From assembly GCA_030649835.1 (NCBI GenBank), contig JAUSES010000013.1:9317-73316 (forward strand): a stretch of 64,000 nucleotides of DNA, given 5' to 3'. Below are positions 1 through 64,000 of the stretch, piece by piece. The position numbers and the translations under genes are program-made. This DNA comes from a bacterium. Its GTDB lineage: Bacteria > Patescibacteriota > Minisyncoccia > Phycocordibacterales > UBA1550. How positions within the stretch are numbered: position 1 is the stretch's first letter; every line of letters begins with the position of its first letter. Below the pieces are notes generated by a model, which was not told where the DNA came from, did no database searches, and was given only the letters and a program-made list of their open reading frames with translations.

Positions 1-72
1 ACATTTGGGATGAAAATTCACAAGGGGAACAGGGGGGTGCACAAAAGGAACATTTGGGACGAGGGGAACAGA

Positions 73-101
73 AACGCACAGTCGCTACGCGACTGTGCGT
101 T
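73..101. repeat. Perfect 13-bp-stem palindrome (aacgcacagtcgc-tac-gcgactgtgcgtt). It sits inside a larger imperfect palindrome (GGGGAAC ... GTTCCCC arms, about 25..155).
   Basis: Read directly: the two arms are exact reverse complements. The flanking GGGGAACAG and CCCCGTTCCCC motifs are in inverted orientation. Confidence 0.7.
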
Positions 102-172
102 CCCTAATTTTCGTGCATCCCCGTTCCCCCAGTGAGCCATTGTTCCCCTTGTCCCGAATGTCTACAAAGTCT

Positions 173-202
173 TTGACTCCAAAGACTTTGTAGTGGTATA
201 CT
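173..202 (+). promoter_or_regulatory. Sigma70-like promoter TTGACT-N18-TATACT (extended TGGTATACT), embedded in a perfect 13-bp-stem palindrome (162..193). The -10 ends 9 nt before the ATG at 212, so the transcript is probably leaderless.
   Basis: TTGACT at 173-178 and TATACT at 197-202. The palindrome ctacaaagtcttt/aaagactttgtag overlaps the -35 and spacer, which is operator-like. Confidence 0.4.
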
Positions 203-211
203 AGAATAATT

Positions 212-625
212 ATGGAACCAAATCAAACACCAAAGAAAATTATTATAGTTGACGATGATAAATTTTTGTTAGACATGTACACCTTCAAATTTAAGGAGAG
301 AGGGTTTGATGTTACGCAGGCATATGGCAGTGTTGACGCACTCAATAAATTAAAAGGTGGCATTGTCGCCGATATCCTTCTTATTGATATCGTCATTCCT
401 ACCATGGATGGCTTTGATCTGCTTACTATTATCAAAAACGAAAATCTCGCACCTGATGCAAAGGTTGTCATTCTTTCAAATCTGGGACAACCAGCGGATA
501 TTGAAAAAGGTAGAAACCTCGGCGCAAATGGCTACGTTATTAAAGCATCATCTACTCCGTCTGAAGTAGTGGAGAAAGTGCTCATTGTTTTGGGTGGGGA
601 GGATTCGTTTGCAAAAGTAGATTAA
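212..625 (+). CDS. Stand-alone response-regulator receiver domain protein (CheY-like; a PilH/PilG-like role is possible).
   Basis: The protein shows the receiver-domain pattern: an acidic pocket (IIIVDDD), a later Asp (LLIDIVIPTMDG), and a conserved Lys region (GYVIKA). At 137 aa it has no output domain. Confidence 0.8.
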   Translation: MEPNQTPKKIIIVDDDKFLLDMYTFKFKERGFDVTQAYGSVDALNKLKGGIVADILLIDIVIPTMDGFDLLTIIKNENLAPDAKVVILSNLGQPADIEKGRNLGANGYVIKASSTPSEVVEKVLIVLGGEDSFAKVD

Positions 626-650
626 CGTTTACGATTTATTAAATAAAAAA

Positions 651-1727
651 ATGCCAACCCGTAACTATAAAGAGGAGATTGAGGTACTCATCATGCGTGC
701 GATTGGTGATGGGGCATCTGATATCCACATATCAGCGGGGCATTATCCTACATTTCGTATTTCTGGCAATCTCGTGCCACTTATGAATTTGTCCGTCCTC
801 ACACCTGAAGACACTATGGGAATCCTCACAGAGATTATCACACCAGAGTTTAAGGATCGCTTTTTACAGAACAAAGAAATAGATTTTTCTTATGAATTTT
901 ATGACAAAGGGCGTTTTCGCGGAAGCGCATTTTATCAAAAGAACTCAGTTGGGATTGCGCTGCGAGCAATCCCAACACAGGTGCAGACTATCAGCGAGCT
1001 TAACCTCCCCCCCATCCTTGAGGTGTTTACGAAGAAAAAGCAAGGGTTCTTTCTTGTTGTGGGTCCAGTTGGGCAGGGCAAGTCCACTACACTTGCCTCA
1101 ATGGTAGAGCTTATCAACCGCGAACGCGCAGAACATATCGTGACTATTGAAGATCCGATTGAATATTTATTTAACTCTCAGAAGGCGATTATTGATCAGC
1201 GCGAAGTGGGTATCGATACTAAGGATTTTAAATCAGGACTACAGGCAGTGTTTCGCCAGGATGTAGATGTTATTATGATTGGGGAAATGCGTGACCCAGA
1301 AACAATCTCCACAGCAGTCACCGCCGCAGAGACAGGACACCTTGTTTTATCCACACTCCACACCAACAACGCCTCTCAGACCATAGATCGCATTATCGAC
1401 TCTTTTCCCGGCGACCAGCAATCACAAATACGCGTTCAGCTTGCAGGAAGCTTACTCGGGATTTTTTCACAGCGACTCGTACCGCGTATTTCCGGCGGAC
1501 TCATTCCTGCATACGAGCTTCTTATAAACAACACCGCGGTCTCAAGCCTCATTCGCGAGGGTCGTACGCATGAGGTAGATGTAATCATTGAGACAGGTAT
1601 GAAGGACGGAATGATTGACATGAATCGCAGTCTCTCAACCCTGGTATTAAACGGAGAGGTCACTCCAGAAAATGCATTGCTCTATTCGTTTAATCCAAAG
1701 GGTTTGGAGAGAATGTTACATTCGTAA
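651..1727 (+). CDS. pilT: Type IV pilus retraction ATPase PilT (twitching motility).
   Basis: Walker A GPVGQGKSTTLASM, TIEDPIEY, IMIGEMRD and AAETGHLVLSTLHT match PilT/PilU-family hallmarks. The true start may be the internal Met (MRAIGDGASDIHI). Confidence 0.85.
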   Translation: MPTRNYKEEIEVLIMRAIGDGASDIHISAGHYPTFRISGNLVPLMNLSVLTPEDTMGILTEIITPEFKDRFLQNKEIDFSYEFYDKGRFRGSAFYQKNSVGIALRAIPTQVQTISELNLPPILEVFTKKKQGFFLVVGPVGQGKSTTLASMVELINRERAEHIVTIEDPIEYLFNSQKAIIDQREVGIDTKDFKSGLQAVFRQDVDVIMIGEMRDPETISTAVTAAETGHLVLSTLHTNNASQTIDRIIDSFPGDQQSQIRVQLAGSLLGIFSQRLVPRISGGLIPAYELLINNTAVSSLIREGRTHEVDVIIETGMKDGMIDMNRSLSTLVLNGEVTPENALLYSFNPKGLERMLHS

Positions 1728-1955
1728 AACAAAGTCTAATGTTAAATTTCAAATTTTTAAATTACCTTGAATTACGAAACTACCATATTTCGTCTTTTGA
1801 ATCAGCAGATTCACGTCTTGGACGAAGACCTTCAGAAGCAATCCAGGACTTATAGATTGCTTCGTCAGAGTACTTCCTCGCAAAGACAGGAAACCAGGGT
1901 TTTGTAATTCAAAGTTTACAAAATTGGAAATTAAACATTTAAAATTATAACTACC

Positions 1956-3152
1956 ATGTTATTCACATACAAAGCTGTTACAAAAGAAGGACGCGAAACA
2001 TCCGGCGAAATTGACGCACAAGGTCAAGACTCGGCGATAAACGCGCTTCAGAGAAGTGGTCTCGTGGTGGTTTCTGTGCGACCAGCTGACCAAAAGAAAC
2101 TATTTGAGTTGGACATCAACATTTTCAACAGAGTTTCCCTAAAAGAAATTTCAATTATTTCTCGCCAGATAGCAACGCTCCTTGATGCACACGTTCCTGC
2201 ACTCAAAACCTTTCGGCTCATTGGATCAGAATCTGAAAACCCGCTTGCCGCAAAAAAGTTTACAGAGATTTCAGATGACATCCAAAATGGTGTTCCAATT
2301 TCAGGTGCGTTATTCAAACACCCGAGCCTCTTTTCAGATTTTTATGTAAATATGGTCATTGGAGGAGAGGAGTCAGGAAAACTTGCCGAGACTTTTGGAG
2401 CACTTGCAGACTATCTCGAGCGTTCGTCCGAGCTTGTATCAAAAGCGCGTGGCGCGCTTATCTATCCAGCGTTTGTTATCGGTACGTTCGTCATAGTGAT
2501 GGTGCTTATGCTTACCCTTGTTATCCCAAAGCTTTCCGAGATCATTACGCAGAGTGGTCAGGAGGTACCATTTTATACAACCATTGTCCTGAAGACGAGT
2601 TTTATTTTAATAAACTATGGTATTTTTGTTGCAATGCTTCTTGTTCTCGCATTGTTCCTTGTGTGGCGGTATACGCGAGGAACAAGCTTTATTGCTCATG
2701 CAAAGCTCAGCTTTCCGGTGATTGGCAATCTGTATAAGATGCTCTATTTGTCCCGCATTACCGACAATATGCACGTGATGCTCTCTAATGGTATTTCTAT
2801 GGTGCGATCCATCGAGATTTCTGCAAAGGTAGTAGACAATGAAATCTATCAGGATATTCTTGCGAAGTCCGTCATTGCGGTAAAAGGTGGTGCGCCTCTC
2901 TCAGCCACGCTCATGGGGCACTCTGAAATTCCTAATGTGCTGATACAAATGATAAAAGTGGGGGAGGAGACCGGGGAGCTCGGTAATATTCTTCAAAAAC
3001 TTTCCCTATTTTACAAGCGAGAGGTTGAAAATGCTATAGCTACCGTGATCTCGATGATTGAACCGGTGATGATTGTAGCACTCGGTATTGGCGTAGGAGG
3101 AGTGCTCGCATCAGTGCTTATTCCGATCTATCAGATCGCGGGGAATGTCTAG
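1956..3152 (+). CDS. pilC: Type IV pilus assembly platform protein PilC (GspF family).
   Basis: About 400 aa with three TM segments and duplicated GspF-like domains (…EESGKL… and …EETGEL… motifs). Confidence 0.8.
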   Translation: MLFTYKAVTKEGRETSGEIDAQGQDSAINALQRSGLVVVSVRPADQKKLFELDINIFNRVSLKEISIISRQIATLLDAHVPALKTFRLIGSESENPLAAKKFTEISDDIQNGVPISGALFKHPSLFSDFYVNMVIGGEESGKLAETFGALADYLERSSELVSKARGALIYPAFVIGTFVIVMVLMLTLVIPKLSEIITQSGQEVPFYTTIVLKTSFILINYGIFVAMLLVLALFLVWRYTRGTSFIAHAKLSFPVIGNLYKMLYLSRITDNMHVMLSNGISMVRSIEISAKVVDNEIYQDILAKSVIAVKGGAPLSATLMGHSEIPNVLIQMIKVGEETGELGNILQKLSLFYKREVENAIATVISMIEPVMIVALGIGVGGVLASVLIPIYQIAGNV

Positions 3153-3158
3153 CGCGAG

Positions 3159-3200
3159 ATAGATAGGATATAGAATTTAGGATTTAGAATATAGAAGGGG
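3159..3200. repeat. AT-rich tandem heptamer array (GRATWTA units). It is the left arm of a nested palindrome.
   Basis: atagata|ggatata|gaattta|ggattta|gaatata|gaagggg. The downstream array at 3241..3284 is its approximate reverse complement. Confidence 0.6.
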
Positions 3201-3232
3201 AAGGATTGCCTTCGGCAATCCTTCCCCTGTTT
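3201..3232 (+). terminator. GC-rich hairpin (14-bp stem, TTCG loop) after pilC. Probable terminator or attenuator.
   Basis: ggggaaggattgcc ttcg ggcaatccttcccc is a perfect stem. It is followed by tgtttg, a weak U tract. Confidence 0.5.
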
Positions 3233-3240
3233 GAATCACG

Positions 3241-3284
3241 TATTATCCTAAATTCTAAATCCTATATTCTACCTTCTTCCCCGT
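3241..3284. repeat. AT-rich tandem heptamer array (ANNTYCT units, …cctatattctacc). It is the right arm of the nested palindrome.
   Basis: tatcct|aaattct|aaatcct|atattct|accttct. Same family as the arrays at 5745, 7048, 45900 and 55876. Confidence 0.6.
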
Positions 3285-3446
3285 TATCCACACCCCCCTC
3301 ACCAAACTATTGCATTAAAAATACTATAGGTGGTATAATATCCAAGTGTGGGAGAGAGGGCGGCGATATGGCCATGCCGCTCTCTCTCACAAAAATGAAT
3401 TTAAAGAATTTACATTATCAAGTTAATTACTCGTTTTAAAAATAAT

Positions 3447-3941
3447 ATGAAAAATAAAGGTTTTACACTTATCGAACTCTTGGTGGTTATCGCAATCATC
3501 GGTATCCTCGCATCTGTTGTTCTCGCATCGCTCAACAGCGCTCGTGCAAAGGGTGCGGATGCAGCGGTTAAGGCAAGTTTGGCCAATGCTCGCGCTCAAG
3601 CAGAGCTTCTTTATGACACACCAGGCTGTTATACAACTGCTGGTGGGACATGTCTTGCTGCTGGATTCCCCAAGGCAACATGTACCTACGCTACAGCAAA
3701 CACACTCTTCAATGATACAAAAATATCACAACAGATTGCTGCTGCTATAGCTGCAACAAACGGGCTCTCATCCTGTATGGAAGCAGCAAATGATACAGCC
3801 TGGGCAACCGCGGTACAGTTAAAAGTTAACCCTCTAACCGCATGGTGCGTGGACAGTACCGGCGCCTCAAAGCAAGTAACAATGGCAACGAATGATCAAG
3901 CAGGTATTGACCTAATGATTGGAGCATCAGTTTGTATTTAA
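3447..3941 (+). CDS. Type IV major pilin (PilA-like prepilin).
   Basis: MKNKG|FTLIELLVVIAIIGILA is a class III signal: short leader, F+1, E+5, hydrophobic helix. Cys pairs lie in the C-terminal region. An upstream TGGTATAAT -10 at about 3330 is followed by a roughly 100-nt leader with a hairpin. Confidence 0.8.
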   Translation: MKNKGFTLIELLVVIAIIGILASVVLASLNSARAKGADAAVKASLANARAQAELLYDTPGCYTTAGGTCLAAGFPKATCTYATANTLFNDTKISQQIAAAIAATNGLSSCMEAANDTAWATAVQLKVNPLTAWCVDSTGASKQVTMATNDQAGIDLMIGASVCI

Positions 3942-4007
3942 TTCGTAGAAAGTGAATAGAAAGGGGAAACGGTATCAGGTACCCTTTCCAAACAAAACAC
4001 TCGCCAT

Positions 4008-4068
4008 CCAGCGGGTGTTTTGTTTTGCTCGCCCCGCGCTACTCCTACCGAGGTTAAACCTCGGTGGA
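4008..4068 (+). repeat. REP-like element, copy 1. It contains the palindromic hairpin CGAGGTTAAACCTCG.
   Basis: A 61-nt segment (ccagcgggtgttttg…ctcctaccgaggttaaacctcggtgga) is near-identical to 4818..4880. It lies directly upstream of the RAYT gene. Confidence 0.7.
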
Positions 4069-4095
4069 GACGCGTGTTTGTGCTACTATGAATGT

Positions 4096-4767
4096 ATGTC
4101 ACGAAATATAGATTTCTCTATCAACGAGTATTACCATCTTTATAACCGCGGTGTAGATAAACGCACAGTGTTTATGGATGCTGAGGATTACAAGAGATTC
4201 ACCGCGCTACTTTATCTTGCCAATAATACAAACAGCGTACACATGAATAATTTAAACCACCGAGGTTTAACCTCGCTGGACGTACTTTCGATCGAGAAGG
4301 GAGACACTCTTGTTGATATTGGGGCATATTGTTTGATGCCAAATCATTTCCATGTTCTCGTGCGAGAAAAAATTGAGAGTGGGATCAGTATATTTATGCA
4401 AAAAGTAATGACAGGATACACGATGTACTTTAATAAAAAATACAAAAGAACGGGAGCGCTTTTTGGTGGCACCTTTAAAGCACAGCATGTTGCTCGTGAC
4501 ACGTATCTAAAATATCTTTTTGCGTATATTCATTTGAACCCAATCAAACTTGTAGATTCGAACTGGAAGGAAAATGGTATCTCTGATAAAAAGAAGGCTG
4601 AGAGGTATCTGAATTCTTATCTGTATTCGAGTTACCTCGACTTTAAAGGAACAGACCGAGAAGAAAAGTCGATTTTGAACAAAGATGCATTTCCACAATA
4701 TTTTAGTACCAATGTTGAATTTCGCAGTTTTGTATCTTGGTGGCTAAATTTTAAGGACGAAAAATAG
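4096..4767 (+). CDS. REP-associated tyrosine transposase (RAYT) / IS200-like Y1 (HuH) transposase.
   Basis: The HuH motif CLMPNHFHVLV and the downstream YIHLNPIK/…Y region are typical of the IS200/IS605 TnpA / RAYT family. The in-frame ATG at 4096 gives about 223 aa. The listed ORF from 3952 would run through the REP element. Confidence 0.65.
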   Translation: MSRNIDFSINEYYHLYNRGVDKRTVFMDAEDYKRFTALLYLANNTNSVHMNNLNHRGLTSLDVLSIEKGDTLVDIGAYCLMPNHFHVLVREKIESGISIFMQKVMTGYTMYFNKKYKRTGALFGGTFKAQHVARDTYLKYLFAYIHLNPIKLVDSNWKENGISDKKKAERYLNSYLYSSYLDFKGTDREEKSILNKDAFPQYFSTNVEFRSFVSWWLNFKDEK

Positions 4768-4782
4768 GCGAACGCTTACCTT

Positions 4783-4803
4783 CAGTGAGGTTAAACCTCA
4801 CTG
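4783..4803. repeat. Perfect 21-bp palindrome cagtgaggttaaacctcactg (REP-like hairpin variant).
   Basis: Read directly. It shares the GAGGTTAAACCTC core with the flanking REP copies. Confidence 0.7.
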
Positions 4804-4817
4804 AAAACCTCGGTGAA

Positions 4818-4880
4818 CCAGCGGGTGTTTTGGTTTACTCGTACCGCTCGCCACTCCTACCGAGGTTAAACCTCGGTGGA
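4818..4880 (+). repeat. REP-like element, copy 2 (direct repeat of 4008..4068).
   Basis: ccagcgggtgttttggtttactcgtaccgctcgccactcctaccgaggttaaacctcggtgga. Confidence 0.7.
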
Positions 4881-4935
4881 AACATTCTGGAGGTTTTTTA
4901 AGAGATTTTTGTGATTGGCATGGTAGAATATTCAT

Positions 4936-5742
4936 ATGGATTTCTTAATGCTCGTCAATGTTTTTATTTTTGGGACTATTGTGGGGAGCTTTTTGAATGT
5001 GGTTGTCTATCGTTACAATAGTGGCAGATCCCCACTCACCGGCCGGTCGCAGTGTTTCTCGTGCGGAAAAACACTATCATGGTATGAGCTTGTCCCCGTT
5101 TTTAGCTTCCTTGTGCAGGGTGGGAGATGCCGAAAATGTAAAACAAAACTATCGTGGCAGTATCCGTTAGTTGAAGTACTTTCAGGAATTATTTTTGTTT
5201 CAGTTTTTATGCAGAGTAAGTCCATGGTGGAGACAGCACTTCTCCTTTCTGTTTTTTCAACACTCCTTGTCATTGCAGTGTATGATTTACGGCACCAAAT
5301 CATTCCCGACGGGCTCGCTATACTTTTTGCAGTGCTCGGACTCGCTCAGTTTTTCATTTTAGTTGATATTTCTCGGGCATTTCAGTTTCCTCACGTGTGG
5401 ACGCTCATTGCGGGGCCGATGCTTTTTCTACCATTTTGGTTACTATGGTTTGTGTCTCAGGGGAGATGGATTGGGCTCGGGGACGGTAAGCTTGCGTGGG
5501 GAATAGGCTGGTTTCTTGGAGCAGCACTCGGTGGCTCAGCGGTAATACTCGCGTTTTGGATAGGGGCGGCGTATGCACTTTGCATCATGACAGTGCAGAA
5601 ATTTTTTACCAAAACAAAGGATAAATTATCTCTAAAAAGCGAAATCCCCTTCGGCCCATTCCTCATTTTAGCCACAATTATTGTATACTTTACAGGAGTG
5701 AATTTTTTTGACGGCTCGGTCAACCTTCTCACCTTTTTATGA
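4936..5742 (+). CDS. pilD: Prepilin peptidase PilD (A24 family).
   Basis: N-terminal tetra-Cys zinc motif (CFSCGKTL … CRKCKTKL) and a polytopic membrane domain with conserved Asp-containing segments (…VYDLRHQIIPDGL… and …GLGDGKLAWG…). TGGTAGAAT lies 6 nt upstream of the ATG. Confidence 0.8.
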   Translation: MDFLMLVNVFIFGTIVGSFLNVVVYRYNSGRSPLTGRSQCFSCGKTLSWYELVPVFSFLVQGGRCRKCKTKLSWQYPLVEVLSGIIFVSVFMQSKSMVETALLLSVFSTLLVIAVYDLRHQIIPDGLAILFAVLGLAQFFILVDISRAFQFPHVWTLIAGPMLFLPFWLLWFVSQGRWIGLGDGKLAWGIGWFLGAALGGSAVILAFWIGAAYALCIMTVQKFFTKTKDKLSLKSEIPFGPFLILATIIVYFTGVNFFDGSVNLLTFL

Positions 5743-6323
5743 AAATTCTCCATTCTCCATTCTCCATTCCCCATTCTGCCCTTCAGGGTTTTACCCTTGT
5801 CGAACTTCTTGTATCAATCGGTATTTTTACGATCATGACTGGTGTTGTTCTTGCAAATTATCGCACCTACAATACGAATGCTAATTTCGCAAACTCTTCG
5901 GAAGATATTGTTTTAGCCCTTCGTCAAGCACAGGTATATGGGGTGAGTGTAAAAGGTGAGAGCTCCTCGTTTAACATACCTTATGGTGTTTCGTTTGACA
6001 TATCTTCTACTGGTAAACCAAACCAAATAATTCTGTTTGCAGATAAAGATAGTGATGGAATATATGCACCAGCGAGTGACTCTATTGTGCAGACAATCAC
6101 ATGGCAAAGCCCCATTGGTATTACGGCACTTGAGTGCGGAAGCGTGCCATGCACCGGCGGTGTACTTAATGTAACGTTCAAGCGTCCCAATCCCGATGCG
6201 CGCATTACTCAAGGGGCGACAGTAGACGACTCTGTGCAGATTGCTAAAATCACCGTTGGAAATGGTGGCACAAAGACGAGCACCATAACGATTTCCAAGG
6301 CTGGGCAAATCTCTATTCAATGA
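5739..6323 (+). CDS. Pseudopilin / minor type IV pilin with a long leader.
   Basis: MKILHSPFSIPHSALQG|FTLVELLVSIGIFTIM has the class III signal with F+1 and E+5. The 17-aa leader is encoded by (ATTCTCC)3-ATTCCCC-ATTCTGC heptamer repeats. The ATGA overlaps the pilD stop. Confidence 0.7.
   Translation: MKILHSPFSIPHSALQGFTLVELLVSIGIFTIMTGVVLANYRTYNTNANFANSSEDIVLALRQAQVYGVSVKGESSSFNIPYGVSFDISSTGKPNQIILFADKDSDGIYAPASDSIVQTITWQSPIGITALECGSVPCTGGVLNVTFKRPNPDARITQGATVDDSVQIAKITVGNGGTKTSTITISKAGQISIQ
5745..5779 (+). repeat. Tandem heptanucleotide repeat (ATTCTCC)x3 + ATTCCCC + ATTCTGC inside the first codons of the pseudopilin gene.
   Basis: Read directly. Period 7 is not a multiple of 3. Confidence 0.8.
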
Positions 6324-6324
6324 T

Positions 6325-6936
6325 ATGAAAAACCCGCAATACTCAACATTTGATATATCTCGCCCCACATCAAGGGGATTCACTCGCCAAAATTTTTCAA
6401 AGAAAAACTTAGGGGGGTTTACTCTTGTTGAAATGATCGTTGCCCTCGGACTCTTTACTATAGTGCTATTTATTGCAACGAGCGCATTTCTTTCAATTGT
6501 AAATGCAGACAGAAAGGCACGAGCTGTTCGTGTTGCGGCCGATAACCTAAACATTGCACTTGAAGATATGTCGCGTAGAATTAAAACAGGCACAAGTTAT
6601 TATTGTGGACCAGGAGGGGATGCGCTACTTTCTGTGAAGGATTGTGCGAGTGGGGGGAACACACTCTTCTTTACTGGTCAGGATGGATTTAGGACTATGT
6701 ATACACTGGACAGCAGTGGTGCAATTTTACGTTCCATTGCTCCAGACGCACCAATATCGGCAACTTCCCCTGAAATAAAAATCACCAGTCTTAATTTTAT
6801 TGTGAATGGTAGCGACCCAACAGATAAAATACAGCCAGTCGTCGCAATCTCCATAAGTGGGTCACTGAGCGCAGGTACGGCAAATACTACATTCAAAATG
6901 CAAACCACCGTAACACAGCGACAATATGATAATTGA
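6325..6936 (+). CDS. Pseudopilin / minor type IV pilin with a long leader.
   Basis: …KKNLGG|FTLVEMIVALGLFTIVLF. The 31-aa N-terminal extension (containing SRGFTRQNF) has no internal alternative start. Confidence 0.65.
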   Translation: MKNPQYSTFDISRPTSRGFTRQNFSKKNLGGFTLVEMIVALGLFTIVLFIATSAFLSIVNADRKARAVRVAADNLNIALEDMSRRIKTGTSYYCGPGGDALLSVKDCASGGNTLFFTGQDGFRTMYTLDSSGAILRSIAPDAPISATSPEIKITSLNFIVNGSDPTDKIQPVVAISISGSLSAGTANTTFKMQTTVTQRQYDN

Positions 6937-6941
6937 TAGGT

Positions 6942-6977
6942 GGAATAGAGAATGGAGAATAGGGGATGGTGAATGGA
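6942..6977. repeat. Tandem heptamers GAATRGN x5 (complement orientation of the CCATTCY family).
   Basis: gaataga|gaatgga|gaatagg|ggatggt|gaatgg. Confidence 0.6.
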
Positions 6978-7018
6978 CGAAAGAACAGAAAATATGAAAT
7001 ACAAAATATTAAAAATAG

Positions 7019-7082
7019 GAATGGAGAATGGAGAATGGAGAATAAAAATTCCCCATTCCCCATTCCCCATTCCCCATTCTAC
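7019..7082. repeat. Inverted heptamer arrays (GAATGGA)x3-GAATAAA | (ATTCCCC)x4-ATTCTAC. They form a long imperfect palindrome centred near 7046, inside the pseudopilin leader-coding region.
   Basis: Read directly. The two halves are approximate reverse complements. Confidence 0.75.
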
Positions 7083-7619
7083 CCAGCGGGGCTTCACTCT
7101 CGTGGAAACACTCATCGCGATTTCAATCCTCCTTGTCGCTGTGGTAACACCAATCTCACTTATTGGAGATTCACTTCACAAACTTTACTATGCACGAGAT
7201 GAAATGGTCGCTATTAATCTCGCGCAGGAGGGGATAGAGGTGGTGCGCTACGTGAGAGACTCAAACTTGCTCGCGTCTGTACCATGGACAAAGGGACTTC
7301 ATAATTCCAATGAAAAGAATGGATATATTGTTGATGCTGCAAGCATTAGCGGTGCAACTAATTCTTATTTTAAAAAGTGCAATGGCAACAATACAGAATG
7401 TCTAGCCCCACAGCCAATATATTTCGACTCCGCAACAGGGTTTTATAGTCAAGGTCTTTCTGTGGGTGGAACTGTTTCCTTAACGCAATTCAAGCGCCTT
7501 GTCACAACAGAGGATGTTTCCGGAAATGTAAATGAGATAAAGGTTACTTCTACAGTAGAATGGATGACAGGTGGGCAGGCAGGGTCGATTGTGGTTACTG
7601 AAAATCTTTTTAAACTGAA

Positions 7620-7623
<4 letters not shown>
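7021..7623 (+). CDS. Pseudopilin / minor type IV pilin with a long leader.
   Basis: MENGEWRIKIPHSPFPIPHSTQRG|FTLVETLIAISILLV. The in-frame ATG at 7021 lies within the heptamer array. The listed ORF start at 6973 is further upstream. Confidence 0.6.
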
Positions 7624-10162
<2,539 letters not shown>

Positions 10163-10166
10163 AATT

Positions 10167-10988
10167 ATGAATTCAAAAAAATTAATATTGGTTGTCTTAG
10201 TAGTTGTGGTAGGGCTTGCCGTCTCAAAAAATTCTCTTTATGAATTTTACATAAGTATAAATAATGATAAATCATCGTTAATAAATAAACCTGACCCAAC
10301 TAAAAATCAATCGAGGGTATTTAAAACAAGCTTTGAGTCACTTGATGATTTTAAAGGTTTTTATATTTCCCCACAGAATCATCAAAATTCAGCATCACAC
10401 GACTTTTCTACAGAGCAGGCAAAAAGCGGAAAGTATTCACACAAAGGGTGGATATATAAAACAAACAACCCGAGTACTGTTTTTACTAATAATAATCATC
10501 GTGGTTATCCAACAGTTCAATTTAACAAAACAGAGGGAGGGGCTTTTAAAACCCCGGTTCTCATAGAATTTTGGGTTTGGCTCGATATGGAAATAGCAAA
10601 AGGAGAATGGTTTAGTTTTGCAACACTTGATCATACAAATTCCACAGAATGGGACGCAGTGCTGGTTAACCTTAGCGATGTAGGAACTGTTCAGCTGATG
10701 CACGTTCCTTCAAATGGAAAGGGTACACGAACATTTCAAACAACGAATATCAAATTTCCCATGAAGAAATGGGTAAAATTAACTATCTGTTTGAACTTCG
10801 ATGCAGAAAAGGGAGGTGCGAAAGTTTGGCAGGATGACCAACTCGTTTCAGAGGCGAATATAAGCAAAGGAAGGGGCGATGGGTTTTTTACCCAAGCACA
10901 CTTTGGATTATACGCGCCACCCTCTATTTCCAAAGGAGTTGTTTACAATGACGATCTCATAATAAAGGAGGGGAACTGTAAAAGTTGA
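10167..10988 (+). CDS. Hypothetical secreted or membrane-anchored protein (possible ConA-like/lectin fold).
   Basis: N-terminal TM/signal MNSKKLILVVLVVVVGLAVS. No confident family assignment. Confidence 0.35.
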   Translation: MNSKKLILVVLVVVVGLAVSKNSLYEFYISINNDKSSLINKPDPTKNQSRVFKTSFESLDDFKGFYISPQNHQNSASHDFSTEQAKSGKYSHKGWIYKTNNPSTVFTNNNHRGYPTVQFNKTEGGAFKTPVLIEFWVWLDMEIAKGEWFSFATLDHTNSTEWDAVLVNLSDVGTVQLMHVPSNGKGTRTFQTTNIKFPMKKWVKLTICLNFDAEKGGAKVWQDDQLVSEANISKGRGDGFFTQAHFGLYAPPSISKGVVYNDDLIIKEGNCKS

Positions 10989-11012
10989 TTTTTAATGGTG
11001 GAAAAATCGTGG

Positions 11013-11018
11013 TATACT
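11013..11018 (+). promoter_or_regulatory. Extended -10 (TGGTATACT) 7 nt upstream of the gatC ATG. The transcript is probably leaderless.
   Basis: cgtGGTATACTcgcgaatATG. The same GTGGTATACT motif occurs at 196-202. Confidence 0.4.
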
Positions 11019-11025
11019 CGCGAAT

Positions 11026-11319
11026 ATGACGATTGAAATTAAAGATGTTGAACACCTTGCGGGCCTTGCGCGTATTGCTGTTTCTGAGGAGGAAAAAAAG
11101 ATACTTCAGCATGATTTGGAGGAGATTTTGGCATATGTGTCACAGATTAAAGAAGTCGAAGGTCAAAAGTCAAAAGTCAAAAGTGGGGAGCTTCGCAATG
11201 TGATGCGCGAGGATAGTGAGCCGCACGAAGCGGGAATTTTTACTGAGGATATTTTGAAGCAAGCACCAGCACGTGAAGGGAACCGCATTTCAGTAAAAAA
11301 GATACTGGGAAACAGTTGA
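11026..11319 (+). CDS. gatC: Glu-tRNA(Gln)/Asp-tRNA(Asn) amidotransferase subunit C.
   Basis: The 97 aa protein MTIEIKDVEHLAGLARIAVSEEEKKILQHDLEEILAYVSQI matches GatC. A tRNA-Gln gene at 24713..24781 is consistent with use of the transamidation route. Confidence 0.8.
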   Translation: MTIEIKDVEHLAGLARIAVSEEEKKILQHDLEEILAYVSQIKEVEGQKSKVKSGELRNVMREDSEPHEAGIFTEDILKQAPAREGNRISVKKILGNS

Positions 11320-11332
11320 CACACTTACTTTT

Positions 11333-11411
11333 TCGTCTTTGCGAGCGAAGCGAAGTAATCCAGTGCGTGTGCCATGAATTCTGGATTGCCACGCTTCGCT
11401 CGCAAAGACAA
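11333..11411. repeat. Long imperfect hairpin between gatC and gatA (18-bp perfect stem core gtctttgcgagcgaagcg / cgcttcgctcgcaaagac).
   Basis: Read directly. There is no downstream U tract. The gagcgaagc(a/g)aag motif also occurs at about 14990. Confidence 0.6.
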
Positions 11412-11428
11412 CTACCTACAACTAACTC

Positions 11429-12868
11429 ATGACTCTCGACATTAAACAATTAACAATCAAGCAAGCGCACGAACTCCTCATAAATAAAAAAATGAGTGTG
11501 CTTGAGCTCGCAGAGGCAATACTCAAGGTCGCAGAGGACACTCGTGACCTCAATGCGTACTTGGAAATTTTTGATGATGTAAGAGAGCAGGCTGAGGTAG
11601 CACAAAAAATGATTGATGAAGGGAAGGGAACAACGCTCACCGGTATTCCTTTTGCGATGAAAGACAATATTTTGATCAAAGGGCGCATCGCAAGCGCATC
11701 ATCAAAGATTCTTGAGAACTACACCGCAACATACGATGCGCATGTGACAAAAAAACTTCGTGATGCAGGAGTAATATTTGTGGGGAGAACCAACATGGAT
11801 GAATTTGCGATGGGTGGCTCCACAGAAAACTCTGCATTTGGAGTGACAAAAAACCCTCATGATAAAACTCGTGTACCAGGAGGGTCATCAGGTGGCTCTG
11901 CTGCGGTTGTTGCTTCAGGTTCAGCATTAGGAGCCCTCGGTACTGACACAGGTGGCTCTATTCGTCAGCCCGCAGCCTTTTGTGGAGTAGTGGGCTTGAA
12001 GCCCACGTACGGCAGTGTTTCGCGGTCGGGTCTCATCGCGATGGCGAGCTCTCTTGATCAAGCGGGACCTTTTGCAAAAACCGTGGAGGATGCGGAAATT
12101 ATTTTTGATTGTATAAAAGGTCACGACTCGATGGACAGCACGTCTTATACAGATGAGTTTATTAATATTAAAAATAAAAAACCTAAAATAATTGGCGTAC
12201 CCACAGAGTTTGTACACGCAAAGGGTGTTGACGAAAGAGTTCTTAAAAATTTTGAAGAGTCCTTGGAACAAATGAAAAATGCGGGGTATGAAATAAAAGA
12301 AATTTCTTTGCCTTCTCTTGCACACGGACTCGCCGTTTACTATATTCTGATGCCTGCTGAGGTTTCTTCAAATCTTGCACGTTTTGATGGTGTGCGATAC
12401 GGATATCATGCAGATGGACAGAACTTGCTAGAGGATTACATGCGTTCACGTGGGGAGGGGTTTGGGCGGGAGGTACGACGCAGAATTCTCCTCGGTACCT
12501 ACGTGCTCTCTGCTGGCTACTACGATTCATATTATGGTCGCGCATGCGCATTGCGTGAGATGCTCAAGAAAGATCTAGAAAAAGCATTTGGAGGTGTAGA
12601 TATTATTGCAACCCCCACAACACCTACTCCCGCATTTAAAATAGGCGAAAAATCAAATGACCCACTTCAGATGTACCTCGCGGATATTTTTACTGTACCG
12701 GTAAACATTGCGGGGGTTCCGGCGATCTCAGTTCCATCTGGTTTTATAAAAGAGGGAGACTCCATGCTTCCACTTGGTATGCAATTCATCGCGCCGCACT
12801 TTGGAGAAAGCGCACTATTTGAGGTAGGGAAAGACTTTGAAAAAGTCCAAGAATCTAATAGAATTTAA
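11429..12868 (+). CDS. gatA: Glu-tRNA(Gln) amidotransferase subunit A (amidase family).
   Basis: The amidase signature GGSSGGSAAVVASG with a Ser-cisSer-Lys triad context is present, at 479 aa. Confidence 0.9.
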   Translation: MTLDIKQLTIKQAHELLINKKMSVLELAEAILKVAEDTRDLNAYLEIFDDVREQAEVAQKMIDEGKGTTLTGIPFAMKDNILIKGRIASASSKILENYTATYDAHVTKKLRDAGVIFVGRTNMDEFAMGGSTENSAFGVTKNPHDKTRVPGGSSGGSAAVVASGSALGALGTDTGGSIRQPAAFCGVVGLKPTYGSVSRSGLIAMASSLDQAGPFAKTVEDAEIIFDCIKGHDSMDSTSYTDEFINIKNKKPKIIGVPTEFVHAKGVDERVLKNFEESLEQMKNAGYEIKEISLPSLAHGLAVYYILMPAEVSSNLARFDGVRYGYHADGQNLLEDYMRSRGEGFGREVRRRILLGTYVLSAGYYDSYYGRACALREMLKKDLEKAFGGVDIIATPTTPTPAFKIGEKSNDPLQMYLADIFTVPVNIAGVPAISVPSGFIKEGDSMLPLGMQFIAPHFGESALFEVGKDFEKVQESNRI

Positions 12869-12871
12869 TAT

Positions 12872-13534
12872 ATGAAAGACGACCATACTTCTCCTGCACC
12901 CGATACGATTATTCGTGACGTAGCCATAGTGCTTGGCATTGGACTTGTTATTTATATAAGTACAAACGTTACAACAATATCCGTGGACACGATCCTGTCC
13001 GGCGAGGCGCCAAGGGACACAATTCGATATTTTTTGGGTGGGGTAGATCTCACTCCCGTTTACAATTTTTTTGTGTCTCTTAAAAACCCACTTGCCGTAC
13101 TCGGAACTGTTTTTCTTGCAGGTAGTTTTTGGGCGACATTGAAAATCCGTGAAATCCACCATCATGAAGAAGAAAAATATGCGCCGATCCACGCTGAAGA
13201 AGTTTCTGCAAAAGAAAAGTTTGTGCAGTGGCAAGTGATTTTGAACCACGTAAACTCAGAAAGCCCAGCGGAGTGGAAACTTGCCATTTTGGAAGCAGAT
13301 AATATTCTTGATGAAATTTTAGAGGAGGAGGGGTATGTTGGAGACACCCTTGCTGAAAAACTTAAAACGATGAGTCGCACAAAAATAGCATCATACAACG
13401 ACATATGGGAGGCACATAAAGTGCGTAATGAAATAGCACACGGTGGAGCCATAGATATGGATCTTTCCAAAAAACTCGCTCGCGACACCGTTGCAAAGTT
13501 TGGCAATGCTTTTAAGGAGCTGGGGTATTTGTAG
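12872..13534 (+). CDS. Hypothetical membrane protein.
   Basis: ORF with two or three hydrophobic segments. No family recognised. Confidence 0.35.
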   Translation: MKDDHTSPAPDTIIRDVAIVLGIGLVIYISTNVTTISVDTILSGEAPRDTIRYFLGGVDLTPVYNFFVSLKNPLAVLGTVFLAGSFWATLKIREIHHHEEEKYAPIHAEEVSAKEKFVQWQVILNHVNSESPAEWKLAILEADNILDEILEEEGYVGDTLAEKLKTMSRTKIASYNDIWEAHKVRNEIAHGGAIDMDLSKKLARDTVAKFGNAFKELGYL

Positions 13535-13538
13535 GGGG

Positions 13539-13570
13539 ACATTTGGGACAAGAAGAACGGGAGGAACAGT
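13539..13570. promoter_or_regulatory. Composite motif ACATTTGGGAC…GGGAGGAACAG, a third copy of a motif also present at 1..33 and 50..72.
   Basis: Read directly. In both loci it lies about 60-150 bp upstream of a sigma70-like promoter. Confidence 0.4.
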
Positions 13571-13605
13571 TGACAAGTGATGGGAGGGACGTCTCGCCCC
13601 CATCT

Positions 13606-13634
13606 AAGACCTTGCAAAACCTAACAACTATGAT
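13606..13634 (+). promoter_or_regulatory. Sigma70-like promoter TTGCAA-N16-TATAGT, about 40 bp upstream of the initiator tRNA.
   Basis: ttgcaa aacctaacaactatga tatagt. Confidence 0.4.
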
Positions 13635-13676
13635 ATAGTTGGGACTCTTAAAGCGAGTATGACTCGCAGTAGATAT

Positions 13677-13747
13677 AGCGGGGTAGAGAAGCGGTATCTC
13701 ATCAGGCTCATAACCTGAAGACGCCCGTTCGATTCGGGCCCCCGCAA
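13677..13747 (+). tRNA. Probable initiator tRNA-fMet (anticodon CAT).
   Basis: The cloverleaf was folded by hand. The anticodon loop is cUCAUAa. A11:U24 is present. Positions 1 and 72 are unpaired (A1·A72). The 3' acceptor strand CCCCGCA with an A discriminator matches the bacterial initiator tRNA as I recall it. The T-loop is TTCGATT. CCA is not encoded. Confidence 0.6.
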
Positions 13748-13812
13748 CACGAATAAAGTACTCTATCTTCGCGAACCTTGCTTATTTTAGAACAGCTGAT
13801 ATAATGGTATAT

Positions 13813-14493
13813 ATGGCTAAGTTTAAAGATAAAATAAAGGCACGTCAATTGAGAAAAAAAGGATGGAGCATAGGAGCTATTGCTGAAGAACTTGGGATTT
13901 CTAAATCATCCGCAAGTATTTGGTGCTTAGATGTTGTGTTGACGAAAAGGCAAACAAATAGACTTAAAGAAAATTCAATACGCGCTGGACATAAAGGTAG
14001 AATGATGGGGGCAGCAATGAACCACAAGAAGAAACTAGATGCAGTAGAATCCTCCAAACTAAAAGCCATTGCTCTCGTTGATCAAATGACACAAAGAGAC
14101 CTGTTTATGCTCGGGATAGGTCTTTATTGGGGGGAAGGAACGAAAAGTGAAAGGAGCGCACTTGCAGTTGTTAATTCTGACCCAGAAATTATACTCGTTA
14201 TGAAGAAGTGGTTTGAAATAATCTTCAATGTAAAAGACGAAGATTTTATGCCAAGGATATTTATAAACGAGATCCACCAACCTAGGATAAAAAAAGTTGT
14301 CGAATACTGGTCCTCCTTACTCAAATTGCCTAAGGAGCAGTTTGGAAATCAAGTATTGTTAAAAATAAAGCAAAAAAAGGTATATGAGAATTATGACTCA
14401 TATTATGGTATTCTATCGCTAAAGGTACGGAAGAGTTCTAAGTTGAAATATGAAGTACTTGGATTGATTGATGCAGTAAAAAAGAAGTATTAA
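13813..14493 (+). CDS. HTH-domain protein with a single LAGLIDADG-like motif (putative homing-endonuclease-like protein).
   Basis: N-terminal HTH (GWSIGAIAEELGISKSSASIW). The motif DLFMLGIGLYWGEGTKS resembles motif 2 (LRGLYEAEGSF) of the double-motif enzyme at 23913. The gene stops 6 nt before tRNA-Met. The listed ORF starts at 13804; the second Met at 13813 follows a TATAAT box. Confidence 0.4.
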   Translation: MAKFKDKIKARQLRKKGWSIGAIAEELGISKSSASIWCLDVVLTKRQTNRLKENSIRAGHKGRMMGAAMNHKKKLDAVESSKLKAIALVDQMTQRDLFMLGIGLYWGEGTKSERSALAVVNSDPEIILVMKKWFEIIFNVKDEDFMPRIFINEIHQPRIKKVVEYWSSLLKLPKEQFGNQVLLKIKQKKVYENYDSYYGILSLKVRKSSKLKYEVLGLIDAVKKKY

Positions 14494-14499
14494 ATTTAT

Positions 14500-14571
14500 G
14501 CCGGTGTAGTTCAATGGTCAGAACGAGGGACTCATAAGCCCTAGACAGTGGTTCGATTCCACTCATCGGCA
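14500..14571 (+). tRNA. tRNA-Met (anticodon CAT; elongator Met or lysidine-modified tRNA-Ile2).
   Basis: 7-bp acceptor stem gccggtg/catcggc with a G1:C72 pair. Anticodon loop cUCAUAa, T-loop TTCGATT, discriminator A. CCA is not encoded. Confidence 0.75.
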
Positions 14572-14575
14572 CAAA

Positions 14576-14625
14576 CAGTAGAAAGTGCGCCCTCGTGAGG
14601 GAGCACTTTCTACGGTTTGTGTCTT
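14576..14625 (+). terminator. Long hairpin following tRNA-Met (gtagaaagtgc…gcactttctac with inner ccctc/gaggg).
   Basis: Read directly. It is followed by ggtttgtg. Confidence 0.45.
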
Positions 14626-14692
14626 AGTGAATCGAACCGCGGGCCGCAGCACTCGAAGAGAGTGCGTAGGTTTCGAGCTCACCAGAGCGAGA

Positions 14693-14713
14693 GGCGATTC
14701 CACTCATCGGCAC
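14693..14713 (+). repeat. Direct repeat of the tRNA-Met 3' end (gattccactcatcggcac), about 140 bp downstream of the gene.
   Basis: 18-19 nt are identical to 14554..14572. An inverted T-arm-like fragment (gtgaatcgaacc) lies at 14627..14638. Confidence 0.75.
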
Positions 14714-14782
14714 CCGCAGTTTGTTTAGCGGACTGTTTCCTGTTAGAATGCGCAAGGGTTATTTTAGTTGAATTTATGTAAT

Positions 14783-14856
14783 GCGGTCGTAGCTCAGCTG
14801 GTTAGAGCGCCCGCCTGTCACGCGGGAGGTCGTGGGTTCAAGTCCCATCGACCGCG
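14783..14856 (+). tRNA. tRNA-Asp (anticodon GTC).
   Basis: Acceptor stem gcggtcg/cgaccgc. Anticodon loop cUGUCAc. D-loop agctcagctggttagagc. Discriminator G. Confidence 0.85.
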
Positions 14857-14857
14857 C

Positions 14858-14897
14858 AAATACAAAAGATACCTAGTGCTACTGCACTAGGTATCTT
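14858..14897 (+). terminator. Rho-independent-type terminator hairpin after tRNA-Asp.
   Basis: acaaaagatacctagtgc tac tgcactaggtatcttttgtattc. Confidence 0.6.
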
Positions 14898-15026
14898 TTG
14901 TATTCTTCCGCGTACGGGACTTGAAAGGCGGAGACATCCCGAGGCTTCTGCGAGGGAGTCGAGCCGGGGTCGAGAGTACTTAGGCTTTTTCGAGCGAAGC
15001 AAAGAAAAAGACTTAGTAACTCGTGA

Positions 15027-15055
15027 CCAAGTCCCATCGACCGCGCAAATACAAA
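15027..15055 (+). repeat. Exact 29-nt direct repeat of the tRNA-Asp 3' end plus trailer (caagtcccatcgaccgcgcaaatacaaaa).
   Basis: Identical to 14839..14867. It is followed by a second, different terminator hairpin (15052..15091, aaaatgagtccaacgc…gtgttggactcatttt). Confidence 0.85.
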
Positions 15056-15143
15056 ATGAGTCCAACGCAGAAGTGTTGGACTCATTTTGTTTAATGATTG
15101 AAAGAATGAGCTAAATAGTGTATTGTGTCGTGGTGTTGAATAA

Positions 15144-15170
15144 GCCGATGTAGCTGTTTTGGTAGGCAAG
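15144..15170 (+). repeat. Truncated 5' pseudo-copy of tRNA-Thr(GGT) (gccgatgtagctg…ggtagg), about 65 bp upstream of the intact gene.
   Basis: Compared by eye with 15211 onward. The same taag upstream context is present. Confidence 0.55.
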
Positions 15171-15210
15171 CAGGGGTACTGCGATAGTCTATATCTTGAA
15201 AATAATATAA

Positions 15211-15286
15211 GCCGATGTAGCTCAGTTGGTAGAGTGCGTCCTTGGTAAGGACGAGGTCTCCGGTTCAATCCCGGACATCGGCTCCA
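15211..15286 (+). tRNA. tRNA-Thr (anticodon GGT).
   Basis: Acceptor stem gccgatg/catcggc. Anticodon stem cgtcc/ggacg with loop tUGGUAa. T-loop TTCAATC. Discriminator T. CCA is encoded. Confidence 0.85.
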
Positions 15287-15324
15287 GTAAATAATTGACA
15301 TACAGTCAGTTATTTATTTTGTGC

Positions 15325-15345
15325 GCCGATGTCTGGGATTGAACC
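15325..15345 (-). repeat. Inverted copy of the tRNA-Thr(GGT) T-arm/acceptor 3' end.
   Basis: gccgatgtctgggattgaacc is the reverse complement of ggttcaatcccggacatcggc, with 1 mismatch. Confidence 0.75.
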
Positions 15346-15440
15346 AAGAAAGGGGTCGGGAAACGGGAGTTTCCTGTGGAGGAAAATGTTAGAAACCGTG
15401 GGTTTCTAAAGCGGGGTGAGCCTGCGAGCGAGCAGTGATC

Positions 15441-15458
15441 TCCCGGACATCGGCTCCA
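15441..15458 (+). repeat. Direct repeat of the tRNA-Thr(GGT) 3' end (tcccggacatcggctcca), about 170 bp downstream of the gene.
   Basis: Identical to 15269..15286, including the CCA. Confidence 0.75.
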
Positions 15459-15553
15459 TGATAGTTGAAAGCCTGTAAAGTCCTTAAGGTCAAAAAGTGA
15501 ATGCATTTTTGCAATCACTTTTGACTTTACACTTTGGACTTTTGACTGTTTGT

Positions 15554-15629
15554 GCCGACCTAGCTCAACTGGTAGAGCAACGGTATCGTAAACCGTAGGT
15601 TCCGGGTTCAATTCCCGGGGTTGGCTCCA
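15554..15629 (+). tRNA. tRNA-Thr (anticodon CGT).
   Basis: Acceptor stem gccgacc/ggttggc. Anticodon stem acggt/accgt with loop aUCGUAa. T-loop TTCAATT. CCA is encoded. Confidence 0.85.
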
Positions 15630-15763
15630 TTCTTGAATTTTTTAAAAATAATCCATGTAATTATAGACAGGTAGTAGGTTTTTAATTGGTTCTCTGAACC
15701 TGATCAAAATTTTTTATAAAAATTAACGGAGCCATAGTTCTAGCTCCGTTAATCGATAAGCGT

Positions 15764-16210
15764 TTAAGAAGAACTTATCGCTTCTATGGCGGCACGATAT
15801 ATTTTCTTGTGCCCGCATATTATTCCGCGATTTGGCATCTGGCGGTCAACGACAAAAGGATGGAAATTATTATTGCCTTTTTTTGCCGGCGAGTTCCGTA
15901 GTGTACCCAAGCCTTCTGTGAGAGCTGCGTGCACGTGATAGTAGTGTGTTTCATCTTTAGCAAGCACCCTGAACAGGAATATTACTTTAGTTCTGTCTAG
16001 TATAAGACCCGTTTTTTCCATAACTTCCCGAATAAACGCCTCTTTTGGAGATTCGTCATTTCGGATCCTTCCACCAGGCATTTTCGCTTTGTTCTTCCGT
16101 GACCTGATATCTTTTATCAGTATGTGTCGGCCCGTGTCACTGTCTATGACAAGCCCGACTGCTACCCCACCTAATGGGTCAGCCAAAACTGCACCTGTCT
16201 TCATGTCCAT
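15764..16210 (-). CDS. NUDIX hydrolase.
   Basis: The Nudix box GGRIRNDESPKEAFIREVMEKTGL (GX5EX7REUXEEXGU) is present. A hairpin at 15721..15753 sits at its 3' end. Confidence 0.75.
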   Translation of the reverse strand: MDMKTGAVLADPLGGVAVGLVIDSDTGRHILIKDIRSRKNKAKMPGGRIRNDESPKEAFIREVMEKTGLILDRTKVIFLFRVLAKDETHYYHVHAALTEGLGTLRNSPAKKGNNNFHPFVVDRQMPNRGIICGHKKIYRAAIEAISSS

Positions 16211-16417
16211 GAGCCGCCTCCATTCGTAGTTGATGAAAAGAAAGGATACACTAATTCATCCCTATTCAAACTCTATCAGAATGAAGCAATTTTGTCAACA
16301 GCAACAGGTGCACATGGGTATTTTTATATCAACAGCATCATCGTATCGTATAGGCAAAATACATCTATAATAATGAGAATAATACGGGAATTTCGTATCT
16401 TCTGATATACTTTTTTT

Positions 16418-17305
16418 ATGAATAACAAAGATGCACTCCAAATAAAACTTACATCACTTGAGACCGAAATGGTGACGGGGGATTTTTGGTCTGACAAGGC
16501 GCATGCGCAGGCAGTAATAAAAGAAATAGCGGAGCTCAAAGAAAAACTCGCAGGCGTGGGCAAGTACGACAAAGGCAATGCAGTGATGACTATTTTTTCC
16601 GGTGCGGGAGGGGATGACGCAGAGGATTTTTCTGCAATGCTCCTCAATATGTACCTAAAGTTTTTTGAAAAACAAAAATTTGAAGTGAAGCTTTTGCACG
16701 AGAATAAAAATGATCACGCTGGCTACCGAAACATAACCCTCGAGATTCACGGCAAGGGAGTGTACGGCATGCTTAAGAATGAATCAGGCGTGCATCGCCT
16801 CGTGCGCATTTCGCCGTTCAATGCAAAAAAACTTCGTCATACTTCATTTTCAATGGTTGAAGTAATTCCTGACTTTAAGGATAGCGCGAACGATGAGATT
16901 GTCATTCCAGCAGACGACATTAGGATAGAGTTCAGTCGTTCCTCAGGTCCCGGTGGACAAAATGTAAATAAACGCGAGACCGCGGTGCGTGTAGTACACA
17001 TTCCTACTGGTATTGCCGTGCACGTCGAGACCGAGCGCTCGCAAGAGCAAAACCGCGAGAAGGCAGTGCAAATTTTGAAAGGCAAACTTTTTAAGAAACA
17101 AGACGACGAGCGCAAGGCCGCAGAAAGTGGCATGTATATTAGTAAGACCACCGAAATAGAATGGGGTAATCAAATCCGTTCCTACGTGCTCCACCCCTAC
17201 AAAATGGTGAAGGATCATCGCACAGATGTGGAAACTTCAAACGTGGACGCCGTGCTTGAAGATGGCGAAATAATGGAATTCATTGAAGCGGAAAAAGAAA
17301 TCTAG
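16418..17305 (+). CDS. prfB: Peptide chain release factor 2 (short form; no programmed frameshift site seen).
   Basis: GGQ motif (SGPGGQNVNKRET) and the RF2-specific SPF tripeptide (RISPFNAKK). It begins downstream of where the E. coli frameshift region would lie. No CTTTGAC motif is present upstream. Confidence 0.8.
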   Translation: MNNKDALQIKLTSLETEMVTGDFWSDKAHAQAVIKEIAELKEKLAGVGKYDKGNAVMTIFSGAGGDDAEDFSAMLLNMYLKFFEKQKFEVKLLHENKNDHAGYRNITLEIHGKGVYGMLKNESGVHRLVRISPFNAKKLRHTSFSMVEVIPDFKDSANDEIVIPADDIRIEFSRSSGPGGQNVNKRETAVRVVHIPTGIAVHVETERSQEQNREKAVQILKGKLFKKQDDERKAAESGMYISKTTEIEWGNQIRSYVLHPYKMVKDHRTDVETSNVDAVLEDGEIMEFIEAEKEI

Positions 17306-17312
17306 GGAATTT

Positions 17313-17340
17313 GACAAATATATTTAAACTGCTATAATAC
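17313..17340 (+). promoter_or_regulatory. Sigma70-like promoter TTGACA-N16-TATAAT.
   Basis: ttgaca aatatatttaaactgc tataat, about 80 nt upstream of the 17420 ORF, which has a GGGGAG RBS. Confidence 0.45.
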
Positions 17341-17419
17341 GATAAGATGGTAAATTGGGTAGGACATACTTGAGGCTACTGCCGAAGGTTTTATCCAACT
17401 TTATTTAGGGGAGAGAGCG

Positions 17420-18058
17420 ATGAAGAAACTGATCATTTCAATGATGACCACGTGCATTATGTTTGGTTTCTGCGGGCAAGTTTTTGCTGCAGACACAGCC
17501 AGCCTTGCTACTGCAGAAAATGCAGCAGCAGTAAAAAAAGGCGTGGAGGAGCTTGGGAAACTTTTTGCCGTCGAGGCACCACCACAAAAGGCAGAACCGC
17601 AAAAAATTGAAGTAGACCCGGCCCCGCAAAAGTCCATGGCAGATGTAATGGACAAAGCAATTGACAAGGTATCTGATGTTGTTGGCGCTATGGCAAAGGC
17701 AATAAGCAATATTGCGCCAGAAGTTTGGCGAATTATGGTCAGACAGCAATATGCAAAAGGAATAGCCTTTCTGATTGTTCCGTTTTTGCTAACCCTCGTT
17801 CTCGTTGCCGGTTTTTTCGCGTCGAAGGCGAGATATGATCATGTCATTTCTTTAATTGGAAACCCGAATAATCCCGAAAGGGCAGACAGTGACGAGGCTG
17901 GATTCTTTTGGTTTCTAAAAATTGCATTTACTGTCTTTATCGGCCTTTCGTTCGTTTGGTTAGCAAACCGAATAACCGACGCAGCATTGTTCCTGATTAA
18001 CCCCGAGTTTTATGCGATTCAAGATCTGCTTCGCATGATATTGAATAAGGGGATGTAG
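17420..18058 (+). CDS. Hypothetical secreted/membrane protein.
   Basis: Signal peptide MKKLIISMMTTCIMFGFCGQVFA. Two C-terminal TM helices. Confidence 0.4.
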   Translation: MKKLIISMMTTCIMFGFCGQVFAADTASLATAENAAAVKKGVEELGKLFAVEAPPQKAEPQKIEVDPAPQKSMADVMDKAIDKVSDVVGAMAKAISNIAPEVWRIMVRQQYAKGIAFLIVPFLLTLVLVAGFFASKARYDHVISLIGNPNNPERADSDEAGFFWFLKIAFTVFIGLSFVWLANRITDAALFLINPEFYAIQDLLRMILNKGM

Positions 18059-18151
18059 TCGGGCACCACGTAGAGATTCCACTTAGTAGCGAAAGCGAAC
18101 GGTGGGATTTTTTTGTTTCTCTTTGTTAAAAATATTTGTTACAATTAGTTT

Positions 18152-18832
18152 ATGATTTACTTCGATAATGTCTACAAGGTTTATCCTGATGGTACTAAAG
18201 CGCTTGATGGAGTGACGCTTTCGGTGAAGCAGGGTGAATTTGTTTCCATCGTGGGGCACTCAGGCGCGGGCAAGACAACCCTCGTAAAACTTATTTTAGG
18301 AGAAGACCACCCCACCGAGGGGAGTGTTTCTTTTGATTCGGTGAACCTCAGAAAAATAAAGTCAAAGGACGTGCCGAAGCTCCGCCGTCGCATCGGCGTC
18401 ATCTTTCAGGACTTCCGACTTCTTCCCAACAAGACTGCTTACGAAAATGTGGCCTTTGCAATGGAGGTCGCTGGCAAGACTGATGATGAAATAGCATCAG
18501 ATGTACCCCACGTGCTGGAGCTCGTAGACCTTACCAAGAAAATGTGGAACTTTCCGCGCCAGCTTTCTGGGGGGGAGCTTCAGCGCGTAGCGATAGCACG
18601 CGCTATTGTAAACCAGCCCGACCTCATCATTGCCGATGAGCCCACGGGCAACCTTGACCCCATCAACACCTACGAAATCGTGCAGATTTTGAAGAAAATT
18701 AACGACATGGGAACGACGGTTGTTTTAACCACGCACAACAAAGGCGTGGTGGAGGCATTGGGGAAGCGGGTCATTACGATGGATCATGGGAAGATTACTA
18801 GGGACGACTCCACGGGCAAATACGCGTTGTAG
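18152..18832 (+). CDS. ftsE: Cell-division ABC ATPase FtsE.
   Basis: Walker A GHSGAGKTT, ABC signature LSGGELQRVAIARA and Walker B IIADEP. TACAAT lies 11 nt upstream of the ATG. Confidence 0.85.
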   Translation: MIYFDNVYKVYPDGTKALDGVTLSVKQGEFVSIVGHSGAGKTTLVKLILGEDHPTEGSVSFDSVNLRKIKSKDVPKLRRRIGVIFQDFRLLPNKTAYENVAFAMEVAGKTDDEIASDVPHVLELVDLTKKMWNFPRQLSGGELQRVAIARAIVNQPDLIIADEPTGNLDPINTYEIVQILKKINDMGTTVVLTTHNKGVVEALGKRVITMDHGKITRDDSTGKYAL

Positions 18833-18970
18833 GACTGATAAATTTGGCGAATTCCATTGTTAAAATCAGCCGTTTCTTCCTCGGAGTACGTATTAGTACA
18901 CCTCAGTCGAAACGTTGATTTTGCCTCGGACTTCATCCAAATTTATCAATCTCATGGGAATTGGTAGAAC

Positions 18971-19930
18971 TTGCAATTGATATGTTACAATACAGATAAC
19001 AATATGTTCTGGACAGCACTCAAACGAATTATAAAAGCAGGGTTCATCAGTTTTTGGCGAAACGGTAGTGTTTCGTTGTCTGCGGTTTTTGTGATGATTG
19101 TTGCTCTCTTTATGATTGCTTCCACGTTTCTCATTACCGCATTTCTCGGCACAGCACTCAGAGACCTACAGGATAAAATTGATATAAATATATACGTAGA
19201 TTCAAAAGCAACAGAAGCGCAAATAATTAGTCTACAGAAGCAAATTGAAACATTGCCCGAAGTAAAAAAAGTTAACTATACTTCACGAGAGCAAGCACTC
19301 GCAGATTTTCGCCTTCGTCATGAAAATGATCACCGTATCATACAAGCGCTTGACGAGGTAGGGGACAACCCACTTCCCGCCGCCCTAACCGTAAAAGCAA
19401 AAGAACCCTCACAGTACGAAGGCATTGCAACCTTCCTTTCAAATAAATCAGAGCTTTCAGCGGGAGGTGCTTTGTCCATCGTTAGCAAGGTCAATTACAA
19501 TGACAACAAAGTCGCCATCGAGCGCTTGTCAAAGCTCATTATAGGCGTGAAGAAACTCGGAAGTATTATCACCGCAGTGATGATTGGTATTTCTATTTTA
19601 ATTACATTTAATACTATTCGTCTCGCAATTTTTATTGCTCGTGATGAAATAGGGGTGATGCGTCTTGTGGGGGGGAGCAGAGAATACATTCGTGGGCCAT
19701 TTGTGGTGGAAGGGATACTTTATGGACTCGTGTCTGCGTTTATTACGCTGATTATTTTTTACCCGATAACCTATTGGCTCAAAAACACGACGCAGGTTTT
19801 TTACGGCGGTGTTGATCTTCTCCATTACTTTGTCGCAAACTTTGTGCAAATATTTCTTGTTATCATTTTTTCTGGCATAGCACTCGGCGCAGTTTCAAGT
19901 TATTTAGCAGTTAGGAAATATTTAAGATAA
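18971..19930 (+). CDS. ftsX: Cell-division permease-like protein FtsX.
   Basis: One N-terminal TM helix, a large extracytoplasmic loop and three C-terminal TM helices. It lies immediately downstream of ftsE. Confidence 0.75.
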   Translation: MQLICYNTDNNMFWTALKRIIKAGFISFWRNGSVSLSAVFVMIVALFMIASTFLITAFLGTALRDLQDKIDINIYVDSKATEAQIISLQKQIETLPEVKKVNYTSREQALADFRLRHENDHRIIQALDEVGDNPLPAALTVKAKEPSQYEGIATFLSNKSELSAGGALSIVSKVNYNDNKVAIERLSKLIIGVKKLGSIITAVMIGISILITFNTIRLAIFIARDEIGVMRLVGGSREYIRGPFVVEGILYGLVSAFITLIIFYPITYWLKNTTQVFYGGVDLLHYFVANFVQIFLVIIFSGIALGAVSSYLAVRKYLR

Positions 19931-20168
19931 ATAAGGAGTGAAACGACTATAATTACGCAACCCGGTTAAATGATTTCAAATTTAAAATATAATTACGCGA
20001 TATGATAAAATCTTACAACAGCCACAAAAAATCCTCGGCTAATTTAGCAGTGAATTTGAAATCACGCTTTGAGTATGCCCTCAAATCGTATTTAAATGGG
20101 TCATTGTTTTCTAGCGTCCAAGACGCGAACCAGCTGATTCGTCCTCGCTCCTCTCGTCAAGAAAACAT

Positions 20169-21830
20169 ATGAAAACACGCAAGTATATTTTTGTGGTAGG
20201 AGGCGTGATTTCGGGGGTCGGTAAGGGAGTGACGACATCTTCGGTAGGTAAGATTTTACAGTCACACGGATATCGGGTAACAGCAATGAAGATCGATCCG
20301 TATGTAAATATTGATGCAGGCACTATGAACCCTACGGAGCACGGAGAAGTCTTTGTACTCAAGGATGGTGACGAGACGGATCAGGACATGGGTAACTATG
20401 AGCGTTTTTTAGGTCACCCACTTTCTCGCGACAACTACATGACCACCGGGCGCGTGTACTTGTCGGTTATTCAAAAGGAGCGCGCACTCGCGTATAAGGG
20501 TAAGTGTGTGGAGGTCGTTCCACATATTCCCCACGAAGTTATCGATAGGATTAACAATGCATGTGACAAGGCAAATGCAGAGATTGTGATTATCGAAGTT
20601 GGGGGAACGGTAGGAGAATATCAAAACGTCCTCTTCCTTGAGGCCGCACGAATGCTCAAGATTAAAAATCCTGACGACGTGCTTTTTGCTATTGTGAGCT
20701 ATCTTCCTACTCCATCCAAAGTAGGTGAGATGAAAACAAAGCCGACACAGTACGCGGTGAGAACATTAAATGCCGCGGGGATACAGCCGGACTTTATTAT
20801 TGCTCGAAGCGATGTGGCACTCGACAATAAGCGAAAAGAAAAGCTCGCTCTCTTTTGTAGTGTACAGCCAGACGGCGTCATCTCAGCACCTGATGTCGAC
20901 AGCATATATGATATTCCGGGGAATTTTGAAAAAGATAAATTGGGGGAGAAGATTTTAAAGAGGCTGAAGCTCAAGTCTCGTGGGAGAAGTAGTGACTGGA
21001 AGAATTGGGAGGCCTTTGCACGGAAGGCGCACAACGGAAAGGAGGAAGTCCGCATCGCCGTCGTGGGGAAATATTTTGATACCGGAGATTATGTCCTTTC
21101 AGATGCATATCTCTCAATTATTGAAGCACTCAAATACTCGGCAATTGCACAAGGGAAGAAAGCGAAACTTGTGTGGCTGTCGGCTACATCGTTTGAGGGA
21201 AATACAAAAGAAAGCAAGCGTCATCTTGCGGAGCTTAGTTCCTTCGACGGCATTCTCGTACCCGGTGGGTTTGGCGCACGCGGGGTGGAGGGCAAACTGA
21301 GTGTCATCCGCTACGCGCGAGAAAATAGGATTCCTTACTTCGGTATTTGCTACGGTATGCAACTCGCCGTCATTGAATACGCGCGAAATGTTTTAGGGCT
21401 CAAAGATGCAACGACCCGCGAGATTGATCCAAAATCAAAGCACCTTATTATTGATATTATGGAAGGACAAAAAGAAAACATTGAAAAAGGGAACCTTGGT
21501 GGTAGTATGCGTCTCGGTGCGTATGAGGCTGTGCTCAAAAAAGGAAGCATCGCGCGCACGGCGTATGGTCAGGACAAAATAGTAGAACGCCACCGCCACC
21601 GCTTTGAGGTGAACCCTGAGTATGTGGCGACCCTAGAAGAGAATGGACTCATATTTTCTGGAAAGTCACCAAACGGCATGCTTATGGAAATAGCAGAGCT
21701 TCCCAAAAGCGTGCATCCATTTTTTCTCGGCACGCAGTTTCATCCAGAGTTTGAAGCCCGGCCACTTTCCCCACACCCTATTTTCACCGCGTTCATCAAA
21801 TCAGCTGTTACGAGAGGAAAAAAGAAATAA
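20169..21830 (+). CDS. pyrG: CTP synthase.
   Basis: N-terminal synthetase domain (KYIFVVGGVISGVGKG…). C-terminal class-I glutamine amidotransferase domain (GILVPGGFG…, FGICYGMQ). Confidence 0.9.
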   Translation: MKTRKYIFVVGGVISGVGKGVTTSSVGKILQSHGYRVTAMKIDPYVNIDAGTMNPTEHGEVFVLKDGDETDQDMGNYERFLGHPLSRDNYMTTGRVYLSVIQKERALAYKGKCVEVVPHIPHEVIDRINNACDKANAEIVIIEVGGTVGEYQNVLFLEAARMLKIKNPDDVLFAIVSYLPTPSKVGEMKTKPTQYAVRTLNAAGIQPDFIIARSDVALDNKRKEKLALFCSVQPDGVISAPDVDSIYDIPGNFEKDKLGEKILKRLKLKSRGRSSDWKNWEAFARKAHNGKEEVRIAVVGKYFDTGDYVLSDAYLSIIEALKYSAIAQGKKAKLVWLSATSFEGNTKESKRHLAELSSFDGILVPGGFGARGVEGKLSVIRYARENRIPYFGICYGMQLAVIEYARNVLGLKDATTREIDPKSKHLIIDIMEGQKENIEKGNLGGSMRLGAYEAVLKKGSIARTAYGQDKIVERHRHRFEVNPEYVATLEENGLIFSGKSPNGMLMEIAELPKSVHPFFLGTQFHPEFEARPLSPHPIFTAFIKSAVTRGKKK

Positions 21831-21834
21831 TTAC

Positions 21835-21852
21835 AGAGGTCGGACCTCTATA
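21835..21852 (+). terminator. Short hairpin after pyrG (agaggtcggacctct).
   Basis: Read directly. Confidence 0.45.
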
Positions 21853-21866
21853 TTATCTGTAAAATT

Positions 21867-22409
21867 ATGAAAAATAAAATCATTATCTCTATAATTATTA
21901 TCGCACTTGCTTCACTTGCTATCGCGTGGAAATTTATGGACAACAAGCCCGCTGTCGTCGTGACGACTTTTGAGGAATGTGTAGCAAGCGGTGCTCCCGT
22001 GATGGAGAGCTACCCAGCCCAGTGTCGCTCAGGCGGGAAAACATTTGTTGAAAATATTGGTAACGAGCTCGTGAAAGCCAACCTCATTCGCATATCTAGT
22101 CCTCGGCCAAATGAAGCGATCACCAGTCCGCTTGTTGTGCGTGGCGAGGCACGCGGTAACTGGTTTTTTGAGGCGAGCTTTCCGGTAGTGCTTACCAACT
22201 GGGATGGGCTCATTGTTGCGCAGGGTATTGCACAGGCAAAAGGCGAATGGATGACCACAGATTTTGTGCCATTTGAAGCGACGCTCACATTTGTCGTTGA
22301 TAAAAATGTATACAGCACACGAGGGGCACTGATTCTCAAGAAAGACAATCCATCTGGACTTCCCGAACATGACGATGCGCTCGAGATTCCCATAGTGTTC
22401 CAGAAATAG
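21867..22409 (+). CDS. Hypothetical secreted protein (possible Gmad2/GerM-like Ig-fold domain).
   Basis: N-terminal TM MKNKIIISIIIIALASLAIA. The Gmad2 suggestion is weak and made from memory. Confidence 0.35.
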   Translation: MKNKIIISIIIIALASLAIAWKFMDNKPAVVVTTFEECVASGAPVMESYPAQCRSGGKTFVENIGNELVKANLIRISSPRPNEAITSPLVVRGEARGNWFFEASFPVVLTNWDGLIVAQGIAQAKGEWMTTDFVPFEATLTFVVDKNVYSTRGALILKKDNPSGLPEHDDALEIPIVFQK

Positions 22410-22423
22410 TTATGAAAAAACTT

Positions 22424-22900
22424 CAAAACAATTATGCGTTTATAGATAGCCAAAATGTAAATTTGAGTATTCAGTCAATTGGATGAAGACTTGACTTCGC
22501 TCGTTTTCGAATATATCTTGCAGAAAAATATGGTGTCACGAAAGCGTTCCTATTTGTTGGTTATATCGAAGGAAACAATGATCTCTATATCGCGTTGCAA
22601 GGAATGGGGTATCTTTGTGTTTTCAAACCGACACTAACATACAAAGATGGCACAACAAAAGGGAACTGCGACGCAGAACTTGTTTTGCAGGCAATGATCG
22701 AATATGAAAACTATGACGCAACAGTTATTGTTACGGGGGATGGTGATTTCTATTGCCTTGTGAAATATCTATTAGAGAAAAATAAATTAAAAAGAGTTTT
22801 AGTTCCCAATATTTTAAAATACTCTGCACTCCTTAAAAGATTTGGAGGTAAACACCTTAGTTTTATGAATAACTTAAGGACTCTCTTGGAGCGTAAATAA
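22424..22900 (+). pseudogene. NYN/LabA-like domain gene interrupted by an in-frame TGA (at 22484..22486) at a position where Trp is expected.
   Basis: In a single frame the sequence reads MKKLQNNYAFIDSQNVNLSIQSIG*RLDFARFRIYLAEKYG…TGDGDFYCLV. The TGDGDF motif is typical of the NYN domain. TGA is a genuine stop elsewhere in the window. Confidence 0.55.
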
Positions 22901-22945
22901 AAAGTCCCCCGTAGGGACAGAACCCTACGGGGGACTTTTCGTGGT
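22901..22945 (+). terminator. Strong Rho-independent-type terminator hairpin.
   Basis: aaaagtcccccgtaggg acagaa ccctacgggggactttt. Confidence 0.7.
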
Positions 22946-23017
22946 GATTAAGTATAGTCTAGCAATTCTCTTATTTTTGTCAAGCATTAATTTCTTCTAT
23001 ATAATTACATAATAATC

Positions 23018-23905
23018 ATGCCTGATAAATATACAGCAGTCTGGGTGTCGCATTCTTCGATGGGGGACTTTATCAAGTGCCCGCGTTCATATTACCTGCA
23101 CAATATGTACAAGGACCCGAAGACTGGGCACAAGGTGTCGCTTGTCACCCCCCATATGTCACTAGGTATTGCGGTGCACGAGGTGCTCGAGGGGCTCGCG
23201 GAGTTTCCTTCTGAGTCGCGGATGGGCCATGACCTACTTGCAATCTATGAAAAAGAGTGGAAAAAAGTGACCGGCAAGAAAGGCGGATTTTTAAACGATA
23301 CTGAAGAAGCGGAGTTTAAAGCACGTGGCGTAGTGATGCTCAAAAAAGTTGTTGAAGACCCACGTTTTCTCGTAAACAAATGTATCAAGCTTCCACAAGA
23401 CAAAATGCCCTGCAACTTTTATTTGAGTGAGGAGCACAATATTATTTTAAATGGCCTCGTGGATTGGATAGAGTACTTGCCCGAGACCGACTCACTTCAT
23501 CTGGTGGATTTCAAAACAGGAAAAGTAGAGGAAAAAGAAAGCTCGCTTCAGCTTCCAATTTATCTCCTCCTCTGTGATGCGCTTCATAAAAAAAGAAAAG
23601 TCATCAAAGCAAGCTACTGGTATTTGGAGAGCGATAAGCTTGTTGAAAAGAAATTGCCTGACATTGATACTGCGCGCCGTGATGTGCTTGCCGCAGCGGT
23701 AAAGGTAAAGGACGCGCGCGACATTGCAAAAAGAGAAGGTGTAGAAAAAGCATTTGTTTGTCCACAAGGAGTGTATAATCCTCAAACCAAAGAAGGCGGA
23801 TGCATGTCTTGCCGCCCATATGAATTTATTTTGAACAGTGACTCGAGGGTGGAGTTTGTTGGGGTGGGGGGGTTTAGTCAGGATATGTACGTGTTGATAA
23901 GATAA
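23018..23905 (+). CDS. PD-(D/E)XK nuclease of the Cas4/RecB/AddB type with a four-Cys cluster.
   Basis: One N-terminal Cys (IKCPRSY) plus three C-terminal Cys (CPQG…CMSCRPYEF). Motifs DWIEY…VDFKTGK (D/E-K) and QLPIYLL (QhxxY). A TTGTCA-N17-TATAAT promoter is upstream. There is no CRISPR context. Confidence 0.55.
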   Translation: MPDKYTAVWVSHSSMGDFIKCPRSYYLHNMYKDPKTGHKVSLVTPHMSLGIAVHEVLEGLAEFPSESRMGHDLLAIYEKEWKKVTGKKGGFLNDTEEAEFKARGVVMLKKVVEDPRFLVNKCIKLPQDKMPCNFYLSEEHNIILNGLVDWIEYLPETDSLHLVDFKTGKVEEKESSLQLPIYLLLCDALHKKRKVIKASYWYLESDKLVEKKLPDIDTARRDVLAAAVKVKDARDIAKREGVEKAFVCPQGVYNPQTKEGGCMSCRPYEFILNSDSRVEFVGVGGFSQDMYVLIR

Positions 23906-23912
23906 GCCTTTT

Positions 23913-24707
23913 TTGCTAGTATCCATGAATATTGGGAAGGTTACTGAAGGTAGCCAATTTTTTGCGAGATCGTCTAATGGTCAACAAATATGCTATAATT
24001 CTTTTATGCCAAGCAATTGGAATAAAGGAGAGACCAAAACTACAAACCTTTCTGTAAGGAAGATTTCGGATACGATGAGGTTGAGGAAGATTGATAATTT
24101 TAAAATATGGAGAGACGGGATGAAGATGGAGGGGAAGGTTAAGTCAGAGTATCCGCAACTTGAGAAAAACGGAGACCTAGCAGAACTTATTGGTGTTGTT
24201 CTTGGTGATGGGCACATTTGTGTGTACCCTCGATGCGAGGAACTGCGACTGATATCAAATTCAAATAGCCCAGGGTTTATCAAAAGGTATGCAAAAATTA
24301 TGGAGCAGGTATTTAGCAAGAAGCCATATGTCATCTCGAGCGGTCAATCCAACTCTACCAAGATTGGTTTTTATGAAAAATTCATAAGTAAAAGGCTCGG
24401 TGTTCCAACTGGATCACGAAAAGACCTCGAAATTAAGGTCCCCAAATGGATTTCAAAAAATAGGGAATACGTGGTAAGGTATCTTCGTGGTTTATATGAG
24501 GCAGAAGGGAGTTTCTGTGTTCACGAGCCGACATATACCCACAAGTTCCTTTTCGCGAATAGAAACGAGTCGATGCTCAATAATGTTTATGAGTTAATGC
24601 AGGGTCTGGGTTTCCACCCACATAGAAGCAAAGACCAGATTCAAATTTCAAAAAAAGAAGAGGTGTATGGGGCGATGAAAGTATTAGGGTTTAGGGACTA
24701 CAAGTAA
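23913..24707 (+). CDS. Double-motif LAGLIDADG homing endonuclease (free-standing).
   Basis: LAELIGVVLGDGH (motif 1) and YLRGLYEAEGSF (motif 2). The stop lies 5 nt before tRNA-Gln. The real start may be the in-frame Met at 24006. Confidence 0.75.
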   Translation: MLVSMNIGKVTEGSQFFARSSNGQQICYNSFMPSNWNKGETKTTNLSVRKISDTMRLRKIDNFKIWRDGMKMEGKVKSEYPQLEKNGDLAELIGVVLGDGHICVYPRCEELRLISNSNSPGFIKRYAKIMEQVFSKKPYVISSGQSNSTKIGFYEKFISKRLGVPTGSRKDLEIKVPKWISKNREYVVRYLRGLYEAEGSFCVHEPTYTHKFLFANRNESMLNNVYELMQGLGFHPHRSKDQIQISKKEEVYGAMKVLGFRDYK

Positions 24708-24712
24708 ATATT

Positions 24713-24781
24713 GCGGGTTGGTGTAATGGTAGCACGTCGCCCTCTGGAGGCGAAAATTGGGGTTCGAGCCCCTGACCCGCA
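24713..24781 (+). tRNA. tRNA-Gln (anticodon CTG).
   Basis: Acceptor stem gcgggtt/gacccgc. Anticodon stem tcgcc/ggcga with loop cUCUGga. T-loop TTCGAGC. Discriminator A. The exact ends are uncertain by ±2 nt. Confidence 0.7.
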
Positions 24782-24833
24782 GCTAAGTTGAGCTAAGTAT
24801 TGAAGCCCTAGACGCAACAGAATCAACAATATT

Positions 24834-25286
24834 ATGCTAAAAGTAATAGTTAAAGAAACAGACGGTAGAGGTAAAGGTGTTTTTGCAACTGAACAAATTA
24901 AAGCTGGCGAACTCATCTTTGACTGGACAGGAGGGCCTATTTACGAAGCAGAAAATGCTATGGATTTAGAAAAGGATATTCGAGATTACGCAATTCAATT
25001 TGAAGAGCACAAATGGATAGACACAGATGGTCTTGGAAGATTCTTAAATCATTCCTGTTTTCCTAATGCGGGAGTTCGAGGCTTATTCCAAATAATTATC
25101 ACTCGAGATATTAACCCAGGAGAGGAGATATTGTGGGATTACGATATGACAGAAAATAGTAATTGGGTTATGGAGGAGTGCAAATGTGGATCCGAGCGTT
25201 GTCGTAAGTTAATTCATGGGTATAGATTTCTGCCGAACGAGCTAAAGAAAGAGTATCAAAATTACATTTCCGATTGGTTAAAATAG
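24834..25286 (+). CDS. SET-domain protein (putative protein-lysine methyltransferase).
   Basis: Canonical SET motifs NHSCFPNAG and ELIFDW, a Tyr-containing EEILWDYD, and a post-SET Cys cluster CKCGSERCRK. Confidence 0.7.
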   Translation: MLKVIVKETDGRGKGVFATEQIKAGELIFDWTGGPIYEAENAMDLEKDIRDYAIQFEEHKWIDTDGLGRFLNHSCFPNAGVRGLFQIIITRDINPGEEILWDYDMTENSNWVMEECKCGSERCRKLIHGYRFLPNELKKEYQNYISDWLK

Positions 25287-25287
25287 T

Positions 25288-25656
25288 ATGTCCGAGGAGC
25301 TTCTCTTTCCAGTCCAGTTATCTTTTAAGAAAAGCTTGTGGGGTAAAGGGATAGAAAAGCACGAGTCTGGTTTGGTCAGCTCGTGGTACTATATAAATAT
25401 GGAAAAGGAACAAATCATTAGAATTGTAGGGTGGTCCACAGTAGTTCTTGTTATTCCGATACTTGGGCAGTTGTTTGTGGACGGGTGGAATTGGGGAGTG
25501 GGTGATTTTGTCTTTGCTTGGGTATTTTTTAATGTTCTTGGGATCACGTATACATTCGTGAATAACAAAATTACGCATCGGGGAGGTAGAATTGCGGCAA
25601 GTATAATCGTGGTCGCAATTTTTGTGTTTGTTTGGGTTCTCCTCGCTACCGGGTAA
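25288..25656 (+). CDS. Hypothetical small membrane protein.
   Basis: Hydrophobic ORF with three predicted TM helices. Confidence 0.3.
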   Translation: MSEELLFPVQLSFKKSLWGKGIEKHESGLVSSWYYINMEKEQIIRIVGWSTVVLVIPILGQLFVDGWNWGVGDFVFAWVFFNVLGITYTFVNNKITHRGGRIAASIIVVAIFVFVWVLLATG

Positions 25657-25710
25657 AAATTTGCTTGTGTCCCCAGACTCGTAGTTCGTAAAATTTGATA
25701 AAATTATAAT

Positions 25711-25926
25711 ATGTATTTCAAATCAAAAAAGATTTCATTAGTAATTTTGGGCATCACAGCTCTCATATGCTCAAGGATACTGTTTGCATTGTTCAATGAT
25801 CCTGAGGGTCCGAATTTACTGATAGTTACCGTGATGGCCCTCTTCATATATTTTTTGTCCTTAACGGTATATTCATTCGACACCAGAGTCACTGCAATAG
25901 GGGGTCAGGAGTCTTTAATAGAATAG
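25711..25926 (+). CDS. Hypothetical small membrane protein.
   Basis: 71 aa with two TM helices. Confidence 0.3.
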   Translation: MYFKSKKISLVILGITALICSRILFALFNDPEGPNLLIVTVMALFIYFLSLTVYSFDTRVTAIGGQESLIE

Positions 25927-25982
25927 GTGATGGTTCACTAGTTCACACGGCTACTAACTTATGTAGTATACTTTAGCTATTA

Positions 25983-26264
25983 TTGGTTAACCATTATTTT
26001 ATGCTAAATACACACAAAGTTGGGTTAGTGTTCGGGACAGTTTTTGGAGGAGCGCATGTTCTTTGGGCACTATTTGTTCTTCTAGGCTGGGCTCAGCCAA
26101 TTGTTGATTTTGTTTTTTGGGCTCATATGATGGAGTTTCCACCTATGGTGGCGCCATTTGATTTAATAGCATCGGCAGCACTTATCGTTATCGCCTCAAT
26201 CATCGGCTACATCGCGGGATACGTCGCTTCAAGCGTATGGAACAAAATCCACTCAGTAGCGTAG
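25983..26264 (+). CDS. Hypothetical small membrane protein.
   Basis: 93 aa with three TM helices. Confidence 0.3.
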   Translation: MVNHYFMLNTHKVGLVFGTVFGGAHVLWALFVLLGWAQPIVDFVFWAHMMEFPPMVAPFDLIASAALIVIASIIGYIAGYVASSVWNKIHSVA

Positions 26265-26414
26265 TATTGCAGAACATATGAATAAAAAATAGTGAATTCA
26301 CCCGCCCAAACTTTTAGAAAATATTTGTTTTTAAAATATGCTAATAGAAGTACAGTTTAATTATCAAATTAAAGGACCACTTACTTTCTAAAAGTTAGGT
26401 GGGTAAATAAAACA

Positions 26415-26801
26415 ATGCCAACCACAGACGCAGAATGGGAAGAGAAGCTTTCGCCTGAACAATACCGTGTTCTCCGCAAGAAGGGGACAGAAGCACCTTT
26501 TTCAGGAAAGCTTCTTCACACAGATGCGGAAGGTGTGTATCGCTGTGCGGCATGTGATAACCCCCTCTTTTCCTCGGATACAAAGTTTGATTCAGGCACC
26601 GGATGGCCAAGTTTTGATGAGGCACTTCCCGGAGCGGTGCGTCTTGAGACCGACACCACGCTCGGGCTGGAACGCACCGAAACCCTCTGCGCAAAATGTG
26701 GTTCCCACTTGGGGCACCTTTTTAACGACGGGCCTACCAAAACAGGCAAGAGATATTGTATGAACTCGGTGTGTCTCGATCTCGAAGAGAAAAAGAAGTA
26801 A
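26415..26801 (+). CDS. msrB: Peptide-methionine (R)-S-oxide reductase MsrB.
   Basis: Two CxxC zinc motifs (CAACDNPLF…CAKCGSHLGH) and the catalytic RYCMNS. Confidence 0.85.
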   Translation: MPTTDAEWEEKLSPEQYRVLRKKGTEAPFSGKLLHTDAEGVYRCAACDNPLFSSDTKFDSGTGWPSFDEALPGAVRLETDTTLGLERTETLCAKCGSHLGHLFNDGPTKTGKRYCMNSVCLDLEEKKK

Positions 26802-26928
26802 TACAATGAAGAAATACACGGCTTAAGTTACGAAGCCGTGTATTTTTGTTTTTCCCCCTGCACAGAACCAGCAACTCAGGTACCCCCACTAGAAGGTGAA
26901 TACAATTAATTAAATTTACACATAAATT

Positions 26929-27720
26929 ATGAATTCAATATCAGAAAAAGACGTAATCATATTCGATCTCGACGGGACACTTACAGAAGCAAAGACATTG
27001 ATCGACGCCGAGATGGCGCGACTCATCAGTAAGCTCCTTGATACTCATCAAGTGGCAGTGATGAGCGGTGGTTCACATGATCAAATCAAAAAGCAATTTG
27101 TTGCGGGGCTTGAGGTTGCCGACAAGGCACGAGTGGCGCTCGAGAGAATTCACTTGTTTCCAACATGCGGTTCACAATGCTATCAGTTTGAGAAGAGCGA
27201 GTGGTTGGAGCGCTATGCTGAAAGACTGACAGATAGAGAGAAAAAAGAAATTCAAGAAGGATTCGAAAAAGTTTATAAAAAGATTGGGTATAAACATCCA
27301 GATAAGCTTTATGGAGAAGTTGTCGAGGACAGGGGAACACAGATGACTTTTTCTGCCGTAGGACAAAAGGCACCCATTGAAGAAAAACAAAAATGGATTG
27401 ATAAAAATTATGATAAGAGAGAGGAGGTAGCACAGGAACTACAAAAGTTGCTACCCGAGCATGAGGTTCGTACCGCAGGGCTCACATCGATAGACGTAAC
27501 AAGAAAAGGGATAAATAAATATTATGGAGTAAAGAAAGTGGTAGAGCTTCTGTCTGTTCCGATCGAGCGCATGGTGTTTGTGGGGGATATGCTAATGAAG
27601 GGAGGGAATGATGAACCGGTAATTGAGACGGGAATAGATACAGTGGCTGTAACGGGGCCTGAAGATACTAAGGATCTTCTCATGAAGTGGTTACAATCTC
27701 CCCGAGAGAGATCTAGCTGA
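26929..27720 (+). CDS. HAD-superfamily hydrolase (class IIB-like sugar-phosphatase/PMM-like).
   Basis: Motif I IIFDLDGTLTEA and a C-terminal GDMLMKGGND. Confidence 0.55.
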   Translation: MNSISEKDVIIFDLDGTLTEAKTLIDAEMARLISKLLDTHQVAVMSGGSHDQIKKQFVAGLEVADKARVALERIHLFPTCGSQCYQFEKSEWLERYAERLTDREKKEIQEGFEKVYKKIGYKHPDKLYGEVVEDRGTQMTFSAVGQKAPIEEKQKWIDKNYDKREEVAQELQKLLPEHEVRTAGLTSIDVTRKGINKYYGVKKVVELLSVPIERMVFVGDMLMKGGNDEPVIETGIDTVAVTGPEDTKDLLMKWLQSPRERSS

Positions 27721-27884
27721 TTTTGATATGATCCTTTTTCATCGTGTAAAATAATCACAATGATCTTTCAGGAAATAGTGCGGTCTGTCTTTATGTGCTA
27801 AAGCAGACTGACAAAACAAAAGAAAAGTCCCTACACAAACAATACAAATTTTTAAATGAATATTTTAAAAGATACATTGTTAAA

Positions 27885-28736
27885 CTAGTCCCGCACGATG
27901 ACGACAGTGCCGACATCTGCCCACTGATAGAGCTCTTGCGCACGAGAGGGAGGTAGGTTTACACAGCCGTGCGACCAGGGCTGTCCGAATTTATTATGCC
28001 AGTAGGCACCATGAATAACACCGCCCTCCATCGTGAAGTATAAATTCCAAGGGACACCGGGGAGGTCGTAATACTGATCACTGATGCCGGGCAGAGGTCC
28101 CTGCATATACCTACTTGGTGTTTTCTTATAGACGGAAAAAGTGCCACGAGGTGTGGGAGTGAGCTCAAGGCCGGTTGATGTTGGGCCCTCCATAAATAAA
28201 GTATCACCCTCATATGCATACATTTTTTGATCCGAACGGTCTACAATAATTTTCTTTGTACTTGAGGCGGTTGGGGCGTCAGTTGTGTTTTGATCTCTCT
28301 CGGTGAACAATCGCACATACTCCGCAGACACAAACCAGTCTCCAGAAACACGTTCTGGATATCGCACCCAGTCATCAAACAAAATTTTGTGCCACGCTCG
28401 TCCATCCTGTATTATCGTATCTGCAATTTTTAAAACCACGCCCGTACGCAGGCGCATTACCACAGGATGTTCCTCGCTTGGTCCTGACCGCACATTTACA
28501 CACGAACCTTTGTACTCATTATCACATCCATCAACTACTTCTATATATTGAAAAAGTTTTGGTTCACTGATAGTGGCGGTGACGGTTGAGGTCGCTACCT
28601 CTAAAGGTCGATCTACTACAACAAGAGATGGTGGGGTACTTATCTCCTTCTCTTCTTGCTGTATAGTAGACACACCAAAAATCGCCCCCACTGCAAGAGC
28701 GACAAATACTGTCCTGTACACCACAATCCCATTCAT
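27885..28736 (-). CDS. L,D-transpeptidase (YkuD domain) with an N-terminal TM helix and an SH3-like domain.
   Basis: The catalytic HGCVNLP with a C-terminal YkuD fold pattern. An SH3_3-like middle region. Confidence 0.7.
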   Translation of the reverse strand: MNGIVVYRTVFVALAVGAIFGVSTIQQEEKEISTPPSLVVVDRPLEVATSTVTATISEPKLFQYIEVVDGCDNEYKGSCVNVRSGPSEEHPVVMRLRTGVVLKIADTIIQDGRAWHKILFDDWVRYPERVSGDWFVSAEYVRLFTERDQNTTDAPTASSTKKIIVDRSDQKMYAYEGDTLFMEGPTSTGLELTPTPRGTFSVYKKTPSRYMQGPLPGISDQYYDLPGVPWNLYFTMEGGVIHGAYWHNKFGQPWSHGCVNLPPSRAQELYQWADVGTVVIVRD

Positions 28737-28796
28737 GGGCTCATTCTAGTGGACTTTCAGTAATTACACAACAAAGGTGCCCATTAAGCGCTCTTA

Positions 28797-28832
28797 TGCT
28801 AAAATAACCATAATGATTCGGAACATTATGCG
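28797..28832 (+). repeat. 36-nt repeat (tgctaaaataaccataatgattcggaacattatgcg), copy 1, upstream of the A2M-like gene.
   Basis: Identical to 36883..36918 except for one position. It contains a TAAAAT box 7 nt before an ATG. Confidence 0.8.
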
Positions 28833-28925
28833 CAGGGACTCGCAGAGTTTTTACAGAGGCACAAAATCTAATTTTCCTAAATATCTGTATTATGAAGAAT
28901 AAAGGATATTTGCTATTCTTACTCT

Positions 28926-31900
28926 ATGTTAGATAATAATGATGTGGAAAATGTAAGGCAGGCCCCACATTTTTGGAGCAACCTTAGTAATCGCAATTTT
29001 TTATTCATTATCGGTACCGTCCTTGTTCTGCTTATTGGAGGGATTTTTTATAATTCAGTTGTTTATAGAACCGAGATATCGGAATATGATCTCAAGGCAA
29101 GTGTTGCTGACGCCGCTGGTATTGCACCAAACAGTCATTTTATTTTAAAAACAACAGCTCCGCTAACCACCCAAGTACTTGAAAGGTATATCAAAATAAT
29201 TCCGGCGATTGATTTAAGTATTAAGAAAGTATCAGCACAGGAAAATACATTTGAAATTATTCCTAAAGATGAACTTCAGCCAAATCAAATTTACACCATT
29301 CAGGTAGACAAGGGCCCCTTAGCGAGCCGTGATTTCAGTTGGGCATATCAAGTAAAAGCACTGTTTCAGGTAACATCTTCAATCCCGGGAGATAGAGGCG
29401 TGGATGCTCCTACAAATACAGGGATTGAATTCTACTTTAATCGCGACAATATCATTGCTCCCGATAATTTTATTGAAATAACTCCTGCGGTGTCGGGTAA
29501 GTTTGATGTATCTGAAAATAGAGTTCGGTTTATTCCTAGTAGTCCTTTAGCCGAAAGAACTATTTATACGATAAAAATAAAAGCGGGGCTAAAAGCTAAA
29601 GACACGGATGATGTTTTGAGTAGCGAGAAAATAATTCAATTTCAGACAGCCCAAGCCTATTCCGATAATCGCGGGCCTTCAGCATATTTCTCTCGTCAAT
29701 TTGCTGAATTTAAACCGGGTTCGGATATTCTTTTAGGTGTAGGTGCTTATAACACTTCTTCAGTTGGTGCAACTGTCTACCGGTTTGATTCAGCTCAAGA
29801 ATTTCTTGATTCTGTAACAAAAATTCAAGGCAACACGCCATGGGCTCGTTACTATACAAATATCGATAATCAACTGCCAGAAAATAAAAAAGTGTTTACT
29901 GGTAACCTTCCTCTTGAGACCGCTGACTACTATTCACTGGTGAGAATGCCTCAAGCATTGCAGACTGGATACTATGCGATAGTTATTAACTCGGGTAAAA
30001 GCAAAGATATCTCATGGTTTCAAGTAAACCCAGTGGCTAGTTTTGCGGCGTTTGCGAGTTCAAAATCTTTGGTGTGGTTAAAAGACATTGCTGGTGAAAA
30101 AAGTGTCACAGGAGTTCCTATCCTCTTTAATAATAAACAGATCGGGCAATCTGGCGCGGATGGAGTGGCTCTCTTTGGTACACCCTCAGAACTTATAAGA
30201 AAACCGACTGATTCTTATTATACAAATGAACGAAAATTCTTCATTGCACAGGCCCCTACTGGTGCTCTGGTTATCCCAATGGAAAGTGAATATGGTTACG
30301 CAACTTCTCTCACTCAAAATGATAGCTGGTGGGACTATATTTCACTTAATAAAAATATGTATCTACCGACCGATACACTCCGCTTCTGGGCAATAGAGAA
30401 ACCTCGTAATAGTGGAGCGGCTGGCGAAGAAATCAGCGCTAAGCTTACTAACCCATACTGGAGTGAGACTCAGGACAATGTCGTAACATACGCTGAAACA
30501 AAATTAAAACTTTCCGAATATAATGCTGTTACTGGTGAACTATCGTTTGCCAATCTAAAACCGGGCACATACGACCTAACTTTCCTAAAAGGAAGTGAGG
30601 CTGTTGCAAAACAGACAGTTACCGTAAGTGCATATATAAAACCAGCTTATAAAATTACTGCTACCCCTGATAAGAATACGCTCTTCGCGGGCGATACTGT
30701 GACATTCAAAGTCAAAGCAGAATTTTTTGATGGAACACCCGTTACGAACACTTCGCTTTCTTATTCTGCTTATGGAGCTTTAGGCAAAAATTCCCAAGGC
30801 AGTATAAACCTTAGTTCTCAAGGAGAAGGATCATTTACTGTCACCCCTGAATATACAAACGATCAAACATACTGGCCATCTTACTTAAGTGTTAATGTGA
30901 AACCAACGAAAGCCGAGGAGGGGCAAATAGAAACAAATTCTTCAGTATTTGTATTTGGACCGCATATAAATAATTCAATTAGCCAAAAACAATCAGCCTC
31001 AAACGTAACCTTTGCGGTAAAAACACGCGCAGTTGTTCCCAATAATAATTCTCGAGGGGAACCTTATTGGAATACCGAGAATTACTTGGGTGGCCCCGTG
31101 GTTGGTGCAACAACAAACGTTGATACATCAGAAGTTGTGTATCTCAAAAACCAAACAGGGACTGGTTATGATCCGATAAATAAATTGACCTACCCAATTT
31201 ATAATTATCGAACAGAATATCGCTTCATTTCATCTCAAGCAATAACCGCCGATCAAAACGGTTCTGCGGAATTTCTCTTTACGCCTGAAAACAAAAAAAC
31301 GTATAAATTTATTTTTACGACATACGATAATGTAGGGCGGGCAGTCAAAGACACTCGGTATGTTTATGGTGGCTTGGGGGATGTTGACTATGGTTCAGAA
31401 GACTCCTCCTACTACCTCTTTAATCCAGACAATAACAAGAACTACAAAGTTGGTGATTCAATAAATATCCAGCTACAGACTTATCAGGGAATCATGCCAC
31501 CTGAAGGAACGGGGAACTATATATTTATGACTGTAAATAACGGAGCTATTGAGTATCGGATTCAGGATGCTCCCAAATATAATGCAACATTCCAGAATAA
31601 GGACATTCCGAATATAGGTATTTGGCCGGGATGGTTTGCTGGTGGCCGTTTCCACAACTCGTATCTTCAAAATATTTCTTTTGACGCCAATGAGCGAAGA
31701 TTGAATATAGCAATTACTAAAGATAAGCAGACATATAAGCCAGGGGATAATGTTAGCCTTGATATCAGAGTAACGGATAAAAATAATAATCCAGTTAAAG
31801 CAGAGGTAAATCTTTCTGCCCTGGACGAAGCTGTATTCTCAATTAGACCAGATGAAAAAGATATTATTAACGATCTCTATAAAGATATCTACTCGCAGGT

Positions 31901-33818
31901 TGTAATTCGCACATCAAACATGCCTCCTTATGGTGGCGGTGGTGCTGAAAAAGGTGGGGGTGGAGATGATGCACCTCGCTCAAATATTCAAGAAATGGCA
32001 ATATTTAAATCTGTCACGACAGACGCTGGAGGATTCGCGCATACTGAATTTAAACTTCCTGACAATATAACCTCGTGGCGCTTAACAAGTCAGGCTGTTA
32101 CCAAGGATTTGTTTGCTGGCAAAGACGTGTCCTTCATACCGGTCACCCTACCATTCTTTGTAGATGTGACATTGAATAATACGTATCTTGCAGCTGACCA
32201 GCTCACCCTTCGGTTAAGAACATTCGGAACAGCGACCACCCAAGGAACTGCAAGCTATACAGTAGAAAGCCCTACTCTGCCGTTCAAAAAGATTGATAAA
32301 GCCGGTGGAAACAACATTGATATACCGCTTGGAGTACTGCCCCTTGGAAGTCACCAACTTACCGTGAGAGCAAGTAGTGGCGGATTTTCAGATGCACTAA
32401 CACGACCACTGAACGTTCTCGATAGTTATTTTACAAAAAATACTTCGAACTTTTATGAGGGCATTGGTGGACTGAAAATTAAAAATAATGCTCTAGGTCA
32501 CACTACGCTTACTTTCATCTCGCACGGTAGAGGGCAGTTATATAAAGAGCTTAAATCTTTGAGTTATCAGTGGGGGGTTAGACTTGATCAAAAAGGCACA
32601 CAGCTGATTGCAACAAATCTTCTCAACAACTATTTTGGAGAGAAGAATGAAAAACCAGAATTTCAGGCCGTTAAATATCAAGCTTACTCAGGAGGCTTAC
32701 AGTTACTGCCTTACAGCAGTGATGATCTCGAATTGTCGGCAATTTCTGCTCACCTCTTTGAGGACTCTGTCTTTGATCGATCCTCGCTCAAGAATTATTT
32801 ATCCCAATCATTAAGTGATGCCAAGTCGGATACATCAAGAATAACTCGTGCTTTGTATGGACTAACTGCATTCAAAGAACCAGTACTTACTAAAATTCAA
32901 AAAATTAAAAGTGACCGATCGCTGACGCTTAAGGATAAAGTGTTTGTTGCTCTTGCTCTTGATTCAATCGGAGCAAAAGAAGAAGCGCGTGCTTATTACA
33001 GGCAAACCATAAAGCCCTCAGTTCAAGTCAAATCGTCCTATGCTTACGTTGGTGGACTTAAGGGTGATGACACTATTACCACAACAGCCTTAGTCTCTGC
33101 TCTTACTGCCAGTCTTGAAGAACCAGAATCTGCTCAGCTTGCGTTATATATAAATCAAGATTTCCCCAAGGAAACTCTGAATAATTTCCAGCAACTTCTC
33201 TACATAAAATCTGCACTACCCAAGCTTAGTCCCGAAGAAGTCAGGTTTGCTTATAAGGTTGGATCAAAGAATGAAAATAAAACACTGAAAAATGGTGAGT
33301 CATTCACACTCACACTTTCACCGCAGGAGCTGACATCTTTGGAGCTCTCTGATGTCAAAGGCAAACTAGGTATGGTTGCTTCTTACGAACTAGTGTCTGT
33401 ACCCGAATCAATTTCTAAAGATAAAAATTTGTCACTAAGTCGTTCTTACGAAGTAAATGGCGGTGCCACAAAAGAATTCAATGAAGGAGATTCTGTATTG
33501 GTACGGTTAAATCCTCGATTTAGTGGAAACGCACTCAATGGTTCCTATCAAATTGTTGATTACCTACCAAGCGGACTGCGTCCAATAGATCAAGAATTGG
33601 GCAGATACCATAGCAACTATGATTTACGAGTTGATCCAACAGAAATTAATGATCAAAAGATAACATTCGTAATAGATAAAAATGTAAATCTGCCTGTCTA
33701 CTATTACGCTCGGGTAGTCTCAAAAGGTACTTATAAAGCTGAGCCAGCCATCTTACAGTCACTCCGAAGTTTCGAGAGTGTAACGATATCAAATGAAGAT
33801 ACAATTACCGTTAAATAA
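28926..33818 (+). CDS. Alpha-2-macroglobulin-family (MG-domain) large secreted/membrane-anchored protein without a recognisable thioester motif.
   Basis: 1630 aa with an N-terminal TM helix, repeated MG/Ig-like beta domains, and an A2M-like core (DNITSWRLTSQAV…LPFFVDVTLN, compare DTITEW…QPFFVEL). No CxEQ thioester motif was found by eye. Confidence 0.55.
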   Translation: MLDNNDVENVRQAPHFWSNLSNRNFLFIIGTVLVLLIGGIFYNSVVYRTEISEYDLKASVADAAGIAPNSHFILKTTAPLTTQVLERYIKIIPAIDLSIKKVSAQENTFEIIPKDELQPNQIYTIQVDKGPLASRDFSWAYQVKALFQVTSSIPGDRGVDAPTNTGIEFYFNRDNIIAPDNFIEITPAVSGKFDVSENRVRFIPSSPLAERTIYTIKIKAGLKAKDTDDVLSSEKIIQFQTAQAYSDNRGPSAYFSRQFAEFKPGSDILLGVGAYNTSSVGATVYRFDSAQEFLDSVTKIQGNTPWARYYTNIDNQLPENKKVFTGNLPLETADYYSLVRMPQALQTGYYAIVINSGKSKDISWFQVNPVASFAAFASSKSLVWLKDIAGEKSVTGVPILFNNKQIGQSGADGVALFGTPSELIRKPTDSYYTNERKFFIAQAPTGALVIPMESEYGYATSLTQNDSWWDYISLNKNMYLPTDTLRFWAIEKPRNSGAAGEEISAKLTNPYWSETQDNVVTYAETKLKLSEYNAVTGELSFANLKPGTYDLTFLKGSEAVAKQTVTVSAYIKPAYKITATPDKNTLFAGDTVTFKVKAEFFDGTPVTNTSLSYSAYGALGKNSQGSINLSSQGEGSFTVTPEYTNDQTYWPSYLSVNVKPTKAEEGQIETNSSVFVFGPHINNSISQKQSASNVTFAVKTRAVVPNNNSRGEPYWNTENYLGGPVVGATTNVDTSEVVYLKNQTGTGYDPINKLTYPIYNYRTEYRFISSQAITADQNGSAEFLFTPENKKTYKFIFTTYDNVGRAVKDTRYVYGGLGDVDYGSEDSSYYLFNPDNNKNYKVGDSINIQLQTYQGIMPPEGTGNYIFMTVNNGAIEYRIQDAPKYNATFQNKDIPNIGIWPGWFAGGRFHNSYLQNISFDANERRLNIAITKDKQTYKPGDNVSLDIRVTDKNNNPVKAEVNLSALDEAVFSIRPDEKDIINDLYKDIYSQVVIRTSNMPPYGGGGAEKGGGGDDAPRSNIQEMAIFKSVTTDAGGFAHTEFKLPDNITSWRLTSQAVTKDLFAGKDVSFIPVTLPFFVDVTLNNTYLAADQLTLRLRTFGTATTQGTASYTVESPTLPFKKIDKAGGNNIDIPLGVLPLGSHQLTVRASSGGFSDALTRPLNVLDSYFTKNTSNFYEGIGGLKIKNNALGHTTLTFISHGRGQLYKELKSLSYQWGVRLDQKGTQLIATNLLNNYFGEKNEKPEFQAVKYQAYSGGLQLLPYSSDDLELSAISAHLFEDSVFDRSSLKNYLSQSLSDAKSDTSRITRALYGLTAFKEPVLTKIQKIKSDRSLTLKDKVFVALALDSIGAKEEARAYYRQTIKPSVQVKSSYAYVGGLKGDDTITTTALVSALTASLEEPESAQLALYINQDFPKETLNNFQQLLYIKSALPKLSPEEVRFAYKVGSKNENKTLKNGESFTLTLSPQELTSLELSDVKGKLGMVASYELVSVPESISKDKNLSLSRSYEVNGGATKEFNEGDSVLVRLNPRFSGNALNGSYQIVDYLPSGLRPIDQELGRYHSNYDLRVDPTEINDQKITFVIDKNVNLPVYYYARVVSKGTYKAEPAILQSLRSFESVTISNEDTITVK

Positions 33819-35574
33819 TGCAAAAACAAAGACGGCACTATTGTTCCTATTTGTCTTCATAATATTTGGAGTAGTTTTTGGTTTGACATCGATAAAAAAT
33901 AACAGGACTGAAATTATATACCACCAGTCTCAGTGGAATGAATATGCCCCCGAGATAGAAAGGGCGGTTAAGACAGAACAATTAATAGAGCCACTTAACC
34001 TAGAGCATATCTATGGTGGTGTTGTTTCTCATCACATCCCAACGACCATACCCCAATTAGTTAAGTTCTATAGTCGTCTAAAGCGTACCCAACCTGTTAA
34101 GAACCTCATCGTCATTGGACCCGATCATATTGACGCAGGCAAGGCACCTATAACAGTATCGAATGCTAGTTTTTTCACTGCCTACGGTGAGGTTAGGCCA
34201 ATAGATGGTTTAGCTTCAAAATTACAGGATGCAAAATTAGCCAATATCGACGAATCTCCATTTGACCCAGAACATTCTGTTGGTTCCCAGATATTAGTTA
34301 TTAGTAAGATTTTCCCTGGAGCCAAAGTAACGCCGATTATTCTTCGATCAGATACCACCAAAGATCATGCAGAGGCATTGGGGAAAATGCTCTCAACACT
34401 CATGGATGATGAGACCGTACTTATTGCAAGTGTGGATTTTTCGCACTATCTTCCAACTGATCAAGCAATGCCTCTCGACCAGATTTCTGGAGAAGTAGTA
34501 CGCAATCTTGATCTCGGAGCTCTTTCTCTAGTCACCGCAGACTCTGGGAAATCTACGGCAGTTTTTATGGAAGCGATGAATGGGAAGAAAGCCATTGATA
34601 CAGATGATCTAGTAATTTTAAATACAAACGATCTTATGCAGAACTCGGACTATACAACGGGGTATGTGTTTGGTTTTTGGGGCATTAAGAATAAAGTTCT
34701 AGCACAAAATAATAGTAACGAAACCTCAACGCTTATTTTTGTTGGTGACATCATGCTCTCGCGTGAGATCAATAATATAATGAATAAGAATAGTGATTGG
34801 CGTTACCCATTTCTAAAGACAGCCGATTTTTTGAAAAATGCTGACCTCACCTTTGGAAACCTAGAGGGACCCATTTCAAGAAATGGAGTTAAAGTAGGAA
34901 GTATATATTCTTTTAAGGCAGACCCTCGATCAGTCGAGGGGCTTTTGTACTCTGGTTTCGATGTCTTGTCGGTAGCCAACAATCATATTTGGGATTATGG
35001 CGCTGAAGCGTTTGGAGATACTCTCAAAATCCTTAAAGATAACGGCATAAGTTATATAGGAGGAGGGCTATCCTATGAAGAGGCCCATATGCCTGTTATC
35101 AGGGAGATTAGAGGAGCGAAAATCGCATATCTAGGTTATACAAACTTACTTTCGCTCTCTCTTGGAAACAAGAACTCAAAACCGGCAATTGCTTTTCCGG
35201 ACAAAGATCAAATAATTCTTGATGTGCAAAAGGCAAAAATGCACGCTGATATTGTAATAGTTTCTTTTCACTGGGGCGACGAATATGAAACACAGCACAA
35301 CTCTTTTCAAGAAGAATTAGCGCACGCTACTATTGATGCGGGCGCACACTTAGTAGTGGGTCATCACCCTCATGTCATACAAGAGATAGAAAAATATAAT
35401 GGAGGATATATCGCCTATAGTTTAGGAAATTTTGTCTTCGATCAGAATTTTTCAGAGGACACCAAGTCCGGTCTGGTATTGACGGTTGCTCTAAGGGATA
35501 AAAAAATTGTTGAAATTAGGAAGCACATAATTAAATTTACACCCTCATACCAGCCATTTCTCGTAATTGAGTAG
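33793..35574 (+). CDS. Fusion protein: MEMO1/AmmeMemoRadiSam-B-like domain plus a CapA (poly-gamma-glutamate synthesis, metallophosphatase) domain.
   Basis: N-terminal half GGVVSHHIPT…VIGPDHID…FDPEHSVGSQ is Memo-like. C-terminal half LIFVGDIML…GNLEGP…VANNHIWDYG…HWGDEY…VVGHHPH is CapA/PgsA-like. The start overlaps the A2M gene end by 26 nt. Confidence 0.55.
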   Translation: MKIQLPLNNAKTKTALLFLFVFIIFGVVFGLTSIKNNRTEIIYHQSQWNEYAPEIERAVKTEQLIEPLNLEHIYGGVVSHHIPTTIPQLVKFYSRLKRTQPVKNLIVIGPDHIDAGKAPITVSNASFFTAYGEVRPIDGLASKLQDAKLANIDESPFDPEHSVGSQILVISKIFPGAKVTPIILRSDTTKDHAEALGKMLSTLMDDETVLIASVDFSHYLPTDQAMPLDQISGEVVRNLDLGALSLVTADSGKSTAVFMEAMNGKKAIDTDDLVILNTNDLMQNSDYTTGYVFGFWGIKNKVLAQNNSNETSTLIFVGDIMLSREINNIMNKNSDWRYPFLKTADFLKNADLTFGNLEGPISRNGVKVGSIYSFKADPRSVEGLLYSGFDVLSVANNHIWDYGAEAFGDTLKILKDNGISYIGGGLSYEEAHMPVIREIRGAKIAYLGYTNLLSLSLGNKNSKPAIAFPDKDQIILDVQKAKMHADIVIVSFHWGDEYETQHNSFQEELAHATIDAGAHLVVGHHPHVIQEIEKYNGGYIAYSLGNFVFDQNFSEDTKSGLVLTVALRDKKIVEIRKHIIKFTPSYQPFLVIE

Positions 35575-35613
35575 CCCACACAAGGACTAATATGCTAGAA
35601 TTGCAAGAACATC

Positions 35614-36843
35614 ATGACAAAAACTATAAGACTTTGGTATCTCTATGACTTTGCAAACTCATTTGCTTCGATAGTTTTGATTTTTTACTACCCTCTTATG
35701 CTTGCAGAAAGAGGTGCGAGCAATATTTGGATTGGTGTTTCGGCATCAATTTCCACGGGGATACTTCTCATAGTGTTACCGTATCTCGGCGCGTACTCAG
35801 ACAGAACAGGAAGGAGATTTATTTTTATAAAAATTGCAGCTATTTTAATGGTTGTATCGTTATTTGTGCTTGCATTTCTAATGCAAAATATAGATGTTTT
35901 TAGTGTGCCAGTATTAATAATAGTCTCGTTTTTTTACGTGTTATTTCAGGTTAGCTTTCAGGGTTCATTTGTATTCTACTCGGCAATGTTGCGGGGTATA
36001 ACAACAACTGAAAATAACGCAAAAGTGTCAGGGGTAGGTCTCGGTCTCGGACAATTAGGAAACGCTGTTGCTTTGGGAATAATCGGACCCATCATTGGGT
36101 CTTCACTTGTAATCATCGGACTAAGCGGAAAACCCATTGCCCTATTTCTTGGTGGGGTGATGTTTGCAATAATTTCAATTCCGTTTTTGAAACAGAAAGA
36201 CTTGAAAAATGATATAGAAAAAGTAGGCTTTTCTTACAAGGCCTTTCTTAAAGAAGTATTTTTAGAAAAAAGAATATTCTATTTTTTGATAGGATATTCG
36301 CTACTTGCAGATGCAATTCTTACTTTTCAATTATATTTAACCCTTTATGTAACAAAAGTGTTTGATTTTTCTGACACATTAACAACGTACGCGGGAATAG
36401 TTGCCCTACTTTTCGCGGTCATGGGTGGATTTACGGCAAGCAAGTTTGCATATAAGTTAAGGGATAAAGAAAAGGCATTAAGAGCATCAAGTCTTTTCTA
36501 CGCCGTCGCTTTTTTAATTCTTGCACTCGTCCCAAATACCCCCATTTTAGTATTTTTTGCTCTAGCGTTGGGTGGCATCGCTTTCGGTCTACTGTTTTCG
36601 TTGGCAAGATGCGTTTATTCTGAAATCTCTCCACAAAACAAACAGGGCGAATTTTTTAGTTTGTATACGGTGTTTGAACGAGCCGCATCTATTGTCGGAC
36701 CGTTAGTCTGGCTCCTCACCTTCTATTTACTAAAAGACTTTGGCGAAAATATCCAATACAGGGGATCAATGCTCTTTTTGGTGGTAGTTTGCTTAGCAGG
36801 TTATTATTTCTTAATTAAAAGCAATCGAGCTGTCAAAGTGTAA
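35614..36843 (+). CDS. MFS transporter.
   Basis: 12 predicted TM helices. The motif GAYSDRTGRR sits after TM2. Confidence 0.7.
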   Translation: MTKTIRLWYLYDFANSFASIVLIFYYPLMLAERGASNIWIGVSASISTGILLIVLPYLGAYSDRTGRRFIFIKIAAILMVVSLFVLAFLMQNIDVFSVPVLIIVSFFYVLFQVSFQGSFVFYSAMLRGITTTENNAKVSGVGLGLGQLGNAVALGIIGPIIGSSLVIIGLSGKPIALFLGGVMFAIISIPFLKQKDLKNDIEKVGFSYKAFLKEVFLEKRIFYFLIGYSLLADAILTFQLYLTLYVTKVFDFSDTLTTYAGIVALLFAVMGGFTASKFAYKLRDKEKALRASSLFYAVAFLILALVPNTPILVFFALALGGIAFGLLFSLARCVYSEISPQNKQGEFFSLYTVFERAASIVGPLVWLLTFYLLKDFGENIQYRGSMLFLVVVCLAGYYFLIKSNRAVKV

Positions 36844-36882
36844 CTATTAGCTCCTGTTTCGGTGTGTCAAAAGCTCACAGTG

Positions 36883-36918
36883 TGCTAAAATAACCATAAT
36901 GATTCGGAACGTTATGCG
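36883..36918 (+). repeat. 36-nt repeat, copy 2, spanning the cyoA promoter and start codon.
   Basis: tgctaaaataaccataATGattcggaacgttatgcg. The cyoA protein begins MIRNVMR. Confidence 0.8.
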
Positions 36919-37795
36919 GGGGATATTGGTAATTGCTATTTTGGGACTGGCAACATTTTTATGGGTCTATATGAGTACGCACAATATGGGCGTCTTTAAT
37001 CCTAAGGGGGTTATTGCGCTTGCGGAAAAAGATTTGATTGTTACCACGACACTCCTCATGCTCATTGTGGTCATTCCAGTGTTCGTGCTACTTGCAGCGT
37101 TCATTTGGAGATACAGGGCAACGAACACAAAAGCAACATACACTCCCGACTGGAGCGGGAGTAAGATTTTGGAAACAATCTGGTGGGCTATTCCCACGGC
37201 AATTATTATTGCACTCGGAATCATTACATGGAAAAGCACGCATGCGCTTAACCCGTACACGCCCCTTGTTTCAAATGTTCCGCCGATTACCATTGAGGTC
37301 GTAGCGCTAGACTGGAAGTGGCTTTTTATTTACCCAGAGCAAAATATTGCTACGGTAAATTTTGTGCAGTTTCCCGTGGGGACACCGGTCAATTTTAAAA
37401 TTACGGGTGATGCGCCCATGAATTCATTTTGGATTCCCCAGCTTGGAGGACAAATATATGCGATGGCTGGAATGAACACAAAGCTTCACTTAATGGCTAG
37501 TGAAGCGGGGGAGTACGCCGGGCTCTCGGCCAACTACAGTGGTGCGGGATTTTCTGGAATGAAGTTTACGGCAAAGGCGAGCACGCAGGAAGAGTTTGAC
37601 GCGTGGGTAGAGACAGTGCGTCAATCGCCAATTACTCTAAGTCTCAGTGAATACGATGAGCTTGCACAAAAAAGCCGAAATAATCCAGTAACGTATTATT
37701 CATCTGCCGAAGAAAATTTGTATGGTAAAATAATAATGAAATACATGGAACCAAGAGGAATTTTACCACCAGCTATGCACGAAATGACAAGATAA
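36899..37795 (+). CDS. cyoA: Cytochrome bo3 ubiquinol oxidase subunit II.
   Basis: Two N-terminal TM helices plus a cupredoxin-like domain lacking the CuA ligands. Long stretches (WKWLFIYPEQNIATVNF…MNSFWIPQLGGQIYAMAGMNTKLHL…YSGAGFSGMKF) resemble E. coli CyoA as I recall it from memory. Confidence 0.8.
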   Translation: MIRNVMRGILVIAILGLATFLWVYMSTHNMGVFNPKGVIALAEKDLIVTTTLLMLIVVIPVFVLLAAFIWRYRATNTKATYTPDWSGSKILETIWWAIPTAIIIALGIITWKSTHALNPYTPLVSNVPPITIEVVALDWKWLFIYPEQNIATVNFVQFPVGTPVNFKITGDAPMNSFWIPQLGGQIYAMAGMNTKLHLMASEAGEYAGLSANYSGAGFSGMKFTAKASTQEEFDAWVETVRQSPITLSLSEYDELAQKSRNNPVTYYSSAEENLYGKIIMKYMEPRGILPPAMHEMTR

Positions 37796-37842
37796 TTTTT
37801 TGCTTACGGTATTTAGTGTTTTGATATATAATTCATGAGTAT

Positions 37843-40719
37843 ATGATTTCTTTACGTAATTTTGCCCTGACACTGCTTGTTTTTCTCTTGCCTTTTTCAT
37901 TGACGAATGTTGCTTCTGCGCAAGTGGCAAGTCTTCCATCTGGGACAAGGGTAGATTATCCGGTGGGGGACGGGCCTATTGGTATTGCATTTGATAACAT
38001 AACAAACTCGGTATGGGTAACAAATGCCTACACTAGCACCCTTAGTAAGGTGAATATTTTTGATGGTACCAGAATTGACTATGTTGCTGGAATAAATCCG
38101 CGTGGTATCGCTTTTGACGGTGTTACAAATTCTGTATGGGTGGCAAATTCTGGCTCTAATACTGTTAGCAAGGTAAACATTTACACAGGCATAAAAACTG
38201 ATTATCCGGTCGCAATAGAGCCATTTGATATTGCTTTCGATAATGTTACAAACTCGGTTTGGGTTACAACTGGTGGTACCACAGGGATAATTAGTAAAGT
38301 AGACATTTTTACTGGCGCAAGGGTTGATTTTTATAATTGGTATTATCCGCGAGGTGTTGTCTTTGATAGTGTTACAAATTCTATATGGACAGGAAATTAT
38401 TATGCAGCTATTAGTAAGATAAATATATTTAATGGAACAAGAATAGATTATCCAACAGGATTAGGCAAGGAACAGATGTATGGAATTGCTTTTGATAACT
38501 TTAATAATTCCATCTGGGCAGGGATATCTTCTGCAAGCGTAATTACCAAAGTAAATGTTTTTACCGGAGAAATGACTGAGTATGTTGTTAAAGCAGCTCC
38601 ATATGGCGCCATTTTTGACAACACCACTAATTCAATATGGGTAACAAGTTATTCATTTAATACTGTTAGTAAAATAGATGTTCTAACTGGTACAAGAGTT
38701 GATTATCCAGTAGGCGGAGAGCCCTACGATATCGTTTTTGATAGTGTGACAGATTCTGTATGGGTAACAAATGTTGCCTCCAGCACTATTAGTAAAATAG
38801 CAATTGGAGCACCTCCTCAACATTTGCCCACTCTTTCTACCCTCGTACAACTTAAGTCAGATGGAGTAATGTCAATTGCAGAAGGTAGCGTTACGACTGA
38901 ATCAACCGCGGTTTTTAAGGCAACTCTTTCAGACGTAGATAATGATGTAGCTAAACTTCAAGTAGAATTAAAAGAATTAAGCCAACAGTTTGATGGAACA
39001 AATCTTTTGGAAAGTGGTTTTGTAGCATCAGGGAGCACTGCAACAACATCAAAAGAAATAATTGCCGACGGACAGTATCACTGGCGCGCACGCGCGGTAG
39101 ACGACAATGGAAATATGAGCGATTGGCAGGAGTTTGGTGCTTTTGGGAATATGGATTTTAAGGTGAAGACCGTCCCGCTGTATACGCAGAGACTATCAGA
39201 GTTTCCTTCAAGGACAGCGACTGAAGGTTGGGCAGGATTAGATTATGCAGCTGGGTCCGCCGGTAATTATAGCTGTGGTTCCACTATTGCTGGATGTGGT
39301 TGCGCCATCTCTTCATCTGTAATGATTATGCGCTTTCATGATATTACGGTGGCTGTTGATGGTCTTGAAGTAGAACCTAAAAATATAAATAATTGGCTCA
39401 ATACACATAATGGATACGACAACGGAAATGTTAATTGGAAAAAGGTCTCTGAATATTCTAAAAATCTAAATGGTCTTGCACGATTACAATTTGACAAAAT
39501 AATTCGTTTTAGAGATACGGTTACTCTTGATCAATATCTTGAGACTGGTCGACCTGCTATTCTTTATAGCAAAACCTTCGGTTCCCATTTTTTAGTGGCT
39601 GATGGCAAGCTTGCCAACACCTATACTATCAAAGACCCAGCTCGATATAATACAAAGAACCTTAACGACACAAGGATCGGTTCTTTTATTAAAAATTATA
39701 ACAATAATTTTGACGGCCTTCGATTGTATTCCCCTGTTCTTACTGCTATGAAGGGAATGTCGTTCAGCCTGGGTTCTCCCGCAGAACTTTTAATTATAGA
39801 CCCACTTGGCCGCAGATTAGGGAAAGACCCCACAACAGGGATTCTCTACGAGGAGATTCCAGAAGGTTCGTATTATCAAGAGGGGATAAGCAACGCCGAG
39901 CTAGAAAACCCCCCGCAAGCACACGAAAATAAGAATATTTGGATCCCCAATCCAGAAGTAGGGCAATACATAACGAAAGTTATCGGTACGGATACAGGGT
40001 CATACACCCTTAATTCCTTAGCCTATGACTATAACGGAGATTCTCATTCTCAAACATTGACCGCAACAACGCAACCTGCTTTTGTTGATGAATATCATCT
40101 CAGTGTGTCAACAGTAGGTCAACCGATAAACCTTGACCTCGCGCTCACCTCACAAGGGATTGATGAATGCCCCACTTTGAGTGGTACCAGCCTCGGCTGT
40201 CCTGCAAAGATTGATTTTTTGAGTATGGAAAAGATTAGTAATTCTGCAGGAGCGCCAGAGCTAATCAGTCCTCTCGGAGAAACTCGTTATACCGCCCCAG
40301 TGGTTTCAGGGGAACGGGGCACGACCGAGGTCAAAGCAAAGCTTTATGATGAGGGCAAACTTCTTGCTCTTTTGAATACGCGTTCAGTGTCATCTGACCA
40401 GCTTTGCGCAATTTTTGACGACACCTCAAAAGATAGTGCGTTACTCAATCACCTAACTAAAACAACAGATAAAGACGGCAAATTCTCTTTTGGTGTTTCA
40501 TCTACAACAGTTTCCCCTACGCTGATAGAAAGCGTTAGGGAAACTGTCGCGGGGCAATCAAAAAGAGTTTGTATCGCAGAATCAGTTTCCCCGCGAGATT
40601 TTGTTAACGGCATTGCTTCAAAAGAGGTAAGTATGATTACGCTTACTGTCAGAAATACAAACAACGGTATTTTGGTCAAAAAGACCGCGGGAAGTAACTC
40701 GCAAACGATAGACTACTAA
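37843..40719 (+). CDS. Secreted beta-propeller repeat protein (NHL/YVTN-like repeats x8) with an Ig/Fn3-like region and a C-terminal papain-like (peptidase C39-like) domain.
   Basis: Signal peptide. A roughly 40-aa repeat (GIAFDxVTNSVWVxNxxxxTVSKxNIxTG). Later NYSCGSTIAGCGCAIS (Cys) … GSHFLVADG (His) is typical of the C39-like fold. Confidence 0.5.
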   Translation: MISLRNFALTLLVFLLPFSLTNVASAQVASLPSGTRVDYPVGDGPIGIAFDNITNSVWVTNAYTSTLSKVNIFDGTRIDYVAGINPRGIAFDGVTNSVWVANSGSNTVSKVNIYTGIKTDYPVAIEPFDIAFDNVTNSVWVTTGGTTGIISKVDIFTGARVDFYNWYYPRGVVFDSVTNSIWTGNYYAAISKINIFNGTRIDYPTGLGKEQMYGIAFDNFNNSIWAGISSASVITKVNVFTGEMTEYVVKAAPYGAIFDNTTNSIWVTSYSFNTVSKIDVLTGTRVDYPVGGEPYDIVFDSVTDSVWVTNVASSTISKIAIGAPPQHLPTLSTLVQLKSDGVMSIAEGSVTTESTAVFKATLSDVDNDVAKLQVELKELSQQFDGTNLLESGFVASGSTATTSKEIIADGQYHWRARAVDDNGNMSDWQEFGAFGNMDFKVKTVPLYTQRLSEFPSRTATEGWAGLDYAAGSAGNYSCGSTIAGCGCAISSSVMIMRFHDITVAVDGLEVEPKNINNWLNTHNGYDNGNVNWKKVSEYSKNLNGLARLQFDKIIRFRDTVTLDQYLETGRPAILYSKTFGSHFLVADGKLANTYTIKDPARYNTKNLNDTRIGSFIKNYNNNFDGLRLYSPVLTAMKGMSFSLGSPAELLIIDPLGRRLGKDPTTGILYEEIPEGSYYQEGISNAELENPPQAHENKNIWIPNPEVGQYITKVIGTDTGSYTLNSLAYDYNGDSHSQTLTATTQPAFVDEYHLSVSTVGQPINLDLALTSQGIDECPTLSGTSLGCPAKIDFLSMEKISNSAGAPELISPLGETRYTAPVVSGERGTTEVKAKLYDEGKLLALLNTRSVSSDQLCAIFDDTSKDSALLNHLTKTTDKDGKFSFGVSSTTVSPTLIESVRETVAGQSKRVCIAESVSPRDFVNGIASKEVSMITLTVRNTNNGILVKKTAGSNSQTIDY

Positions 40720-40720
40720 T

Positions 40721-41800
40721 ATGAAATTTAATAAAATAGTTTTTGTTGCAGGATCACTTGTGGTGCTTGTTGTGAGTATAATAGTATACTATTTTTTCTA
40801 TCCTGAAACTGGAATAAATCGTGAACAGAAATTTGTAAAAGACAATCTGACAAAAGAAGATTGCCTTCATGAAAATTTAATTGCCGTCTTTGAAAATGAT
40901 AAATCTGATTATGTTGGTAAAGTCAAGGTAATTATAAGAGATAAACAATACAACAAGATTATTTCAAGTTTTGATATTGATGATGTTGCTAAAAGAAATT
41001 ATCATCCTGTAGAAATACACGAATGTGGGGTTTACGCTCTGAAGAGTTTTAATTATGATTATAAGTCCTCAAAAACACTCTCAGGGTTTAGTAGAGAACT
41101 TTGGTTCTACGATTATAGTGGTAACGGAAAATTACTGGTTGTTTTTTCTGGCGAAAGCGCATCTGGAGTTCCAGATGCGGGGGGAATTCCAGGAAGACTT
41201 TATTCATTTAACTATTCATACGACTTCCGTGTCTCACCACAAGAAACCCATGTAATTCTACTTCGAGGATACCTCGAATCTTCTGACTATGCGCTTATCG
41301 TTAAGGATTTAGAAACTCTTAAAGATGTTTTTGTGCTCCCAATAGCAGATATTGAAAGGGAAAATCCTGATATCATCGGTGATGTTGGACTCAAGGGTTG
41401 GTCTCGCGATGGTAGATATTTTTGGGCTGGAATGGCTTATGGTGCAAACACACTCAGTTTTATTCGTATTGATATAAAAACTATGAGCTTCGCCGTGTTT
41501 GCTGCACCCAAAGATGTCCTTGGTGGTGACGCTTTGAATATTGAAAAAGGACTCATCACCGTTCATCCTGGAAATGTGTGGTATGGGATCGCTGATGTGA
41601 CAGAACAAGAAAAAGCTGAACGTCGTAAGCAAGGTGCTGGCACCGAACTCTATATTGAAAATCTTTTCACCAAAAAGCGCGAGTTTGTTGCTAAAACTGA
41701 TGAGCCACTTTATTACTTTAAACCAAAATGGCTCTCTGATACCGAACTCCAATATGAACTGCCTAACGGGGAGAGAAAGATATATAAAATTAATATATAA
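40721..41800 (+). CDS. Hypothetical membrane-anchored protein.
   Basis: N-terminal TM helix IVFVAGSLVVLVVSIIVYYFF. No family recognised. Confidence 0.35.
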   Translation: MKFNKIVFVAGSLVVLVVSIIVYYFFYPETGINREQKFVKDNLTKEDCLHENLIAVFENDKSDYVGKVKVIIRDKQYNKIISSFDIDDVAKRNYHPVEIHECGVYALKSFNYDYKSSKTLSGFSRELWFYDYSGNGKLLVVFSGESASGVPDAGGIPGRLYSFNYSYDFRVSPQETHVILLRGYLESSDYALIVKDLETLKDVFVLPIADIERENPDIIGDVGLKGWSRDGRYFWAGMAYGANTLSFIRIDIKTMSFAVFAAPKDVLGGDALNIEKGLITVHPGNVWYGIADVTEQEKAERRKQGAGTELYIENLFTKKREFVAKTDEPLYYFKPKWLSDTELQYELPNGERKIYKINI

Positions 41801-41814
41801 TATAATTAGAAATT

Positions 41815-42852
41815 ATGCCAACACAATTTTATAAAAAATATATTTTCCTGCTCTTGAGTATCGTTATAGTAGTTTCGTTTGTAATTATTAGTAGAAATTA
41901 TTTCATATCAAAATGGTTACCACAGGACCCATCCTTAGTTGAGGGAACATCTTTATCAAAGATGCCTACTTCTACTCAGATGATTGATACAACCTCTCAG
42001 GTTGCCCAAAAAACACCAACTTGTATATCCACCAAAAGTAATAACGTTACTGATTCTCTAGATGTACCTAAATTATTCCCTGATTTTAAATGGACAAAAG
42101 TAAGTAAAACCGTGATGGAAGAAAAAGAGTTCAGCAGTGGATACATAAGTTTTCGCAAATTCTCAGATCAAGATTATACAAAAATTGATAGCTTAAAAGG
42201 CGAAGCATGGTCTATAATTTATGAATATGGAAGTCCCCCTGATTATAGCATTAATGAAAAATTTGATAGTTCTTTTGCTGAAAAGTTTCCAAAAGAAGAT
42301 TGGGTTTGGAAAACAAACGTGCATGGTTATGAGATAATGGGGGGCGCCGCAGATGGCCCCACCTCAGGCGTTTATGGGCTTGTTAAAATTGAGAACGGGA
42401 AACTACGCGCCGTTGTTATTGATAGAAGCGGCAGTTATAAAGGAACATTTCCCGATGATGCTGAATTAATCGCAACCACCTATACAATTTTTTTATCAGA
42501 CCCTGTGTCTTTGTCAGAAGTTTTACCGAATTATGCCCCTGCTCCTTATCTTGGCGTACTGCATACGGCGGTCAATCACGAAATTCAAAGGGAAAAAAAT
42601 CTTTCTGTTGATTATGGCGCTTTGGTTATTACCGACAGTTCTTTTGAGTCGGCAGTGATGACTGATTCACCAGCTTCAAAGGCGGGTATTAAAGATGGAG
42701 ATGTTATCCTTGCGGTGAATAATCAGCCCATAAATCAAACTAACCAATTAACAAAACTATTGTCTCAATATTGTCCGAGTGACATAATTATACTTCACGT
42801 ACTTTCACATAGTATAGAAAAAGATGTTTCTGTTACACTGGCAGAATATTGA
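41815..42852 (+). CDS. Membrane-anchored PDZ-domain protein.
   Basis: N-terminal TM helix. A C-terminal PDZ-like segment (…ASKAGIKDGDVILAVNNQPINQTNQL…). Confidence 0.5.
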   Translation: MPTQFYKKYIFLLLSIVIVVSFVIISRNYFISKWLPQDPSLVEGTSLSKMPTSTQMIDTTSQVAQKTPTCISTKSNNVTDSLDVPKLFPDFKWTKVSKTVMEEKEFSSGYISFRKFSDQDYTKIDSLKGEAWSIIYEYGSPPDYSINEKFDSSFAEKFPKEDWVWKTNVHGYEIMGGAADGPTSGVYGLVKIENGKLRAVVIDRSGSYKGTFPDDAELIATTYTIFLSDPVSLSEVLPNYAPAPYLGVLHTAVNHEIQREKNLSVDYGALVITDSSFESAVMTDSPASKAGIKDGDVILAVNNQPINQTNQLTKLLSQYCPSDIIILHVLSHSIEKDVSVTLAEY

Positions 42853-42901
42853 TTTATAAAAATTTCTTGAATTTTTACTGCCGTGATAACATTAAGTAAA
42901 T

Positions 42902-44863
42902 ATGTTTGGAAATTTAACACTCTCTGCGATTCCTACGGACCCGATTACGATTGGTGGTGGTTTTGTAATGGTTCTTTCAATATCGACGATTATCGGACTG
43001 TTGACCTATTTTAAAAAGTGGAAGTGGCTGTGGACGGAGTGGCTCACGTCAGTTGATCACAAAAAAATCGGTGTGATGTATATCATTCTCGCATTTGTGA
43101 TGATGCTCCGTGGTTTTTCTGATGCGATTATGATGCGCCTCCAGCAGGCTCTCTCGGTGGGGGATGCAGTAGGGTATTTACCACCAGAACACTACGACCA
43201 AATATTTACTGCGCACGGCGTGATTATGATTTTCTTTGTGGCGATGCCGTTAATGTTTGGGCTCATCAACTGGGCAGTGCCACTCCAGATAGGTGCGCGT
43301 GACGTTGCGTTTCCTTTTTTAAACTCCATGAGTTTGTGGCTCACGATTACTGGTGCGATGCTCGTGAACCTTTCGCTCGTGGTGGGGGAGTTTGCAGCGA
43401 CAGGATGGCTCGCGTACCCACCTCTTTCGGGGATTGTCTACAGCCCCGGCGTGGGTGTGGACTACTATATTTGGGCGCTCCAAATAGCGGGGGTGGGAAG
43501 CTTGCTTTCGGGAATCAACTTTTTTGTGACTATTCTTATGATGCGCGCGCAAGGAATGAATATGATGCGTATGCCGGTTTTCACGTGGACAGTTTTTTGC
43601 AGTATGATTTTGGTGATAATTTCTTTCCCTATTCTCACGGCGACACTCGGCATGCTCTCCCTTGACCGATTGCTCGGGATGCACTTTTTCACATCGGATT
43701 TTGGGGGAAATGCCATGATGTATGTAAATCTCATTTGGGCGTGGGGGCATCCTGAGGTGTACATTCTCGTTTTGCCTGCGTTTGGAATTTTTTCAGAAGT
43801 TGTCGCCACTTTTTCACGTAAGAAACTTTTTGGATACACCACGATGATATGGGCTACTATCGCTATTACCTTTCTCTCATTCGTGGTGTGGGTGCATCAC
43901 TTTTTCACAATGGGCGCAGGTGCAAATGTAAATGCGTTTTTTGGCATCATGACGATGATTATCGCCATTCCTACCGGCGTGAAAATTTTCAACTGGCTCT
44001 TCACTATGTTTCGCGGGCGCATCATTTTTGCTTCACCGATGCTCTGGATGATTGGTTTCGTGGTGACTTTCACCATTGGGGGCATGACGGGAGTACTCCT
44101 CGCGGTGCCGGGGGCGGATTTCCAGCTTCACAATAGTTTGTTTCTTATTGCGCATTTTCACAATACTATTATTGGCGGAGTGGTGTTTGGATATTTTGCA
44201 GGGCTCACGTATTGGTGGTCAAAGATTTTTGGATTCACGCTAAATGAGCGCCTTGGCAAAGCTGCATTTTGGCACTGGATCATCGGCTTTTTTGTTACGT
44301 TTACACCACTTTATATTCTGGGGCTTATGGGAATGACGAGAAGGCTCAACAATATTCCTGCAGGCACTGGCTGGGAAACACTTCTATATGTAGCCGGCAT
44401 TGGCGCACTGATTATTGGTATCGGAATTGTTCTGCAAATTTTACAGCTCATCGTAAGTATCCGTGACCGTGAAAAAAACAGAGACACGACCGGCGACCCG
44501 TGGGATGCGCGCACCCTAGAGTGGTCCACATCATCCCCTCCGCCATTTTATAATTTTGCGGTGATTCCTGTGGTGTGGGGACGAAGTCCGTTTTGGGGGA
44601 TGAAGAACAACCCGACAGAACGAGAGCTAAACCCACAGTACCAGGATATTCACATGCCAAAAAATACCGGGATGGGTTTGTATATTGCAATCGCGAGTTT
44701 CTTCGTTGGGTTTGGTTTAGTGTGGCACATATGGTGGCTTGCGGGGCTTGGTTTTGTGGCGGTCATCGCGCTCGTCATTATTCGTTCTTTTGATTATGAT
44801 ACGGAGTATGTGGTAACGGCGGAGGAGATAGCGCGTATTGAAAATGCGCGTAAGCAAAAGTAA
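42902..44863 (+). CDS. cyoB: Cytochrome bo3 ubiquinol oxidase subunit I (heme-copper oxidase).
   Basis: 653 aa. [22 protein letters not shown] and the His ligands are present (HHFFTMG, LIAHFHN). It shows very high similarity along its length to proteobacterial CyoB as I recall it. Confidence 0.9.
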
Positions 44864-44864
44864 T

Positions 44865-45491
44865 ATGAATACAGAAACACTAAATCAAAATCTCACCGCC
44901 ACGCATGAGGCACACCAGACGCGTGGTGCAAAAGCCCTGTTTGGCTTCTGGACGTACATTATGAGCGACGTACTTCTGTTTGGCGCAATTTTTGCATCAT
45001 ACGCAGTGCTCCATGACAACATCTTTGGTGGGCCTTCAGCAAAAGAGCTCTTTAGTATGCCGTTTGTTTTAGTAGAGACACTCGTGCTTCTCGCAAGCAG
45101 TTTCACTTTTGGGCTCGCATCGCTACATGCGCATCACCATGCGGAGGGCAGGAATTGTATACCGAAAGTGGTGAAGTGGCTTGGCATAACATTCCTTCTT
45201 GGAGCAGTCTTTTTAGGAATGGAGTTGTTTGAATTTGCAAAACTCCTTGAAGAGGGGAACGGATGGCAGAGAAGTGGTTTTTTGTCGGCGTTCTTTACAC
45301 TTGTGGGCACCCACGGTCTTCACGTGACGGCGGGGCTCATTTGGATGGGGAGTGTGACCGCGCAGGTCGTGCGTCACGGCATTACCGAGAGGACGATAAA
45401 CAAAATATCCACACTCGGTTTGTTCTGGCATTTCCTTGATATCGTATGGATATTCATTTTCACGTTTGTGTATTTAATGGGCGCAATATAA
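44865..45491 (+). CDS. cyoC: Cytochrome bo3 ubiquinol oxidase subunit III.
   Basis: Five TM helices. The start is taken at the in-frame ATG just after the cyoB stop; the listed ORF begins at 44838. Confidence 0.75.
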   Translation: MNTETLNQNLTATHEAHQTRGAKALFGFWTYIMSDVLLFGAIFASYAVLHDNIFGGPSAKELFSMPFVLVETLVLLASSFTFGLASLHAHHHAEGRNCIPKVVKWLGITFLLGAVFLGMELFEFAKLLEEGNGWQRSGFLSAFFTLVGTHGLHVTAGLIWMGSVTAQVVRHGITERTINKISTLGLFWHFLDIVWIFIFTFVYLMGAI

Positions 45492-45512
45492 CGAACTCAT
45501 ATCAAAAATATT

Positions 45513-45893
45513 ATGGATACTAACGATTTTAAAATAATTGATGAGGAATACGAAGCAGGGCGCCTTGCTTTGCGATCGTACGTGACAGGTTTTGTGCTGT
45601 CCATCATACTCACACTCATTCCGTATTTCATAGTGGTAAATAAAATGTTCGGAGTACAAAGTATGGTTGTGGCCATTGTCCTCTTTGGCGTGACCCAGCT
45701 TTTTGTTCAGGTTGTCTTTTTCCTCCACCTTCATAAAAAATTCAAACCTAAATGGAACATGGTTATTTTTACGTTCACAGTACTCATTGTTTCTATATTG
45801 GTCGTAGGTACACTTTGGATTATGTCCAACCTCAACTACAACACTATGCATAGAACCCCCGCGACGTTAAATGAAGGATATATTCCACAGTAG
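45513..45893 (+). CDS. cyoD: Cytochrome bo3 ubiquinol oxidase subunit IV.
   Basis: 126 aa with three TM helices. Positioned after cyoC. Confidence 0.65.
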   Translation: MDTNDFKIIDEEYEAGRLALRSYVTGFVLSIILTLIPYFIVVNKMFGVQSMVVAIVLFGVTQLFVQVVFFLHLHKKFKPKWNMVIFTFTVLIVSILVVGTLWIMSNLNYNTMHRTPATLNEGYIPQ

Positions 45894-45899
45894 AGGGGG

Positions 45900-45934
45900 T
45901 AGAATGTAGAATTTAGAATATTGAATATAGAATG
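45900..45934 (+). repeat. Tandem heptamer array TAGAATG-TAGAATT-TAGAATA-TTGAATA-TAGAATG running into the ATG at 45932.
   Basis: Read directly. The units resemble -10 boxes (TAGAAT). It is the complement orientation of the ATTCTAA arrays. Confidence 0.75.
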
Positions 45935-46237
45935 AAAAAAACTCTTTTTAAAAACGATAAATATAAAAAAACGCGTGGTGGATACTCGCGACTTTTGAAT
46001 ATCTCTTGTGAAAAATGCAGGGAACATATTTGCAATTATCAAAAAGACGGGCCAGGTAATTTACGTCGACTATATCGTGATCGCATCAGCAATCCGAAGA
46101 TCTCTGTTTCAGGAAAGAACCTCACTTGCTCGAGAGGTCATCTTCTAGGTGTAGGAATTATTTATGATAAAGAAAAACGACCAGCGTTTCGTTTATTTGT
46201 TGATTCGGTCACGAAAAAGATAATTAGATCTGTCTAA
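45932..46237 (+). CDS. Hypothetical small Cys-containing protein.
   Basis: CEKCREHIC…C..H pattern. No family recognised. Confidence 0.3.
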   Translation: MKKTLFKNDKYKKTRGGYSRLLNISCEKCREHICNYQKDGPGNLRRLYRDRISNPKISVSGKNLTCSRGHLLGVGIIYDKEKRPAFRLFVDSVTKKIIRSV

Positions 46238-46242
46238 TCGTT

Positions 46243-46824
46243 ATGGAAAATATACAAGTATATATCGGATATGCGGCGGGAATACTCGGGTTCATCCCAT
46301 TTATTTTGCTGATCATCTCAATGAGAAAGGGTATAACAAAACCAAATCTAGCTGGATGGGTTTTGTACACTGTTGCGATGGTGATGATTGTGGCTAGTAG
46401 TATCGCACTTAATGCATGGCAAGCTGTGTGGCTTGCCATGGCCTATGTTGTCGGACAATCTTTAGTAATCGCTGTCTCCTTCAAGACTGGTTATTTTTCC
46501 TTTTCTCGTTTTGATTATTGGTGCTTATCCATTTCTTTTTTAAGCCTGATACTCTGGATTTATACAAATAATCCGCTATATGCACTGGTATTAAATGTCA
46601 TTGTTGATGGGCTTGGAACATTTGCGATATCACGAAAGTTGTATTTGCATCCAGGAACTGAAGATACAACGGCATGGGTTGTTGGATTCCTCGTAGCCTT
46701 GCTTAATGTGTTTGCTGTTGCTTCTTTTGATATTAGTAACGCACTTTATCCTATATACATAGTACTTGCGTGTGCTTTAATTGCTGGGTTAAGTTTGAGA
46801 CGAGTTAATGCTATAAATACTTAA
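46243..46824 (+). CDS. Hypothetical polytopic membrane protein.
   Basis: Six predicted TM helices. Confidence 0.35.
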   Translation: MENIQVYIGYAAGILGFIPFILLIISMRKGITKPNLAGWVLYTVAMVMIVASSIALNAWQAVWLAMAYVVGQSLVIAVSFKTGYFSFSRFDYWCLSISFLSLILWIYTNNPLYALVLNVIVDGLGTFAISRKLYLHPGTEDTTAWVVGFLVALLNVFAVASFDISNALYPIYIVLACALIAGLSLRRVNAINT

Positions 46825-46826
46825 AT

Positions 46827-47441
46827 ATGAATATTAAGAATTACTTATTTGACTTTGATGGGACGCTTTTTGACACGCAGAAGCTACATGCTGCAGTAGA
46901 ATCTGAGTTGTTTGCTGAAAACGGAATCGCAATGCCACCAGAGGAGATAACTGAAAAATATGCTGGTATTAAAACAGAAGCATTTTTTGCTGAACTTTTG
47001 GGAGACGAGAAACTTGCAAAGACATTGATCGCAAAAAAATGGGAGAAATTAATTCCCCTTGCGCGAACAGCTGAACCTCTGGGTGATCTACATACCCTTT
47101 TTTCCTCACTTAAAGCTAAGGGTCTACTTTTTGGCATTGGCACAGCATCTCCCTTGTCATGGGTTGAGGAAATATTGGCAATAAATAATCTCACACCCTA
47201 CTTTTCAGAAAAATCTATCATTACTGGTGAGATGGTTGAACAAGGGAAGCCTCATCCAGAAACATGGCAAAGATTACAGTGTGGGGTTCCAGGGGAAAAT
47301 TGTCTTGTTGTAGAAGATGGTGTTGCTGGGGTCTTTGCCGCAAAAGCGGCCAACATGAATTACGTAGTCGTTGGGAAACCAAATGATAAATTTCCGGAAG
47401 ATTCAGTCTTTATTCAATCTGTCTCTAGTCTAATAAACTAA
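46827..47441 (+). CDS. HAD-IA hydrolase (beta-phosphoglucomutase/phosphatase-like).
   Basis: Motif I LFDFDGTLFDT. Later motifs GIGTASP and VVEDGVAGVFAAKAANM. Confidence 0.6.
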   Translation: MNIKNYLFDFDGTLFDTQKLHAAVESELFAENGIAMPPEEITEKYAGIKTEAFFAELLGDEKLAKTLIAKKWEKLIPLARTAEPLGDLHTLFSSLKAKGLLFGIGTASPLSWVEEILAINNLTPYFSEKSIITGEMVEQGKPHPETWQRLQCGVPGENCLVVEDGVAGVFAAKAANMNYVVVGKPNDKFPEDSVFIQSVSSLIN

Positions 47442-47442
47442 C

Positions 47443-48297
47443 TTGCTTAAAAACTATTACCAACTCACCAAGCCGGGGATTATTTATGGCAATGCGATTA
47501 CGGTTGTTGCGGGTTTTTTGATTGCGTCGAGGGGGAGTGTTGATTGGTGGCTCTTGCTCGTGACTCTGCTTGGGATTTCGCTCATTATGGCGTCGGGCTG
47601 TGTCTTTAATAATTACATTGACCGTGACATTGATGCTTTGATGGAGCGGACGAAAAATCGTGCGTTGGTGAAGGGTGCGGTGTCCTTGAGAGGCGCACTT
47701 TTTTACGGCGTTTTTTTAGGATCTCTCGGTACTGTCCTTTTATTTTTGTATACAAACACATTGATCGTGCTTGTTGCGCTTGGCGGACTCGTTGCGTATG
47801 TTGGTTTATACAGTTTGCGCTTCAAGCGCACGTCCACGCACGGCACTATCGTAGGAAGTATTTCTGGAGCAGTGCCACCGGTTGTGGGGTATCTTGCAGT
47901 TTCAAATAGTGTCGACCTAGGGGTTGTGATTTTATTTTTTATTCTAGCGCTTTGGCAGATGCCCCATTCATTCGCCATTGCCATATATCGACTCGAGGAT
48001 TATGCAAAGGCAAATATCCCCGTGCTCCCCGTCAAAAAAGGAATTTTTATAACGAAAATACAGATGGTGATTTACATCACACTTTTTATTCTCGCCACAC
48101 TTGCGCTTCCCGTGTTTGGCTATGTAGGCAACGCATATTTCTTTACAATGTCTTTATTTGGCATTGTGTGGCTTACACTTGCAGGAAAAGGTTTTTCTAC
48201 GACCAATGACAAACTCTGGGCTCGCCGTATGTTCATTTTTTCAATCGTAATTCTAACGATTTTTTCTATCATGATTGCGTTTGATGTGGTAAAATAG
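47443..48297 (+). CDS. cyoE: Protoheme IX farnesyltransferase (heme O synthase; UbiA family).
   Basis: NNYIDRDIDALMERTKNRALV (Asp-rich motif). Nine TM helices. Confidence 0.85.
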   Translation: MLKNYYQLTKPGIIYGNAITVVAGFLIASRGSVDWWLLLVTLLGISLIMASGCVFNNYIDRDIDALMERTKNRALVKGAVSLRGALFYGVFLGSLGTVLLFLYTNTLIVLVALGGLVAYVGLYSLRFKRTSTHGTIVGSISGAVPPVVGYLAVSNSVDLGVVILFFILALWQMPHSFAIAIYRLEDYAKANIPVLPVKKGIFITKIQMVIYITLFILATLALPVFGYVGNAYFFTMSLFGIVWLTLAGKGFSTTNDKLWARRMFIFSIVILTIFSIMIAFDVVK

Positions 48298-48303
48298 GTC
48301 ATC

Positions 48304-49299
48304 GTGAAAACAAAAAAGAAAGTAAATCAGAACGTAATCATCTATCAGGCAAAGTCTGGGGCTATTGAGCTTCGAGGGGATTTTGGCAAGGATACGGTGT
48401 GGGCGACGCAGGTGCAAATTGCGGGGGCATTTGATGTTGATGTGAGAACAATAAATGAACACATTAAAAATATATACAGAACTGGGGAGTTATCAGAATC
48501 TTCAACTATCCGGAATTTCCGGATAGTTCAAAATGAAGGGAAAAGGGAAATTGAGCGCGATGTGAAACACTATAATCTTGATATGATCCTGTCTGTTGGT
48601 TATCGTGTGAATAGCAAAAAAGCGACAATGTTCCGCCAGTGGGCTACCAAAATCCTGCGTGCGCATATTGTGGATGGCTACACCATAAACCGCACCCGTA
48701 TTGCAAAAAACTACGATGTGTTTATTCAGGCCGTTGCAGATGTAAAGGCGCTACTTCCTGCAAGCACAATGTCCGACACAAAAGACATTCTTGAGCTCGT
48801 GACGCTTTTTGCGGACACGTGGCTTTCGCTTGATGCATACGACAAAGACGAGCTCACTACCAAAGGCGCAACAAAAAAGTCTGTTAAAATTACCGCAGAA
48901 ACATTTGCAAAAGACCTCGCTTTTTTGAAAGAGTCGCTTATTAAAAAAGACGAAGCGACGGATCTTTTTGCCACCGAACGTGAAAAGGGAAGCCTTGCGG
49001 GTATCATCGGCAATGTGATGCAAGCATTTGGTGGCAAAGATATGTATCCAACCGTTGAAGAAAAGGCGGCGCATTTTCTCTATTTCGTTATCAAAAATCA
49101 CCCGTTCCTTGACGGCAACAAGCGTAGTGGCGCCTATGCTTTTGTGTGGTTCCTCACAAAGGCAAAAGTCCTTGATACGACCCGCATGTCACCACCTGCC
49201 CTCACTGCCATAACCCTCCTCGTTGCAGAAAGTGACCCTACTCACAAAGACAAAATGATTGGCCTTGTGCTTACGATGCTAAAACGCGGGAAGAAATAA
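48304..49299 (+). CDS. RhuM-family N-terminal domain fused to a Fic/Doc-family domain.
   Basis: The N-terminal region matches RhuM-like proteins (YQAKSGAIELRGDF…VQIAGAFDV). The C-terminal HPFLDGNKRSGAYAF fits the Doc motif HxFx(D/N)GNKR. Confidence 0.6.
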   Translation: MKTKKKVNQNVIIYQAKSGAIELRGDFGKDTVWATQVQIAGAFDVDVRTINEHIKNIYRTGELSESSTIRNFRIVQNEGKREIERDVKHYNLDMILSVGYRVNSKKATMFRQWATKILRAHIVDGYTINRTRIAKNYDVFIQAVADVKALLPASTMSDTKDILELVTLFADTWLSLDAYDKDELTTKGATKKSVKITAETFAKDLAFLKESLIKKDEATDLFATEREKGSLAGIIGNVMQAFGGKDMYPTVEEKAAHFLYFVIKNHPFLDGNKRSGAYAFVWFLTKAKVLDTTRMSPPALTAITLLVAESDPTHKDKMIGLVLTMLKRGKK

Positions 49300-49327
49300 A
49301 AGTTTAATAGTTAGTTATGGATAAAAA

Positions 49328-49927
49328 ATGAAAAAACAAATTTTCACAATTCATGGAGGGGACGCTTTTGCTACTTACGAAGAATATCTAGAGGACCTAA
49401 AAGCATTTCAAATTGATCTAGATGGATTCAAAAGAAGTGGCTGGAAGAATACTCTGCAGAATGCATTGGGTCAGGATTATGATGTTAATTCCCCTCGTAT
49501 GCCAAACTCGGGAAATGCAAAATATATTGAGTGGAAAATTTGGTTTGAAAAGATGATTCCATATATGCAAGATGATGTTATTTTGATAGGACACTCACTC
49601 GGGGGTAGTTTCCTCGCTAAATATCTCTCAGAAGAGAATATTTCCAAAAAAATTAAGGCAGCTTTTTTAGTTTCTGCTCCTTATGATACTGACGGCAATC
49701 GTGAAATAGTCGAGTTCGTTCTTCCTGGTTCGTTATCACTTTTTGAAAAACAGGGGGGTTCAATATTCCTTATTCATAGTAAAGATGACCCTGTCGTATC
49801 TTTTAAAGAATTTGAGAAATATCAAAAAGCTTTACCAAAAGCGAAAGCTATTATTTTTGAAGACAGGGGACATTTTAATCAAGAAAGCTTTCCCGAAATT
49901 GTTGAGCAAATTAAAAATCTAAACTAA
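49328..49927 (+). CDS. Alpha/beta-hydrolase-fold serine hydrolase (YdeN/RBBP9-like).
   Basis: Nucleophile elbow GHSLGG. Later Asp/His (HSKDDPV…GHF). Confidence 0.55.
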   Translation: MKKQIFTIHGGDAFATYEEYLEDLKAFQIDLDGFKRSGWKNTLQNALGQDYDVNSPRMPNSGNAKYIEWKIWFEKMIPYMQDDVILIGHSLGGSFLAKYLSEENISKKIKAAFLVSAPYDTDGNREIVEFVLPGSLSLFEKQGGSIFLIHSKDDPVVSFKEFEKYQKALPKAKAIIFEDRGHFNQESFPEIVEQIKNLN

Positions 49928-50929
49928 GTATTTCCCATTTTCAAAAAGCACTTTACCATCGGCGAGAACGCGGTCAACGAGGGGGAAGAGGTCAACGTGA
50001 AATTTTGCTTTGTGGGCGGTGATGCCCTCTTTTTTGAAGACGCTGTGCTTTTCGCCGAGAGAAAAATGCATACCAAGAATGCGCTCAAAGGCGGTGATGT
50101 CCTGCACATATCGCTCACGCGTGATGGCGCGGTTCATACCAAAACCGATTTCGCGAATAATGGGTCGCTCATACTCTTTGATATTGGAGATAATTTTTGC
50201 AAATGTTTCTGGTGCGTTGTCTGCAAAGCCGACCACCAGTCCCTCTTTTACATCCACACGAAATGGCTCGTGCATGTCTACCGAAAAATCCGCCCCCGCG
50301 TATGCATAGCACATAAAAGACCCGTTCATTTTAGAAAAGTAGCGGGCTTCGGTAAATACCTCACCGATAGGAAAGGTTCCTCCGATGTTTTCCATTCCCG
50401 TGTAGTCACCTATGTTAAGCTTTGCTGATTCTAGTCCACCTGTCACAACGAGCTCGGCTCCTTGTGACTGAATACGAAGCCCCTGTGTCTCATCAATCCG
50501 CGCTTTGAGTTTTGGACCCACACCACGGTACCATGCTACATCATACTCGAGCGCATTTACATACACATCCCAGACGTCCTCGGTGTTGCGGTGCAGGTGC
50601 AGATGCTCGATGACTTTTAGTTTTTTATTAAAAAGGTGAAGGCGAATACGAAAGGCGTCCAAGAGGAAGTTGGATGACTGGATAAGTACCACAAGGTCGC
50701 TTTGGCGCATTTCATCGAACGCCGAAATAACCTCCTCTTTGCTTACTTTGTCAAAGTCCACAAACCGTGCGTGGGGGAGTGCCGTGCGATAGGCTTCAGT
50801 TAAAATATCGGTAAGTCCATAACGTGTATCGTATACCACCAAGGCTTTCTCAGGCGCCTTGTGCTCAATAGCGATATTAATGATGTCGGCAACATTTTTC
50901 GTGGCAAGAGCAAGAAGTTTTTTGTCCAT
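49919..50929 (-). CDS. Putative M29-family aminopeptidase (AmpS/PepS-like).
   Basis: Central ELVVTG…IGGTFPIGEVFTEA…and C-terminal REIGFGMN resemble the M29 pattern, assigned from memory. Confidence 0.4.
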   Translation of the reverse strand: MDKKLLALATKNVADIINIAIEHKAPEKALVVYDTRYGLTDILTEAYRTALPHARFVDFDKVSKEEVISAFDEMRQSDLVVLIQSSNFLLDAFRIRLHLFNKKLKVIEHLHLHRNTEDVWDVYVNALEYDVAWYRGVGPKLKARIDETQGLRIQSQGAELVVTGGLESAKLNIGDYTGMENIGGTFPIGEVFTEARYFSKMNGSFMCYAYAGADFSVDMHEPFRVDVKEGLVVGFADNAPETFAKIISNIKEYERPIIREIGFGMNRAITRERYVQDITAFERILGMHFSLGEKHSVFKKEGITAHKAKFHVDLFPLVDRVLADGKVLFENGKYLV

Positions 50930-50979
50930 AAATGTAGACTAGCCTAAAACCCACAAAACTCAAAATCGAAAAAATAAAA

Positions 50980-51109
50980 ATCTACTATACACGTATAATA
51001 TACTATATAACTGGGTACAATATAGTTTGCGCTCGCTCGGAAATGCAAACGCCTTGTTTGCATTTCTCTCACTCACTTAACTATCGTATATTATACGTGT
51101 ATAGCAGAT
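50980..51109. repeat. Structured intergenic element: 24-bp inverted repeats (atctactatacacgtataatatac / gtatattatacgtgtatagcagat) flanking an inner 11-bp-stem hairpin (51040..51066).
   Basis: Read directly; 1 mismatch between the arms. It lies between two same-strand (minus) genes. Confidence 0.6.
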
Positions 51110-51142
51110 TTTTGTTAGAAACTTATGGGAATGAAGGAGAAA

Positions 51143-51769
51143 CTACGTGCGGGGGTCGGTGCGCGCCCATTCGGTGAGGTTGCCTGCCTTGCGCTCGATG
51201 GGAGATAAGGGGCGTATGAATTTTTCATTCCCCTTAGGAATGATGGGAAAGTGTGGAGATTCATCAAGTGCGAGCGCAATATCCCAGAGCTGTTTTTTTG
51301 ATGTAATCCAACCCTCACCAAACTGTTTTAATGAAAACGGTCGCGAGTAACTCCGCAAAGTTTTCTGTCCAGTTTTGAGAAGTGTGTATTCGTGAAAATA
51401 GGAAAGGGCGAGTTCACGTGGAGTTTTGTAAATCGGGTCACGAAATCGGAGAACGGGATGGTTGGTCTTGCTGATCGCCCCCCAGTAGCCATTCTTTTTG
51501 TATAGCGCCACGACATGGTCGTAGTCAATGTTAAGCGCCTTGAGGTCAAGGAGAAGTGGTTCCTCCCCGTGGAGCCAGAGCGCCACCGCCGCAATGAAGG
51601 CACCCTCAATACAATGAGCTCTTCCTTTTTGCAAAACCATACGCGGAGAGAAACACGTGCTTCCTTTTTTACTCAAATTAGCGGGAATCGTATCAAGATA
51701 ATCTTGAATCTTATGTGGAGTTGAAAGTTTTCTAAAAACTGCGAGCTCCTCTATTGAGAGTCCTAACAT
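51143..51769 (-). CDS. Hypothetical protein (possible transglutaminase-like/papain-like fold: AHCIEGAFIAA … YDHVVALY).
   Basis: A Cys…His arrangement only; weak. Confidence 0.3.
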   Translation of the reverse strand: MLGLSIEELAVFRKLSTPHKIQDYLDTIPANLSKKGSTCFSPRMVLQKGRAHCIEGAFIAAVALWLHGEEPLLLDLKALNIDYDHVVALYKKNGYWGAISKTNHPVLRFRDPIYKTPRELALSYFHEYTLLKTGQKTLRSYSRPFSLKQFGEGWITSKKQLWDIALALDESPHFPIIPKGNEKFIRPLSPIERKAGNLTEWARTDPRT

Positions 51770-51829
51770 ATCTTAATTATTACAGAACAGGAGCGGCTGT
51801 TCAAGTTGAGAATCTGATATACTAGTAGT

Positions 51830-52678
51830 ATGCAAAAAACATACATTTTTATCTCATTGTTGGTGGTTTTGGCAGCAGGTGTTCTTGTCTGGTTTAATAC
51901 AAAAAGTACAGAAGTATCTCTCGTTGCCTGCACGAGGGAAGCACAGCTCTGTCCTGATGGAAGCGCTGTGGGCCGCACTGGTCCTAACTGCGAGTTTGCA
52001 GAGTGTCCAAAGGTGTCCCCACCACCACCGCCTGTTACAGGAGAGGTGGCACTTAGTGTGGGAGAAAAGGGAAAAATGGGCGACCTCAGTATAATCGTAA
52101 ATAAATTTATTTCAGATAGTCGTTGCCCAGCAGACGTACAGTGTATTTGGGCAGGGGAATTTAAAGTAGAAATCACCATCTCGAGTAACTTATCTGAACT
52201 GGCAAAAAATGAAACTCATATCATTTCATCTATCGATAAACCACTTTCGTTTAAGGGTCGACTAATTTCAATTTCTTCAGTCTCTCCGTATCCAGCAAGT
52301 AAAAAAATCGATCCAAGTGATTATCGTATCACTTTCCATGTTGAGGCTAATGAAAAAACGAGCGTCGTAAGTACAGGCACTATTAACGGACGAGTAACTC
52401 TTTCGCCAATATGCCCCGTAGAGCGAATGCCACCAGATCCAAAGTGTGCCCCCAAACCATCTCAAACAAAAATAGAAGTATTTTCGGCTGTCAGTGGTAA
52501 GTTGATTACAACCACACAAACAGGAACCGATGGAAGATTTGAAGTGTCACTTCCTTTTGATTTCTATAAAATAGAAGCAGGTACAGGAACTATGCTTCCA
52601 CGTTGTTCGCCTGTTTCTCTGCATCTCCAAACCAGCGTAACGTCGGTAGATATTTCTTGCGATACCGGAATTCGTTAA
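51830..52678 (+). CDS. Hypothetical Cys-rich secreted/membrane-anchored protein.
   Basis: N-terminal TM helix plus multiple Cys pairs. Confidence 0.35.
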   Translation: MQKTYIFISLLVVLAAGVLVWFNTKSTEVSLVACTREAQLCPDGSAVGRTGPNCEFAECPKVSPPPPPVTGEVALSVGEKGKMGDLSIIVNKFISDSRCPADVQCIWAGEFKVEITISSNLSELAKNETHIISSIDKPLSFKGRLISISSVSPYPASKKIDPSDYRITFHVEANEKTSVVSTGTINGRVTLSPICPVERMPPDPKCAPKPSQTKIEVFSAVSGKLITTTQTGTDGRFEVSLPFDFYKIEAGTGTMLPRCSPVSLHLQTSVTSVDISCDTGIR

Positions 52679-52696
52679 AGAGTTAAAATAAAAAAA

Positions 52697-53314
52697 GTGA
52701 AATATAGGAAAATAATTCTCGGGGTATCTTTATTAACTCTTTCTTTATTTAGTTTTTTTTATTATTCACGCACGCCACCAGTCACCAACTACCCTTCAAA
52801 GGGAACGGACATCATTGCGTTTGGAGACAGCCTCGTGGAGGGGCTCGGTGCAACCAGCGGAAATGATTTTGTATCGCAGCTTTCGCAGAAGATTGGACAG
52901 CCTATCATAAACCTCGGTCACGCAGGGGACACCACTGCACAGGGATTAGCACGTATTAACGAGCTTGATAATTATAATCCTAAAGTAGTCCTGCTCCTTC
53001 TTGGAGGAAACGATCATCTGAAAAAAATACCGCTTGCTAATACAAACAAAAATCTCGCAACCCTCATTGAAAACATACAGGCTCGAGGGGCAGTTGTTCT
53101 CCTGCTTGGTGTGAGGGGCGGGCTTTTTAATGACCCTTTTGATACGGAGTTTGAAAATCTGCGAGACACGTACCATACGGCATATGTCTCGGACGTTCTT
53201 CTAGGACTTTTTGGAAAACCTGAATACATGGCTGATACTATTCATCCTAACAACGCTGGTTATGAAATAATAGCTGAAAGAATTTATCCAGTGCTTACCG
53301 AGGTCATTAAGTAG
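52697..53314 (+). CDS. SGNH/GDSL-family hydrolase.
   Basis: Block I IIAFGDSLVEGLG, block III LLLGGNDHL, block V DTIHPNNAGY. N-terminal TM helix. Confidence 0.65.
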   Translation: MKYRKIILGVSLLTLSLFSFFYYSRTPPVTNYPSKGTDIIAFGDSLVEGLGATSGNDFVSQLSQKIGQPIINLGHAGDTTAQGLARINELDNYNPKVVLLLLGGNDHLKKIPLANTNKNLATLIENIQARGAVVLLLGVRGGLFNDPFDTEFENLRDTYHTAYVSDVLLGLFGKPEYMADTIHPNNAGYEIIAERIYPVLTEVIK

Positions 53315-53383
53315 TATGTAAGATTCTAAAAGGCGGAGCGTCCTCATTTATAAGGGGCTACCCCTCTAAATATAATACTACCT

Positions 53384-54247
53384 ATGAAAAAATTTTTAAT
53401 TGTAATGTTAATGGCATCTATTGTTTCTCCAACGTTTGTTTTTGCAGACAATAAGTCTGAGAGGGACAAGGAACAAGAGTCTCGCAAATCTACTCATATG
53501 GCTGAGAAGAGTGAGAAAAAAGAAAATAAAGAAGAAGACCACAAAGAGAAGAGGGAAAATAAAGAAGAGCAGAGAATTCAAAAGGAAATGAAGCGCACCG
53601 TCGTTCGCCTCGAAGCGGCTATTGCGCGCGTACAGAGACTTTCTGACCGTGTCGCAGAGAGACTCACCAAGTATGAAGCACGTGGAGTGAACACCACAGC
53701 TTCTCGCGCACACTTGGTTGAAGCGAAAAGCAAGCTTGCTCTGGCACAGGTGAAAGTGCAGGCAATAAAACTTTCAATTGAGACTTCTTTTGCAACCACA
53801 ACTCCAGCTACCGCAACAAGCACTACTGCCAAGGATACAAAGAGAGCATTTAAAACTGCCGTAAAAAGTGCAACCGAAACAATCAAAGAAGCACACCAGC
53901 ATGTTGCTCTCGCCATCTCGTCTGCAAAGCCAGGAAGAAATGACGGTAGTCATGCAACCACGACTCCTGATACGACCGCTCCAGTAATTTCGCTGATTAC
54001 AAAGACGGGGGTTGCAAGCACGACTGCAACCGTATCGTGGAATACAAACGAACTCGCTACTGGGAAATTGTTTTACGGAACAACCACACCGCTTACGGCA
54101 TTCGTATTCAATGCTTCTTCAACACTTGCACACACATTTAACCTCACTGGTTTGACTGCAAGTACTACTTATCAGCTCCTTTTGGAATCAAAGGACGCTG
54201 CAGGGAACACCGCTACGACAACCTCATCCTTAATGACTACAATCTAA
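53384..54247 (+). CDS. Secreted protein with a K/E-rich coiled-coil region and a C-terminal fibronectin-III-like domain.
   Basis: Signal peptide. EKKENKEEDHKEKRENKEEQ. Fn3-like segment ISLITKTGVASTTATVSWNTNELATGKLFYG…YQLLLESKDAAGN. TATAAT 7 nt before the ATG. Confidence 0.4.
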   Translation: MKKFLIVMLMASIVSPTFVFADNKSERDKEQESRKSTHMAEKSEKKENKEEDHKEKRENKEEQRIQKEMKRTVVRLEAAIARVQRLSDRVAERLTKYEARGVNTTASRAHLVEAKSKLALAQVKVQAIKLSIETSFATTTPATATSTTAKDTKRAFKTAVKSATETIKEAHQHVALAISSAKPGRNDGSHATTTPDTTAPVISLITKTGVASTTATVSWNTNELATGKLFYGTTTPLTAFVFNASSTLAHTFNLTGLTASTTYQLLLESKDAAGNTATTTSSLMTTI

Positions 54248-54269
54248 CTTCTGCAAAGAAGCCTACAGC

Positions 54270-54300
54270 AAAAAGCCCGCACTTAGTGTGGGCTTTTTGC
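54270..54300 (+). terminator. Rho-independent terminator.
   Basis: aaaagcccgcacttagtgtgggctttttgc. Confidence 0.65.
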
Positions 54301-54320
54301 TCTGTGGTATACTTTGTTAT

Positions 54321-55025
54321 ATGAGAAAATACATTTTTTTCGTTTTCCTCGTAATTTTACTAATGATTGGTAATATTTTATTTTCTAGCAACAAATTTAC
54401 TAAGGTTGAGTCGATACCGCCTGTTTCAGTACCTTCACAGATGGCAACCCAGTATGCTCTTGAGTATTTTGGCGATTCTCGTCCTGGGGATGCCCAGATA
54501 ACTAAAATAAGTGGACAAACAATAGAGATTCTGGTTCCAAGTATTAAAGCTGCGCTTCCTGAATTGCAAAGTGAAAAAATGCGTACCCTTGTTTTAATTT
54601 CGAGCTCAACTGATACTAAAAAAATATTTTTTAGTAGTACCTTAAAAGATTCAGATTCTGGAATTTTCGATTTATATTCGTTTAATGTCGCTTCCCGACA
54701 ATTTAATAAACTTTCTTTCCCCGCCAAACAATTTGTGCTTTCACCAAACAAACAATTTGTTGCAGGTGTTAGTACGGAAGGAGTAAGTTTTGAGAATTTA
54801 ATAGACACAGTTTTCATTTTTAGTTTAGATGATAACCGTATTATTTCATCAACAATACTTCCTATGTCAGAAACCGCAACTTCATGGAACGGGTTCGACG
54901 TACCATTTATTAAATGGAAAAATGTATATACGTTAGAATATGATGCATATAGGAAAGCAAATATCTCAGGCAATAGTCTTCCAACTCAACTTCCCTTTGA
55001 GACACGGCAACTGCAATTGAAGTGA
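54321..55025 (+). CDS. Hypothetical membrane-anchored/secreted protein.
   Basis: The start is taken at the Met after the terminator (MRKYIFFVFLVILLMIG). Confidence 0.35.
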   Translation: MRKYIFFVFLVILLMIGNILFSSNKFTKVESIPPVSVPSQMATQYALEYFGDSRPGDAQITKISGQTIEILVPSIKAALPELQSEKMRTLVLISSSTDTKKIFFSSTLKDSDSGIFDLYSFNVASRQFNKLSFPAKQFVLSPNKQFVAGVSTEGVSFENLIDTVFIFSLDDNRIISSTILPMSETATSWNGFDVPFIKWKNVYTLEYDAYRKANISGNSLPTQLPFETRQLQLK

Positions 55026-55076
55026 AGTCTTTTATTACCCCAGTTTTTTTGATTGTTGTTAATTAAACACAAAATT

Positions 55077-55514
55077 ATGAAAATACATGAATTGGGTCAC
55101 ATAGTGCTGTATGTGACCGACATCAAAAAGATGGCGGATTTTTATCGTGATACTCTCGGCTTCCACGAGATTGCACGACGAGAAGGCATGGCGATTTTTT
55201 CTTCTGGGCGCACACACCACGAGATGCTTCTTATTGAGGTTGGTGGCGAGCCACGCAAGCACAGAGTAGAGCCGGGGCTGTATCATATTGGTTTTAAAGT
55301 TGGCGACAGCACTGCGGAGCTTCGCGAAGTGTACAAGCACTTGAAAAAAGAAGGCGTGAAAATTCTCGGTACCACCGACCACGGCGTGACGCACAGCATT
55401 TACATTCTTGACCCAGACGGCAACGAGCTGGAGCTCTACGCGGACGTTTCCGACTCGTGGAAAAAAGACCCAAACGCAATCCTCTCAATGCCGAAGCTTC
55501 TCGATTTGGAATAA
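55077..55514 (+). CDS. VOC/glyoxalase-family protein.
   Basis: MKIHELGHIVLYVTDIKKMADFYRDTLGF… is a paired βαβββ module pattern. His/Glu metal ligands are present. Confidence 0.6.
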   Translation: MKIHELGHIVLYVTDIKKMADFYRDTLGFHEIARREGMAIFSSGRTHHEMLLIEVGGEPRKHRVEPGLYHIGFKVGDSTAELREVYKHLKKEGVKILGTTDHGVTHSIYILDPDGNELELYADVSDSWKKDPNAILSMPKLLDLE

Positions 55515-55566
55515 GAAAAAAGCTATACAAAATTTGTATAGCTTTTTGGATTATTTGTGGGAGGGA

Positions 55567-55719
55567 TTAAAAACCCCCACGCTGGTAGCATTTCCACGCT
55601 TCCTCTGGATTTTCCCTTGCCCATTTTCTATCACGTAGTGCACTTCTAGTGCGTAAGAACAGCAAAACTAGAAGTATAGGTAATGTAATAGTAAGAAGTC
55701 CAATATGGTATTCGTTCAT
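55567..55719 (-). CDS. Unlisted small (50 aa) membrane protein.
   Basis: An AGGAGG RBS lies 8 nt upstream of the ATG. MNEYHIGLLTITLPILLVLLFLRTRSALRDRKWARENPEEAWKCYQRGGF. It falls below the ORF-track cutoff. Confidence 0.35.
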   Translation of the reverse strand: MNEYHIGLLTITLPILLVLLFLRTRSALRDRKWARENPEEAWKCYQRGGF

Positions 55720-55875
55720 TTATATTTCCCCTCCTAATAGCATTTTGCGTGCAAAATTACACTCTCATATTATAACAAAAGTTAGAAAATTGTCAATAAT
55801 TCTGGAGGAGTAAAACCTCCATCAGGGATATACAAACGGTAGGTTTCTGGAACATTTGTTGATACAATGTACCCG

Positions 55876-55913
55876 ATATTCCATATTCTAAATTCTAATT
55901 CCTATATTCTACC
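55876..55913 (+). repeat. Tandem heptamer array ATATTCC-ATATTCT-AAATTCT-AATTCCT-ATATTCTACC.
   Basis: Near-identical to the 3'-arm array at 3254..3278. It lies 4 nt upstream of the duplicated helicase start. Confidence 0.7.
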
Positions 55914-55914
55914 A

Positions 55915-55971
55915 ATTATGACCCAAGATGAAGCATTTGAAATTTTGAAGACGGGGAGGAACGTCTTTGTG
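55915..55971 (+). repeat. 57-nt duplicate (2 mismatches) of the first 18 codons plus 3 upstream nt of the helicase gene at 56717.
   Basis: attATGacccaagatgaagcatttgaaattttgaagacGgggaggaaCgtctttgtg compared with 56714..56770. It forms a truncated ORF (55867..56055). Confidence 0.85.
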
Positions 55972-56126
55972 TTAGGTTTTAAGTCGCTGTTATGTCGCGT
56001 GTGGATAACTCAGGCAACAATGTGTTGCAATTCCTTCGACAGTAGTATATATTAGATACATACACGCCCCAGCCAGCCGAAAGGCCCGCTGGGGTTTTTA
56101 GGTCTTTATTGCTACAATAACAAGCA

Positions 56127-56705
56127 ATGGAAACCATTTTACTTATAGACGGTGAGAATTTTAAAGGCAAGATGAAAGCCGTATTTTATAATGCAGGGAA
56201 AGATAAACCAACCTGGCACAAATATAATTTTAGTGGATTATTTGAAAAAGTTTTGGATGGTTATTTTATTGAGCGAAAGGTTTTTTATTTTGCGCGCATA
56301 AAAGAACACGAAGACAGTAAAGAAAAATCAAAGCAACTTGTCCAAGATCAGCGACTTCTCAAAACTCACCTTGAACGTCAAGGTTTTGAAGTCATCTTGA
56401 GCGGTAGAGTCCGCGGACAAATGGAAGATGGCACAAACGGAAAGAAAGTACTTGTTTTTAAAGAAAAAGGGGTTGACGTAAAAATTGCCGTTGACATGGT
56501 AAGTATCGCTTGCGACAAAAAAGCAAAGGAGATTATTTTAGGCAGTTCTGATTCCGATTTACAACCAGCAATTCAAGAAGTTAAAGACAGAAAAGTTCGT
56601 TGTCTCTATTTAGGTTTTGAAGCGCAACCAAACAAAGGAATTTCGTACACGACAGACCGCACTATTTTGATTCGTGATGCAGAGGTGTTTGAGTATGCAA
56701 AATAA
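56127..56705 (+). CDS. NYN/LabA-like domain protein (predicted RNase-fold).
   Basis: LLIDGENF…KGVDVKIAVDMVSIA…ILGSSDSDLQPAI matches the NYN pattern of conserved Asp residues. Confidence 0.65.
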   Translation: METILLIDGENFKGKMKAVFYNAGKDKPTWHKYNFSGLFEKVLDGYFIERKVFYFARIKEHEDSKEKSKQLVQDQRLLKTHLERQGFEVILSGRVRGQMEDGTNGKKVLVFKEKGVDVKIAVDMVSIACDKKAKEIILGSSDSDLQPAIQEVKDRKVRCLYLGFEAQPNKGISYTTDRTILIRDAEVFEYAK

Positions 56706-56716
56706 TTTTTACTATT

Positions 56717-58387
56717 ATGACCCAAGATGAAGCATTTGAAATTTTGAAGACAGGGAGGAATGTCTTTGTGACGGGACCTGCGGGGAGCGGGAAGACACAT
56801 CTCGTCAATCGCTATATTGCATACCTTCGCGAACATGCGATTGATATGGGTATTACCGCATCCACTGGCATCGCTGCGACCCACATGGGCGGGGTGACTA
56901 TTCACTCATGGGCGGGGATTGGCATTGCAGCAAGCCTCACTCCATACGAACTCGAGGCAATGCTTGAAAAAAGCTATCTCTATAAGAGGTTTGAAAAAGT
57001 GAAGGTGCTCATCATAGACGAGGTTTCAATGCTCCACCATTTTCGCCTAGATCTCGTGAACAATGTTTTGAAAACAATGAAGCACTCCGAGAAACCTTTT
57101 GGGGGGATTCAGGTCGTACTCTGTGGGGATTTTTTCCAACTTCCGCCGGTGTCACGCATGGGTGAGCCTGAAACACATTTTATATACAAGAGTGATGCAT
57201 GGCGTGAGGGCGGCTTTACTATTTGCTATCTGTCGGAACAATTTCGCCAAGAGGATGATGTAACGATTTCTATTTTAAACGAGATTCGCTCGGGGGAGGT
57301 TTCTGATGGCGCCCGCGAGCATCTCCGCTCACGCTATCAAGTGCGTTCGCCAAAATTTATAACTTCAACTAAACTTTTTACGCACAATGCCGACGTGGAT
57401 ACTCTCAACGATACAGAGCTCGGGCGAATTGACGAGGGTGAAATTGTGACCTACCTGATGGAGAGTCGTGGCAAAGAAGCGATCGCTGCAACGCTCAAAA
57501 AATCCTGCCTCGCCCCCGAAACGCTCCGTTTGAAAGTGGGTGCACGCGTGATGTGCGTAAAGAATAACTTTGAAGCGGGTTATGTGAACGGTACTCTCGG
57601 TGTGGTGGTGTCGTGCGATGAAATGGACGACCCCATTATTAAAACAGCATCAGGGAAAAGAATTGTTATTCCCCGTGCTTCGTGGAAAATAGAAGAAGAT
57701 GGCAAAGTAAAAGCGGAAATTTTGCAGTACCCGCTTCGGCTTGCATGGGCCATCACGGTGCACAAGAGTCAGGGGATGAGCTTGGATGCGGTGGAAGTGG
57801 ATCTATCAAAATCCTTTGAACCCGGCATGGGGTACGTGGCGCTCTCTCGCGTGCGCTCACTTGAGGGCCTCACTATTTTAGGAATGAACGAAAATGCGCT
57901 CCGTGTTCACGAAGAAGTGCGAGAGCTTGATCAGGATTTTCAAAATCTTTCTAAAGAAGCCCTTGGGGAAATAAAAAAAATGGGCGAGAAGGAGATTGCT
58001 CGCTTGCAAGCTGAATTTCTTGCGTGCTCAAAGCCACCACAAAAAGAAAAGAAGCTCGCTACACACAAAGAGACCGAGCTACTCCTCGCGGAGAAGAAAA
58101 GTCTAGGTGAAATTGCAGAAGCGCGTGGCATGACAATTGAAACGATAGTCTCCCATATTGAGAAGCTTATGGAAGAGGAATCGCGCGTGGATATGAGACA
58201 TTTAAAATATGAAATTTCGCCTGCGCATTTTTTGAAAATTGAAAAGGCAATTGAAAAACTTTTGGAAGATAAGAAAGTTATACTACTTACACCAGTCAAA
58301 AACATTGTTGGGCCTAATGTGTCGTTTCTTCATATCCGCCTCGCCCGCGCGCTTTTGGGACACACGCCGAAGAACGAGGGAAAGTAG
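56717..58387 (+). CDS. Pif1/RecD2-like SF1 helicase with a C-terminal helical/HTH extension.
   Basis: Walker A TGPAGSGKTHLV, Walker B LIIDEVSML, and motifs QLPPV, VHKSQG, ALSRV are Pif1/RecD-family hallmarks. Confidence 0.75.
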   Translation: MTQDEAFEILKTGRNVFVTGPAGSGKTHLVNRYIAYLREHAIDMGITASTGIAATHMGGVTIHSWAGIGIAASLTPYELEAMLEKSYLYKRFEKVKVLIIDEVSMLHHFRLDLVNNVLKTMKHSEKPFGGIQVVLCGDFFQLPPVSRMGEPETHFIYKSDAWREGGFTICYLSEQFRQEDDVTISILNEIRSGEVSDGAREHLRSRYQVRSPKFITSTKLFTHNADVDTLNDTELGRIDEGEIVTYLMESRGKEAIAATLKKSCLAPETLRLKVGARVMCVKNNFEAGYVNGTLGVVVSCDEMDDPIIKTASGKRIVIPRASWKIEEDGKVKAEILQYPLRLAWAITVHKSQGMSLDAVEVDLSKSFEPGMGYVALSRVRSLEGLTILGMNENALRVHEEVRELDQDFQNLSKEALGEIKKMGEKEIARLQAEFLACSKPPQKEKKLATHKETELLLAEKKSLGEIAEARGMTIETIVSHIEKLMEEESRVDMRHLKYEISPAHFLKIEKAIEKLLEDKKVILLTPVKNIVGPNVSFLHIRLARALLGHTPKNEGK

Positions 58388-58416
58388 AAAGATAATATCT
58401 GCTGTATAATACACAC

Positions 58417-58584
58417 ATGAATTCAAAATCCCTCATTTGGTTCCTTGCGATTGTGGGTACCTATGCAGGAGCATACGTACCGCTTTTCTGGGGAGGGGAC
58501 TCATTTTCTATGTCGTCAGTGTTCTTTTCTGGCGTTGGTGGGATAGGCGGAATTTGGCTTGGGTATTGGCTCGGTAGAGAATAG
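58417..58584 (+). CDS. Unlisted small (55 aa) membrane protein.
   Basis: MNSKSLIWFLAIVGTYAGAYVPLFWGG…GIWLGYWLGRE. Below the ORF-track cutoff. Confidence 0.3.
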   Translation: MNSKSLIWFLAIVGTYAGAYVPLFWGGDSFSMSSVFFSGVGGIGGIWLGYWLGRE

Positions 58585-58612
58585 AAATAAAAAGTGTTAC
58601 AATGCAAATATT

Positions 58613-59047
58613 ATGAAAAAAACAGCAATTGGTGGGGCGCTGGTTGTGGTAGCGCTTTTAATAGGATTTGGGGTTTATTTGCAGAGTATGGAAAAAGGCG
58701 GCGCAAGTGCGGATCCTGAAATAGTGAGTCTGAAGGGCCTTCATTGGCATGCTGATCTCGCCATTGTGGTAAAAGGGTCGCCCGTGGTAATTCCCGCAAA
58801 TGTTGGTCTTGAGGGGGGACATAACCCAATTCACACTCACGATGGTGAGCCGAACATTATTCACATGGAGTTTCCGGGAATTGTGCGCGTAGATGATCTT
58901 AAGCTCGGAGAGTTTTTTAGGATTTGGAAAAAAGAGATGCGCTCGTTTGGTAATAATATGAAGATGACGGTGAATGGCGTAGAAAATACTGAATTTGAAA
59001 ATTATCACATGAAGGACAAAGACAAAATTGTTTTAAGTTTTGACTAG
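58613..59047 (+). CDS. Small secreted His-rich protein (putative periplasmic metal/copper-binding).
   Basis: Signal/TM MKKTAIGGALVVVALLIGFGVYL. HWHADL, HTHDGEP, IHMEF. It lies immediately upstream of the Cu-ATPase. Confidence 0.35.
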   Translation: MKKTAIGGALVVVALLIGFGVYLQSMEKGGASADPEIVSLKGLHWHADLAIVVKGSPVVIPANVGLEGGHNPIHTHDGEPNIIHMEFPGIVRVDDLKLGEFFRIWKKEMRSFGNNMKMTVNGVENTEFENYHMKDKDKIVLSFD

Positions 59048-59056
59048 TAGACTTTT

Positions 59057-61210
59057 ATGGAAAAAATACTCTATACATGTCCAATGCACCCGAATATTGT
59101 TCGCGAGATGCCGGGGATATGTCCAGAGTGTGGGATGAGTCTCGTGCTAGCACGAGCGCGGAAGGACGCTGACGACACGCAGACGGGCGCGGAAAAATTT
59201 CTGCATGAGTCCGCGTCAATTCCGCATAGTTCCGCGTTTACTAAGCATGAGGGGCATCATACGGAAGATTTTTTGAAGAAGTTTTTTGTAGTACTCGTGC
59301 TTACGGTTCCGCTCCTTGTATATTCCGAAATTTTTGCACTCGCGTTTTCGTGGCAACCGCCGCATTTCACTGCGGAGCCTGATGTGATGCTCGCACTTGG
59401 TTCATTCATCTTTTTTTATGGTGGGTCAGTATTTTTGAGAGGAGCATACCACGAGCTCCGAGCTTGGCTCCCCGGGATGATGACACTCATCTCGCTTGCT
59501 ATTACGGCTGCGTATGCATTTAGTGTTTTTGTCGTCTTTACCGGCGGGGAACACACACTTTTTTGGGAGCTCGCCACGCTTATTGCCATCATGCTTCTCG
59601 GGCACTGGATAGAAATGAAAGCGGTAAAGGGTGCTCAAGGGGCACTCAAGGAACTCGCGAAGCTTTTGCCAGATACCGCGGATGTAATTCGTGCTGGTGT
59701 TACTTCCACCATTTCTATTTCAGAGCTCCGCGTGGGCGACCGCGTACTCGTGCGTCCCGGGGCAAAAATCCCTGCTGACGGTGTTGTTGTAGAGGGCCGA
59801 TCAGAGATAGACGAATCTATTATTACCGGTGAGTCAAAACTAATTCTAAAAGTGGTTGGCGTGGGGGTAATTGCGGGGTCTTTAAACGGCGACGGTAGTC
59901 TCACCATTGAGGTGAAAAAAATTGGCGAAGGAACATTCCTCTCTGGCGTGATGCGCTTGGTTCTTGAGGCAGAGGCGAGCAAGTCACGCCTTCAGATTTT
60001 GTCTGACCGTGCGGCGCTTTATTTGACAGTCATCGCAGTACTCGCAGGCACTGCAACATTTATAGCGTGGATTTTAGCTGACGCAGGAATTGTTTTTGCG
60101 ACGGAGCGTCTTGTTGCCGTGCTTGTCATTACCTGTCCACACGCACTTGGTCTCGCGGTGCCCCTCGTTGCGTCCATCTCCACCACGATGGCAGCGAGAA
60201 ACGGGTTTCTTGTCCGCAAGCGCATTGCGCTCGAGTCGGCACGCACCATTGATGTTGTTCTTTTTGATAAAACGGGAACACTCACCACGGGCGCGTTTGG
60301 CGTGTACGCAGTCATCCCCGCTGACTCATTTACCGAGCTTGACGTACTTCAAAAAGGGGCTGGTCTTGACCAAGGCTCAGAGCACCCACTTGCAAAAGCG
60401 GTCGTGAGAGAAGCAGGGAAACGCGGAGCCACTTTGCTCCCAATGAAAAACTTTGAGCGGATAGCGGGGAAGGGTGCTCGTGGAGATGTGGGCGGAGACA
60501 CAACCCTTGTGGGTAACGAATTATTTATGAATGAGACGACTATTGTTCTTGCACCAGAAATTCTTGCAAAAACTCGCGCATTGGAAGGCGAGGGCAAGAC
60601 GGTGATTTTTGTCGCATCAAAGGGTCAGCTTGTGGGAGCCCTTGCTCTCGCGGACACGATTCGTGAGGAGTCGCGCGAGGCGGTGGAGGCGCTTCGCGCG
60701 CTGGGCATTCGTACGGCGATGATCACGGGAGACTCGCCCGATGTAGCAGCATGGGTTGCAAAGGAGCTTCACATTGACGAATACTTTGCGCGGGTACTCC
60801 CCGGTGAAAAATCAGAAAAAGTAAAAATACTTCAGGCGCAGGGGCACAAAGTCGCGATGGTGGGGGACGGGGTGAACGATGCGCCAGCACTCACGCAAGC
60901 TGACCTTGGTATCGCTATTGGCGCTGGGACCAATGTCGCCATAGAGTCCGCTGGAATTATTCTCGTCAAAAACGACCCTCGTGATATTCCAAAAATCATT
61001 CGTCTTTCTAAACTCACCTACACAAAGATAATACAAAACCTTTTTTGGGCAACGGGATACAATATTGTCGCGCTTACTCTCGCGGCAGGCGTACTCTTTT
61101 CTAAGGGCATTATTTTACAACCAGCAGTCGCGGCGGTACTTATGAGTGTGTCCACGGTTATTGTTGCATTTAATGCACTCTTGTTGCGTCGGAATAAATT
61201 AAGTGTATAG
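59057..61210 (+). CDS. P1B-type heavy-metal ATPase with a CPH motif (CopB-like).
   Basis: N-terminal CPMHP…CPECGM metal-binding motif. TM CPH (ITCPHALG). DKTGTLT. GDGVNDAPAL. Confidence 0.85.
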   Translation: MEKILYTCPMHPNIVREMPGICPECGMSLVLARARKDADDTQTGAEKFLHESASIPHSSAFTKHEGHHTEDFLKKFFVVLVLTVPLLVYSEIFALAFSWQPPHFTAEPDVMLALGSFIFFYGGSVFLRGAYHELRAWLPGMMTLISLAITAAYAFSVFVVFTGGEHTLFWELATLIAIMLLGHWIEMKAVKGAQGALKELAKLLPDTADVIRAGVTSTISISELRVGDRVLVRPGAKIPADGVVVEGRSEIDESIITGESKLILKVVGVGVIAGSLNGDGSLTIEVKKIGEGTFLSGVMRLVLEAEASKSRLQILSDRAALYLTVIAVLAGTATFIAWILADAGIVFATERLVAVLVITCPHALGLAVPLVASISTTMAARNGFLVRKRIALESARTIDVVLFDKTGTLTTGAFGVYAVIPADSFTELDVLQKGAGLDQGSEHPLAKAVVREAGKRGATLLPMKNFERIAGKGARGDVGGDTTLVGNELFMNETTIVLAPEILAKTRALEGEGKTVIFVASKGQLVGALALADTIREESREAVEALRALGIRTAMITGDSPDVAAWVAKELHIDEYFARVLPGEKSEKVKILQAQGHKVAMVGDGVNDAPALTQADLGIAIGAGTNVAIESAGIILVKNDPRDIPKIIRLSKLTYTKIIQNLFWATGYNIVALTLAAGVLFSKGIILQPAVAAVLMSVSTVIVAFNALLLRRNKLSV

Positions 61211-61221
61211 TGAGAAATAAT

Positions 61222-62826
61222 ATGAAAAAAAGATACATTTTATTTGGGGTTATTCTCCTCCCAATAATAATTCTTAGTGGGATTTCCTCGGAAATTTCTG
61301 AAAAGGAGTTTTCAACGAGCACGTGGGGTTTGCCAGAGGCTCAACTTTCACAAATAGTTGAGCTAAAAGATGGTGACACGTATGATCTCACTGCGAGTTT
61401 TGTAAAGAAAAATATCAACGGCAACGCTGTGCGCATGCTCGCGTACAACGGCTCTGTTCCCGGACCGACACTAAAAGTTCCACAGGGAGCAACCGTTAAA
61501 ATTAATTTTAAAAATGATACTGATATCGGAAACACGCTTCACTCGCACGGCGTGCGTATGGAGAATGCGTCTGACGGCGTGCCGGATGTAACGCAAGAAA
61601 TAGTTCCTGTGGGGGGTTCGTTCGCGTATGTCTTAAAATTTCCCGATGCGGGTGCGTACTGGTATCATCCACACGTACGCGATGACTACACTATTGAGAT
61701 GGGACTTTATGGTAATTTTCTCGTGACTCCCAAGGAGGGCTCGTCGTGGAATAAAGTCGACCGCGAGGAAATGGTTTTTATAGATGATATTTTGCTCGAG
61801 AAGGGAGACATTGCGCCGTTTAAAAAAGAAGGAGCAGACCGCACGCTCATGGGTCGCTATGGTAACACGATGTTTGTGAATGGCGAGACAGACTACACGC
61901 TTAGTGTAAAAAAAGGCGAAGTGGTTAGATTTTATTTTACCAACAGCGCTAACGTGAGACCGTTCAATCTTACGATTGTGGGAACAAAAATGAAACTCGT
62001 TGGTGGAGATAGCGGTTTGTATGAGCGCGACACGTGGGCGGACTCGGTTATGATAAATCCATCTGAACGCGCGATTGTTGAGGTGCTTTTTGACAAAGAA
62101 GGTTCATATGAGCTTCAAAACAAAACATCCGAAAAAACCTACACACTCGGAGGGATTGTTGTTTCTGGTGGAGAAACGTCTTTAGCGCCTGGAAAATCTT
62201 TTAGTGATCTTCGCTTGCACCCAGAGATTTCGAAGAGTATTGATCAATTTCGTTCCTCGTTTACAAAAAAGGTGGACAAGCAAATGAAACTTTCTATATA
62301 TATGATGGGGGGCTCAAATATGGGAGGGATGATGACAGGCGGTGCAATGATGGAAGGTGGCATGGGGTCGAGCACCGGTGTCCCAAAAGGTGGGATCGAA
62401 TGGGAAGACACCGACATGTCGGCAATGAACATGATGTCTGACACAAAAATGATAGCATGGAACATTGTTGACGAAGATTCGGGCAAGAAGAATATGGACA
62501 TTGATTGGGATTTCAAGGTAGGGGATAAGGTGAAAATTCGCATTACGAACGATGGTACATCTATGCCCGCCCGAATGACTGAAGGTATTCAGTCGGGCGG
62601 GCATCCCATGCAACACCCAATCCATTTTCATGGACAGCGATTTTTGGTAGTAAATAAAAACGGCGTACAGCAAACAAACCTCGTGTGGAAAGACACCGTC
62701 CTTGTACTTGCAGGCGAGTATGTGGACATTATTCTTGATGCCTCAAACAAGGGCACATGGATGGCGCACTGCCACATTGCCGAGCATCTCGAAGCAGGGA
62801 TGATGATGACATTTAAAGTGGAATAG
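61222..62826 (+). CDS. Multicopper oxidase (CueO/laccase-like) with a Met/Gly-rich insert.
   Basis: Cu-site motifs HSHG, WYHPH, HPIHFHG, HCHIAEHLEAGMM. Met-rich MMGGSNMGGMMTGGAMMEGGMG. Signal peptide. The listed ORF starts at GTG 61210; ATG 61222 is preferred. Confidence 0.8.
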   Translation: MKKRYILFGVILLPIIILSGISSEISEKEFSTSTWGLPEAQLSQIVELKDGDTYDLTASFVKKNINGNAVRMLAYNGSVPGPTLKVPQGATVKINFKNDTDIGNTLHSHGVRMENASDGVPDVTQEIVPVGGSFAYVLKFPDAGAYWYHPHVRDDYTIEMGLYGNFLVTPKEGSSWNKVDREEMVFIDDILLEKGDIAPFKKEGADRTLMGRYGNTMFVNGETDYTLSVKKGEVVRFYFTNSANVRPFNLTIVGTKMKLVGGDSGLYERDTWADSVMINPSERAIVEVLFDKEGSYELQNKTSEKTYTLGGIVVSGGETSLAPGKSFSDLRLHPEISKSIDQFRSSFTKKVDKQMKLSIYMMGGSNMGGMMTGGAMMEGGMGSSTGVPKGGIEWEDTDMSAMNMMSDTKMIAWNIVDEDSGKKNMDIDWDFKVGDKVKIRITNDGTSMPARMTEGIQSGGHPMQHPIHFHGQRFLVVNKNGVQQTNLVWKDTVLVLAGEYVDIILDASNKGTWMAHCHIAEHLEAGMMMTFKVE

Positions 62827-62849
62827 CAGTGTATGATACAATACGACAA

Positions 62850-64000
62850 ATGAGGAAATCTACAAAAAATGTTCGACTCGCTTCACATGTAAAACCAGAA
62901 AGATACCAGATAGCACTCAAGCCCGATTTGGATGCGTTTGTGTTTGAAGGAGAGGAGACGATAACACTAACTCTCGATAAGAAGGTAAAAGAAATTACGC
63001 TCCACTCTGCAGAGATTGAGATTGAGAGCGTTTTTGTTTTGCAAAATAAGGTAAAAACATTTGCGACAAAGATTTCTTATGACAAAAAGGCAGAGACCGC
63101 AACTTTTGTATTTCAAAAAACAATAGACAAAGGCAAAGCAAAACTTACATTACTTTTTCGAGGTATCCTAAACGACCGGATGCAGGGTTTTTATCGTAGC
63201 CGATATGAAGTCGCAGGAAAGGAATATTATATGGCGACGACGCAGTTTGAAGCGACTGACGCTCGCCGAGCGTTCCCGTGTTTTGATGAACCATCACTCA
63301 AGTCCGTCTTTGAGGTAAAACTGATTGTGCCAACGAAAAGTACAGCACTCTCAAACACGATACCCATCTCTATCAAGGAGCATAGTGCGGGGTATCAGGT
63401 GGTGGAGTTCTCGCCTACACCAAAAATGTCTACCTATCTCGCGGCGTTTATTGTGGGGGATCTCGAACATGTAGAAAGAAAAACAAAAGAAGGGGTCCTT
63501 GTACGCGTCTTTACCACACCGGGAAAAATTCATCAGGCAGAATTTGCACTAGACTGCGCGGTGAAGACACTTTCTTTCTTTACAAAGTATTTTGACATTC
63601 CATACCCAATGCCCGTGCTCGATATGGTCGCGATTCCAGACTTTTCATCCGGTGCGATGGAAAACTGGGGCGCCATTACCTATCGCGAAGCCGCGCTCCT
63701 TATCGACCCCGACCACTCTTCACAAGCAATGAAACAGCGAGTTGCGGTGGTTGTTGCACATGAGCTTGCTCATCAGTGGTTTGGTAACCTAGTCACTATG
63801 GAGTGGTGGACGCACCTGTGGTTAAACGAGGGTTTTGCGTCATATATTGAGTATCTTGCGGTTGACCATCTTTTTCCTGAGTGGGAAATGTGGACAGAAT
63901 TTGTCTCCGAAGACTTAGGGAGAGCGCTTTCTCTTGATTCCCTAAAGCACACACACCCTATTGAGGTTTCTGTGAACCATCCAGATGAAATAAGTGAGAT
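62850..64000 (+). CDS. pepN: Aminopeptidase N (M1 family), 5' partial (runs off the window).
   Basis: GAMENWG exopeptidase motif. HELAHQWFGNLVTMEWWTHLWLNEGFASY (HEXXH…E). The ATG at 62834 hits a stop after 6 codons; the in-frame ATG at 62850 is used. Confidence 0.8.
   Translation, partial: MRKSTKNVRLASHVKPERYQIALKPDLDAFVFEGEETITLTLDKKVKEITLHSAEIEIESVFVLQNKVKTFATKISYDKKAETATFVFQKTIDKGKAKLTLLFRGILNDRMQGFYRSRYEVAGKEYYMATTQFEATDARRAFPCFDEPSLKSVFEVKLIVPTKSTALSNTIPISIKEHSAGYQVVEFSPTPKMSTYLAAFIVGDLEHVERKTKEGVLVRVFTTPGKIHQAEFALDCAVKTLSFFTKYFDIPYPMPVLDMVAIPDFSSGAMENWGAITYREAALLIDPDHSSQAMKQRVAVVVAHELAHQWFGNLVTMEWWTHLWLNEGFASYIEYLAVDHLFPEWEMWTEFVSEDLGRALSLDSLKHTHPIEVSVNHPDEISE

Follow-up and report, generated by a model that had tools for sequence, protein, structure and literature searches.

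Features and mosaic structure of the locus

The window, which here means the whole 64-kb stretch of DNA that was analysed, carries a row of genes around a tRNA-Gln gene. The features discussed below are the following.

21867–22409, + strand: Gmad2-domain gene (Pfam Gmad2, 1.9e-11); backbone, left edge of the NYN insertion
22412–22900, + strand: NYN (LabA-like) gene, inactivated (Pfam NYN in the downstream part, 31.3 bits; cut-off 24.2)
22900–22939, no strand: hairpin with a 17-bp stem (−33.1 kcal/mol, z = −6.35)
22977–23005, + strand: promoter-like TTGTCA-N17-TATAAT (11/12 matches), at the right end of the NYN cassette and facing the nuclease gene
23018–23905, + strand: stand-alone Fe-S PD-(D/E)XK nuclease gene of the Cas4/AddB/AdnA family (Pfam PF12705, PDDEXK_1, 6e-19); backbone
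23894–23922, + strand: promoter-like TTGATA-N17-TAGTAT with TG before the -10, overlapping the end of the nuclease gene
23963–23981, + strand: tRNA-Gln 5' stub (nt 1–19: the 5' strand of the acceptor and most of the D-arm)
23991–23999, + strand: extended -10 box TGcTATAAT, 6 nt 5' of the LAGLIDADG ATG
24006–24707, + strand: free-standing double-motif LAGLIDADG endonuclease gene (233 aa; LAGLIDADG_3, 25.1 bits; cut-off 22.5)
24712–24783, + strand: complete tRNA-Gln(CTG), allele 'A' (ARAGORN; Rfam, 57.9 bits)
24834–25286, + strand: gene of a minimal SET-domain protein (Pfam PF00856, 3.2e-15, 56.9 bits; cut-off 22.4)
25288–26264, + strand: three small, membrane-protein-like ORFs (122, 71 and 93 aa), between the SET gene and msrB
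26415–26801: msrB, a backbone gene downstream of the SET gene and the small ORFs

All the features listed in an earlier note on this DNA are present and above their family thresholds, with small corrections of coordinates. An HMM check supported its domain assignments, since Pfam recognises the NYN, 4-Cys PD-(D/E)XK nuclease, LAGLIDADG and SET domains. The note had read the interval as an accessory islet. It turned out that the interval is a mosaic of three independent insertions on a vertically inherited, Yonathbacteria-like Paceibacteria backbone. The backbone order is prfB-ftsE-ftsX-pyrG-Gmad2-[Fe-S nuclease]-tRNA-Gln(CTG)-msrB, and a cox block lies further downstream (36881–48285). In the synteny comparison the order ftsEX-pyrG-(Gmad2)-nuclease was kept in 11 Yonathbacteria-like loci, and tRNA-Gln came after the nuclease gene in 10 of the 10 relatives whose contig extends that far. 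The Gmad2 gene stands directly 5' of the nuclease gene (5–30 nt) in L003, L004, L005, L010 and L011, and msrB directly follows the tRNA in L002. The first insertion would be the NYN cassette, between the Gmad2 gene and the nuclease gene. The second would be a free-standing LAGLIDADG homing-endonuclease element in the tRNA-Gln gene, and the third the SET gene with the three small ORFs, in a hypervariable stretch 3' of the tRNA. The NYN, LAGLIDADG and SET genes have three different insertion points and unrelated distributions. These three are indeed variable, as an accessory islet implies, whereas the nuclease gene and tRNA-Gln belong to the conserved backbone.

The four genes had also been suggested to have arrived together by horizontal transfer, as a defence or effector island at a tRNA gene. 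The encoded domains do act on nucleic acids or modify proteins, and PADLOC gives weak matches to Cas4, the Aga Cas4-like protein and DruK. Structurally the nuclease is most similar to ACE1, a partner of pAgo; the stretch 3' of the tRNA is hypervariable, and the patchy distribution of the SET gene suggests horizontal transfer. Against these points stands, above all, the synteny. The same gene order in distant relatives, with housekeeping annotations, was named in the earlier note, before the comparison, as a result that would speak against it. The nuclease–tRNA-Gln order is conserved in Yonathbacteria-like genomes, and the central parts of that proposal fail. The insertion points are separate (n = 3), and phylogenetic distribution differs gene by gene. 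PADLOC found no complete system, only weak single-protein matches (Cas4 5e-7, DruK 7e-6, HEC-09 1.5e-3). The GC content is 0.41–0.44 across the region versus about 0.37–0.54 for the whole window, so the expected deviation is absent. No CRISPR-like array was found in the window, and neither CRISPR nor pAgo lies near the genes. An integrase-type genomic island at the tRNA gene was rejected, since there is no integrase among the window ORFs and no direct repeat of the tRNA 3' end (no second copy with up to 3 mismatches within the window). Thus, synteny largely refutes the single island, which we consider very improbable.

The NYN cassette and the SET gene

The NYN gene had been called a pseudogene, and this is confirmed. 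Its ORF starts at 22412; position 22424, from which the earlier note counted, is in frame and 12 nt inside. The ORF has a single in-frame TGA at 22484–22486 (codon 25) and no frameshift. The TGA stands where four homologs have the Trp of a conserved 'LGW', and the stop is also present in an independent Logan assembly contig. The NYN domain is recognised, though not within an intact ORF. As read from the sequence, the gene is now dead through a TGG-to-TGA change. It is missing from this slot in 10 of 11 close relatives; the locus L008 has an intact NYN gene at the same slot, only 41–42% identical.

The hairpin was earlier described as a strong terminator bounding one islet. The hairpin itself holds (refolded as 22900–22939): 0 of 200 shuffles fold as well, and it has an A-run and a T-run at its sides. 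It resembles a bidirectional intrinsic terminator that closes the NYN cassette. The TTGTCA-N17-TATAAT site before the nuclease gene is also real. It is the top one of 13 such sites in 5 kb, where about 11.4 are expected by chance, and therefore it is weak evidence on its own. The spacer with this site is absent in relatives without the NYN cassette. The cassette may come with a terminator of its own and a promoter-like site that faces outward.

At the other end, the stretch 3' of tRNA-Gln is highly variable among relatives, and no counterparts of the three small ORFs were found in them. The SET protein contains the NHSC and WDY motifs and a C-x-C-x4-C tail. With the domain above threshold and both SAM-binding and catalytic motifs present, it is a probable lysine methyltransferase. 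It shares the SET domain with NHSC and Y motifs and the Cys-rich post-SET tail with small prokaryotic SET methyltransferases. It has only 48 homologs, which occur here and there among DPANN archaea, CPR and Verrucomicrobia, and their gene contexts are unrelated. NCBIfam gives a weak match to AnkI/LegAS4. However, the protein differs from Legionella LegAS4-type effectors: a secretion signal, ankyrin repeats and further effector features are all absent, and its homologs are mostly from DPANN archaea and CPR.

The stand-alone Fe-S nuclease

The nuclease (295 aa) consists of the nuclease domain only. The 1+3 Cys arrangement pointed out earlier is well founded: C21, C248, C262 and C265, together with D149, D164-x-K166 and Q178..Y182, do not vary among 17 homologs, the most distant of which are 43% identical. 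The protein thus has the catalytic D, D/E-x-K, Q-x3-Y, the 1+3 Cys and the family fold of Cas4/AddB/RecB-type nucleases. Its AF2 model matches ACE1 (Foldseek TM 0.64–0.70), AdnA, Dna2 and AddB. These motifs, the Cys cluster and the structure are what it shares with AddAB/AdnAB, ACE1 and Cas4. The Cys spacing is C-x13-C-x2-C, in contrast to the usual C-x2-C-x5-C of iron-staple nucleases. CRISPR-associated Cas4 was rejected by Cas_Cas4 PF01930 (15.9 bits versus a cut-off of 22.7) and by TIGR04328 (18.3 versus 70). The absence of a CRISPR context, claimed earlier, also stands, with no array in the window and no cas-domain match among the scanned neighbouring ORFs. Across 63 related loci no cas genes or CRISPR array were seen.

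Outside the Yonathbacteria-like group, an 875–1135-aa UvrD + PDDEXK protein is encoded upstream of the nuclease on the same strand in 26 of 51 loci; this AddA-like gene and the nuclease gene adjoin in L027, L033 and L061. That many relatives have the gene in operon linkage with one for a UvrD-type helicase-nuclease is a further likeness to AddAB/AdnAB. Because the nuclease gene follows an AddA-like helicase-nuclease gene in other lineages, its product is probably a recombination-repair nuclease with a housekeeping role in DNA-end processing. Most likely it partners the AddA-like UvrD helicase-nuclease in recombinational repair where, in those lineages, the two are encoded adjacently. It may be described as an AddB-type Fe-S nuclease domain standing alone; AddB differs in having a large N-terminal inactive helicase-like region. 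Unlike in AddAB, the helicase gene does not adjoin the nuclease gene in this genome: Yonathbacteria-like loci have no adjacent AddA-like gene, and there is none within the 64-kb window.

We also considered that the protein is an anti-MGE or defence nuclease, a solo Cas4 or an ACE1-like enzyme, and not a repair enzyme. ACE1 tops both the Foldseek and the PDB-sequence matches, and one study noted solo Cas4-like genes in CPR and discussed such genes in connection with defence (PMC5704561). In contrast to Cas4 and ACE1, the nuclease here has no CRISPR or pAgo partner. Its 3,415 homologs at 50–85% identity are spread across Paceibacteria in a stable housekeeping neighbourhood. The gene stands repeatedly beside AddA-like and Pif1-like helicase genes and not beside pAgo, Cas or R-M genes, and unfused UvrD + Cas4-like operons look like repair (PMC5704561). 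A defence function is therefore improbable.

The LAGLIDADG gene and its tRNA-Gln

The LAGLIDADG gene and tRNA-Gln are one unit with a tRNA stub upstream, a link overlooked in the earlier reading. The gene starts at ATG 24006 and not at TTG 23913, as indicated by more than 100 homologs of 232–233 aa. The protein has an N-terminal helical extension (W-x-K-G-x-T-K), and its catalytic acids, in LGD68G and YEAE167G, are the same in all of 24 sequences compared (58–100% identity). The AF2 model (pLDDT 87.9) has the pseudo-dimeric alpha-beta-beta-alpha-beta-beta-alpha fold. The best Foldseek matches are I-DmoI, which is the closest, I-Tsp061I, intein endonuclease domains and I-AniI (E about 1e-8 to 1e-7). 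As is typical of homing endonucleases, the gene lies beside or within tRNA-Gln and its presence is polymorphic. Among congeners it is present in the window, L065 and L074–L077 and absent from 10 loci that keep the tRNA. A group I intron-encoded endonuclease was rejected: Rfam at E up to 1 finds only tRNA in 22000–26500 and no ribozyme, and the non-coding flanks of the ORF are short (only about 25 nt 5' and about 4 nt 3').

The layout of the element is fixed: tRNA-Gln 5' stub, TGnTATAAT, leaderless ORF, 2–6 nt and complete tRNA-Gln(CTG). The tRNA lies at -15 to +12 nt from the LAGLIDADG stop in every one of the 84 loci whose sequence extends far enough downstream. The stub TCGTCTAATGGTAGGA (up to 3 mismatches) is found 33–55 nt upstream of the gene in 50 of 73 unique loci and precedes an N-extended LAGLIDADG ORF in about 9 further loci; in the Yonathbacteria-like subclade it is shorter. 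The D-arm part of the stub lies directly next to the -10 box and stays conserved also in loci with a decayed acceptor part. The stub in the window occurs there once, where none is expected by chance, and agrees at 19/19 positions with the beginning of the tRNA-Gln gene of 8 endonuclease-free relatives. A site homologous to TTGATA-N17-TAGTAT, namely TTGAAA-N17-TACTAT, stands immediately 5' of tRNA-Gln in L002, L007 and L052, and the site in the window is probably the original tRNA-Gln promoter. TGnTATAAT occurs at the same spacing to the ATG in most related LAGLIDADG loci. Only 6 nt separate this -10 box from the ATG, which implies that the LAGLIDADG mRNA has no leader or almost none.

The tRNA behind the gene is a different allele. 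It is 75% identical to the tRNA of endonuclease-free relatives and 97% identical to the endonuclease-linked tRNA of the distant host L088, and its D-stem GGTG/GCAC replaces the common CGTC/GGAC. The common D-arm, which the stub has retained, is present in 0 of 69 unique linked tRNAs versus 9 of 11 endonuclease-free ones (Fisher 2e-10, phylogeny ignored; the latter are 11 loci only, 10 of them from one genus-level group). It is also usual for tRNA-Gln in phage tRNA clusters. The linked tRNAs retain the cloverleaf, with compensatory changes in 16 of 21 pairs.

We propose that resident allele 'A' is a putative immune copy tied to the endonuclease gene. The enzyme would cut tRNA-Gln(CTG) genes bearing the common D-arm CGTCTAATGGTAGGAC. 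The element-bearing copy would template the break repair, with the stub and the tRNA body as homology, and the repair would copy in the ORF plus the 5' part of the element's own tRNA. Compensatory D-stem changes would leave this tRNA functional yet uncuttable. The tRNA would be transcribed behind the endonuclease mRNA and freed by RNase P. If the D-arm alone is the target, tRNA-Gln(UUG) genes sharing it may also be at risk. Judging from comparative sequence data, we give a probability of about 60% to the whole reading, i.e., a mosaic locus, a housekeeping repair nuclease and a homing endonuclease directed at tRNA-Gln, whose element includes an immune tRNA copy. A selfish DNA-cutting gene within a tRNA-Gln gene, carrying its own altered tRNA copy, would be a previously undescribed arrangement.

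Several known systems resemble it in part. The enzyme shares with I-DmoI-type monomeric LAGLIDADG endonucleases, which come from archaeal rRNA introns, the double-motif single-chain fold and both catalytic acidic residues, and its gene also lies in a conserved RNA gene, here of a CPR bacterium. However, it is outside any intron or excised insertion and has no ribozyme. With a stub of the target gene on one side and an entire copy on the other, it needs no RNA splicing. Its proposed target is tRNA and not rRNA. The rRNA insertions of CPR contain LAGLIDADG ORFs, with no mention of tRNA in that paper (PMC11270868). The SegB comparison concerns a free-standing gene beside tRNA genes, a feature common to both. 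SegB of phage T4 is a GIY-YIG homing endonuclease in a tRNA gene cluster, thought, like the element here, to spread with flanking tRNA DNA via double-strand-break repair, its own site being protected by sequence differences. In contrast to this phage enzyme, the one in the window is a LAGLIDADG protein of a cellular chromosome. Its gene stands at a fixed distance of 2–6 nt from one particular tRNA and is accompanied by a duplicated tRNA 5' stub, and more than 80 divergent loci share this arrangement. Group I intron homing endonucleases, such as I-Ssp6803I in tRNA-fMet, are likewise tied to bacterial tRNA genes. They keep the tRNA functional by a self-splicing intron, whereas the element here would do so by a whole replacement tRNA.

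The evolution of the gene bears on another explanation. The dN/dS is 0.04–0.15 (dS is saturated even in the closest pair), there are zero indels over 233 codons, and no decayed copies were seen among the loci. The identity to the window copy follows PyrG identity (78/78, 66/67, 60/63 and 57/59). The gene looks long-lived and vertically inherited, and a standing function would explain this pattern no less well than a homing cycle of gain, decay and loss. The protein could have been domesticated, either to regulate by binding DNA or to serve the host in some other way, with a permanent tie to tRNA-Gln(CTG). It would bind the D-arm-like stub by its own promoter and control the ORF–tRNA transcript, and the stub would be an operator, not an active homing scar. 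Strong, long-term purifying selection at constant length, the agreement with host PyrG and the neighbourhood after prfB-ftsEX-(pyrG), kept class-wide, agree with this. So does the stub, whose D-arm is conserved next to the -10 box despite acceptor decay. The homing endonuclease I-TevI, which represses its own promoter, is a precedent. WhiA is among the structural neighbours, but WhiA has no LAGLIDADG catalytic acidic residues, and here both are invariant. Moreover, the gene is absent from 10 close relatives that retain the tRNA, and the linked tRNAs avoid the D-arm of the stub, which a pure regulator would not need. Homing and regulation can also coexist. We regard domestication as rather unlikely, and prefer the homing endonuclease with an immune tRNA copy.

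It is possible, although we hold this only tentatively, that the LAGLIDADG–tRNA-Gln unit is a natural cleave-and-rescue element whose stub doubles as the operator of the endonuclease's leaderless promoter. If so, the standard tRNA-Gln(CTG) gene is destroyed and the nuclease is permanently coupled to a recoded, cleavage-proof tRNA. This would make one tRNA evolve unusually fast, through compensatory changes, in an entire class of bacteria, and would explain very long, strong purifying selection on a selfish endonuclease. There are integrative elements that enter a tRNA gene and rebuild its end. These and ClvR, a synthetic cleave-and-rescue gene drive, resemble such a unit in that a needed gene is disrupted or cut and a functional resistant copy is supplied. 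The comparison with ClvR is conceptual only. Unlike integrative elements, the element in the window has no integrase or att repeats, and it duplicates the 5' end of the tRNA, not the 3' end.

The LAGLIDADG gene and tRNA-Gln

The LAGLIDADG gene and the tRNA-Gln of the window are one unit, and we are highly confident in its anatomy as described here. Judged from homologs, the true start of the ORF is the ATG at 24006, which gives a protein of 233 aa. The more than 1,000 homologs have a constant length of 232–233 aa at 58–87% identity. An exact protein look-up placed the stop codon 4–6 nt before tRNA-Gln(CTG) in four contexts, and a metagenome scan with the family alignment added 80 more loci. 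It turned out that tRNA-Gln(CTG) follows the gene on the same strand in 84 of the 84 loci whose sequence continues for 72 nt or more beyond the gene (offset -15 to +12 nt, mostly 2–6 nt); five tRNA-less loci end too early to be counted. Nearly all loci also carry a 5' piece of the tRNA upstream of the ORF, (TGCxxGx)TCGTCTAATGGTAGGA. Downstream of this stub come an A-rich spacer and an extended -10 box (TGnTATAAT), with the ATG 6–7 nt after the box.

Features of the interval (window positions)
23963-23981, tRNA-Gln stub, TGCGAGATCGTCTAATGGT
23991-23999, extended -10 box upstream of the ATG at 24006
24712-24783, complete tRNA-Gln(CTG) (ARAGORN, Rfam)
24834-25286, SET gene (Pfam)
from 26415, msrB, the first gene after tRNA-Gln in common with relatives

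Judging by where the -10 box lies, the mRNA would be leaderless and carry the tRNA at its 3' end. The 19-mer of the stub is single-copy in the window. Elsewhere in the loci fetched for comparison (L numbers), its only occurrences are at the very start of tRNA-Gln (nt 1–19) in eight relatives that lack the endonuclease, and in L001, a Logan contig that duplicates the window. Using Rfam, we found no group I intron or other structured RNA around the ORF, and there is no space for a ribozyme there. The family has no homologs in 50,697 phage genomes. In a subgroup with a 63-codon N-terminal extension (L118, L119, L123, L126, L130, L136 and L150), the stub still lies ~46 nt before the extended start.

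Homing endonucleases usually need introns or inteins to spare the invaded gene, or sit between phage genes. This free-standing gene appears to avoid the damage differently, by means of the duplicated tRNA 5' part and the complete variant tRNA. Intron-borne endonucleases occur in cyanobacterial tRNA genes, and SegB is a free-standing GIY-YIG endonuclease in the T4 tRNA cluster. Like SegB, the present gene stands free at a tRNA gene, but it is a LAGLIDADG gene in a cellular chromosome. The archaeal and CPR LAGLIDADG enzymes sit in rRNA insertions, as described for CPR in a paper without mention of tRNA (PMC11270868), whereas here the gene is free-standing beside tRNA-Gln. Our literature search, with incomplete coverage and therefore as absence of evidence, returned no description of a LAGLIDADG gene that stands free between a tRNA stub and a complete variant tRNA.

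Proposed target and immune alleles of tRNA-Gln

The AF2 model of the LAGLIDADG protein (pLDDT 87.9) is closest to I-DmoI, and its catalytic acidic residues D68 and E167 are both invariant. The window, L065 and L074–L077 have the gene, but ten congeneric loci carry the tRNA without it. The complete tRNA of the window (allele A) is 75% identical to the tRNA-Gln of most relatives (allele B), and it is allele B that the window stub matches. Allele A is 97% identical to the endonuclease-linked tRNA of a distant host, L088, in which PyrG is 61% and the LAGLIDADG protein 64% identical.

The D-arm kept by the stubs, CGTCTAATGGTAGGAC, is the ordinary tRNA-Gln D-arm. This common D-arm was found in 31 phage tRNA clusters and in 9 of 11 endonuclease-free Paceibacteria loci, a small sample mostly from one genus-level group; the allele of L003, for example, is a tRNA-Gln(CTG) of this type with the sequence TGCGAGATCGTCTAATGGTAGGACATCGCC... 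None of the 69 distinct endonuclease-linked tRNAs carries it (Fisher 2e-10, uncorrected for relatedness). A scan of viral contigs for the common D-arm returned mostly phage tRNA clusters and one more endonuclease-free Paceibacteria-like locus, L182. The D-stems of the linked tRNAs show compensatory variants (GGTG/GCAC, CATC/GGAT, CTGC/GGCA, CTTC/GGAA and CGGC/GGCC). Linked tRNAs diverge down to 58% identity with the cloverleaf kept and with double changes at 16 of 21 pairs. The unit is thus associated with an extreme, structure-preserving divergence of tRNA-Gln(CTG), with 58–97% identity within one class.

We read the common-D-arm tRNAs and the endonuclease-linked tRNAs as target and immune alleles, respectively. 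We put the probability that the unit is an active homing element, which targets tRNA-Gln and carries an immune tRNA, at roughly 0.55–0.6. The enzyme would cut the common allele near the junction of the D-arm and the anticodon stem. An element-bearing copy would serve as the template for repair of the break, with homology provided by the stub on the left and by the tRNA body on the right. Repair would copy in the leader and the ORF, together with the short spacer and the first ~23 nt of the immune-allele tRNA. Such a cut and repair would give exactly the observed layout of stub, ORF and complete tRNA. CPR cells are thought to take up DNA, and this uptake would unite the donor and recipient alleles. 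At ~11843-11858 of L011, ~25 nt downstream of its complete tRNA-Gln, we observed a fragment like a tRNA-Gln anticodon arm (CCCTCTGGAGGATGT), which may be a remnant of past recombination.

The conservation of the gene itself makes a standing function, for example autoregulation through the stub, a serious rival or complement to homing. The dN/dS of the LAGLIDADG gene is 0.04–0.15; even the closest copies are saturated at synonymous sites, and indels are absent. Identity to the window protein tracks PyrG identity, and no decayed copies appeared among the loci examined. The D-arm part of the stub, directly beside the promoter, is kept even where the acceptor part has decayed. A precedent for autoregulation by a homing endonuclease is I-TevI. 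If, on the homing reading, the proposed cleavage specificity is true, the unit would be a natural nuclease coupled to a resistant rescue copy, and it would explain the allelic dimorphism of a tRNA within a genus. It would also represent a new enzyme family, specific for roughly 20 bp and with its candidate target already known, and a "selfish" gene with housekeeping-level conservation.

Backbone genes and insertions in the interval

The earlier note had proposed that the interval is a horizontally acquired defence or effector islet at tRNA-Gln. Using an ORF listing, Pfam, ARAGORN and Rfam, we found all the elements it named, but their arrangement supports the proposal only in part. With the nuclease we retrieved 63 loci from GTDB genomes, all of them Patescibacteria of the Paceibacteria type; the closest loci (80–85% nuclease identity) carry the labels Yonathbacteria or Nomurabacteria. 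The gene order prfB-ftsE-ftsX-pyrG-(Gmad2)-nuclease is kept in the 11 closest loci, and tRNA-Gln(CTG) follows the nuclease at a distance of 34–861 nt in Yonathbacteria-like loci. Therefore, the nuclease and the tRNA belong to the backbone. The Gmad2 gene abuts the nuclease gene in L003, L004 and L010, so window positions 22410-23010, with the NYN ORF, the terminator and the promoter-like site, are an insertion. Between tRNA-Gln and a conserved oxidase block, relatives carry 0.1–6 kb of unrelated genes; in the window this block starts only at 36881, and the SET gene and three small ORFs take up 24784-26414. Thus, the "islet" consists of two backbone genes with three separate insertions around them. 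The GC content of the interval shows no deviation, PADLOC and NCBIfam scans gave weak matches only and no PADLOC system, and neither an integrase nor att-type repeats of the tRNA 3' end were found there. Apart from the LAGLIDADG–tRNA unit, the contents of the interval are ordinary.

The NYN gene is indeed a pseudogene: its ORF (22412-22900) has a single in-frame TGA at 22484-22486, which in a comparison with four NYN homologs sits at the Trp of a conserved "LGW". The identical stop is present in a Logan contig from an independent assembly. An alternative genetic code was ruled out, since the 553-aa pyrG product and other long ORFs are open under table 11 and the homologs have Trp at this codon. 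The strong terminator of the note corresponds to a very stable hairpin at 22900-22939 (-33.1 kcal/mol, z = -6.35). The TTGTCA-N17-TATAAT site at 22977-23005 is the best promoter-like match of the region, but such matches are about as numerous as expected by chance. A different NYN gene (41–42% identity) occupies the same slot in L008. Intact NYN genes 40–58% identical to the dead copy lie immediately beside the nuclease or tRNA-Gln in different lineages (L123:6828-7307, L045:1006-1500, L008:8572-9060), and L039 also has one beside the locus. NYN genes may have entered this locus repeatedly, not just once.

Only 48 homologs of the SET gene are detectable; they are scattered across Nano- and Pacearchaeota, Curtissbacteria and Verrucomicrobia, and their genomic contexts are unrelated. 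Its neighbourhoods in three other contigs showed no common context and no link to tRNA-Gln.

The Fe-S nuclease and neighbouring DNA

The rest of our finding corrects an over-reading, in which the Cas4-like nuclease was taken as a defence gene. The protein (23018-23905) matches PDDEXK_1 at 6e-19 and stays below the cut-off of Cas4 PF01930; there is no CRISPR-like array in the window. It has 3,415 homologs. Across 17 homologs compared, residues C21, C248, C262, C265, D149, D164-x-K166 and Q178-x3-Y182 are invariant down to 43% identity. The AF2 model (pLDDT 87.6) is closest to ACE1, a pAgo-associated Cas4-family enzyme, followed by AdnA, Dna2, AddB/AddA and RecB (in each case the nuclease domain) and lastly by Cas4. 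ACE1 is also the top match to PDB sequences.

In 26 of 51 loci outside the Yonathbacteria-like group, a protein of 875–1135 aa is encoded upstream of the nuclease on the same strand. It combines UvrD helicase domains with a C-terminal PD-(D/E)XK domain that lacks the Cys cluster, and this AddA-like gene abuts the nuclease gene in L027, L033 and L061. The pairing follows the logic of AddA and AddB, with AddB reduced to its Fe-S nuclease domain. No AddA-like gene was found within the 64-kb window. The nuclease is probably a repair enzyme working with a putative AddA-like helicase partner, and we infer a role in end processing for recombinational repair. In Paceibacteria it resembles a pared-down AddB-type repair nuclease rather than a defence gene. 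This part is not new, since both solo Cas4-like genes in CPR and repair-like operons of unfused UvrD and Cas4-like genes were noted before by Hudaiberdiev et al. (PMC5704561).

In nine other loci the neighbour of the nuclease is a Pif1-like helicase. The window encodes a Pif1/RecD-like helicase with a C-terminal HTH_40 at 56717-58387, whose homolog is the gene directly beside the 295-aa nuclease in these nine Paceibacteria loci (e.g. L042, 47% identity). A conserved protein of 104–106 aa that matches nothing in Pfam, K2, is encoded near the nuclease in two different gene orders: it is found at L003:10900-11220, L008:10973-11290 and L010:10889-11200, and in ~15 loci (e.g. L014 and L047) it lies between the AddA-like gene and the nuclease gene. 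K2 is missing from the window, where the LAGLIDADG element fills the corresponding spacer.

Upstream of prfB, a cluster of five tRNAs (Met, Met, Asp, Thr, Thr; 13677-15629) is kept in Yonathbacteria-like relatives, with the Met/Met/Asp part inverted in L002. The 12-kb variable stretch from tRNA-Gln to the oxidase operon contains a gene (28926-33818) for a 1630-aa alpha-2-macroglobulin-like protein (Big_5, A2M_BRD, A2M, bMG10). The haem-copper oxidase operon of this CPR genome (36899-48297) has COX2-, COX1- and COX3-like genes and a UbiA-family gene. Its cox2 and cox1, adjacent in L002, lie apart in the window; the 5 kb inserted between them (37843-42852) code for an NHL/Big/C39-like protein of 958 aa, a protein of 359 aa and a PDZ protein. 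In L072 (5433-10436; the same as L073), the LAGLIDADG–tRNA-Gln pair is immediately preceded by an IS200-type Y1 transposase gene and immediately followed by genes for a Dam-like methyltransferase and a serine recombinase; thus, the tRNA-Gln neighbourhood attracts other mobile DNA. The palindrome TACATAGGGTAACCCTATGTA occurs just upstream of the L002 nuclease gene (~9960-9990) and twice upstream of the L074 LAGLIDADG gene (~410-470), and may be a small repeat dispersed in these genomes.

What the first reader, a model, noticed from the sequence alone, without database searches (positions are those of the whole stretch)
28797..36918. The 36-nt segment spanning the cyoA promoter and start codon is duplicated 8 kb upstream, bracketing the A2M / Memo-CapA / MFS block
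tgctaaaataaccataATGattcggaac(a/g)ttatgcg occurs at 28797–28832 and 36883–36918. The second copy is the real cyoA start (MIRNVMR…). The first copy heads only a short dead-end ORF, between the L,D-transpeptidase gene and the A2M gene. Direct repeats of a promoter and start region flanking an 8-kb gene block suggest one of two things. Either the block inserted into the cyo leader by recombination or target duplication, or it is a mobile promoter cassette.
Basis: seen in the sequence. Interest (0 to 1): 0.55.

Follow-up and report, generated by a model that had tools for sequence, protein, structure and literature searches.

The report
Insertion scar duplicating the cyoA start
An 8-kb block of three genes landed inside the first few codons of the cyoA gene in an uncultured Parcubacteria-type bacterium. 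The gene's 36-base promoter-plus-start segment now sits on both sides of the block, which is an ordinary recombination scar with a tidy functional outcome.

Summary
The repeat is real. It is 36 nt at 28797-28832 and 36883-36918, identical at 35 of 36 positions. These are the only two copies in the window, and none are expected by chance.

The repeat consists of an extended -10 promoter (TGCTAAAAT), 7 nt, the ATG and six more codons. This genome often places TGnTAnAAT 6-12 nt before start codons, so the transcripts are probably leaderless or nearly so.

Copy 2 is the true cyoA start: MIRNVMR aligns with MKK(I/V)MR in relatives. Copy 1 opens a 29-codon dead-end ORF. However, the 21 nt to its left match the cyoA upstream region of a Yonathbacteria relative at 16 of 21 positions, while the left flank of copy 2 matches nothing.

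Relatives have tRNA-Gln, a short variable stretch and then cyoA, with no A2M block. The A2M-Memo/CapA pair is 83-86% identical in DNA to contigs where it sits in unrelated contexts. The L,D-transpeptidase belongs to the cyo neighbourhood, not to the A2M module.

Best reading: the block (28833-36882) was inserted into the 5' end of cyoA by recombination, leaving att-like direct repeats. There is no transposase, no integrase and no terminal inverted repeats. The exact mechanism is unresolved. Copy 1 probably now drives the A2M operon.

The "mobile promoter cassette" idea is not supported. A second scar of the same design, PIF1/NYN at 55906-56770, lies in the same window.

The parts
28797..28832 (+). 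Copy 1 of the 36-nt repeat. It holds the extended -10 TGCTAAAAT (28797-28805), a 7-nt spacer, the ATG at 28813 and six cyoA-derived codons (MIRNIMR). It is a relic of the original cyoA promoter and start.
36883..36918 (+). Copy 2 of the repeat. It holds the extended -10 (36883-36891), a 7-nt spacer and the functional cyoA ATG at 36899 (MIRNVMR...).
   Evidence: the junction is confirmed in the independent assembly L182
28776..28796 (+). The 21 nt left of copy 1 (GGTGCCCATTAAGCGCTCTTA). This is the ancestral cyoA promoter-upstream (-35/spacer) segment. It matches the same register upstream of cyoA in L081 at 16 of 21 positions.
28813..28902 (+). A dead-end ORF of 29 codons plus stop. Seven cyoA-derived codons run into unrelated sequence.
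   Evidence: read directly from the sequence
28833..36882 (+). The inserted block between the repeats (8,050 bp, GC 39.5% against 44.7-47.7% for cyoA, cyoB and ldt). It has no transposase, no integrase and no terminal inverted repeats.
28911..28919 (+). TGCTATTCT, lying 6 nt before the A2M ATG. It is a weakened counterpart of the TGCTACAAT promoter that precedes A2M in L096 and L092.
   Evidence: read directly from the sequence
28926..33818 (+). Bacterial alpha-2-macroglobulin-like gene (1630 aa). From 29044 onward it is 83-86% identical in DNA to L092, L096-L101.
33793..35574 (+). Memo + PGA_cap (CapA) fusion gene (593 aa), always paired with the A2M gene in relatives.
35614..36843 (+). UMF1/Atg22-type MFS transporter gene with its own TGCTAGAAT promoter at 35593-35601. 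It is not linked to A2M or cyoA in any relative examined.
36899..37795 (+). cyoA (298 aa). The true start is M1. The public annotation (274 aa, starting at M25) removes the conserved N-terminal helix.
27885..28736 (-). SH3 + YkuD L,D-transpeptidase gene. It is a backbone neighbour: 53% identical to the YkuD gene upstream of cyoA in L087, and only about 23% identical to the A2M-linked YkuD/S11 proteins.
24712..24783 (+). tRNA-Gln, the left edge of the variable stretch that ends at cyoA. Relatives have tRNA-Gln only 0.13-2 kb before cyoA.

Best explanation
The repeat is a recombination scar. In the ancestor, the L,D-transpeptidase gene (minus strand) and cyoA (plus strand) were separated by about 76 nt. 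That spacer held the cyoA promoter, an extended -10 (TGCTAAAAT) 7 nt before the ATG, which probably gives a leaderless or nearly leaderless mRNA. An 8.05-kb piece of DNA carrying A2M-Memo/CapA and an MFS gene was joined in just after codon 7 of cyoA. The 36 nt running from the first base of the extended -10 to codon 7 ended up on both sides of it. Copy 1 keeps the old upstream promoter context but now reads into a 29-codon dead end and then the A2M operon, so it probably serves as that operon's promoter. Copy 2 supplies cyoA with a minimal promoter and an intact start, so cyoA survived the insertion. What is shown: the repeat itself; which flank of each copy is cyoA-like; the absence of the block at cyoA in relatives; the presence of the A2M pair in other contexts; and the absence of transposase, integrase and terminal inverted repeats. 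What is inferred: the direction of the event, the promoter activity of both copies, and the mechanism. The likeliest mechanisms are a single crossover of a circular intermediate carrying the 36-nt segment (Campbell-type, att-like), or homology-anchored illegitimate recombination of DNA from a close relative that already carried the block next to cyoA. Replication template switching that returned at the 9-nt promoter consensus is a third option.
For: (1) The repeat is exact at the stated coordinates, with 0 expected by chance.
(2) CyoA homologues at 65-75% identity begin MKK(I/V)MRAIL..., which aligns with the window's MIRNVMRGIL..., so the coding part of the repeat is native cyoA sequence.
(3) TGCTAAAAT or TGGTAAAAT lies 7-13 nt before the cyoA ATG in L081, L089, L084 and L102.
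(4) Within the window, 12 of 23 plus-strand TGnTAnAAT sites lie 6-12 nt before the start of an ORF of at least 50 aa, against a background of 10.9% (p about 1e-6).
(5) In fixed register, the 21 nt left of copy 1 match L081's cyoA upstream at 16 of 21 and L087's at 11 of 21. The left flank of copy 2 scores 4-8 of 21, about chance level. The 16 of 21 match is the single best of 179,154 positions scanned.
(6) Backbone synteny CTP synthase - Gmad2 - PDDEXK_1 - tRNA-Gln - [variable] - cyoA holds in L081, L089 and L102. L102 has only about 130 nt between tRNA-Gln and the cyoA promoter.
(7) DNA from 29044 to 35564 (A2M-Memo/CapA) is 83-86% identical to L092 and L096-L101 and 76% to L093. There it is flanked by an HTH gene, SecDF, YkuD/S11 or ribosomal genes and never by cyo. 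Backbone genes are only 72-77% identical to their best relatives.
(8) The window's Ldt is 53% identical over its full length to the YkuD gene upstream of cyoA in L087, and about 23% to the A2M-linked YkuD/S11 proteins.
(9) The block has 39.5% GC, against 44.7-47.7% for cyoA, cyoB and ldt.
(10) The A2M gene's own -10 is TGCTATTCT here but TGCTACAAT in L096 and L092, so copy 1 is the only good extended -10 in the 189-nt spacer.
(11) A second scar of the same design sits in this window: a relic PIF1-helicase start, a NYN gene, then the intact start.
Against: No relative shows the predicted empty site with ldt directly beside cyoA. The closest CyoA relative is only 75% identical, so the event cannot be dated or polarised from a sister strain. 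No recombinase is present in or beside the block, and a 36-bp homology is short for RecA-dependent crossover. The MFS gene is not linked to A2M in any relative, so the block may have been built in more than one step. The left edge of the repeat coincides exactly with the first base of the extended -10, which needs either selection or a microhomology argument to explain. Promoter activity and leaderless initiation are inferred from sequence only. The copy 1 junction rests on a single assembly. The higher identity of the A2M pair to other contigs could simply mean that closer relatives lacking cyo exist, because no shared backbone gene was available to calibrate divergence.
Confidence: 0.65

Rival explanations
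1. Local promoter copy. The A2M-Memo/CapA-MFS block already lay upstream of cyoA. A short patch of 36 to about 57 nt from the cyoA promoter and start was then copied 8 kb upstream, for example as templated repair of a break or deletion that removed the HTH gene normally found before A2M. That gave the A2M operon a new promoter.
For: Relatives carry a small HTH_3 gene or a canonical TGCTACAAT promoter directly before A2M. Both are missing or degraded in the window, so something did happen at that spot. Copy 1 is the only strong extended -10 in the spacer.
Against: The 21 nt left of copy 1 resemble the cyoA upstream of L081 (16 of 21), while the left flank of copy 2 does not (5 of 21). The two flanks differ from each other (5 of 21). 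A patch copied from copy 2's locus should carry copy 2's flank. Rescuing this model needs a later replacement of copy 2's flank that ended exactly at the repeat boundary. The Ldt gene belongs to the cyo neighbourhood, not to the A2M module.
Confidence: 0.15
2. A shared regulatory module or mobile promoter cassette. The 36-mer would be a functional unit, such as a promoter with an operator or a leader peptide, kept identical by selection or spread as a dispersed element in order to co-regulate the A2M operon and cyo.
For: The segment is a complete minimal promoter plus start of the type common in this genome. Both copies face operons on the same strand.
Against: There are only two copies in 64 kb. 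A degenerate version of the pattern has no match in the metagenome or viral collections. Of the 36 nt, 20 are cyoA coding sequence that aligns with the CyoA N-terminus of relatives. The copy 1 peptide runs into unrelated sequence and stops. The RNA from copy 1 to the A2M start has no unusual structure (z = -0.21). Relatives' A2M genes use different upstream sequences.
Confidence: 0.05
3. Classical transposon or integrase-borne island. The repeats would be a target-site duplication, or attL/attR made by an element-encoded enzyme.
For: Direct repeats flank a block that is absent from this site in relatives, and the target gene is reconstituted. This resembles islands that insert into gene ends. 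The window also carries part-copies of tRNA 3' ends.
Against: All three genes in the block are identified, and none is a transposase or recombinase. There are no terminal inverted repeats at 28833 or 36882. From my own knowledge, 36 bp is far longer than known transposase target duplications. No integrase-sized ORF lies between tRNA-Gln and cyoA.
Confidence: 0.1
4. Assembly artefact. The copy 1 junction would be a chimeric join made through the shared 36-mer.
For: The window comes from a metagenome-assembled genome, and the copy 1 junction is not covered by the independent contig L182.
Against: The two copies differ at one base. L182 confirms the U2 / 36-mer / cyoA path at 100% identity over 12.5 kb. 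A join from the 36-mer into CAGGGAC... requires that this adjacency exists in real reads. Modern assemblers end with k-mers longer than 36 (my own knowledge).
Confidence: 0.03

Closest known systems
attL/attR direct repeats of genomic islands and prophages that integrate into the end of a gene and carry a replacement end (for example lambdoid phage 21 and e14 at icd, or tRNA-targeting islands; cited from my own knowledge)
   Same: A foreign block is flanked by short direct repeats that are part of the target gene. The target gene stays intact because one repeat copy rebuilds its end. The site is empty in relatives.
   Different: No integrase or excisionase lies in or near the block. The rebuilt end is the 5' end together with the promoter, not a 3' end. 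The cargo is three housekeeping-type envelope genes with no mobility genes.
Campbell-type insertion-duplication (single crossover of a circular DNA that carries a short homologous segment)
   Same: It predicts exactly this product: homologous segment, insert, homologous segment, with sharp repeat edges and near-identical copies.
   Different: The homology here is only 36 bp, close to the lower limit for RecA-dependent exchange (my own knowledge). No circular form has been observed.
Homology-facilitated illegitimate recombination during natural transformation (de Vries and Wackernagel type; my own knowledge)
   Same: One end of the incoming DNA is anchored by homology (cyoA), and the other is joined illegitimately. 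This needs no element-encoded enzymes. It would explain why the repeat's left edge is where the two lineages' upstream sequences diverge.
   Different: It usually deletes recipient DNA rather than duplicating it. It requires a donor strain that already had the block next to cyoA, and no such strain has been found.
Transposon target-site duplication
   Same: Direct repeats of target sequence flank an insertion.
   Different: The repeat is 36 bp, against the usual 2-15 bp. There is no transposase and there are no inverted terminal repeats.

Membership tests
Transposable element with target-site duplication | Transposase gene inside the element | tested here: not met
   Pfam identifies the three block genes as A2M-like, Memo+PGA_cap and MFS. 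There is no other ORF of 80 aa or more in 28833-36882.
Transposable element with target-site duplication | Terminal inverted repeats at the element ends | tested here: not met
   The inverted-repeat search of 24600-45600 found no pair with arms at about 28833 and about 36882.
Transposable element with target-site duplication | Short target duplication (typically 2-15 bp) | tested here: not met
   The repeat is 36 bp. The typical range is from my own knowledge.
Integrase-mediated genomic island (att-flanked) | Direct repeats that are part of the target gene flank the insert, and the target gene is rebuilt | tested here: met
   Copy 1 has the cyoA-like upstream flank, and copy 2 is followed by intact cyoA.
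Integrase-mediated genomic island (att-flanked) | Tyrosine or serine recombinase gene at one end of the island | tested here: not met
   None is present in the block. No recombinase-sized unexplained ORF lies between tRNA-Gln and cyoA. The rest of the genome was not available.
Integrase-mediated genomic island (att-flanked) | Empty site in relatives | tested here: inconclusive
   Relatives have cyoA without the block (L084, L089, L090, L102). However, they are at most 75% identical in CyoA, and none has ldt directly beside cyoA.
Dispersed repeat or mobile promoter element | Many copies spread over the genome or across genomes | tested here: not met
   There are two copies in 64 kb allowing up to 3 mismatches. 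A degenerate pattern gave 0 matches in metagenome contigs and viral contigs. The remaining roughly 15 kb of the contig and the rest of the genome were not searched.
Sigma-70 extended -10 promoter giving a leaderless mRNA | TGn immediately before a TAnAAT hexamer, about 6-8 nt before the start codon | tested here: met
   TGCTAAAAT, 7 nt, ATG in both copies. The same design occurs at 12 of 23 plus-strand TGnTAnAAT sites.
Sigma-70 extended -10 promoter giving a leaderless mRNA | Transcription start mapped at or next to the A of the ATG | not testable with these tools
   No transcript data are available.

The most novel reading that the evidence does not exclude
The scar may be one product of a recurrent, enzyme-independent route of gene gain in these reduced CPR genomes. 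In this route, DNA taken up from relatives would be spliced into the first codons of a resident gene, with the gene's start, and sometimes its minimal leaderless promoter, duplicated. The resident gene survives, and the newcomer inherits a ready-made promoter. Three observations in the same 64 kb and its relatives are compatible with this: the second scar (PIF1/NYN), the variable cassettes between cyoA and cyoB, and the 5'-end swapping seen at the A2M gene.
Probability: 0.12. Interest if true: 0.55.

Novelty: new member of a known kind. Interest (0 to 1): 0.3.

Why it matters
This is a clean, datable example of how a very small CPR genome gained an 8-kb envelope-defence block without losing a respiratory gene. 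The duplicated piece is exactly the smallest unit that rebuilds cyoA's promoter and start. As a side effect, it places the incoming A2M operon behind the old cyoA promoter, so the two may now be co-expressed. The region between tRNA-Gln and cyoA, and the cyo operon itself, also emerge as hot spots of gene turnover in this lineage. Finally, the public CyoA gene model should be corrected. Beyond that, this is an ordinary recombination scar and not a new kind of element.

Tried and rejected
- A scan of genome contigs with CyoA gave a best hit of 61% identity. The source genome and its close relatives are not in that collection.
- A metagenome scan for a degenerate 36-mer found nothing.
- Viral scans for the 36-mer and for Memo/CapA found nothing.
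- A look-up of the public 274-aa CyoA found no record.
- BLAST searches with short words, using the 39 nt left of copy 2, the 211 nt right of copy 1 and the 60 nt left of copy 1, against all fetched loci gave only chance-level hits. The donor context of the block ends therefore remains unknown.
- I tried to calibrate backbone divergence against the A2M-bearing contigs with tblastx, but no other shared genes exist. Horizontal transfer of the A2M pair therefore cannot be separated from "closer relatives that lack cyo".
- No repeats were found flanking the insertions upstream of cyoA in L087, L081, L089 or L090, and none flank the cyoA-cyoB insert in the window.
- The overall density of short direct repeats in the CPR loci is not higher than in unrelated loci (2.6 against 2.7 per 100 kb), so there is no lineage-wide excess.
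- The RNA from copy 1 to the A2M start is unremarkable when folded.
- Rfam searches gave only tRNAs.
Full report
**Observation**

The 36-mer TGCTAAAATAACCATAATGATTCGGAAC(A/G)TTATGCG is present at 28797-28832 and 36883-36918 on the + strand. It has one difference, A at 28825 versus G at 36911. There are no other matches on either strand at up to 3 mismatches, and none in 100 shuffles. Similarity ends abruptly on both sides: the 30 nt to the left of the two copies agree at only 6 of 30 positions.

An independent Logan assembly of run SRR13727527 (L182, 12,560 nt) is 100% identical to window 31851-44410. The MFS / copy 2 / cyoA junction is therefore reproduced. The copy 1 junction is covered only by the window itself.

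**Gene map**

| Feature | Coordinates | Strand |
|---|---|---|
| PDDEXK_1 nuclease | 23018-23905 | + |
| LAGLIDADG-like ORF | 23913-24707 | + |
| tRNA-Gln | 24712-24783 | + |
| SET-domain gene and several small ORFs | from 24834 | + |
| HAD/PMM | 26929-27720 | + |
| SH3+YkuD L,D-transpeptidase (ldt) | 27885-28736 | - |
| Copy 1 | 28797-28832 | + |
| A2M-like gene | 28926-33818 | + |
| Memo+PGA_cap fusion | 33793-35574 | + |
| MFS transporter | 35614-36843 | + |
| Copy 2 | 36883-36918 | + |
| cyoA | 36899-37795 | + |
| Three unrelated genes | 37843-42852 | + |
| cyoB | 42902-44863 | + |
| cyoC | 44838-45491 | + |
| UbiA/cyoE | 47443-48297 | + |

The organism is a CPR/Patescibacteria bacterium of the Parcubacteria type. 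The CyoA protein is identical over 92% of its length to an NCBI "MAG: bacterium" protein on a 79,354-nt contig. Its next relatives (65-75% identity) are labelled Yonathbacteria, Paceibacteria or Minisyncoccia. cyo operons in CPR bacteria are already documented (PMC4508563, PMC8407418).

**What the 36-mer is**

Relatives' CyoA proteins begin MKK(I/V)MRAIL(V)VA..., which aligns with the window's MIRNVMRGILVIA.... Copy 2 therefore holds the true start. The public 274-aa model, which starts at M25, is too short.

Upstream of cyoA, relatives carry TGCTAAAAT (L081, L089, L102) or TGGTAAAAT (L084) 10-13 nt before the ATG, against 7 nt in the window. This is an extended -10 promoter (TGn + TAnAAT).

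Within the window, 23 plus-strand sites match TGnTAnAAT. Twelve of them lie 6-12 nt before the start of an ORF of at least 50 aa, against a background of 10.9% (p about 1e-6). Seven lie before the first possible start of the ORF, against a background of 1.2%. The usual design in this genome is thus an extended -10 with the start codon at about the expected transcription start, which implies leaderless or nearly leaderless mRNAs. This is an inference, because no transcript data are available.

The 36-mer is exactly one such unit plus six further codons.

**Which copy sits in the original place**

I compared the sequence left of the -10 in fixed register:
- The 21 nt left of copy 1 (GGTGCCCATTAAGCGCTCTTA) match the L081 (Yonathbacteria) cyoA upstream at 16 of 21 and the L087 upstream at 11 of 21.
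- The left flank of copy 2 scores 4-8 of 21 against every relative, which is about chance level.
- Sliding the copy 1 21-mer over 179,154 positions of six cyo-bearing loci, the L081 site is the only one that reaches 16.
- To the right, copy 2 continues into conserved cyoA, whereas copy 1 continues into sequence with no detectable relative.

So the left flank of copy 1 and the right flank of copy 2 are the two halves of one ancestral cyoA 5' region. That is the expected signature of an insertion flanked by duplicated target sequence.

**Comparative context**

The backbone order CTP synthase, Gmad2, PDDEXK_1, tRNA-Gln, [variable], cyoA is shared with L081, L089 and L102. In L102 the cyoA promoter follows tRNA-Gln after only about 130 nt. 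In the window that interval is 12.1 kb. None of the six cyo-bearing relatives has A2M, Memo/CapA or MFS near cyoA.

Conversely, the DNA from 29044 to about 35564 (A2M core plus Memo/CapA) is 86% identical to L097-L100, 85% to L096, 83% to L092 and L101, and 76% to L093. In those loci the pair is preceded by a small HTH_3 gene, a bPH_2 gene or a tRNA. It is followed by SecDF, a YkuD/Peptidase_S11 gene or others. By contrast, the window's backbone genes reach only 72-77% DNA identity with their best relatives. I could not calibrate this difference, because the A2M-bearing contigs share no other gene with the window.

The window's L,D-transpeptidase is 53% identical over its full length to the YkuD gene that lies upstream of cyoA in L087. 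It is only about 23% identical to the YkuD/S11 proteins linked to A2M. It therefore belongs to the resident neighbourhood and not to the incoming module.

The MFS gene has its own TGCTAGAAT promoter. It has relatives at 69-80% identity but is not linked to A2M or cyoA in any locus examined.

The block has lower G+C (39.5%) than ldt, cyoA and cyoB (44.7-47.7%).

**Mechanism**

The block contains no transposase or recombinase and has no terminal inverted repeats. A 36-bp repeat is far longer than transposase target duplications (my own knowledge). The product has the form of an att-flanked island or of a Campbell-type insertion-duplication.

Three routes give this structure:
- (a) A single crossover of a circular DNA that carried the 36-nt segment.
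- (b) Homology-anchored illegitimate recombination of DNA from a close relative that already had the block next to cyoA. In that case the repeat's left edge marks where the donor and recipient upstream sequences diverge, and its right edge marks the illegitimate join.
- (c) Replication template switching that returned to the chromosome at the 9-nt promoter consensus TGCTAAAAT.

Route (c), or a microhomology variant of (b), would explain why the repeat starts exactly at the first base of the extended -10. It would also explain why the left flank of copy 2 happens to offer a reasonable -35 (GTGTCA, 16-nt spacer). I could not discriminate among these routes. Selection also matters, because only events that left cyoA with a promoter and a start would persist.

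**Consequence**

The A2M gene's own -10 is TGCTATTCT here, whereas L096 and L092 have TGCTACAAT at the homologous place. The HTH gene found before A2M in L094, L095 and L097-L100 is absent. Copy 1 is the only good extended -10 in the 189-nt ldt-A2M spacer. No terminator-like site on the + strand and no unusual RNA structure lie between it and the A2M start. Copy 1 therefore probably drives a transcript that begins with the 29-codon relic ORF and continues into A2M-Memo/CapA. This is inferred and not shown.

**Rivals**

- *Local templated copy of the cyoA promoter placed before A2M.* This is disfavoured because copy 1's flank resembles relatives' cyoA upstream while copy 2's flank does not.
- *Dispersed or mobile promoter cassette.* This is disfavoured because there are only two copies, because there are no matches in the metagenome or viral collections, and because the repeat includes 20 nt of genuine cyoA coding sequence.
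- *Assembly artefact.* This is unlikely given the base difference between the copies and the confirmation by L182.

**A second case in the same window**

A second scar of the same design exists at 55906-55971 and 56705-56770. It matches at 60 of 66 positions, or 55 of 57 from 3 nt before the ATG.
- The downstream copy is the real start of a PIF1-like helicase (556 aa).
- The upstream copy is a relic of 18 codons that runs into a dead end.
- Between them lie a hairpin, a TGCTACAAT promoter and a NYN-domain gene.
- The two coding differences are both synonymous third-position changes. This is suggestive, with little statistical power, that the two copies diverged as functional alleles in different lineages before being joined.

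This favours recombination with DNA from relatives as a general source of such scars. However, the overall density of short direct repeats here is not unusual.

**Verdict**

The feature is a recombination scar of a known general kind, with no new machinery implied. Its interest lies in the tidy functional outcome and in what it shows about gene turnover around the cyo operon of CPR bacteria.

Noticed in passing
window 55906-55971 and 56705-56770 (insert 55972-56704): A second scar of the form relic start / insert / intact start. A 66-nt direct repeat (60 of 66 positions) duplicates the start of a PIF1-like helicase gene (ATG 56717, 556 aa). The upstream copy (ATG 55918) is a dead end. Between the copies lie a hairpin, a TGCTACAAT promoter and a NYN-domain gene (56127-56705). 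Both coding differences are synonymous.
   Followed up: partly
window 37843-42852; L081 10918-15530; L087 10911-15054: cyoA and cyoB are separated by variable cassettes that encode large, apparently secreted proteins plus small partners. Here these are NHL/Big_13 (958 aa), a 359-aa protein and a PDZ protein. L081 has a NosD/beta-helix protein (1075 aa), a 357-aa protein and a 106-aa protein. L087 has an LCAT-like protein (1239 aa) and a 144-aa protein. L084, L089 and L090 have cyoA directly followed by cyoB. Parts of the window and L081 cassettes are homologous (38938-39250 and 41717-41839). No flanking repeats were found. The cassette has 39.1% GC.
   Followed up: partly
window 14573-14720, 14858-15056, 15287-15459; L089 2309-2405, 2527-2750, 3013-3140: Each of several tRNA genes (Met, Asp, Thr-GGT) is followed by a hairpin, then a GC-rich stretch of about 90-220 nt, then a second copy of the last 19-29 nt of that tRNA. 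A core of about 62 nt (CCGCGGGCCGCAGCACYCGAAGAGRGTGCGTAGGTTTCGAGCTCACYAGAGCGAGAGGC) follows tRNA-Met in the window but tRNA-Thr(GGT) in L089. In each case it ends with the 3' end of the local tRNA, and it shows a compensatory change in its hairpin. There is no Rfam match. It may be a small tRNA-targeting insertion element or an unknown RNA.
   Followed up: partly
window 24784-36898; L081 7835-8075; L102 about 1560-1760: The interval between tRNA-Gln and cyoA is a variable hot spot. It is 12.1 kb here, about 2 kb in L081 (Fic and a small ORF), 0.7 kb in L089 and about 0.13 kb in L102. L081 and L102 carry part-copies of tRNA-Gln beside the gene.
   Followed up: partly
window, whole; for example 4921, 13797, 18137, 23991, 25696, 35593, 36883, 48287, 56110, 58595, 62834: The genome-wide promoter design is TGnTAnAAT placed 6-12 nt before start codons (12 of 23 plus-strand sites, p about 1e-6). 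This implies widespread leaderless or near-leaderless mRNAs in this CPR bacterium.
   Followed up: partly
window 36899-36971: The public gene model for CyoA (274 aa, starting at M25) omits the conserved N-terminal segment MIRNVMRGILVIAILGLATFLWVY, which aligns with all close homologues. The start should be 36899.
   Followed up: yes
L096 9975-10060 versus L097 245-320; window 28905-29043: The A2M-Memo/CapA pair is 83-86% identical in DNA across at least five different genomic contexts, but its first roughly 40 codons and its promoter differ in each. In L096 the A2M gene begins with the promoter and first roughly 13 codons of what in L097 is the separate upstream HTH_3 gene (MNENNIQQEKIKK versus MNASNIQEKIKK). 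That is a deletion fusing one gene's start to the next gene.
   Followed up: partly
window 23913-24707: A LAGLIDADG-like ORF sits in the short gap between PDDEXK_1 and tRNA-Gln. That gap is empty in L089 and L102, and in L081 it holds an SLT gene on the minus strand. It may be a free-standing homing endonuclease gene. A second ORF at 13804-14493, between two tRNA-Met genes, was not examined.
   Followed up: no
window 5739-5804 and 7042-7107; 6942-7043: Neighbouring genes that look like pilin paralogues share N-terminal sequence with runs of 6-7-nt repeats (ATTCTCC/ATTCCCC). An exact 26-nt inverted copy lies at 7018-7043.
   Followed up: no

Follow-up and report, generated by a model that had tools for sequence, protein, structure and literature searches.

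CPR (Patescibacteria) are generally regarded as fermentative bacteria devoid of a respiratory chain, cyo operons being the main documented exception. In E. coli, cytochrome bo3 (PDB 1fft, 6wti, 7cub, 8f68) involves five proteins, CyoABCD and CyoE, and the aa3-600 menaquinol oxidase QoxABCD of Bacillus subtilis (PDB 6kob) is likewise a four-subunit A-type heme-copper quinol oxidase. Within CPR, cyo operons were described in Parcubacteria, Saccharibacteria and Doudnabacteria (Nelson and Stegen, 2015, PMC4508563; Starr et al., 2018, PMC6031116; Beam et al., 2020, PMC7507113; Nicolas et al., 2021, PMC8407418; PMC12577380). The published loci are described as arranged like the E. coli operon, a single additional ORF being the most that was noted (PMC8407418). 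Several features of these operons are already in the literature, namely an older proteobacterial origin, seen in published trees (PMC7507113; PMC8407418), missing pathways for the synthesis of quinone and heme in CPR (PMC4508563; PMC8407418) and a hypothetical role in O2 scavenging (PMC6031116, citing earlier work on Saccharibacteria).

The cyo locus described here lies within a 64-kb window, this term designating the whole stretch of DNA that was analysed (64,000 nucleotides). It corresponds to the same kind of operon, in the same phylum and with the same inferred proteobacterial ancestry as the published CPR cyo, and it poses the same puzzle of an oxidase without quinone biosynthesis, for which either O2 scavenging or a minimal respiratory chain can be envisaged. 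The operon kind is therefore already known in CPR; the gene order is a rare variant. Overall, we consider it likely that a complete bo3 operon reached CPR by an old transfer, was inherited at one locus and later underwent a change in gene order.

Judged by the names of the homologues, the window derives from a Patescibacteria genome (CPR; Parcubacteria/Paceibacteria-type). The named closest relatives of its CyoB (73–89% identity) all belong to Patescibacteria (Minisyncoccia, Yonathbacteria, Parcubacteria GW2011_GWA1_47_8 and Pacebacteria/Paceibacterota). The same holds for all named homologues of a 359 aa protein encoded within the locus and, with one weak exception in Cohnella, for those of a neighbouring 958 aa protein. 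In addition, LigA and GatA encoded on the contig are 51–55% identical to their counterparts in Parcubacteria C7867-007. No ribosomal-protein gene was found among the ORFs scanned in the window, and an Rfam scan of the window returned tRNAs but no rRNA gene.

An apparently functional cytochrome bo3 quinol oxidase

The five cyo genes are all carried by the plus strand, and their products all exceed the cut-offs of the corresponding NCBIfam/TIGRFAM equivalog models. CyoA, subunit II (36899–37795), reaches 315.9 bits with TIGR01433 (cut-off 266.2). The likely start of its gene is the second ATG, at position 36914, as found in an independent gene call on an identical sequence (293 aa). CyoB, the catalytic subunit I carrying heme b and the heme o3-CuB center (42902–44863), is intact and scores 1116.8 bits with TIGR02843 (cut-off 1020.35). 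CyoC, subunit III (44865–45491), scores 247.8 bits with TIGR02842 (cut-off 223.75); its ORF opens at a TTG codon at 44838, but the start context makes the ATG at 44865, right behind the cyoB stop, the likelier start. CyoD, subunit IV (45513–45893), scores 98.5 bits with TIGR02847 (cut-off 81.45). Finally, CyoE, the heme o synthase (protoheme IX farnesyltransferase; 47443–48297), scores 379 bits with NF003348 (cut-off 285) and 283.4 bits with TIGR01473 (cut-off 210.3).

The resemblance of CyoA and CyoB to the E. coli proteins along their full lengths, put forward in the original prediction, is real. CyoB is 67.0% identical to E. coli CyoB over 646 aligned columns (999 bits with 1fft/8f68, residues 1–649), and CyoA matches E. 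coli CyoA (1fft_B) with 298 bits. Identities to the Salmonella proteins are about 52% for CyoA, 52% for CyoC, 42% for CyoD and 53% for CyoE. CyoA carries the C-terminal COX_ARM motif (Pfam, 9.5e-18) and fails the CoxB and QoxA models. It contains no cysteine at all, hence no CuA site, and thus resembles E. coli CyoA, which also lacks CuA ligands. The two proteins differ at the lipobox, which reads LSGC in E. coli and MSTH, without the lipobox cysteine, in the window.

The functional residues of CyoB were examined by alignment to Salmonella CyoB, which has the E. coli numbering, and all 15 residues checked are kept. They comprise the histidine ligands of heme b (H106, H421), heme o3 (H419) and CuB (H284, H333, H334), the cross-linked Tyr288, the D- and K-channel residues D135, E286, T359 and K362, and the quinol-site residues R71, D75, H98 and Q101. 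The latter four are also kept in a close relative (L081), in a second CPR genome with a split operon (L083) and in L037, which is the C7867-007 genome of Nelson and Stegen (PMC4508563). A threonine is found at CyoB position 98 in the Saccharibacteria locus L025.

Compared with the Bacillus enzyme, CyoB matches QoxB (6kob) with 737 bits, and the window proteins remain below the Qox equivalog cut-offs (828 vs 1015 for QoxB, 206 vs 241 for QoxA). Moreover, in contrast with the QoxABCD system, the gene accompanying the oxidase codes for heme o synthase, and a heme a synthase was not seen. The window encodes a complete, apparently functional A-type heme-copper quinol oxidase of the cytochrome bo3 type (CyoABCD) together with CyoE. 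By analogy with E. coli, it can be proposed that membrane quinol is oxidised at the R71/D75/H98/Q101 site and that O2 is reduced to water at the heme o3-CuB center, with proton pumping. With equivalog cut-offs passed and residues kept, the idea of a bona fide, intact though split, proteobacterial-type bo3 operon in a reduced-genome organism holds.

A rare gene order

The cyo genes of the window are not contiguous, unlike those of E. coli, since three genes separate cyoA from cyoB (5110 bp) and three others separate cyoD from cyoE (1.5 kb). ORFs were confirmed at the positions originally given for the cyo genes and for both interruptions. This broken contiguity is a feature of the gene order, not of the enzyme. 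It also distinguishes the window from the published CPR loci, which are described without any equivalent of its 5.1 kb surface-protein block at cyoA/cyoB or of the 1.5 kb block at cyoD/cyoE.

The rarity of the arrangement was evaluated with cyo loci taken from a scan of genome contigs with CyoB and a metagenome scan with an alignment of CPR CyoA; these are mostly distant, largely proteobacterial loci, with three named CPR genome loci among the matches listed. In the 164 cyo loci listed, the median cyoA-cyoB gap is about 42 bp and the largest is 425 bp, apart from the 5110 bp found here and 4090 bp in L083/L084. Among the matches listed, a kilobase insertion at this junction is therefore restricted to the genome of the window and a single further one, also from CPR. 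For cyoD-cyoE, the median gap is -18 bp (77 loci among the matches listed).

L083 (JGI) and L084 (ENA), which are independent assemblies, have the order cyoA-[981]-[362]-cyoB. The same type of 958/359 pair is thus found at the same cyoA/cyoB junction, the third gene of the window's cassette, coding for a PDZ protein, being absent from L083. All three cassette genes, including the adjacency of the 359-like and PDZ genes, travel together in another locus (L169). The L083 genome falls outside the clade formed by the window, L082, L171 and L081, in which the other sampled members have no insertion at the cyoA/cyoB junction, and its genomic context differs. When the 3' end of cyoA and the 5' end of cyoB were compared in sliding windows, neither showed a tract recombined from a donor resembling L083. 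Neither target-site duplications nor terminal repeats were detected beside either insertion, the repeat search giving just the 123-nt repeats of the 958 aa gene.

As the source is a metagenome-assembled contig, it may be asked whether a proteobacterial cyo fragment was chimerically joined to CPR DNA during assembly or binning, the "insertions" being mere joins. Artefacts do occur in such data, as illustrated by an odd fused NusA-CyoA ORF in L082. However, an assembly from an independent pipeline (Logan SRR13727527, L085) gives the same junctions, MFS-cyoA-958-359-PDZ-cyoB, with identical proteins. Together with the gene order shared by L083 and L084, the CPR-type cyo proteins and the synteny kept on both sides of the operon (see below), this makes an artefact extremely improbable.

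The second insertion (45932–47441, plus strand) comprises genes for a basic, Cys-rich protein of 101 aa (45932–46237), a protein of 193 aa whose hydrophobic segments correspond to about six membrane spans (46243–46824) and a 204 aa HAD-family phosphatase (46827–47441; Pfam HAD_2, 9.6e-24). These genes have no tblastn match (E <= 1e-5) in L081, L083, L171 and L172, and the 101 aa and 193 aa proteins match no Pfam, NCBIfam or PHROG family. An assembly factor of the SURF1 or CtaG type was considered for the small ORFs following cyoD and was rejected for lack of a family match.

The eleven genes of the locus lie on one strand with spacers of 1–49 nt. No intergenic terminator-like hairpin was found in the locus, every plus-strand terminator-like site being located inside a gene. 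These three features argue that the eleven genes are probably still co-transcribed. Promoter-like matches showed no enrichment over shuffled sequences (45 vs 35 +/- 5). Internal promoters may also exist within the locus.

This organization bears on the possibility that the insertions, by uncoupling cyoA from cyoBCD and cyoE, disturb the subunit stoichiometry of an oxidase that is being lost. Such a decay would fit the reductive character of CPR genomes, the nearly universal contiguity of the operon in the other loci listed and the lack of a quinone reductase gene in the window, whereas in a relative (L172) genes for NDH-2 and a cytochrome-b-like protein lie beside cyoA. The five ORFs, however, are full-length, all catalytic residues are kept, and CyoB has not diverged further than in relatives with an uninterrupted operon (89% identity to L082). 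Short spacers without predicted intergenic terminators also speak against uncoupling. Moreover, L083, which has diverged considerably (79% identity for CyoB, 50–64% for the cassette proteins), still has the operon split in the same way, which argues that the arrangement is stable under selection. We therefore regard decay as very unlikely.

Ancestry and inheritance of the operon

More than 45 CyoB homologues, among the matches listed, are nearer to the window protein than any proteobacterial one (73–89% vs at most 71% identity), and the named ones are all CPR. In a neighbor-joining (NJ) tree, the window CyoB falls within an 18-member clade (bootstrap 96) of which all named members are Paceibacteria-type CPR. 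When QoxB is used as an outgroup, the CPR group is placed inside the proteobacterial CyoB radiation, beside sequences of the Francisellaceae/Legionella type. The backbone of this tree has bootstraps of 20–41, and the value for the all-CPR grouping decreases from 72 to 35 on adding the outgroup. Though weak in its backbone, the rooted topology agrees with the published trees (PMC7507113; PMC8407418), and an origin of CPR cyo that ultimately lies in Proteobacteria is consistent with them. Because our own backbone is weakly supported, the direction and number of the ancient transfers rest mainly on those published trees.

The residence of cyo in CPR appears to be long. The window Cyo proteins are 42–65% identical to those of Salmonella and also 42–65% identical to those of other CPR lineages such as C7867-007 and the Saccharibacteria locus L025; this similar distance points to long residence. 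For CyoB, the Paceibacteria sub-clade of the window is just 64–65% identical to C7867-007 and to Saccharibacteria.

Three relatives with a CyoB 79–84% identical, L081, L171 and L172, carry the cyo operon at the same place in the chromosome. Upstream, synteny with L081 covers FtsX (88%), PyrG (86%) and a PDDEXK protein (82%). Downstream, it extends over a 336 aa minus-strand gene (78–82%), a 208 aa gene, a GDSL lipase and, further, a glyoxalase (83%), PIF1 (86%) and CopA (78%), each of these genes being common to at least one of the three relatives. The divergence from L081 is of the same range or slightly higher for the Cyo proteins (68–81% identity) than for the products of the flanking genes (70–88%). 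The operon is thus inherited at one locus within a Paceibacteria sub-lineage and did not arrive recently.

The comparatively recent acquisition directly from a proteobacterium that had been proposed would account for the E. coli-like sequence and for a higher GC content. It could draw on the full-length 67% identity of CyoB to E. coli, on the apparent derivation of CPR cyo as a group from Proteobacteria (PMC7507113; PMC8407418; own tree) and on the GC3 of cyo, 0.488 compared with a mean of 0.412 for the other 41 genes (p = 0.018). Numerically, the cyo genes are indeed richer than their surroundings (GC3 of 0.46–0.53 vs 0.27–0.36 in neighbouring genes), the reason lying in neighbours that are unusually poor in GC3. 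The six inserted genes are outliers, with GC3 of 0.27–0.33 and a mean of 0.300 (p = 0.004); values are 0.325 for the 958 aa gene, 0.283 for the PDZ gene and 0.28–0.33 for the genes of the second insertion. Against the syntenic core genes (GC3 0.459), the difference vanishes (Mann-Whitney p = 0.76). Furthermore, in each relative cyo tracks the GC3 of its own genome, the cyo genes of L083 and L081 matching their own flanks. As for the AT-rich setting invoked earlier, the window, with about 42–43% GC, is just moderately AT-rich. Both the grouping of CyoB with homologues of the same phylum, at a locus common to L081, L171 and L172, and the non-significant compositional difference leave a recent acquisition unsupported, and the similar distance to Salmonella and other CPR adds to this; we find it highly improbable.

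In the scenario that we favor instead, cyo would have been transferred long ago into CPR from a donor that was probably gammaproteobacterium-like. It would then have been kept at one chromosomal locus, its composition drifting toward that of each host genome. In the genome of the window, gene order would have changed when a low-GC3 surface cassette entered the cyoA-cyoB spacer and a second three-gene block entered between cyoD and cyoE.

The surface-protein cassette between cyoA and cyoB

The first inserted gene (37843–40719, plus strand) encodes a secreted surface protein of 958 aa with a signal peptide, a YncE/YVTN-type beta-propeller (about residues 35–320), an Ig-like domain, a putative C39-like papain-fold domain (about 445–600), a beta-sandwich and a poorly modelled C-terminus. 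The overall pLDDT of the AF2 model is 79, values above 90 being reached in the region 40–600, and its best Foldseek matches are 1l0q, an archaeal surface-layer protein with a YVTN propeller and a PKD domain, and E. coli YncE (3vgz). The N-terminal third, which resembles these two proteins, is predicted to form a YncE-type propeller of about seven blades followed by an Ig/PKD-like domain; the blade repeats are visible in the gene as a 123-nt period. Beyond this similarity, the protein adds the C39-like domain and about 350 residues without a family. The scores for Peptidase_C39 (PF03412, 20.7 for a cut-off of 22) and C39_2 (PF13529, 20.1 for a cut-off of 24) are below threshold, and precomputed hits to these families are likewise faint or weak; a CGCAI(T/S)S motif is conserved in the family, and the model of the alpha/beta domain is of high confidence. 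In L086 and L088, the orthologue is encoded in a type IV pilus cluster (PilB-PilC-pilin), behind PilC and a pilin. The window copy lies outside a pilus cluster, and the family occurs in other contexts too.

The second gene (40721–41800, plus strand) encodes the 359 aa protein, in which an N-terminal membrane anchor precedes a beta-propeller. Its family has no Pfam model, displays two invariant cysteines, and its members usually come after the gene of a large secreted protein. The third gene (41815–42852, plus strand) encodes a 345 aa protein with an N-terminal membrane anchor (hydrophobic segment, residues 5–32) and a C-terminal PDZ domain (PDZ_6, 4e-10); no protease domain was detected, matches to the HtrA family being confined to the PDZ part. 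A comparison of the inserted genes with PHROGs yielded no informative match and thus no sign of a phage origin.

That two diverged genomes, whose flanking genes differ, share the same gene pair between cyoA and cyoB raises the question of a functional coupling, in which the cassette would be kept in the operon for co-expression with the oxidase. The cassette could belong to a host-contact machinery giving access to quinone or heme; CPR reportedly do not synthesise quinone and may scavenge it (PMC4508563; PMC6031116; PMC8407418). Alternatively, the folding of disulfide-bonded secreted proteins could be tied to quinone and O2, a variant compatible with the invariant cysteines of the 359 aa family and with the VKOR and DsbA genes that L083 carries 3.6 kb downstream of its cyoE. 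In the sample, however, the majority of the cassette family members are encoded away from cyo, in the pilus clusters of L086 and L088, in the vicinity of cell-wall genes in L170 or at other places (L169), and the nearest cyo operons (L082, L171, L081, L172) work without the cassette. It should also be noted that the folds are generic beta-propellers without redox cofactor motifs and that the window has no VKOR, DsbA or DoxX gene. We thus see a small chance that functional coupling explains the arrangement. Similarly, the odds are slim that the recurrent pair reflects selection for co-expression of a host-contact or envelope machinery with the oxidase; if it did, one possible reason would be that an episymbiont has to take quinone or heme from the host membrane for the enzyme.

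Implications for the physiology of Patescibacteria

No gene for quinone biosynthesis, quinone reductase, NDH-2 or heme biosynthesis was found within the 64-kb window; among the genes located near cyo in relatives, those for VKOR, DsbA, DoxX, NDH-2 and the cytochrome-b-like protein are absent from the window. In contrast with E. coli, this bacterium is not known to produce ubiquinone or heme. Quinone and heme would be scavenged from a host. In L172, the NDH-2-like and cytochrome-b-like genes beside cyo point to a minimal chain. The present locus would leave the current picture of CPR cyo unchanged, energy conservation and O2 scavenging both being possible roles of the oxidase.

Each well-resolved CPR cyo locus nevertheless helps to show the stability of the trait. 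The oxidase described here is a resident of long standing in one Paceibacteria sub-lineage, conserved in position and ameliorated in composition, rather than a transient one, and its operon tolerates the insertion of unrelated surface-protein genes with no visible decay.

The Oxidase Genes

The ORF map and family scans place cyoA (36899-37795), cyoB (42902-44863), cyoC (ending at 45491), cyoD (45513-45893) and cyoE (47443-48297) on the plus strand, in agreement with the coordinates originally predicted. In the family scans, each of the products scores above the curated Cyo equivalog cut-off and below the cut-offs of the aa3-600 Qox and cytochrome c oxidase families. The strong likeness to the E. 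coli proteins, put forward in the original prediction, is also borne out. CyoB aligns end to end with the E. coli CyoB structure (999 bits; 67.0% identity over 646 columns), and CyoA aligns with the E. coli CyoA structure (298 bits), with about 52% identity to enterobacterial CyoA. Alignment to Salmonella CyoB, which shares the E. coli numbering, shows that the ligands of heme b (H106, H421), of heme o3 (H419) and of CuB (H284, H333, H334) are kept, as are Y288, the D- and K-channel residues D135, E286, T359 and K362, and the quinol-site residues R71, D75, H98 and Q101. CyoA contains no cysteine at all and therefore has no CuA centre. On every sequence criterion, the operon is predicted to encode an intact quinol oxidase together with its own heme o synthase. 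By homology, the enzyme would oxidise quinol, reduce O2 and pump protons.

Further downstream (59057-62826), a CopA-type copper P-type ATPase gene is directly followed by that of a three-domain multicopper oxidase. GC content reaches a local peak of 0.54 at 60-61 kb, and CopA is syntenic in L081, a CPR locus with a closely related cyo operon. This pair could be relevant to how copper is handled for CuB, or to some other activity that uses O2.

Host and Phylogeny of CyoB

The window has an average GC content of about 42-43% and also encodes LigA, GatA, a release factor, FtsX, PyrG, a PIF1 helicase, the copper ATPase and multicopper oxidase, a type IV pilus cluster and many proteins without a family. 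Its best CyoB homologues are 73-89% identical, and all the named ones belong to Patescibacteria (Minisyncoccia, Yonathbacteria, Parcubacteria GW2011_GWA1_47_8, Pacebacteria/Paceibacterota); among the matches listed, named non-CPR sequences first appear at 71% identity or less. The families of two proteins encoded between cyoA and cyoB (958 and 359 aa) likewise have only Patescibacteria as named members, bar one weak Cohnella protein. An independent Logan assembly (SRR13727527) reproduces the order MFS-cyoA-958-359-PDZ-cyoB with proteins identical to those of the window. Judging from the names of the homologues, we conclude that the host is most probably a CPR bacterium of Parcubacteria/Paceibacteria type. 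For a direct placement the window offers no rRNA or ribosomal-protein marker, nor does it contain any Rfam family other than tRNA. Six tRNA genes are present (13677-15629 and 24712-24783): two tRNA-Met followed by Asp, Thr-GGT and Thr-CGT are loosely clustered, and tRNA-Gln stands apart.

In a neighbor-joining tree of 163 CyoB sequences, the window protein groups with homologues of its own phylum: the 18 members of its clade (bootstrap 96) are CPR wherever they carry a name. A wider group of 79 members (bootstrap 72) takes in every named CPR sequence, those of Saccharibacteria and Parcubacteria C7867-007 among them. With B. subtilis QoxB as the root, this wider group falls inside the proteobacterial CyoB radiation, beside Francisellaceae/Legionella-type sequences, with backbone bootstraps of only 20-41. 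Published maximum-likelihood trees agree with this topology, CPR cyo lying inside the proteobacterial radiation (PMC7507113, PMC8407418). One CyoB (P0106), which is annotated as belonging to a Verrucomicrobiae MAG, nests among Saccharibacteria sequences (bootstrap 92, small clade); it stems either from a misbinned CPR contig or from a further transfer out of CPR.

Synteny and Base Composition

The operon occupies the same chromosomal locus in L081 (CyoB 81% identical) and in two other CPR relatives, L171 (84%) and L172 (79%). Upstream, the window and L081 have in common FtsX (88%), PyrG (86%) and a PDDEXK nuclease (82%). Downstream, a minus-strand gene of 336/337 aa (78-82%), a 208 aa gene, a GDSL lipase, a glyoxalase (83%), PIF1 (86%) and CopA (78%) are shared with at least one of the three relatives. 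Between the window and L081, the Cyo proteins are 68-81% identical and the flanking genes 70-88%; the Cyo proteins have thus diverged to much the same degree as the genes around them, or a little further.

The original prediction also took the cyo genes to be more GC-rich than their flanks. A contrast does exist, but its source is the GC3-poor insertions rather than a GC-rich operon. GC3 of the cyo genes (0.46-0.53, mean 0.488) does not differ from that of seven syntenic core genes (mean 0.459; Mann-Whitney p = 0.76), whereas the six genes of the insertions have a mean of 0.300 (p = 0.004). In the other split cyo locus, L083, cyo GC3 is 0.57-0.61, and in L081 it is 0.35-0.47, in both cases like the genes' own flanks; the cyo genes have therefore ameliorated in each host. 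Phylogeny, synteny and composition together contradict the proposal that the operon was recently acquired from a proteobacterium.

A Surface-Protein Cassette between cyoA and cyoB

As predicted, the operon is split after cyoA, with a gap of 5110 bp before cyoB. Three genes fill it, encoding proteins of 958 aa (37843-40719) and 359 aa (40721-41800) and a PDZ protein (41815-42852). The 958 aa protein begins with a signal peptide and a YncE/YVTN-type beta-propeller, whose 41-residue blades show as 123-nt repeats in the DNA. Next come an Ig/PKD-like domain, an alpha/beta domain that narrowly misses the Peptidase_C39 cut-offs and a beta-sandwich; the C-terminus is poorly modelled. Orthologues of this protein lie in PilB-PilC-pilin clusters of two relatives (L086 and L088), after PilC and a pilin, accompanied in L086 by a 357 aa partner. 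At another locus (L170), a member of the 359 aa family comes after other large secreted proteins, near cell-wall genes. On a 2.9 kb contig (L169, 1-2889), the remnant of a 958-like gene (97% identity in a stretch of 35 residues and 81% across the final 99) stands together with homologues of 350 aa (60%) and of the PDZ protein (45%), and cyoB does not follow. Thus, the three inserted genes also co-occur away from cyo. These pilus, cell-wall and L169 contexts argue for a mobile CPR cell-surface cassette rather than an oxidase-specific accessory, and we consider a functional coupling to the oxidase very improbable.

The window has its own type IV pilus cluster (651-7623), with a PilB/T-like ATPase, PilC, a pilin, a prepilin peptidase and three more N_methyl pilins; an ORF that encodes a Y1 transposase domain of IS200-like type (3952-4767) interrupts it. 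Since the orthologues in L086 and L088 sit in like clusters, the cassette may have been relocated from this one.

Such a split is rare. Among the matches listed, 164 loci have both cyoA and cyoB, with a median gap of about 42 bp; gaps above 425 bp occur only in the window genome and in L083/L084 (4090 bp; independent assemblies). At the same cyoA-cyoB junction, L083 carries an orthologous pair (64% and 50% identity) but no PDZ gene, and its genomic surroundings differ. In the CyoB tree, it falls outside the clade that unites the window with L081, L082 and L171, whose operons are uninterrupted. The insertion edges show no recombination tract, and no repeats flank the insertion. One old insertion may have been followed by several precise losses; there may have been two independent insertions; or operon and cassette may have been transferred together between CPR lineages. 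In the closest relative, L082 (CyoB 89%), NusA and the last 174 residues of CyoA are encoded by a single 602 aa ORF (2047-3855), a fusion that lacks the N-terminal, membrane-spanning part of CyoA and reflects either a genuine rearrangement or a chimera in the assembly.

A Second Insertion and Neighbouring Genes

A second insertion, between cyoD and cyoE, encodes three proteins: one of 101 aa that is rich in Cys, one of 193 aa (the pair at 45932-46824) and a HAD phosphatase. The 101 aa protein is basic, and its CxxC...C..H pattern suggests that it may bind zinc; the 193 aa protein has about six hydrophobic segments or membrane spans. Neither matches a family in Pfam, NCBIfam or PHROGs, and the insertion has no tblastn match (E <= 1e-5) in L081, L083, L171 or L172. 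Six nucleotides past cyoE begins the gene of a 331 aa RhuM/Fic-domain protein (48304-49299); the Fic protein on the opposite side of the L081 operon has no detectable similarity to it at E <= 1e-3. Directly upstream of cyoA, a block (28926-36843; GC3 0.32-0.36) encodes an alpha-2-macroglobulin-like protein (1630 aa), a Memo/PGA_cap-like protein (593 aa) and an MFS transporter. In neither L081 nor L172, both syntenic with the window, was a match to any of these genes detected; the block looks like another lineage-specific insertion.

Expression, Electron Supply and Significance

The eleven genes from cyoA to cyoE, insertions included, all lie on the plus strand with spacers of 1-49 nt, and terminator-like hairpins on the plus strand fall only within coding regions, which makes their co-transcription from upstream of cyoA plausible.

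No quinone reductase, quinone biosynthesis or heme biosynthesis genes are found within the 64-kb window. In L172 (5056-7917), and also in L173, genes for a cytochrome-b-like protein (487 aa) and a Pyr_redox_2, NDH-2-like protein (428 aa) stand directly upstream of cyoA, and a UbiE-like methyltransferase is encoded downstream in L172. Some members of the clade may thus have a minimal chain from NADH to O2; genes of these three types are absent from the window. In L083, VKOR and DsbA genes (17623-18803) lie 3.6 kb downstream of cyoE, and quinone-linked disulfide formation could there feed electrons to the oxidase; the window has neither gene. Published CPR cyo operons show the same quinone and heme gaps, for which two explanations were proposed, O2 scavenging or a minimal chain from NDH-2 to bo3 that runs on scavenged quinone (PMC4508563, PMC6031116, PMC8407418, PMC12577380, PMC11665869). 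The genes in the window favour neither of the two.

Parcubacterial cyoABCDE operons, their proteobacterial ancestry and the detoxification hypothesis are already in the literature. What the present analysis adds is evidence that cyo is resident, by position and by composition, in one Paceibacteria sub-lineage, together with a rare gene order in which the operon is split by a surface-protein cassette of a kind seen in the pilus clusters of two relatives.
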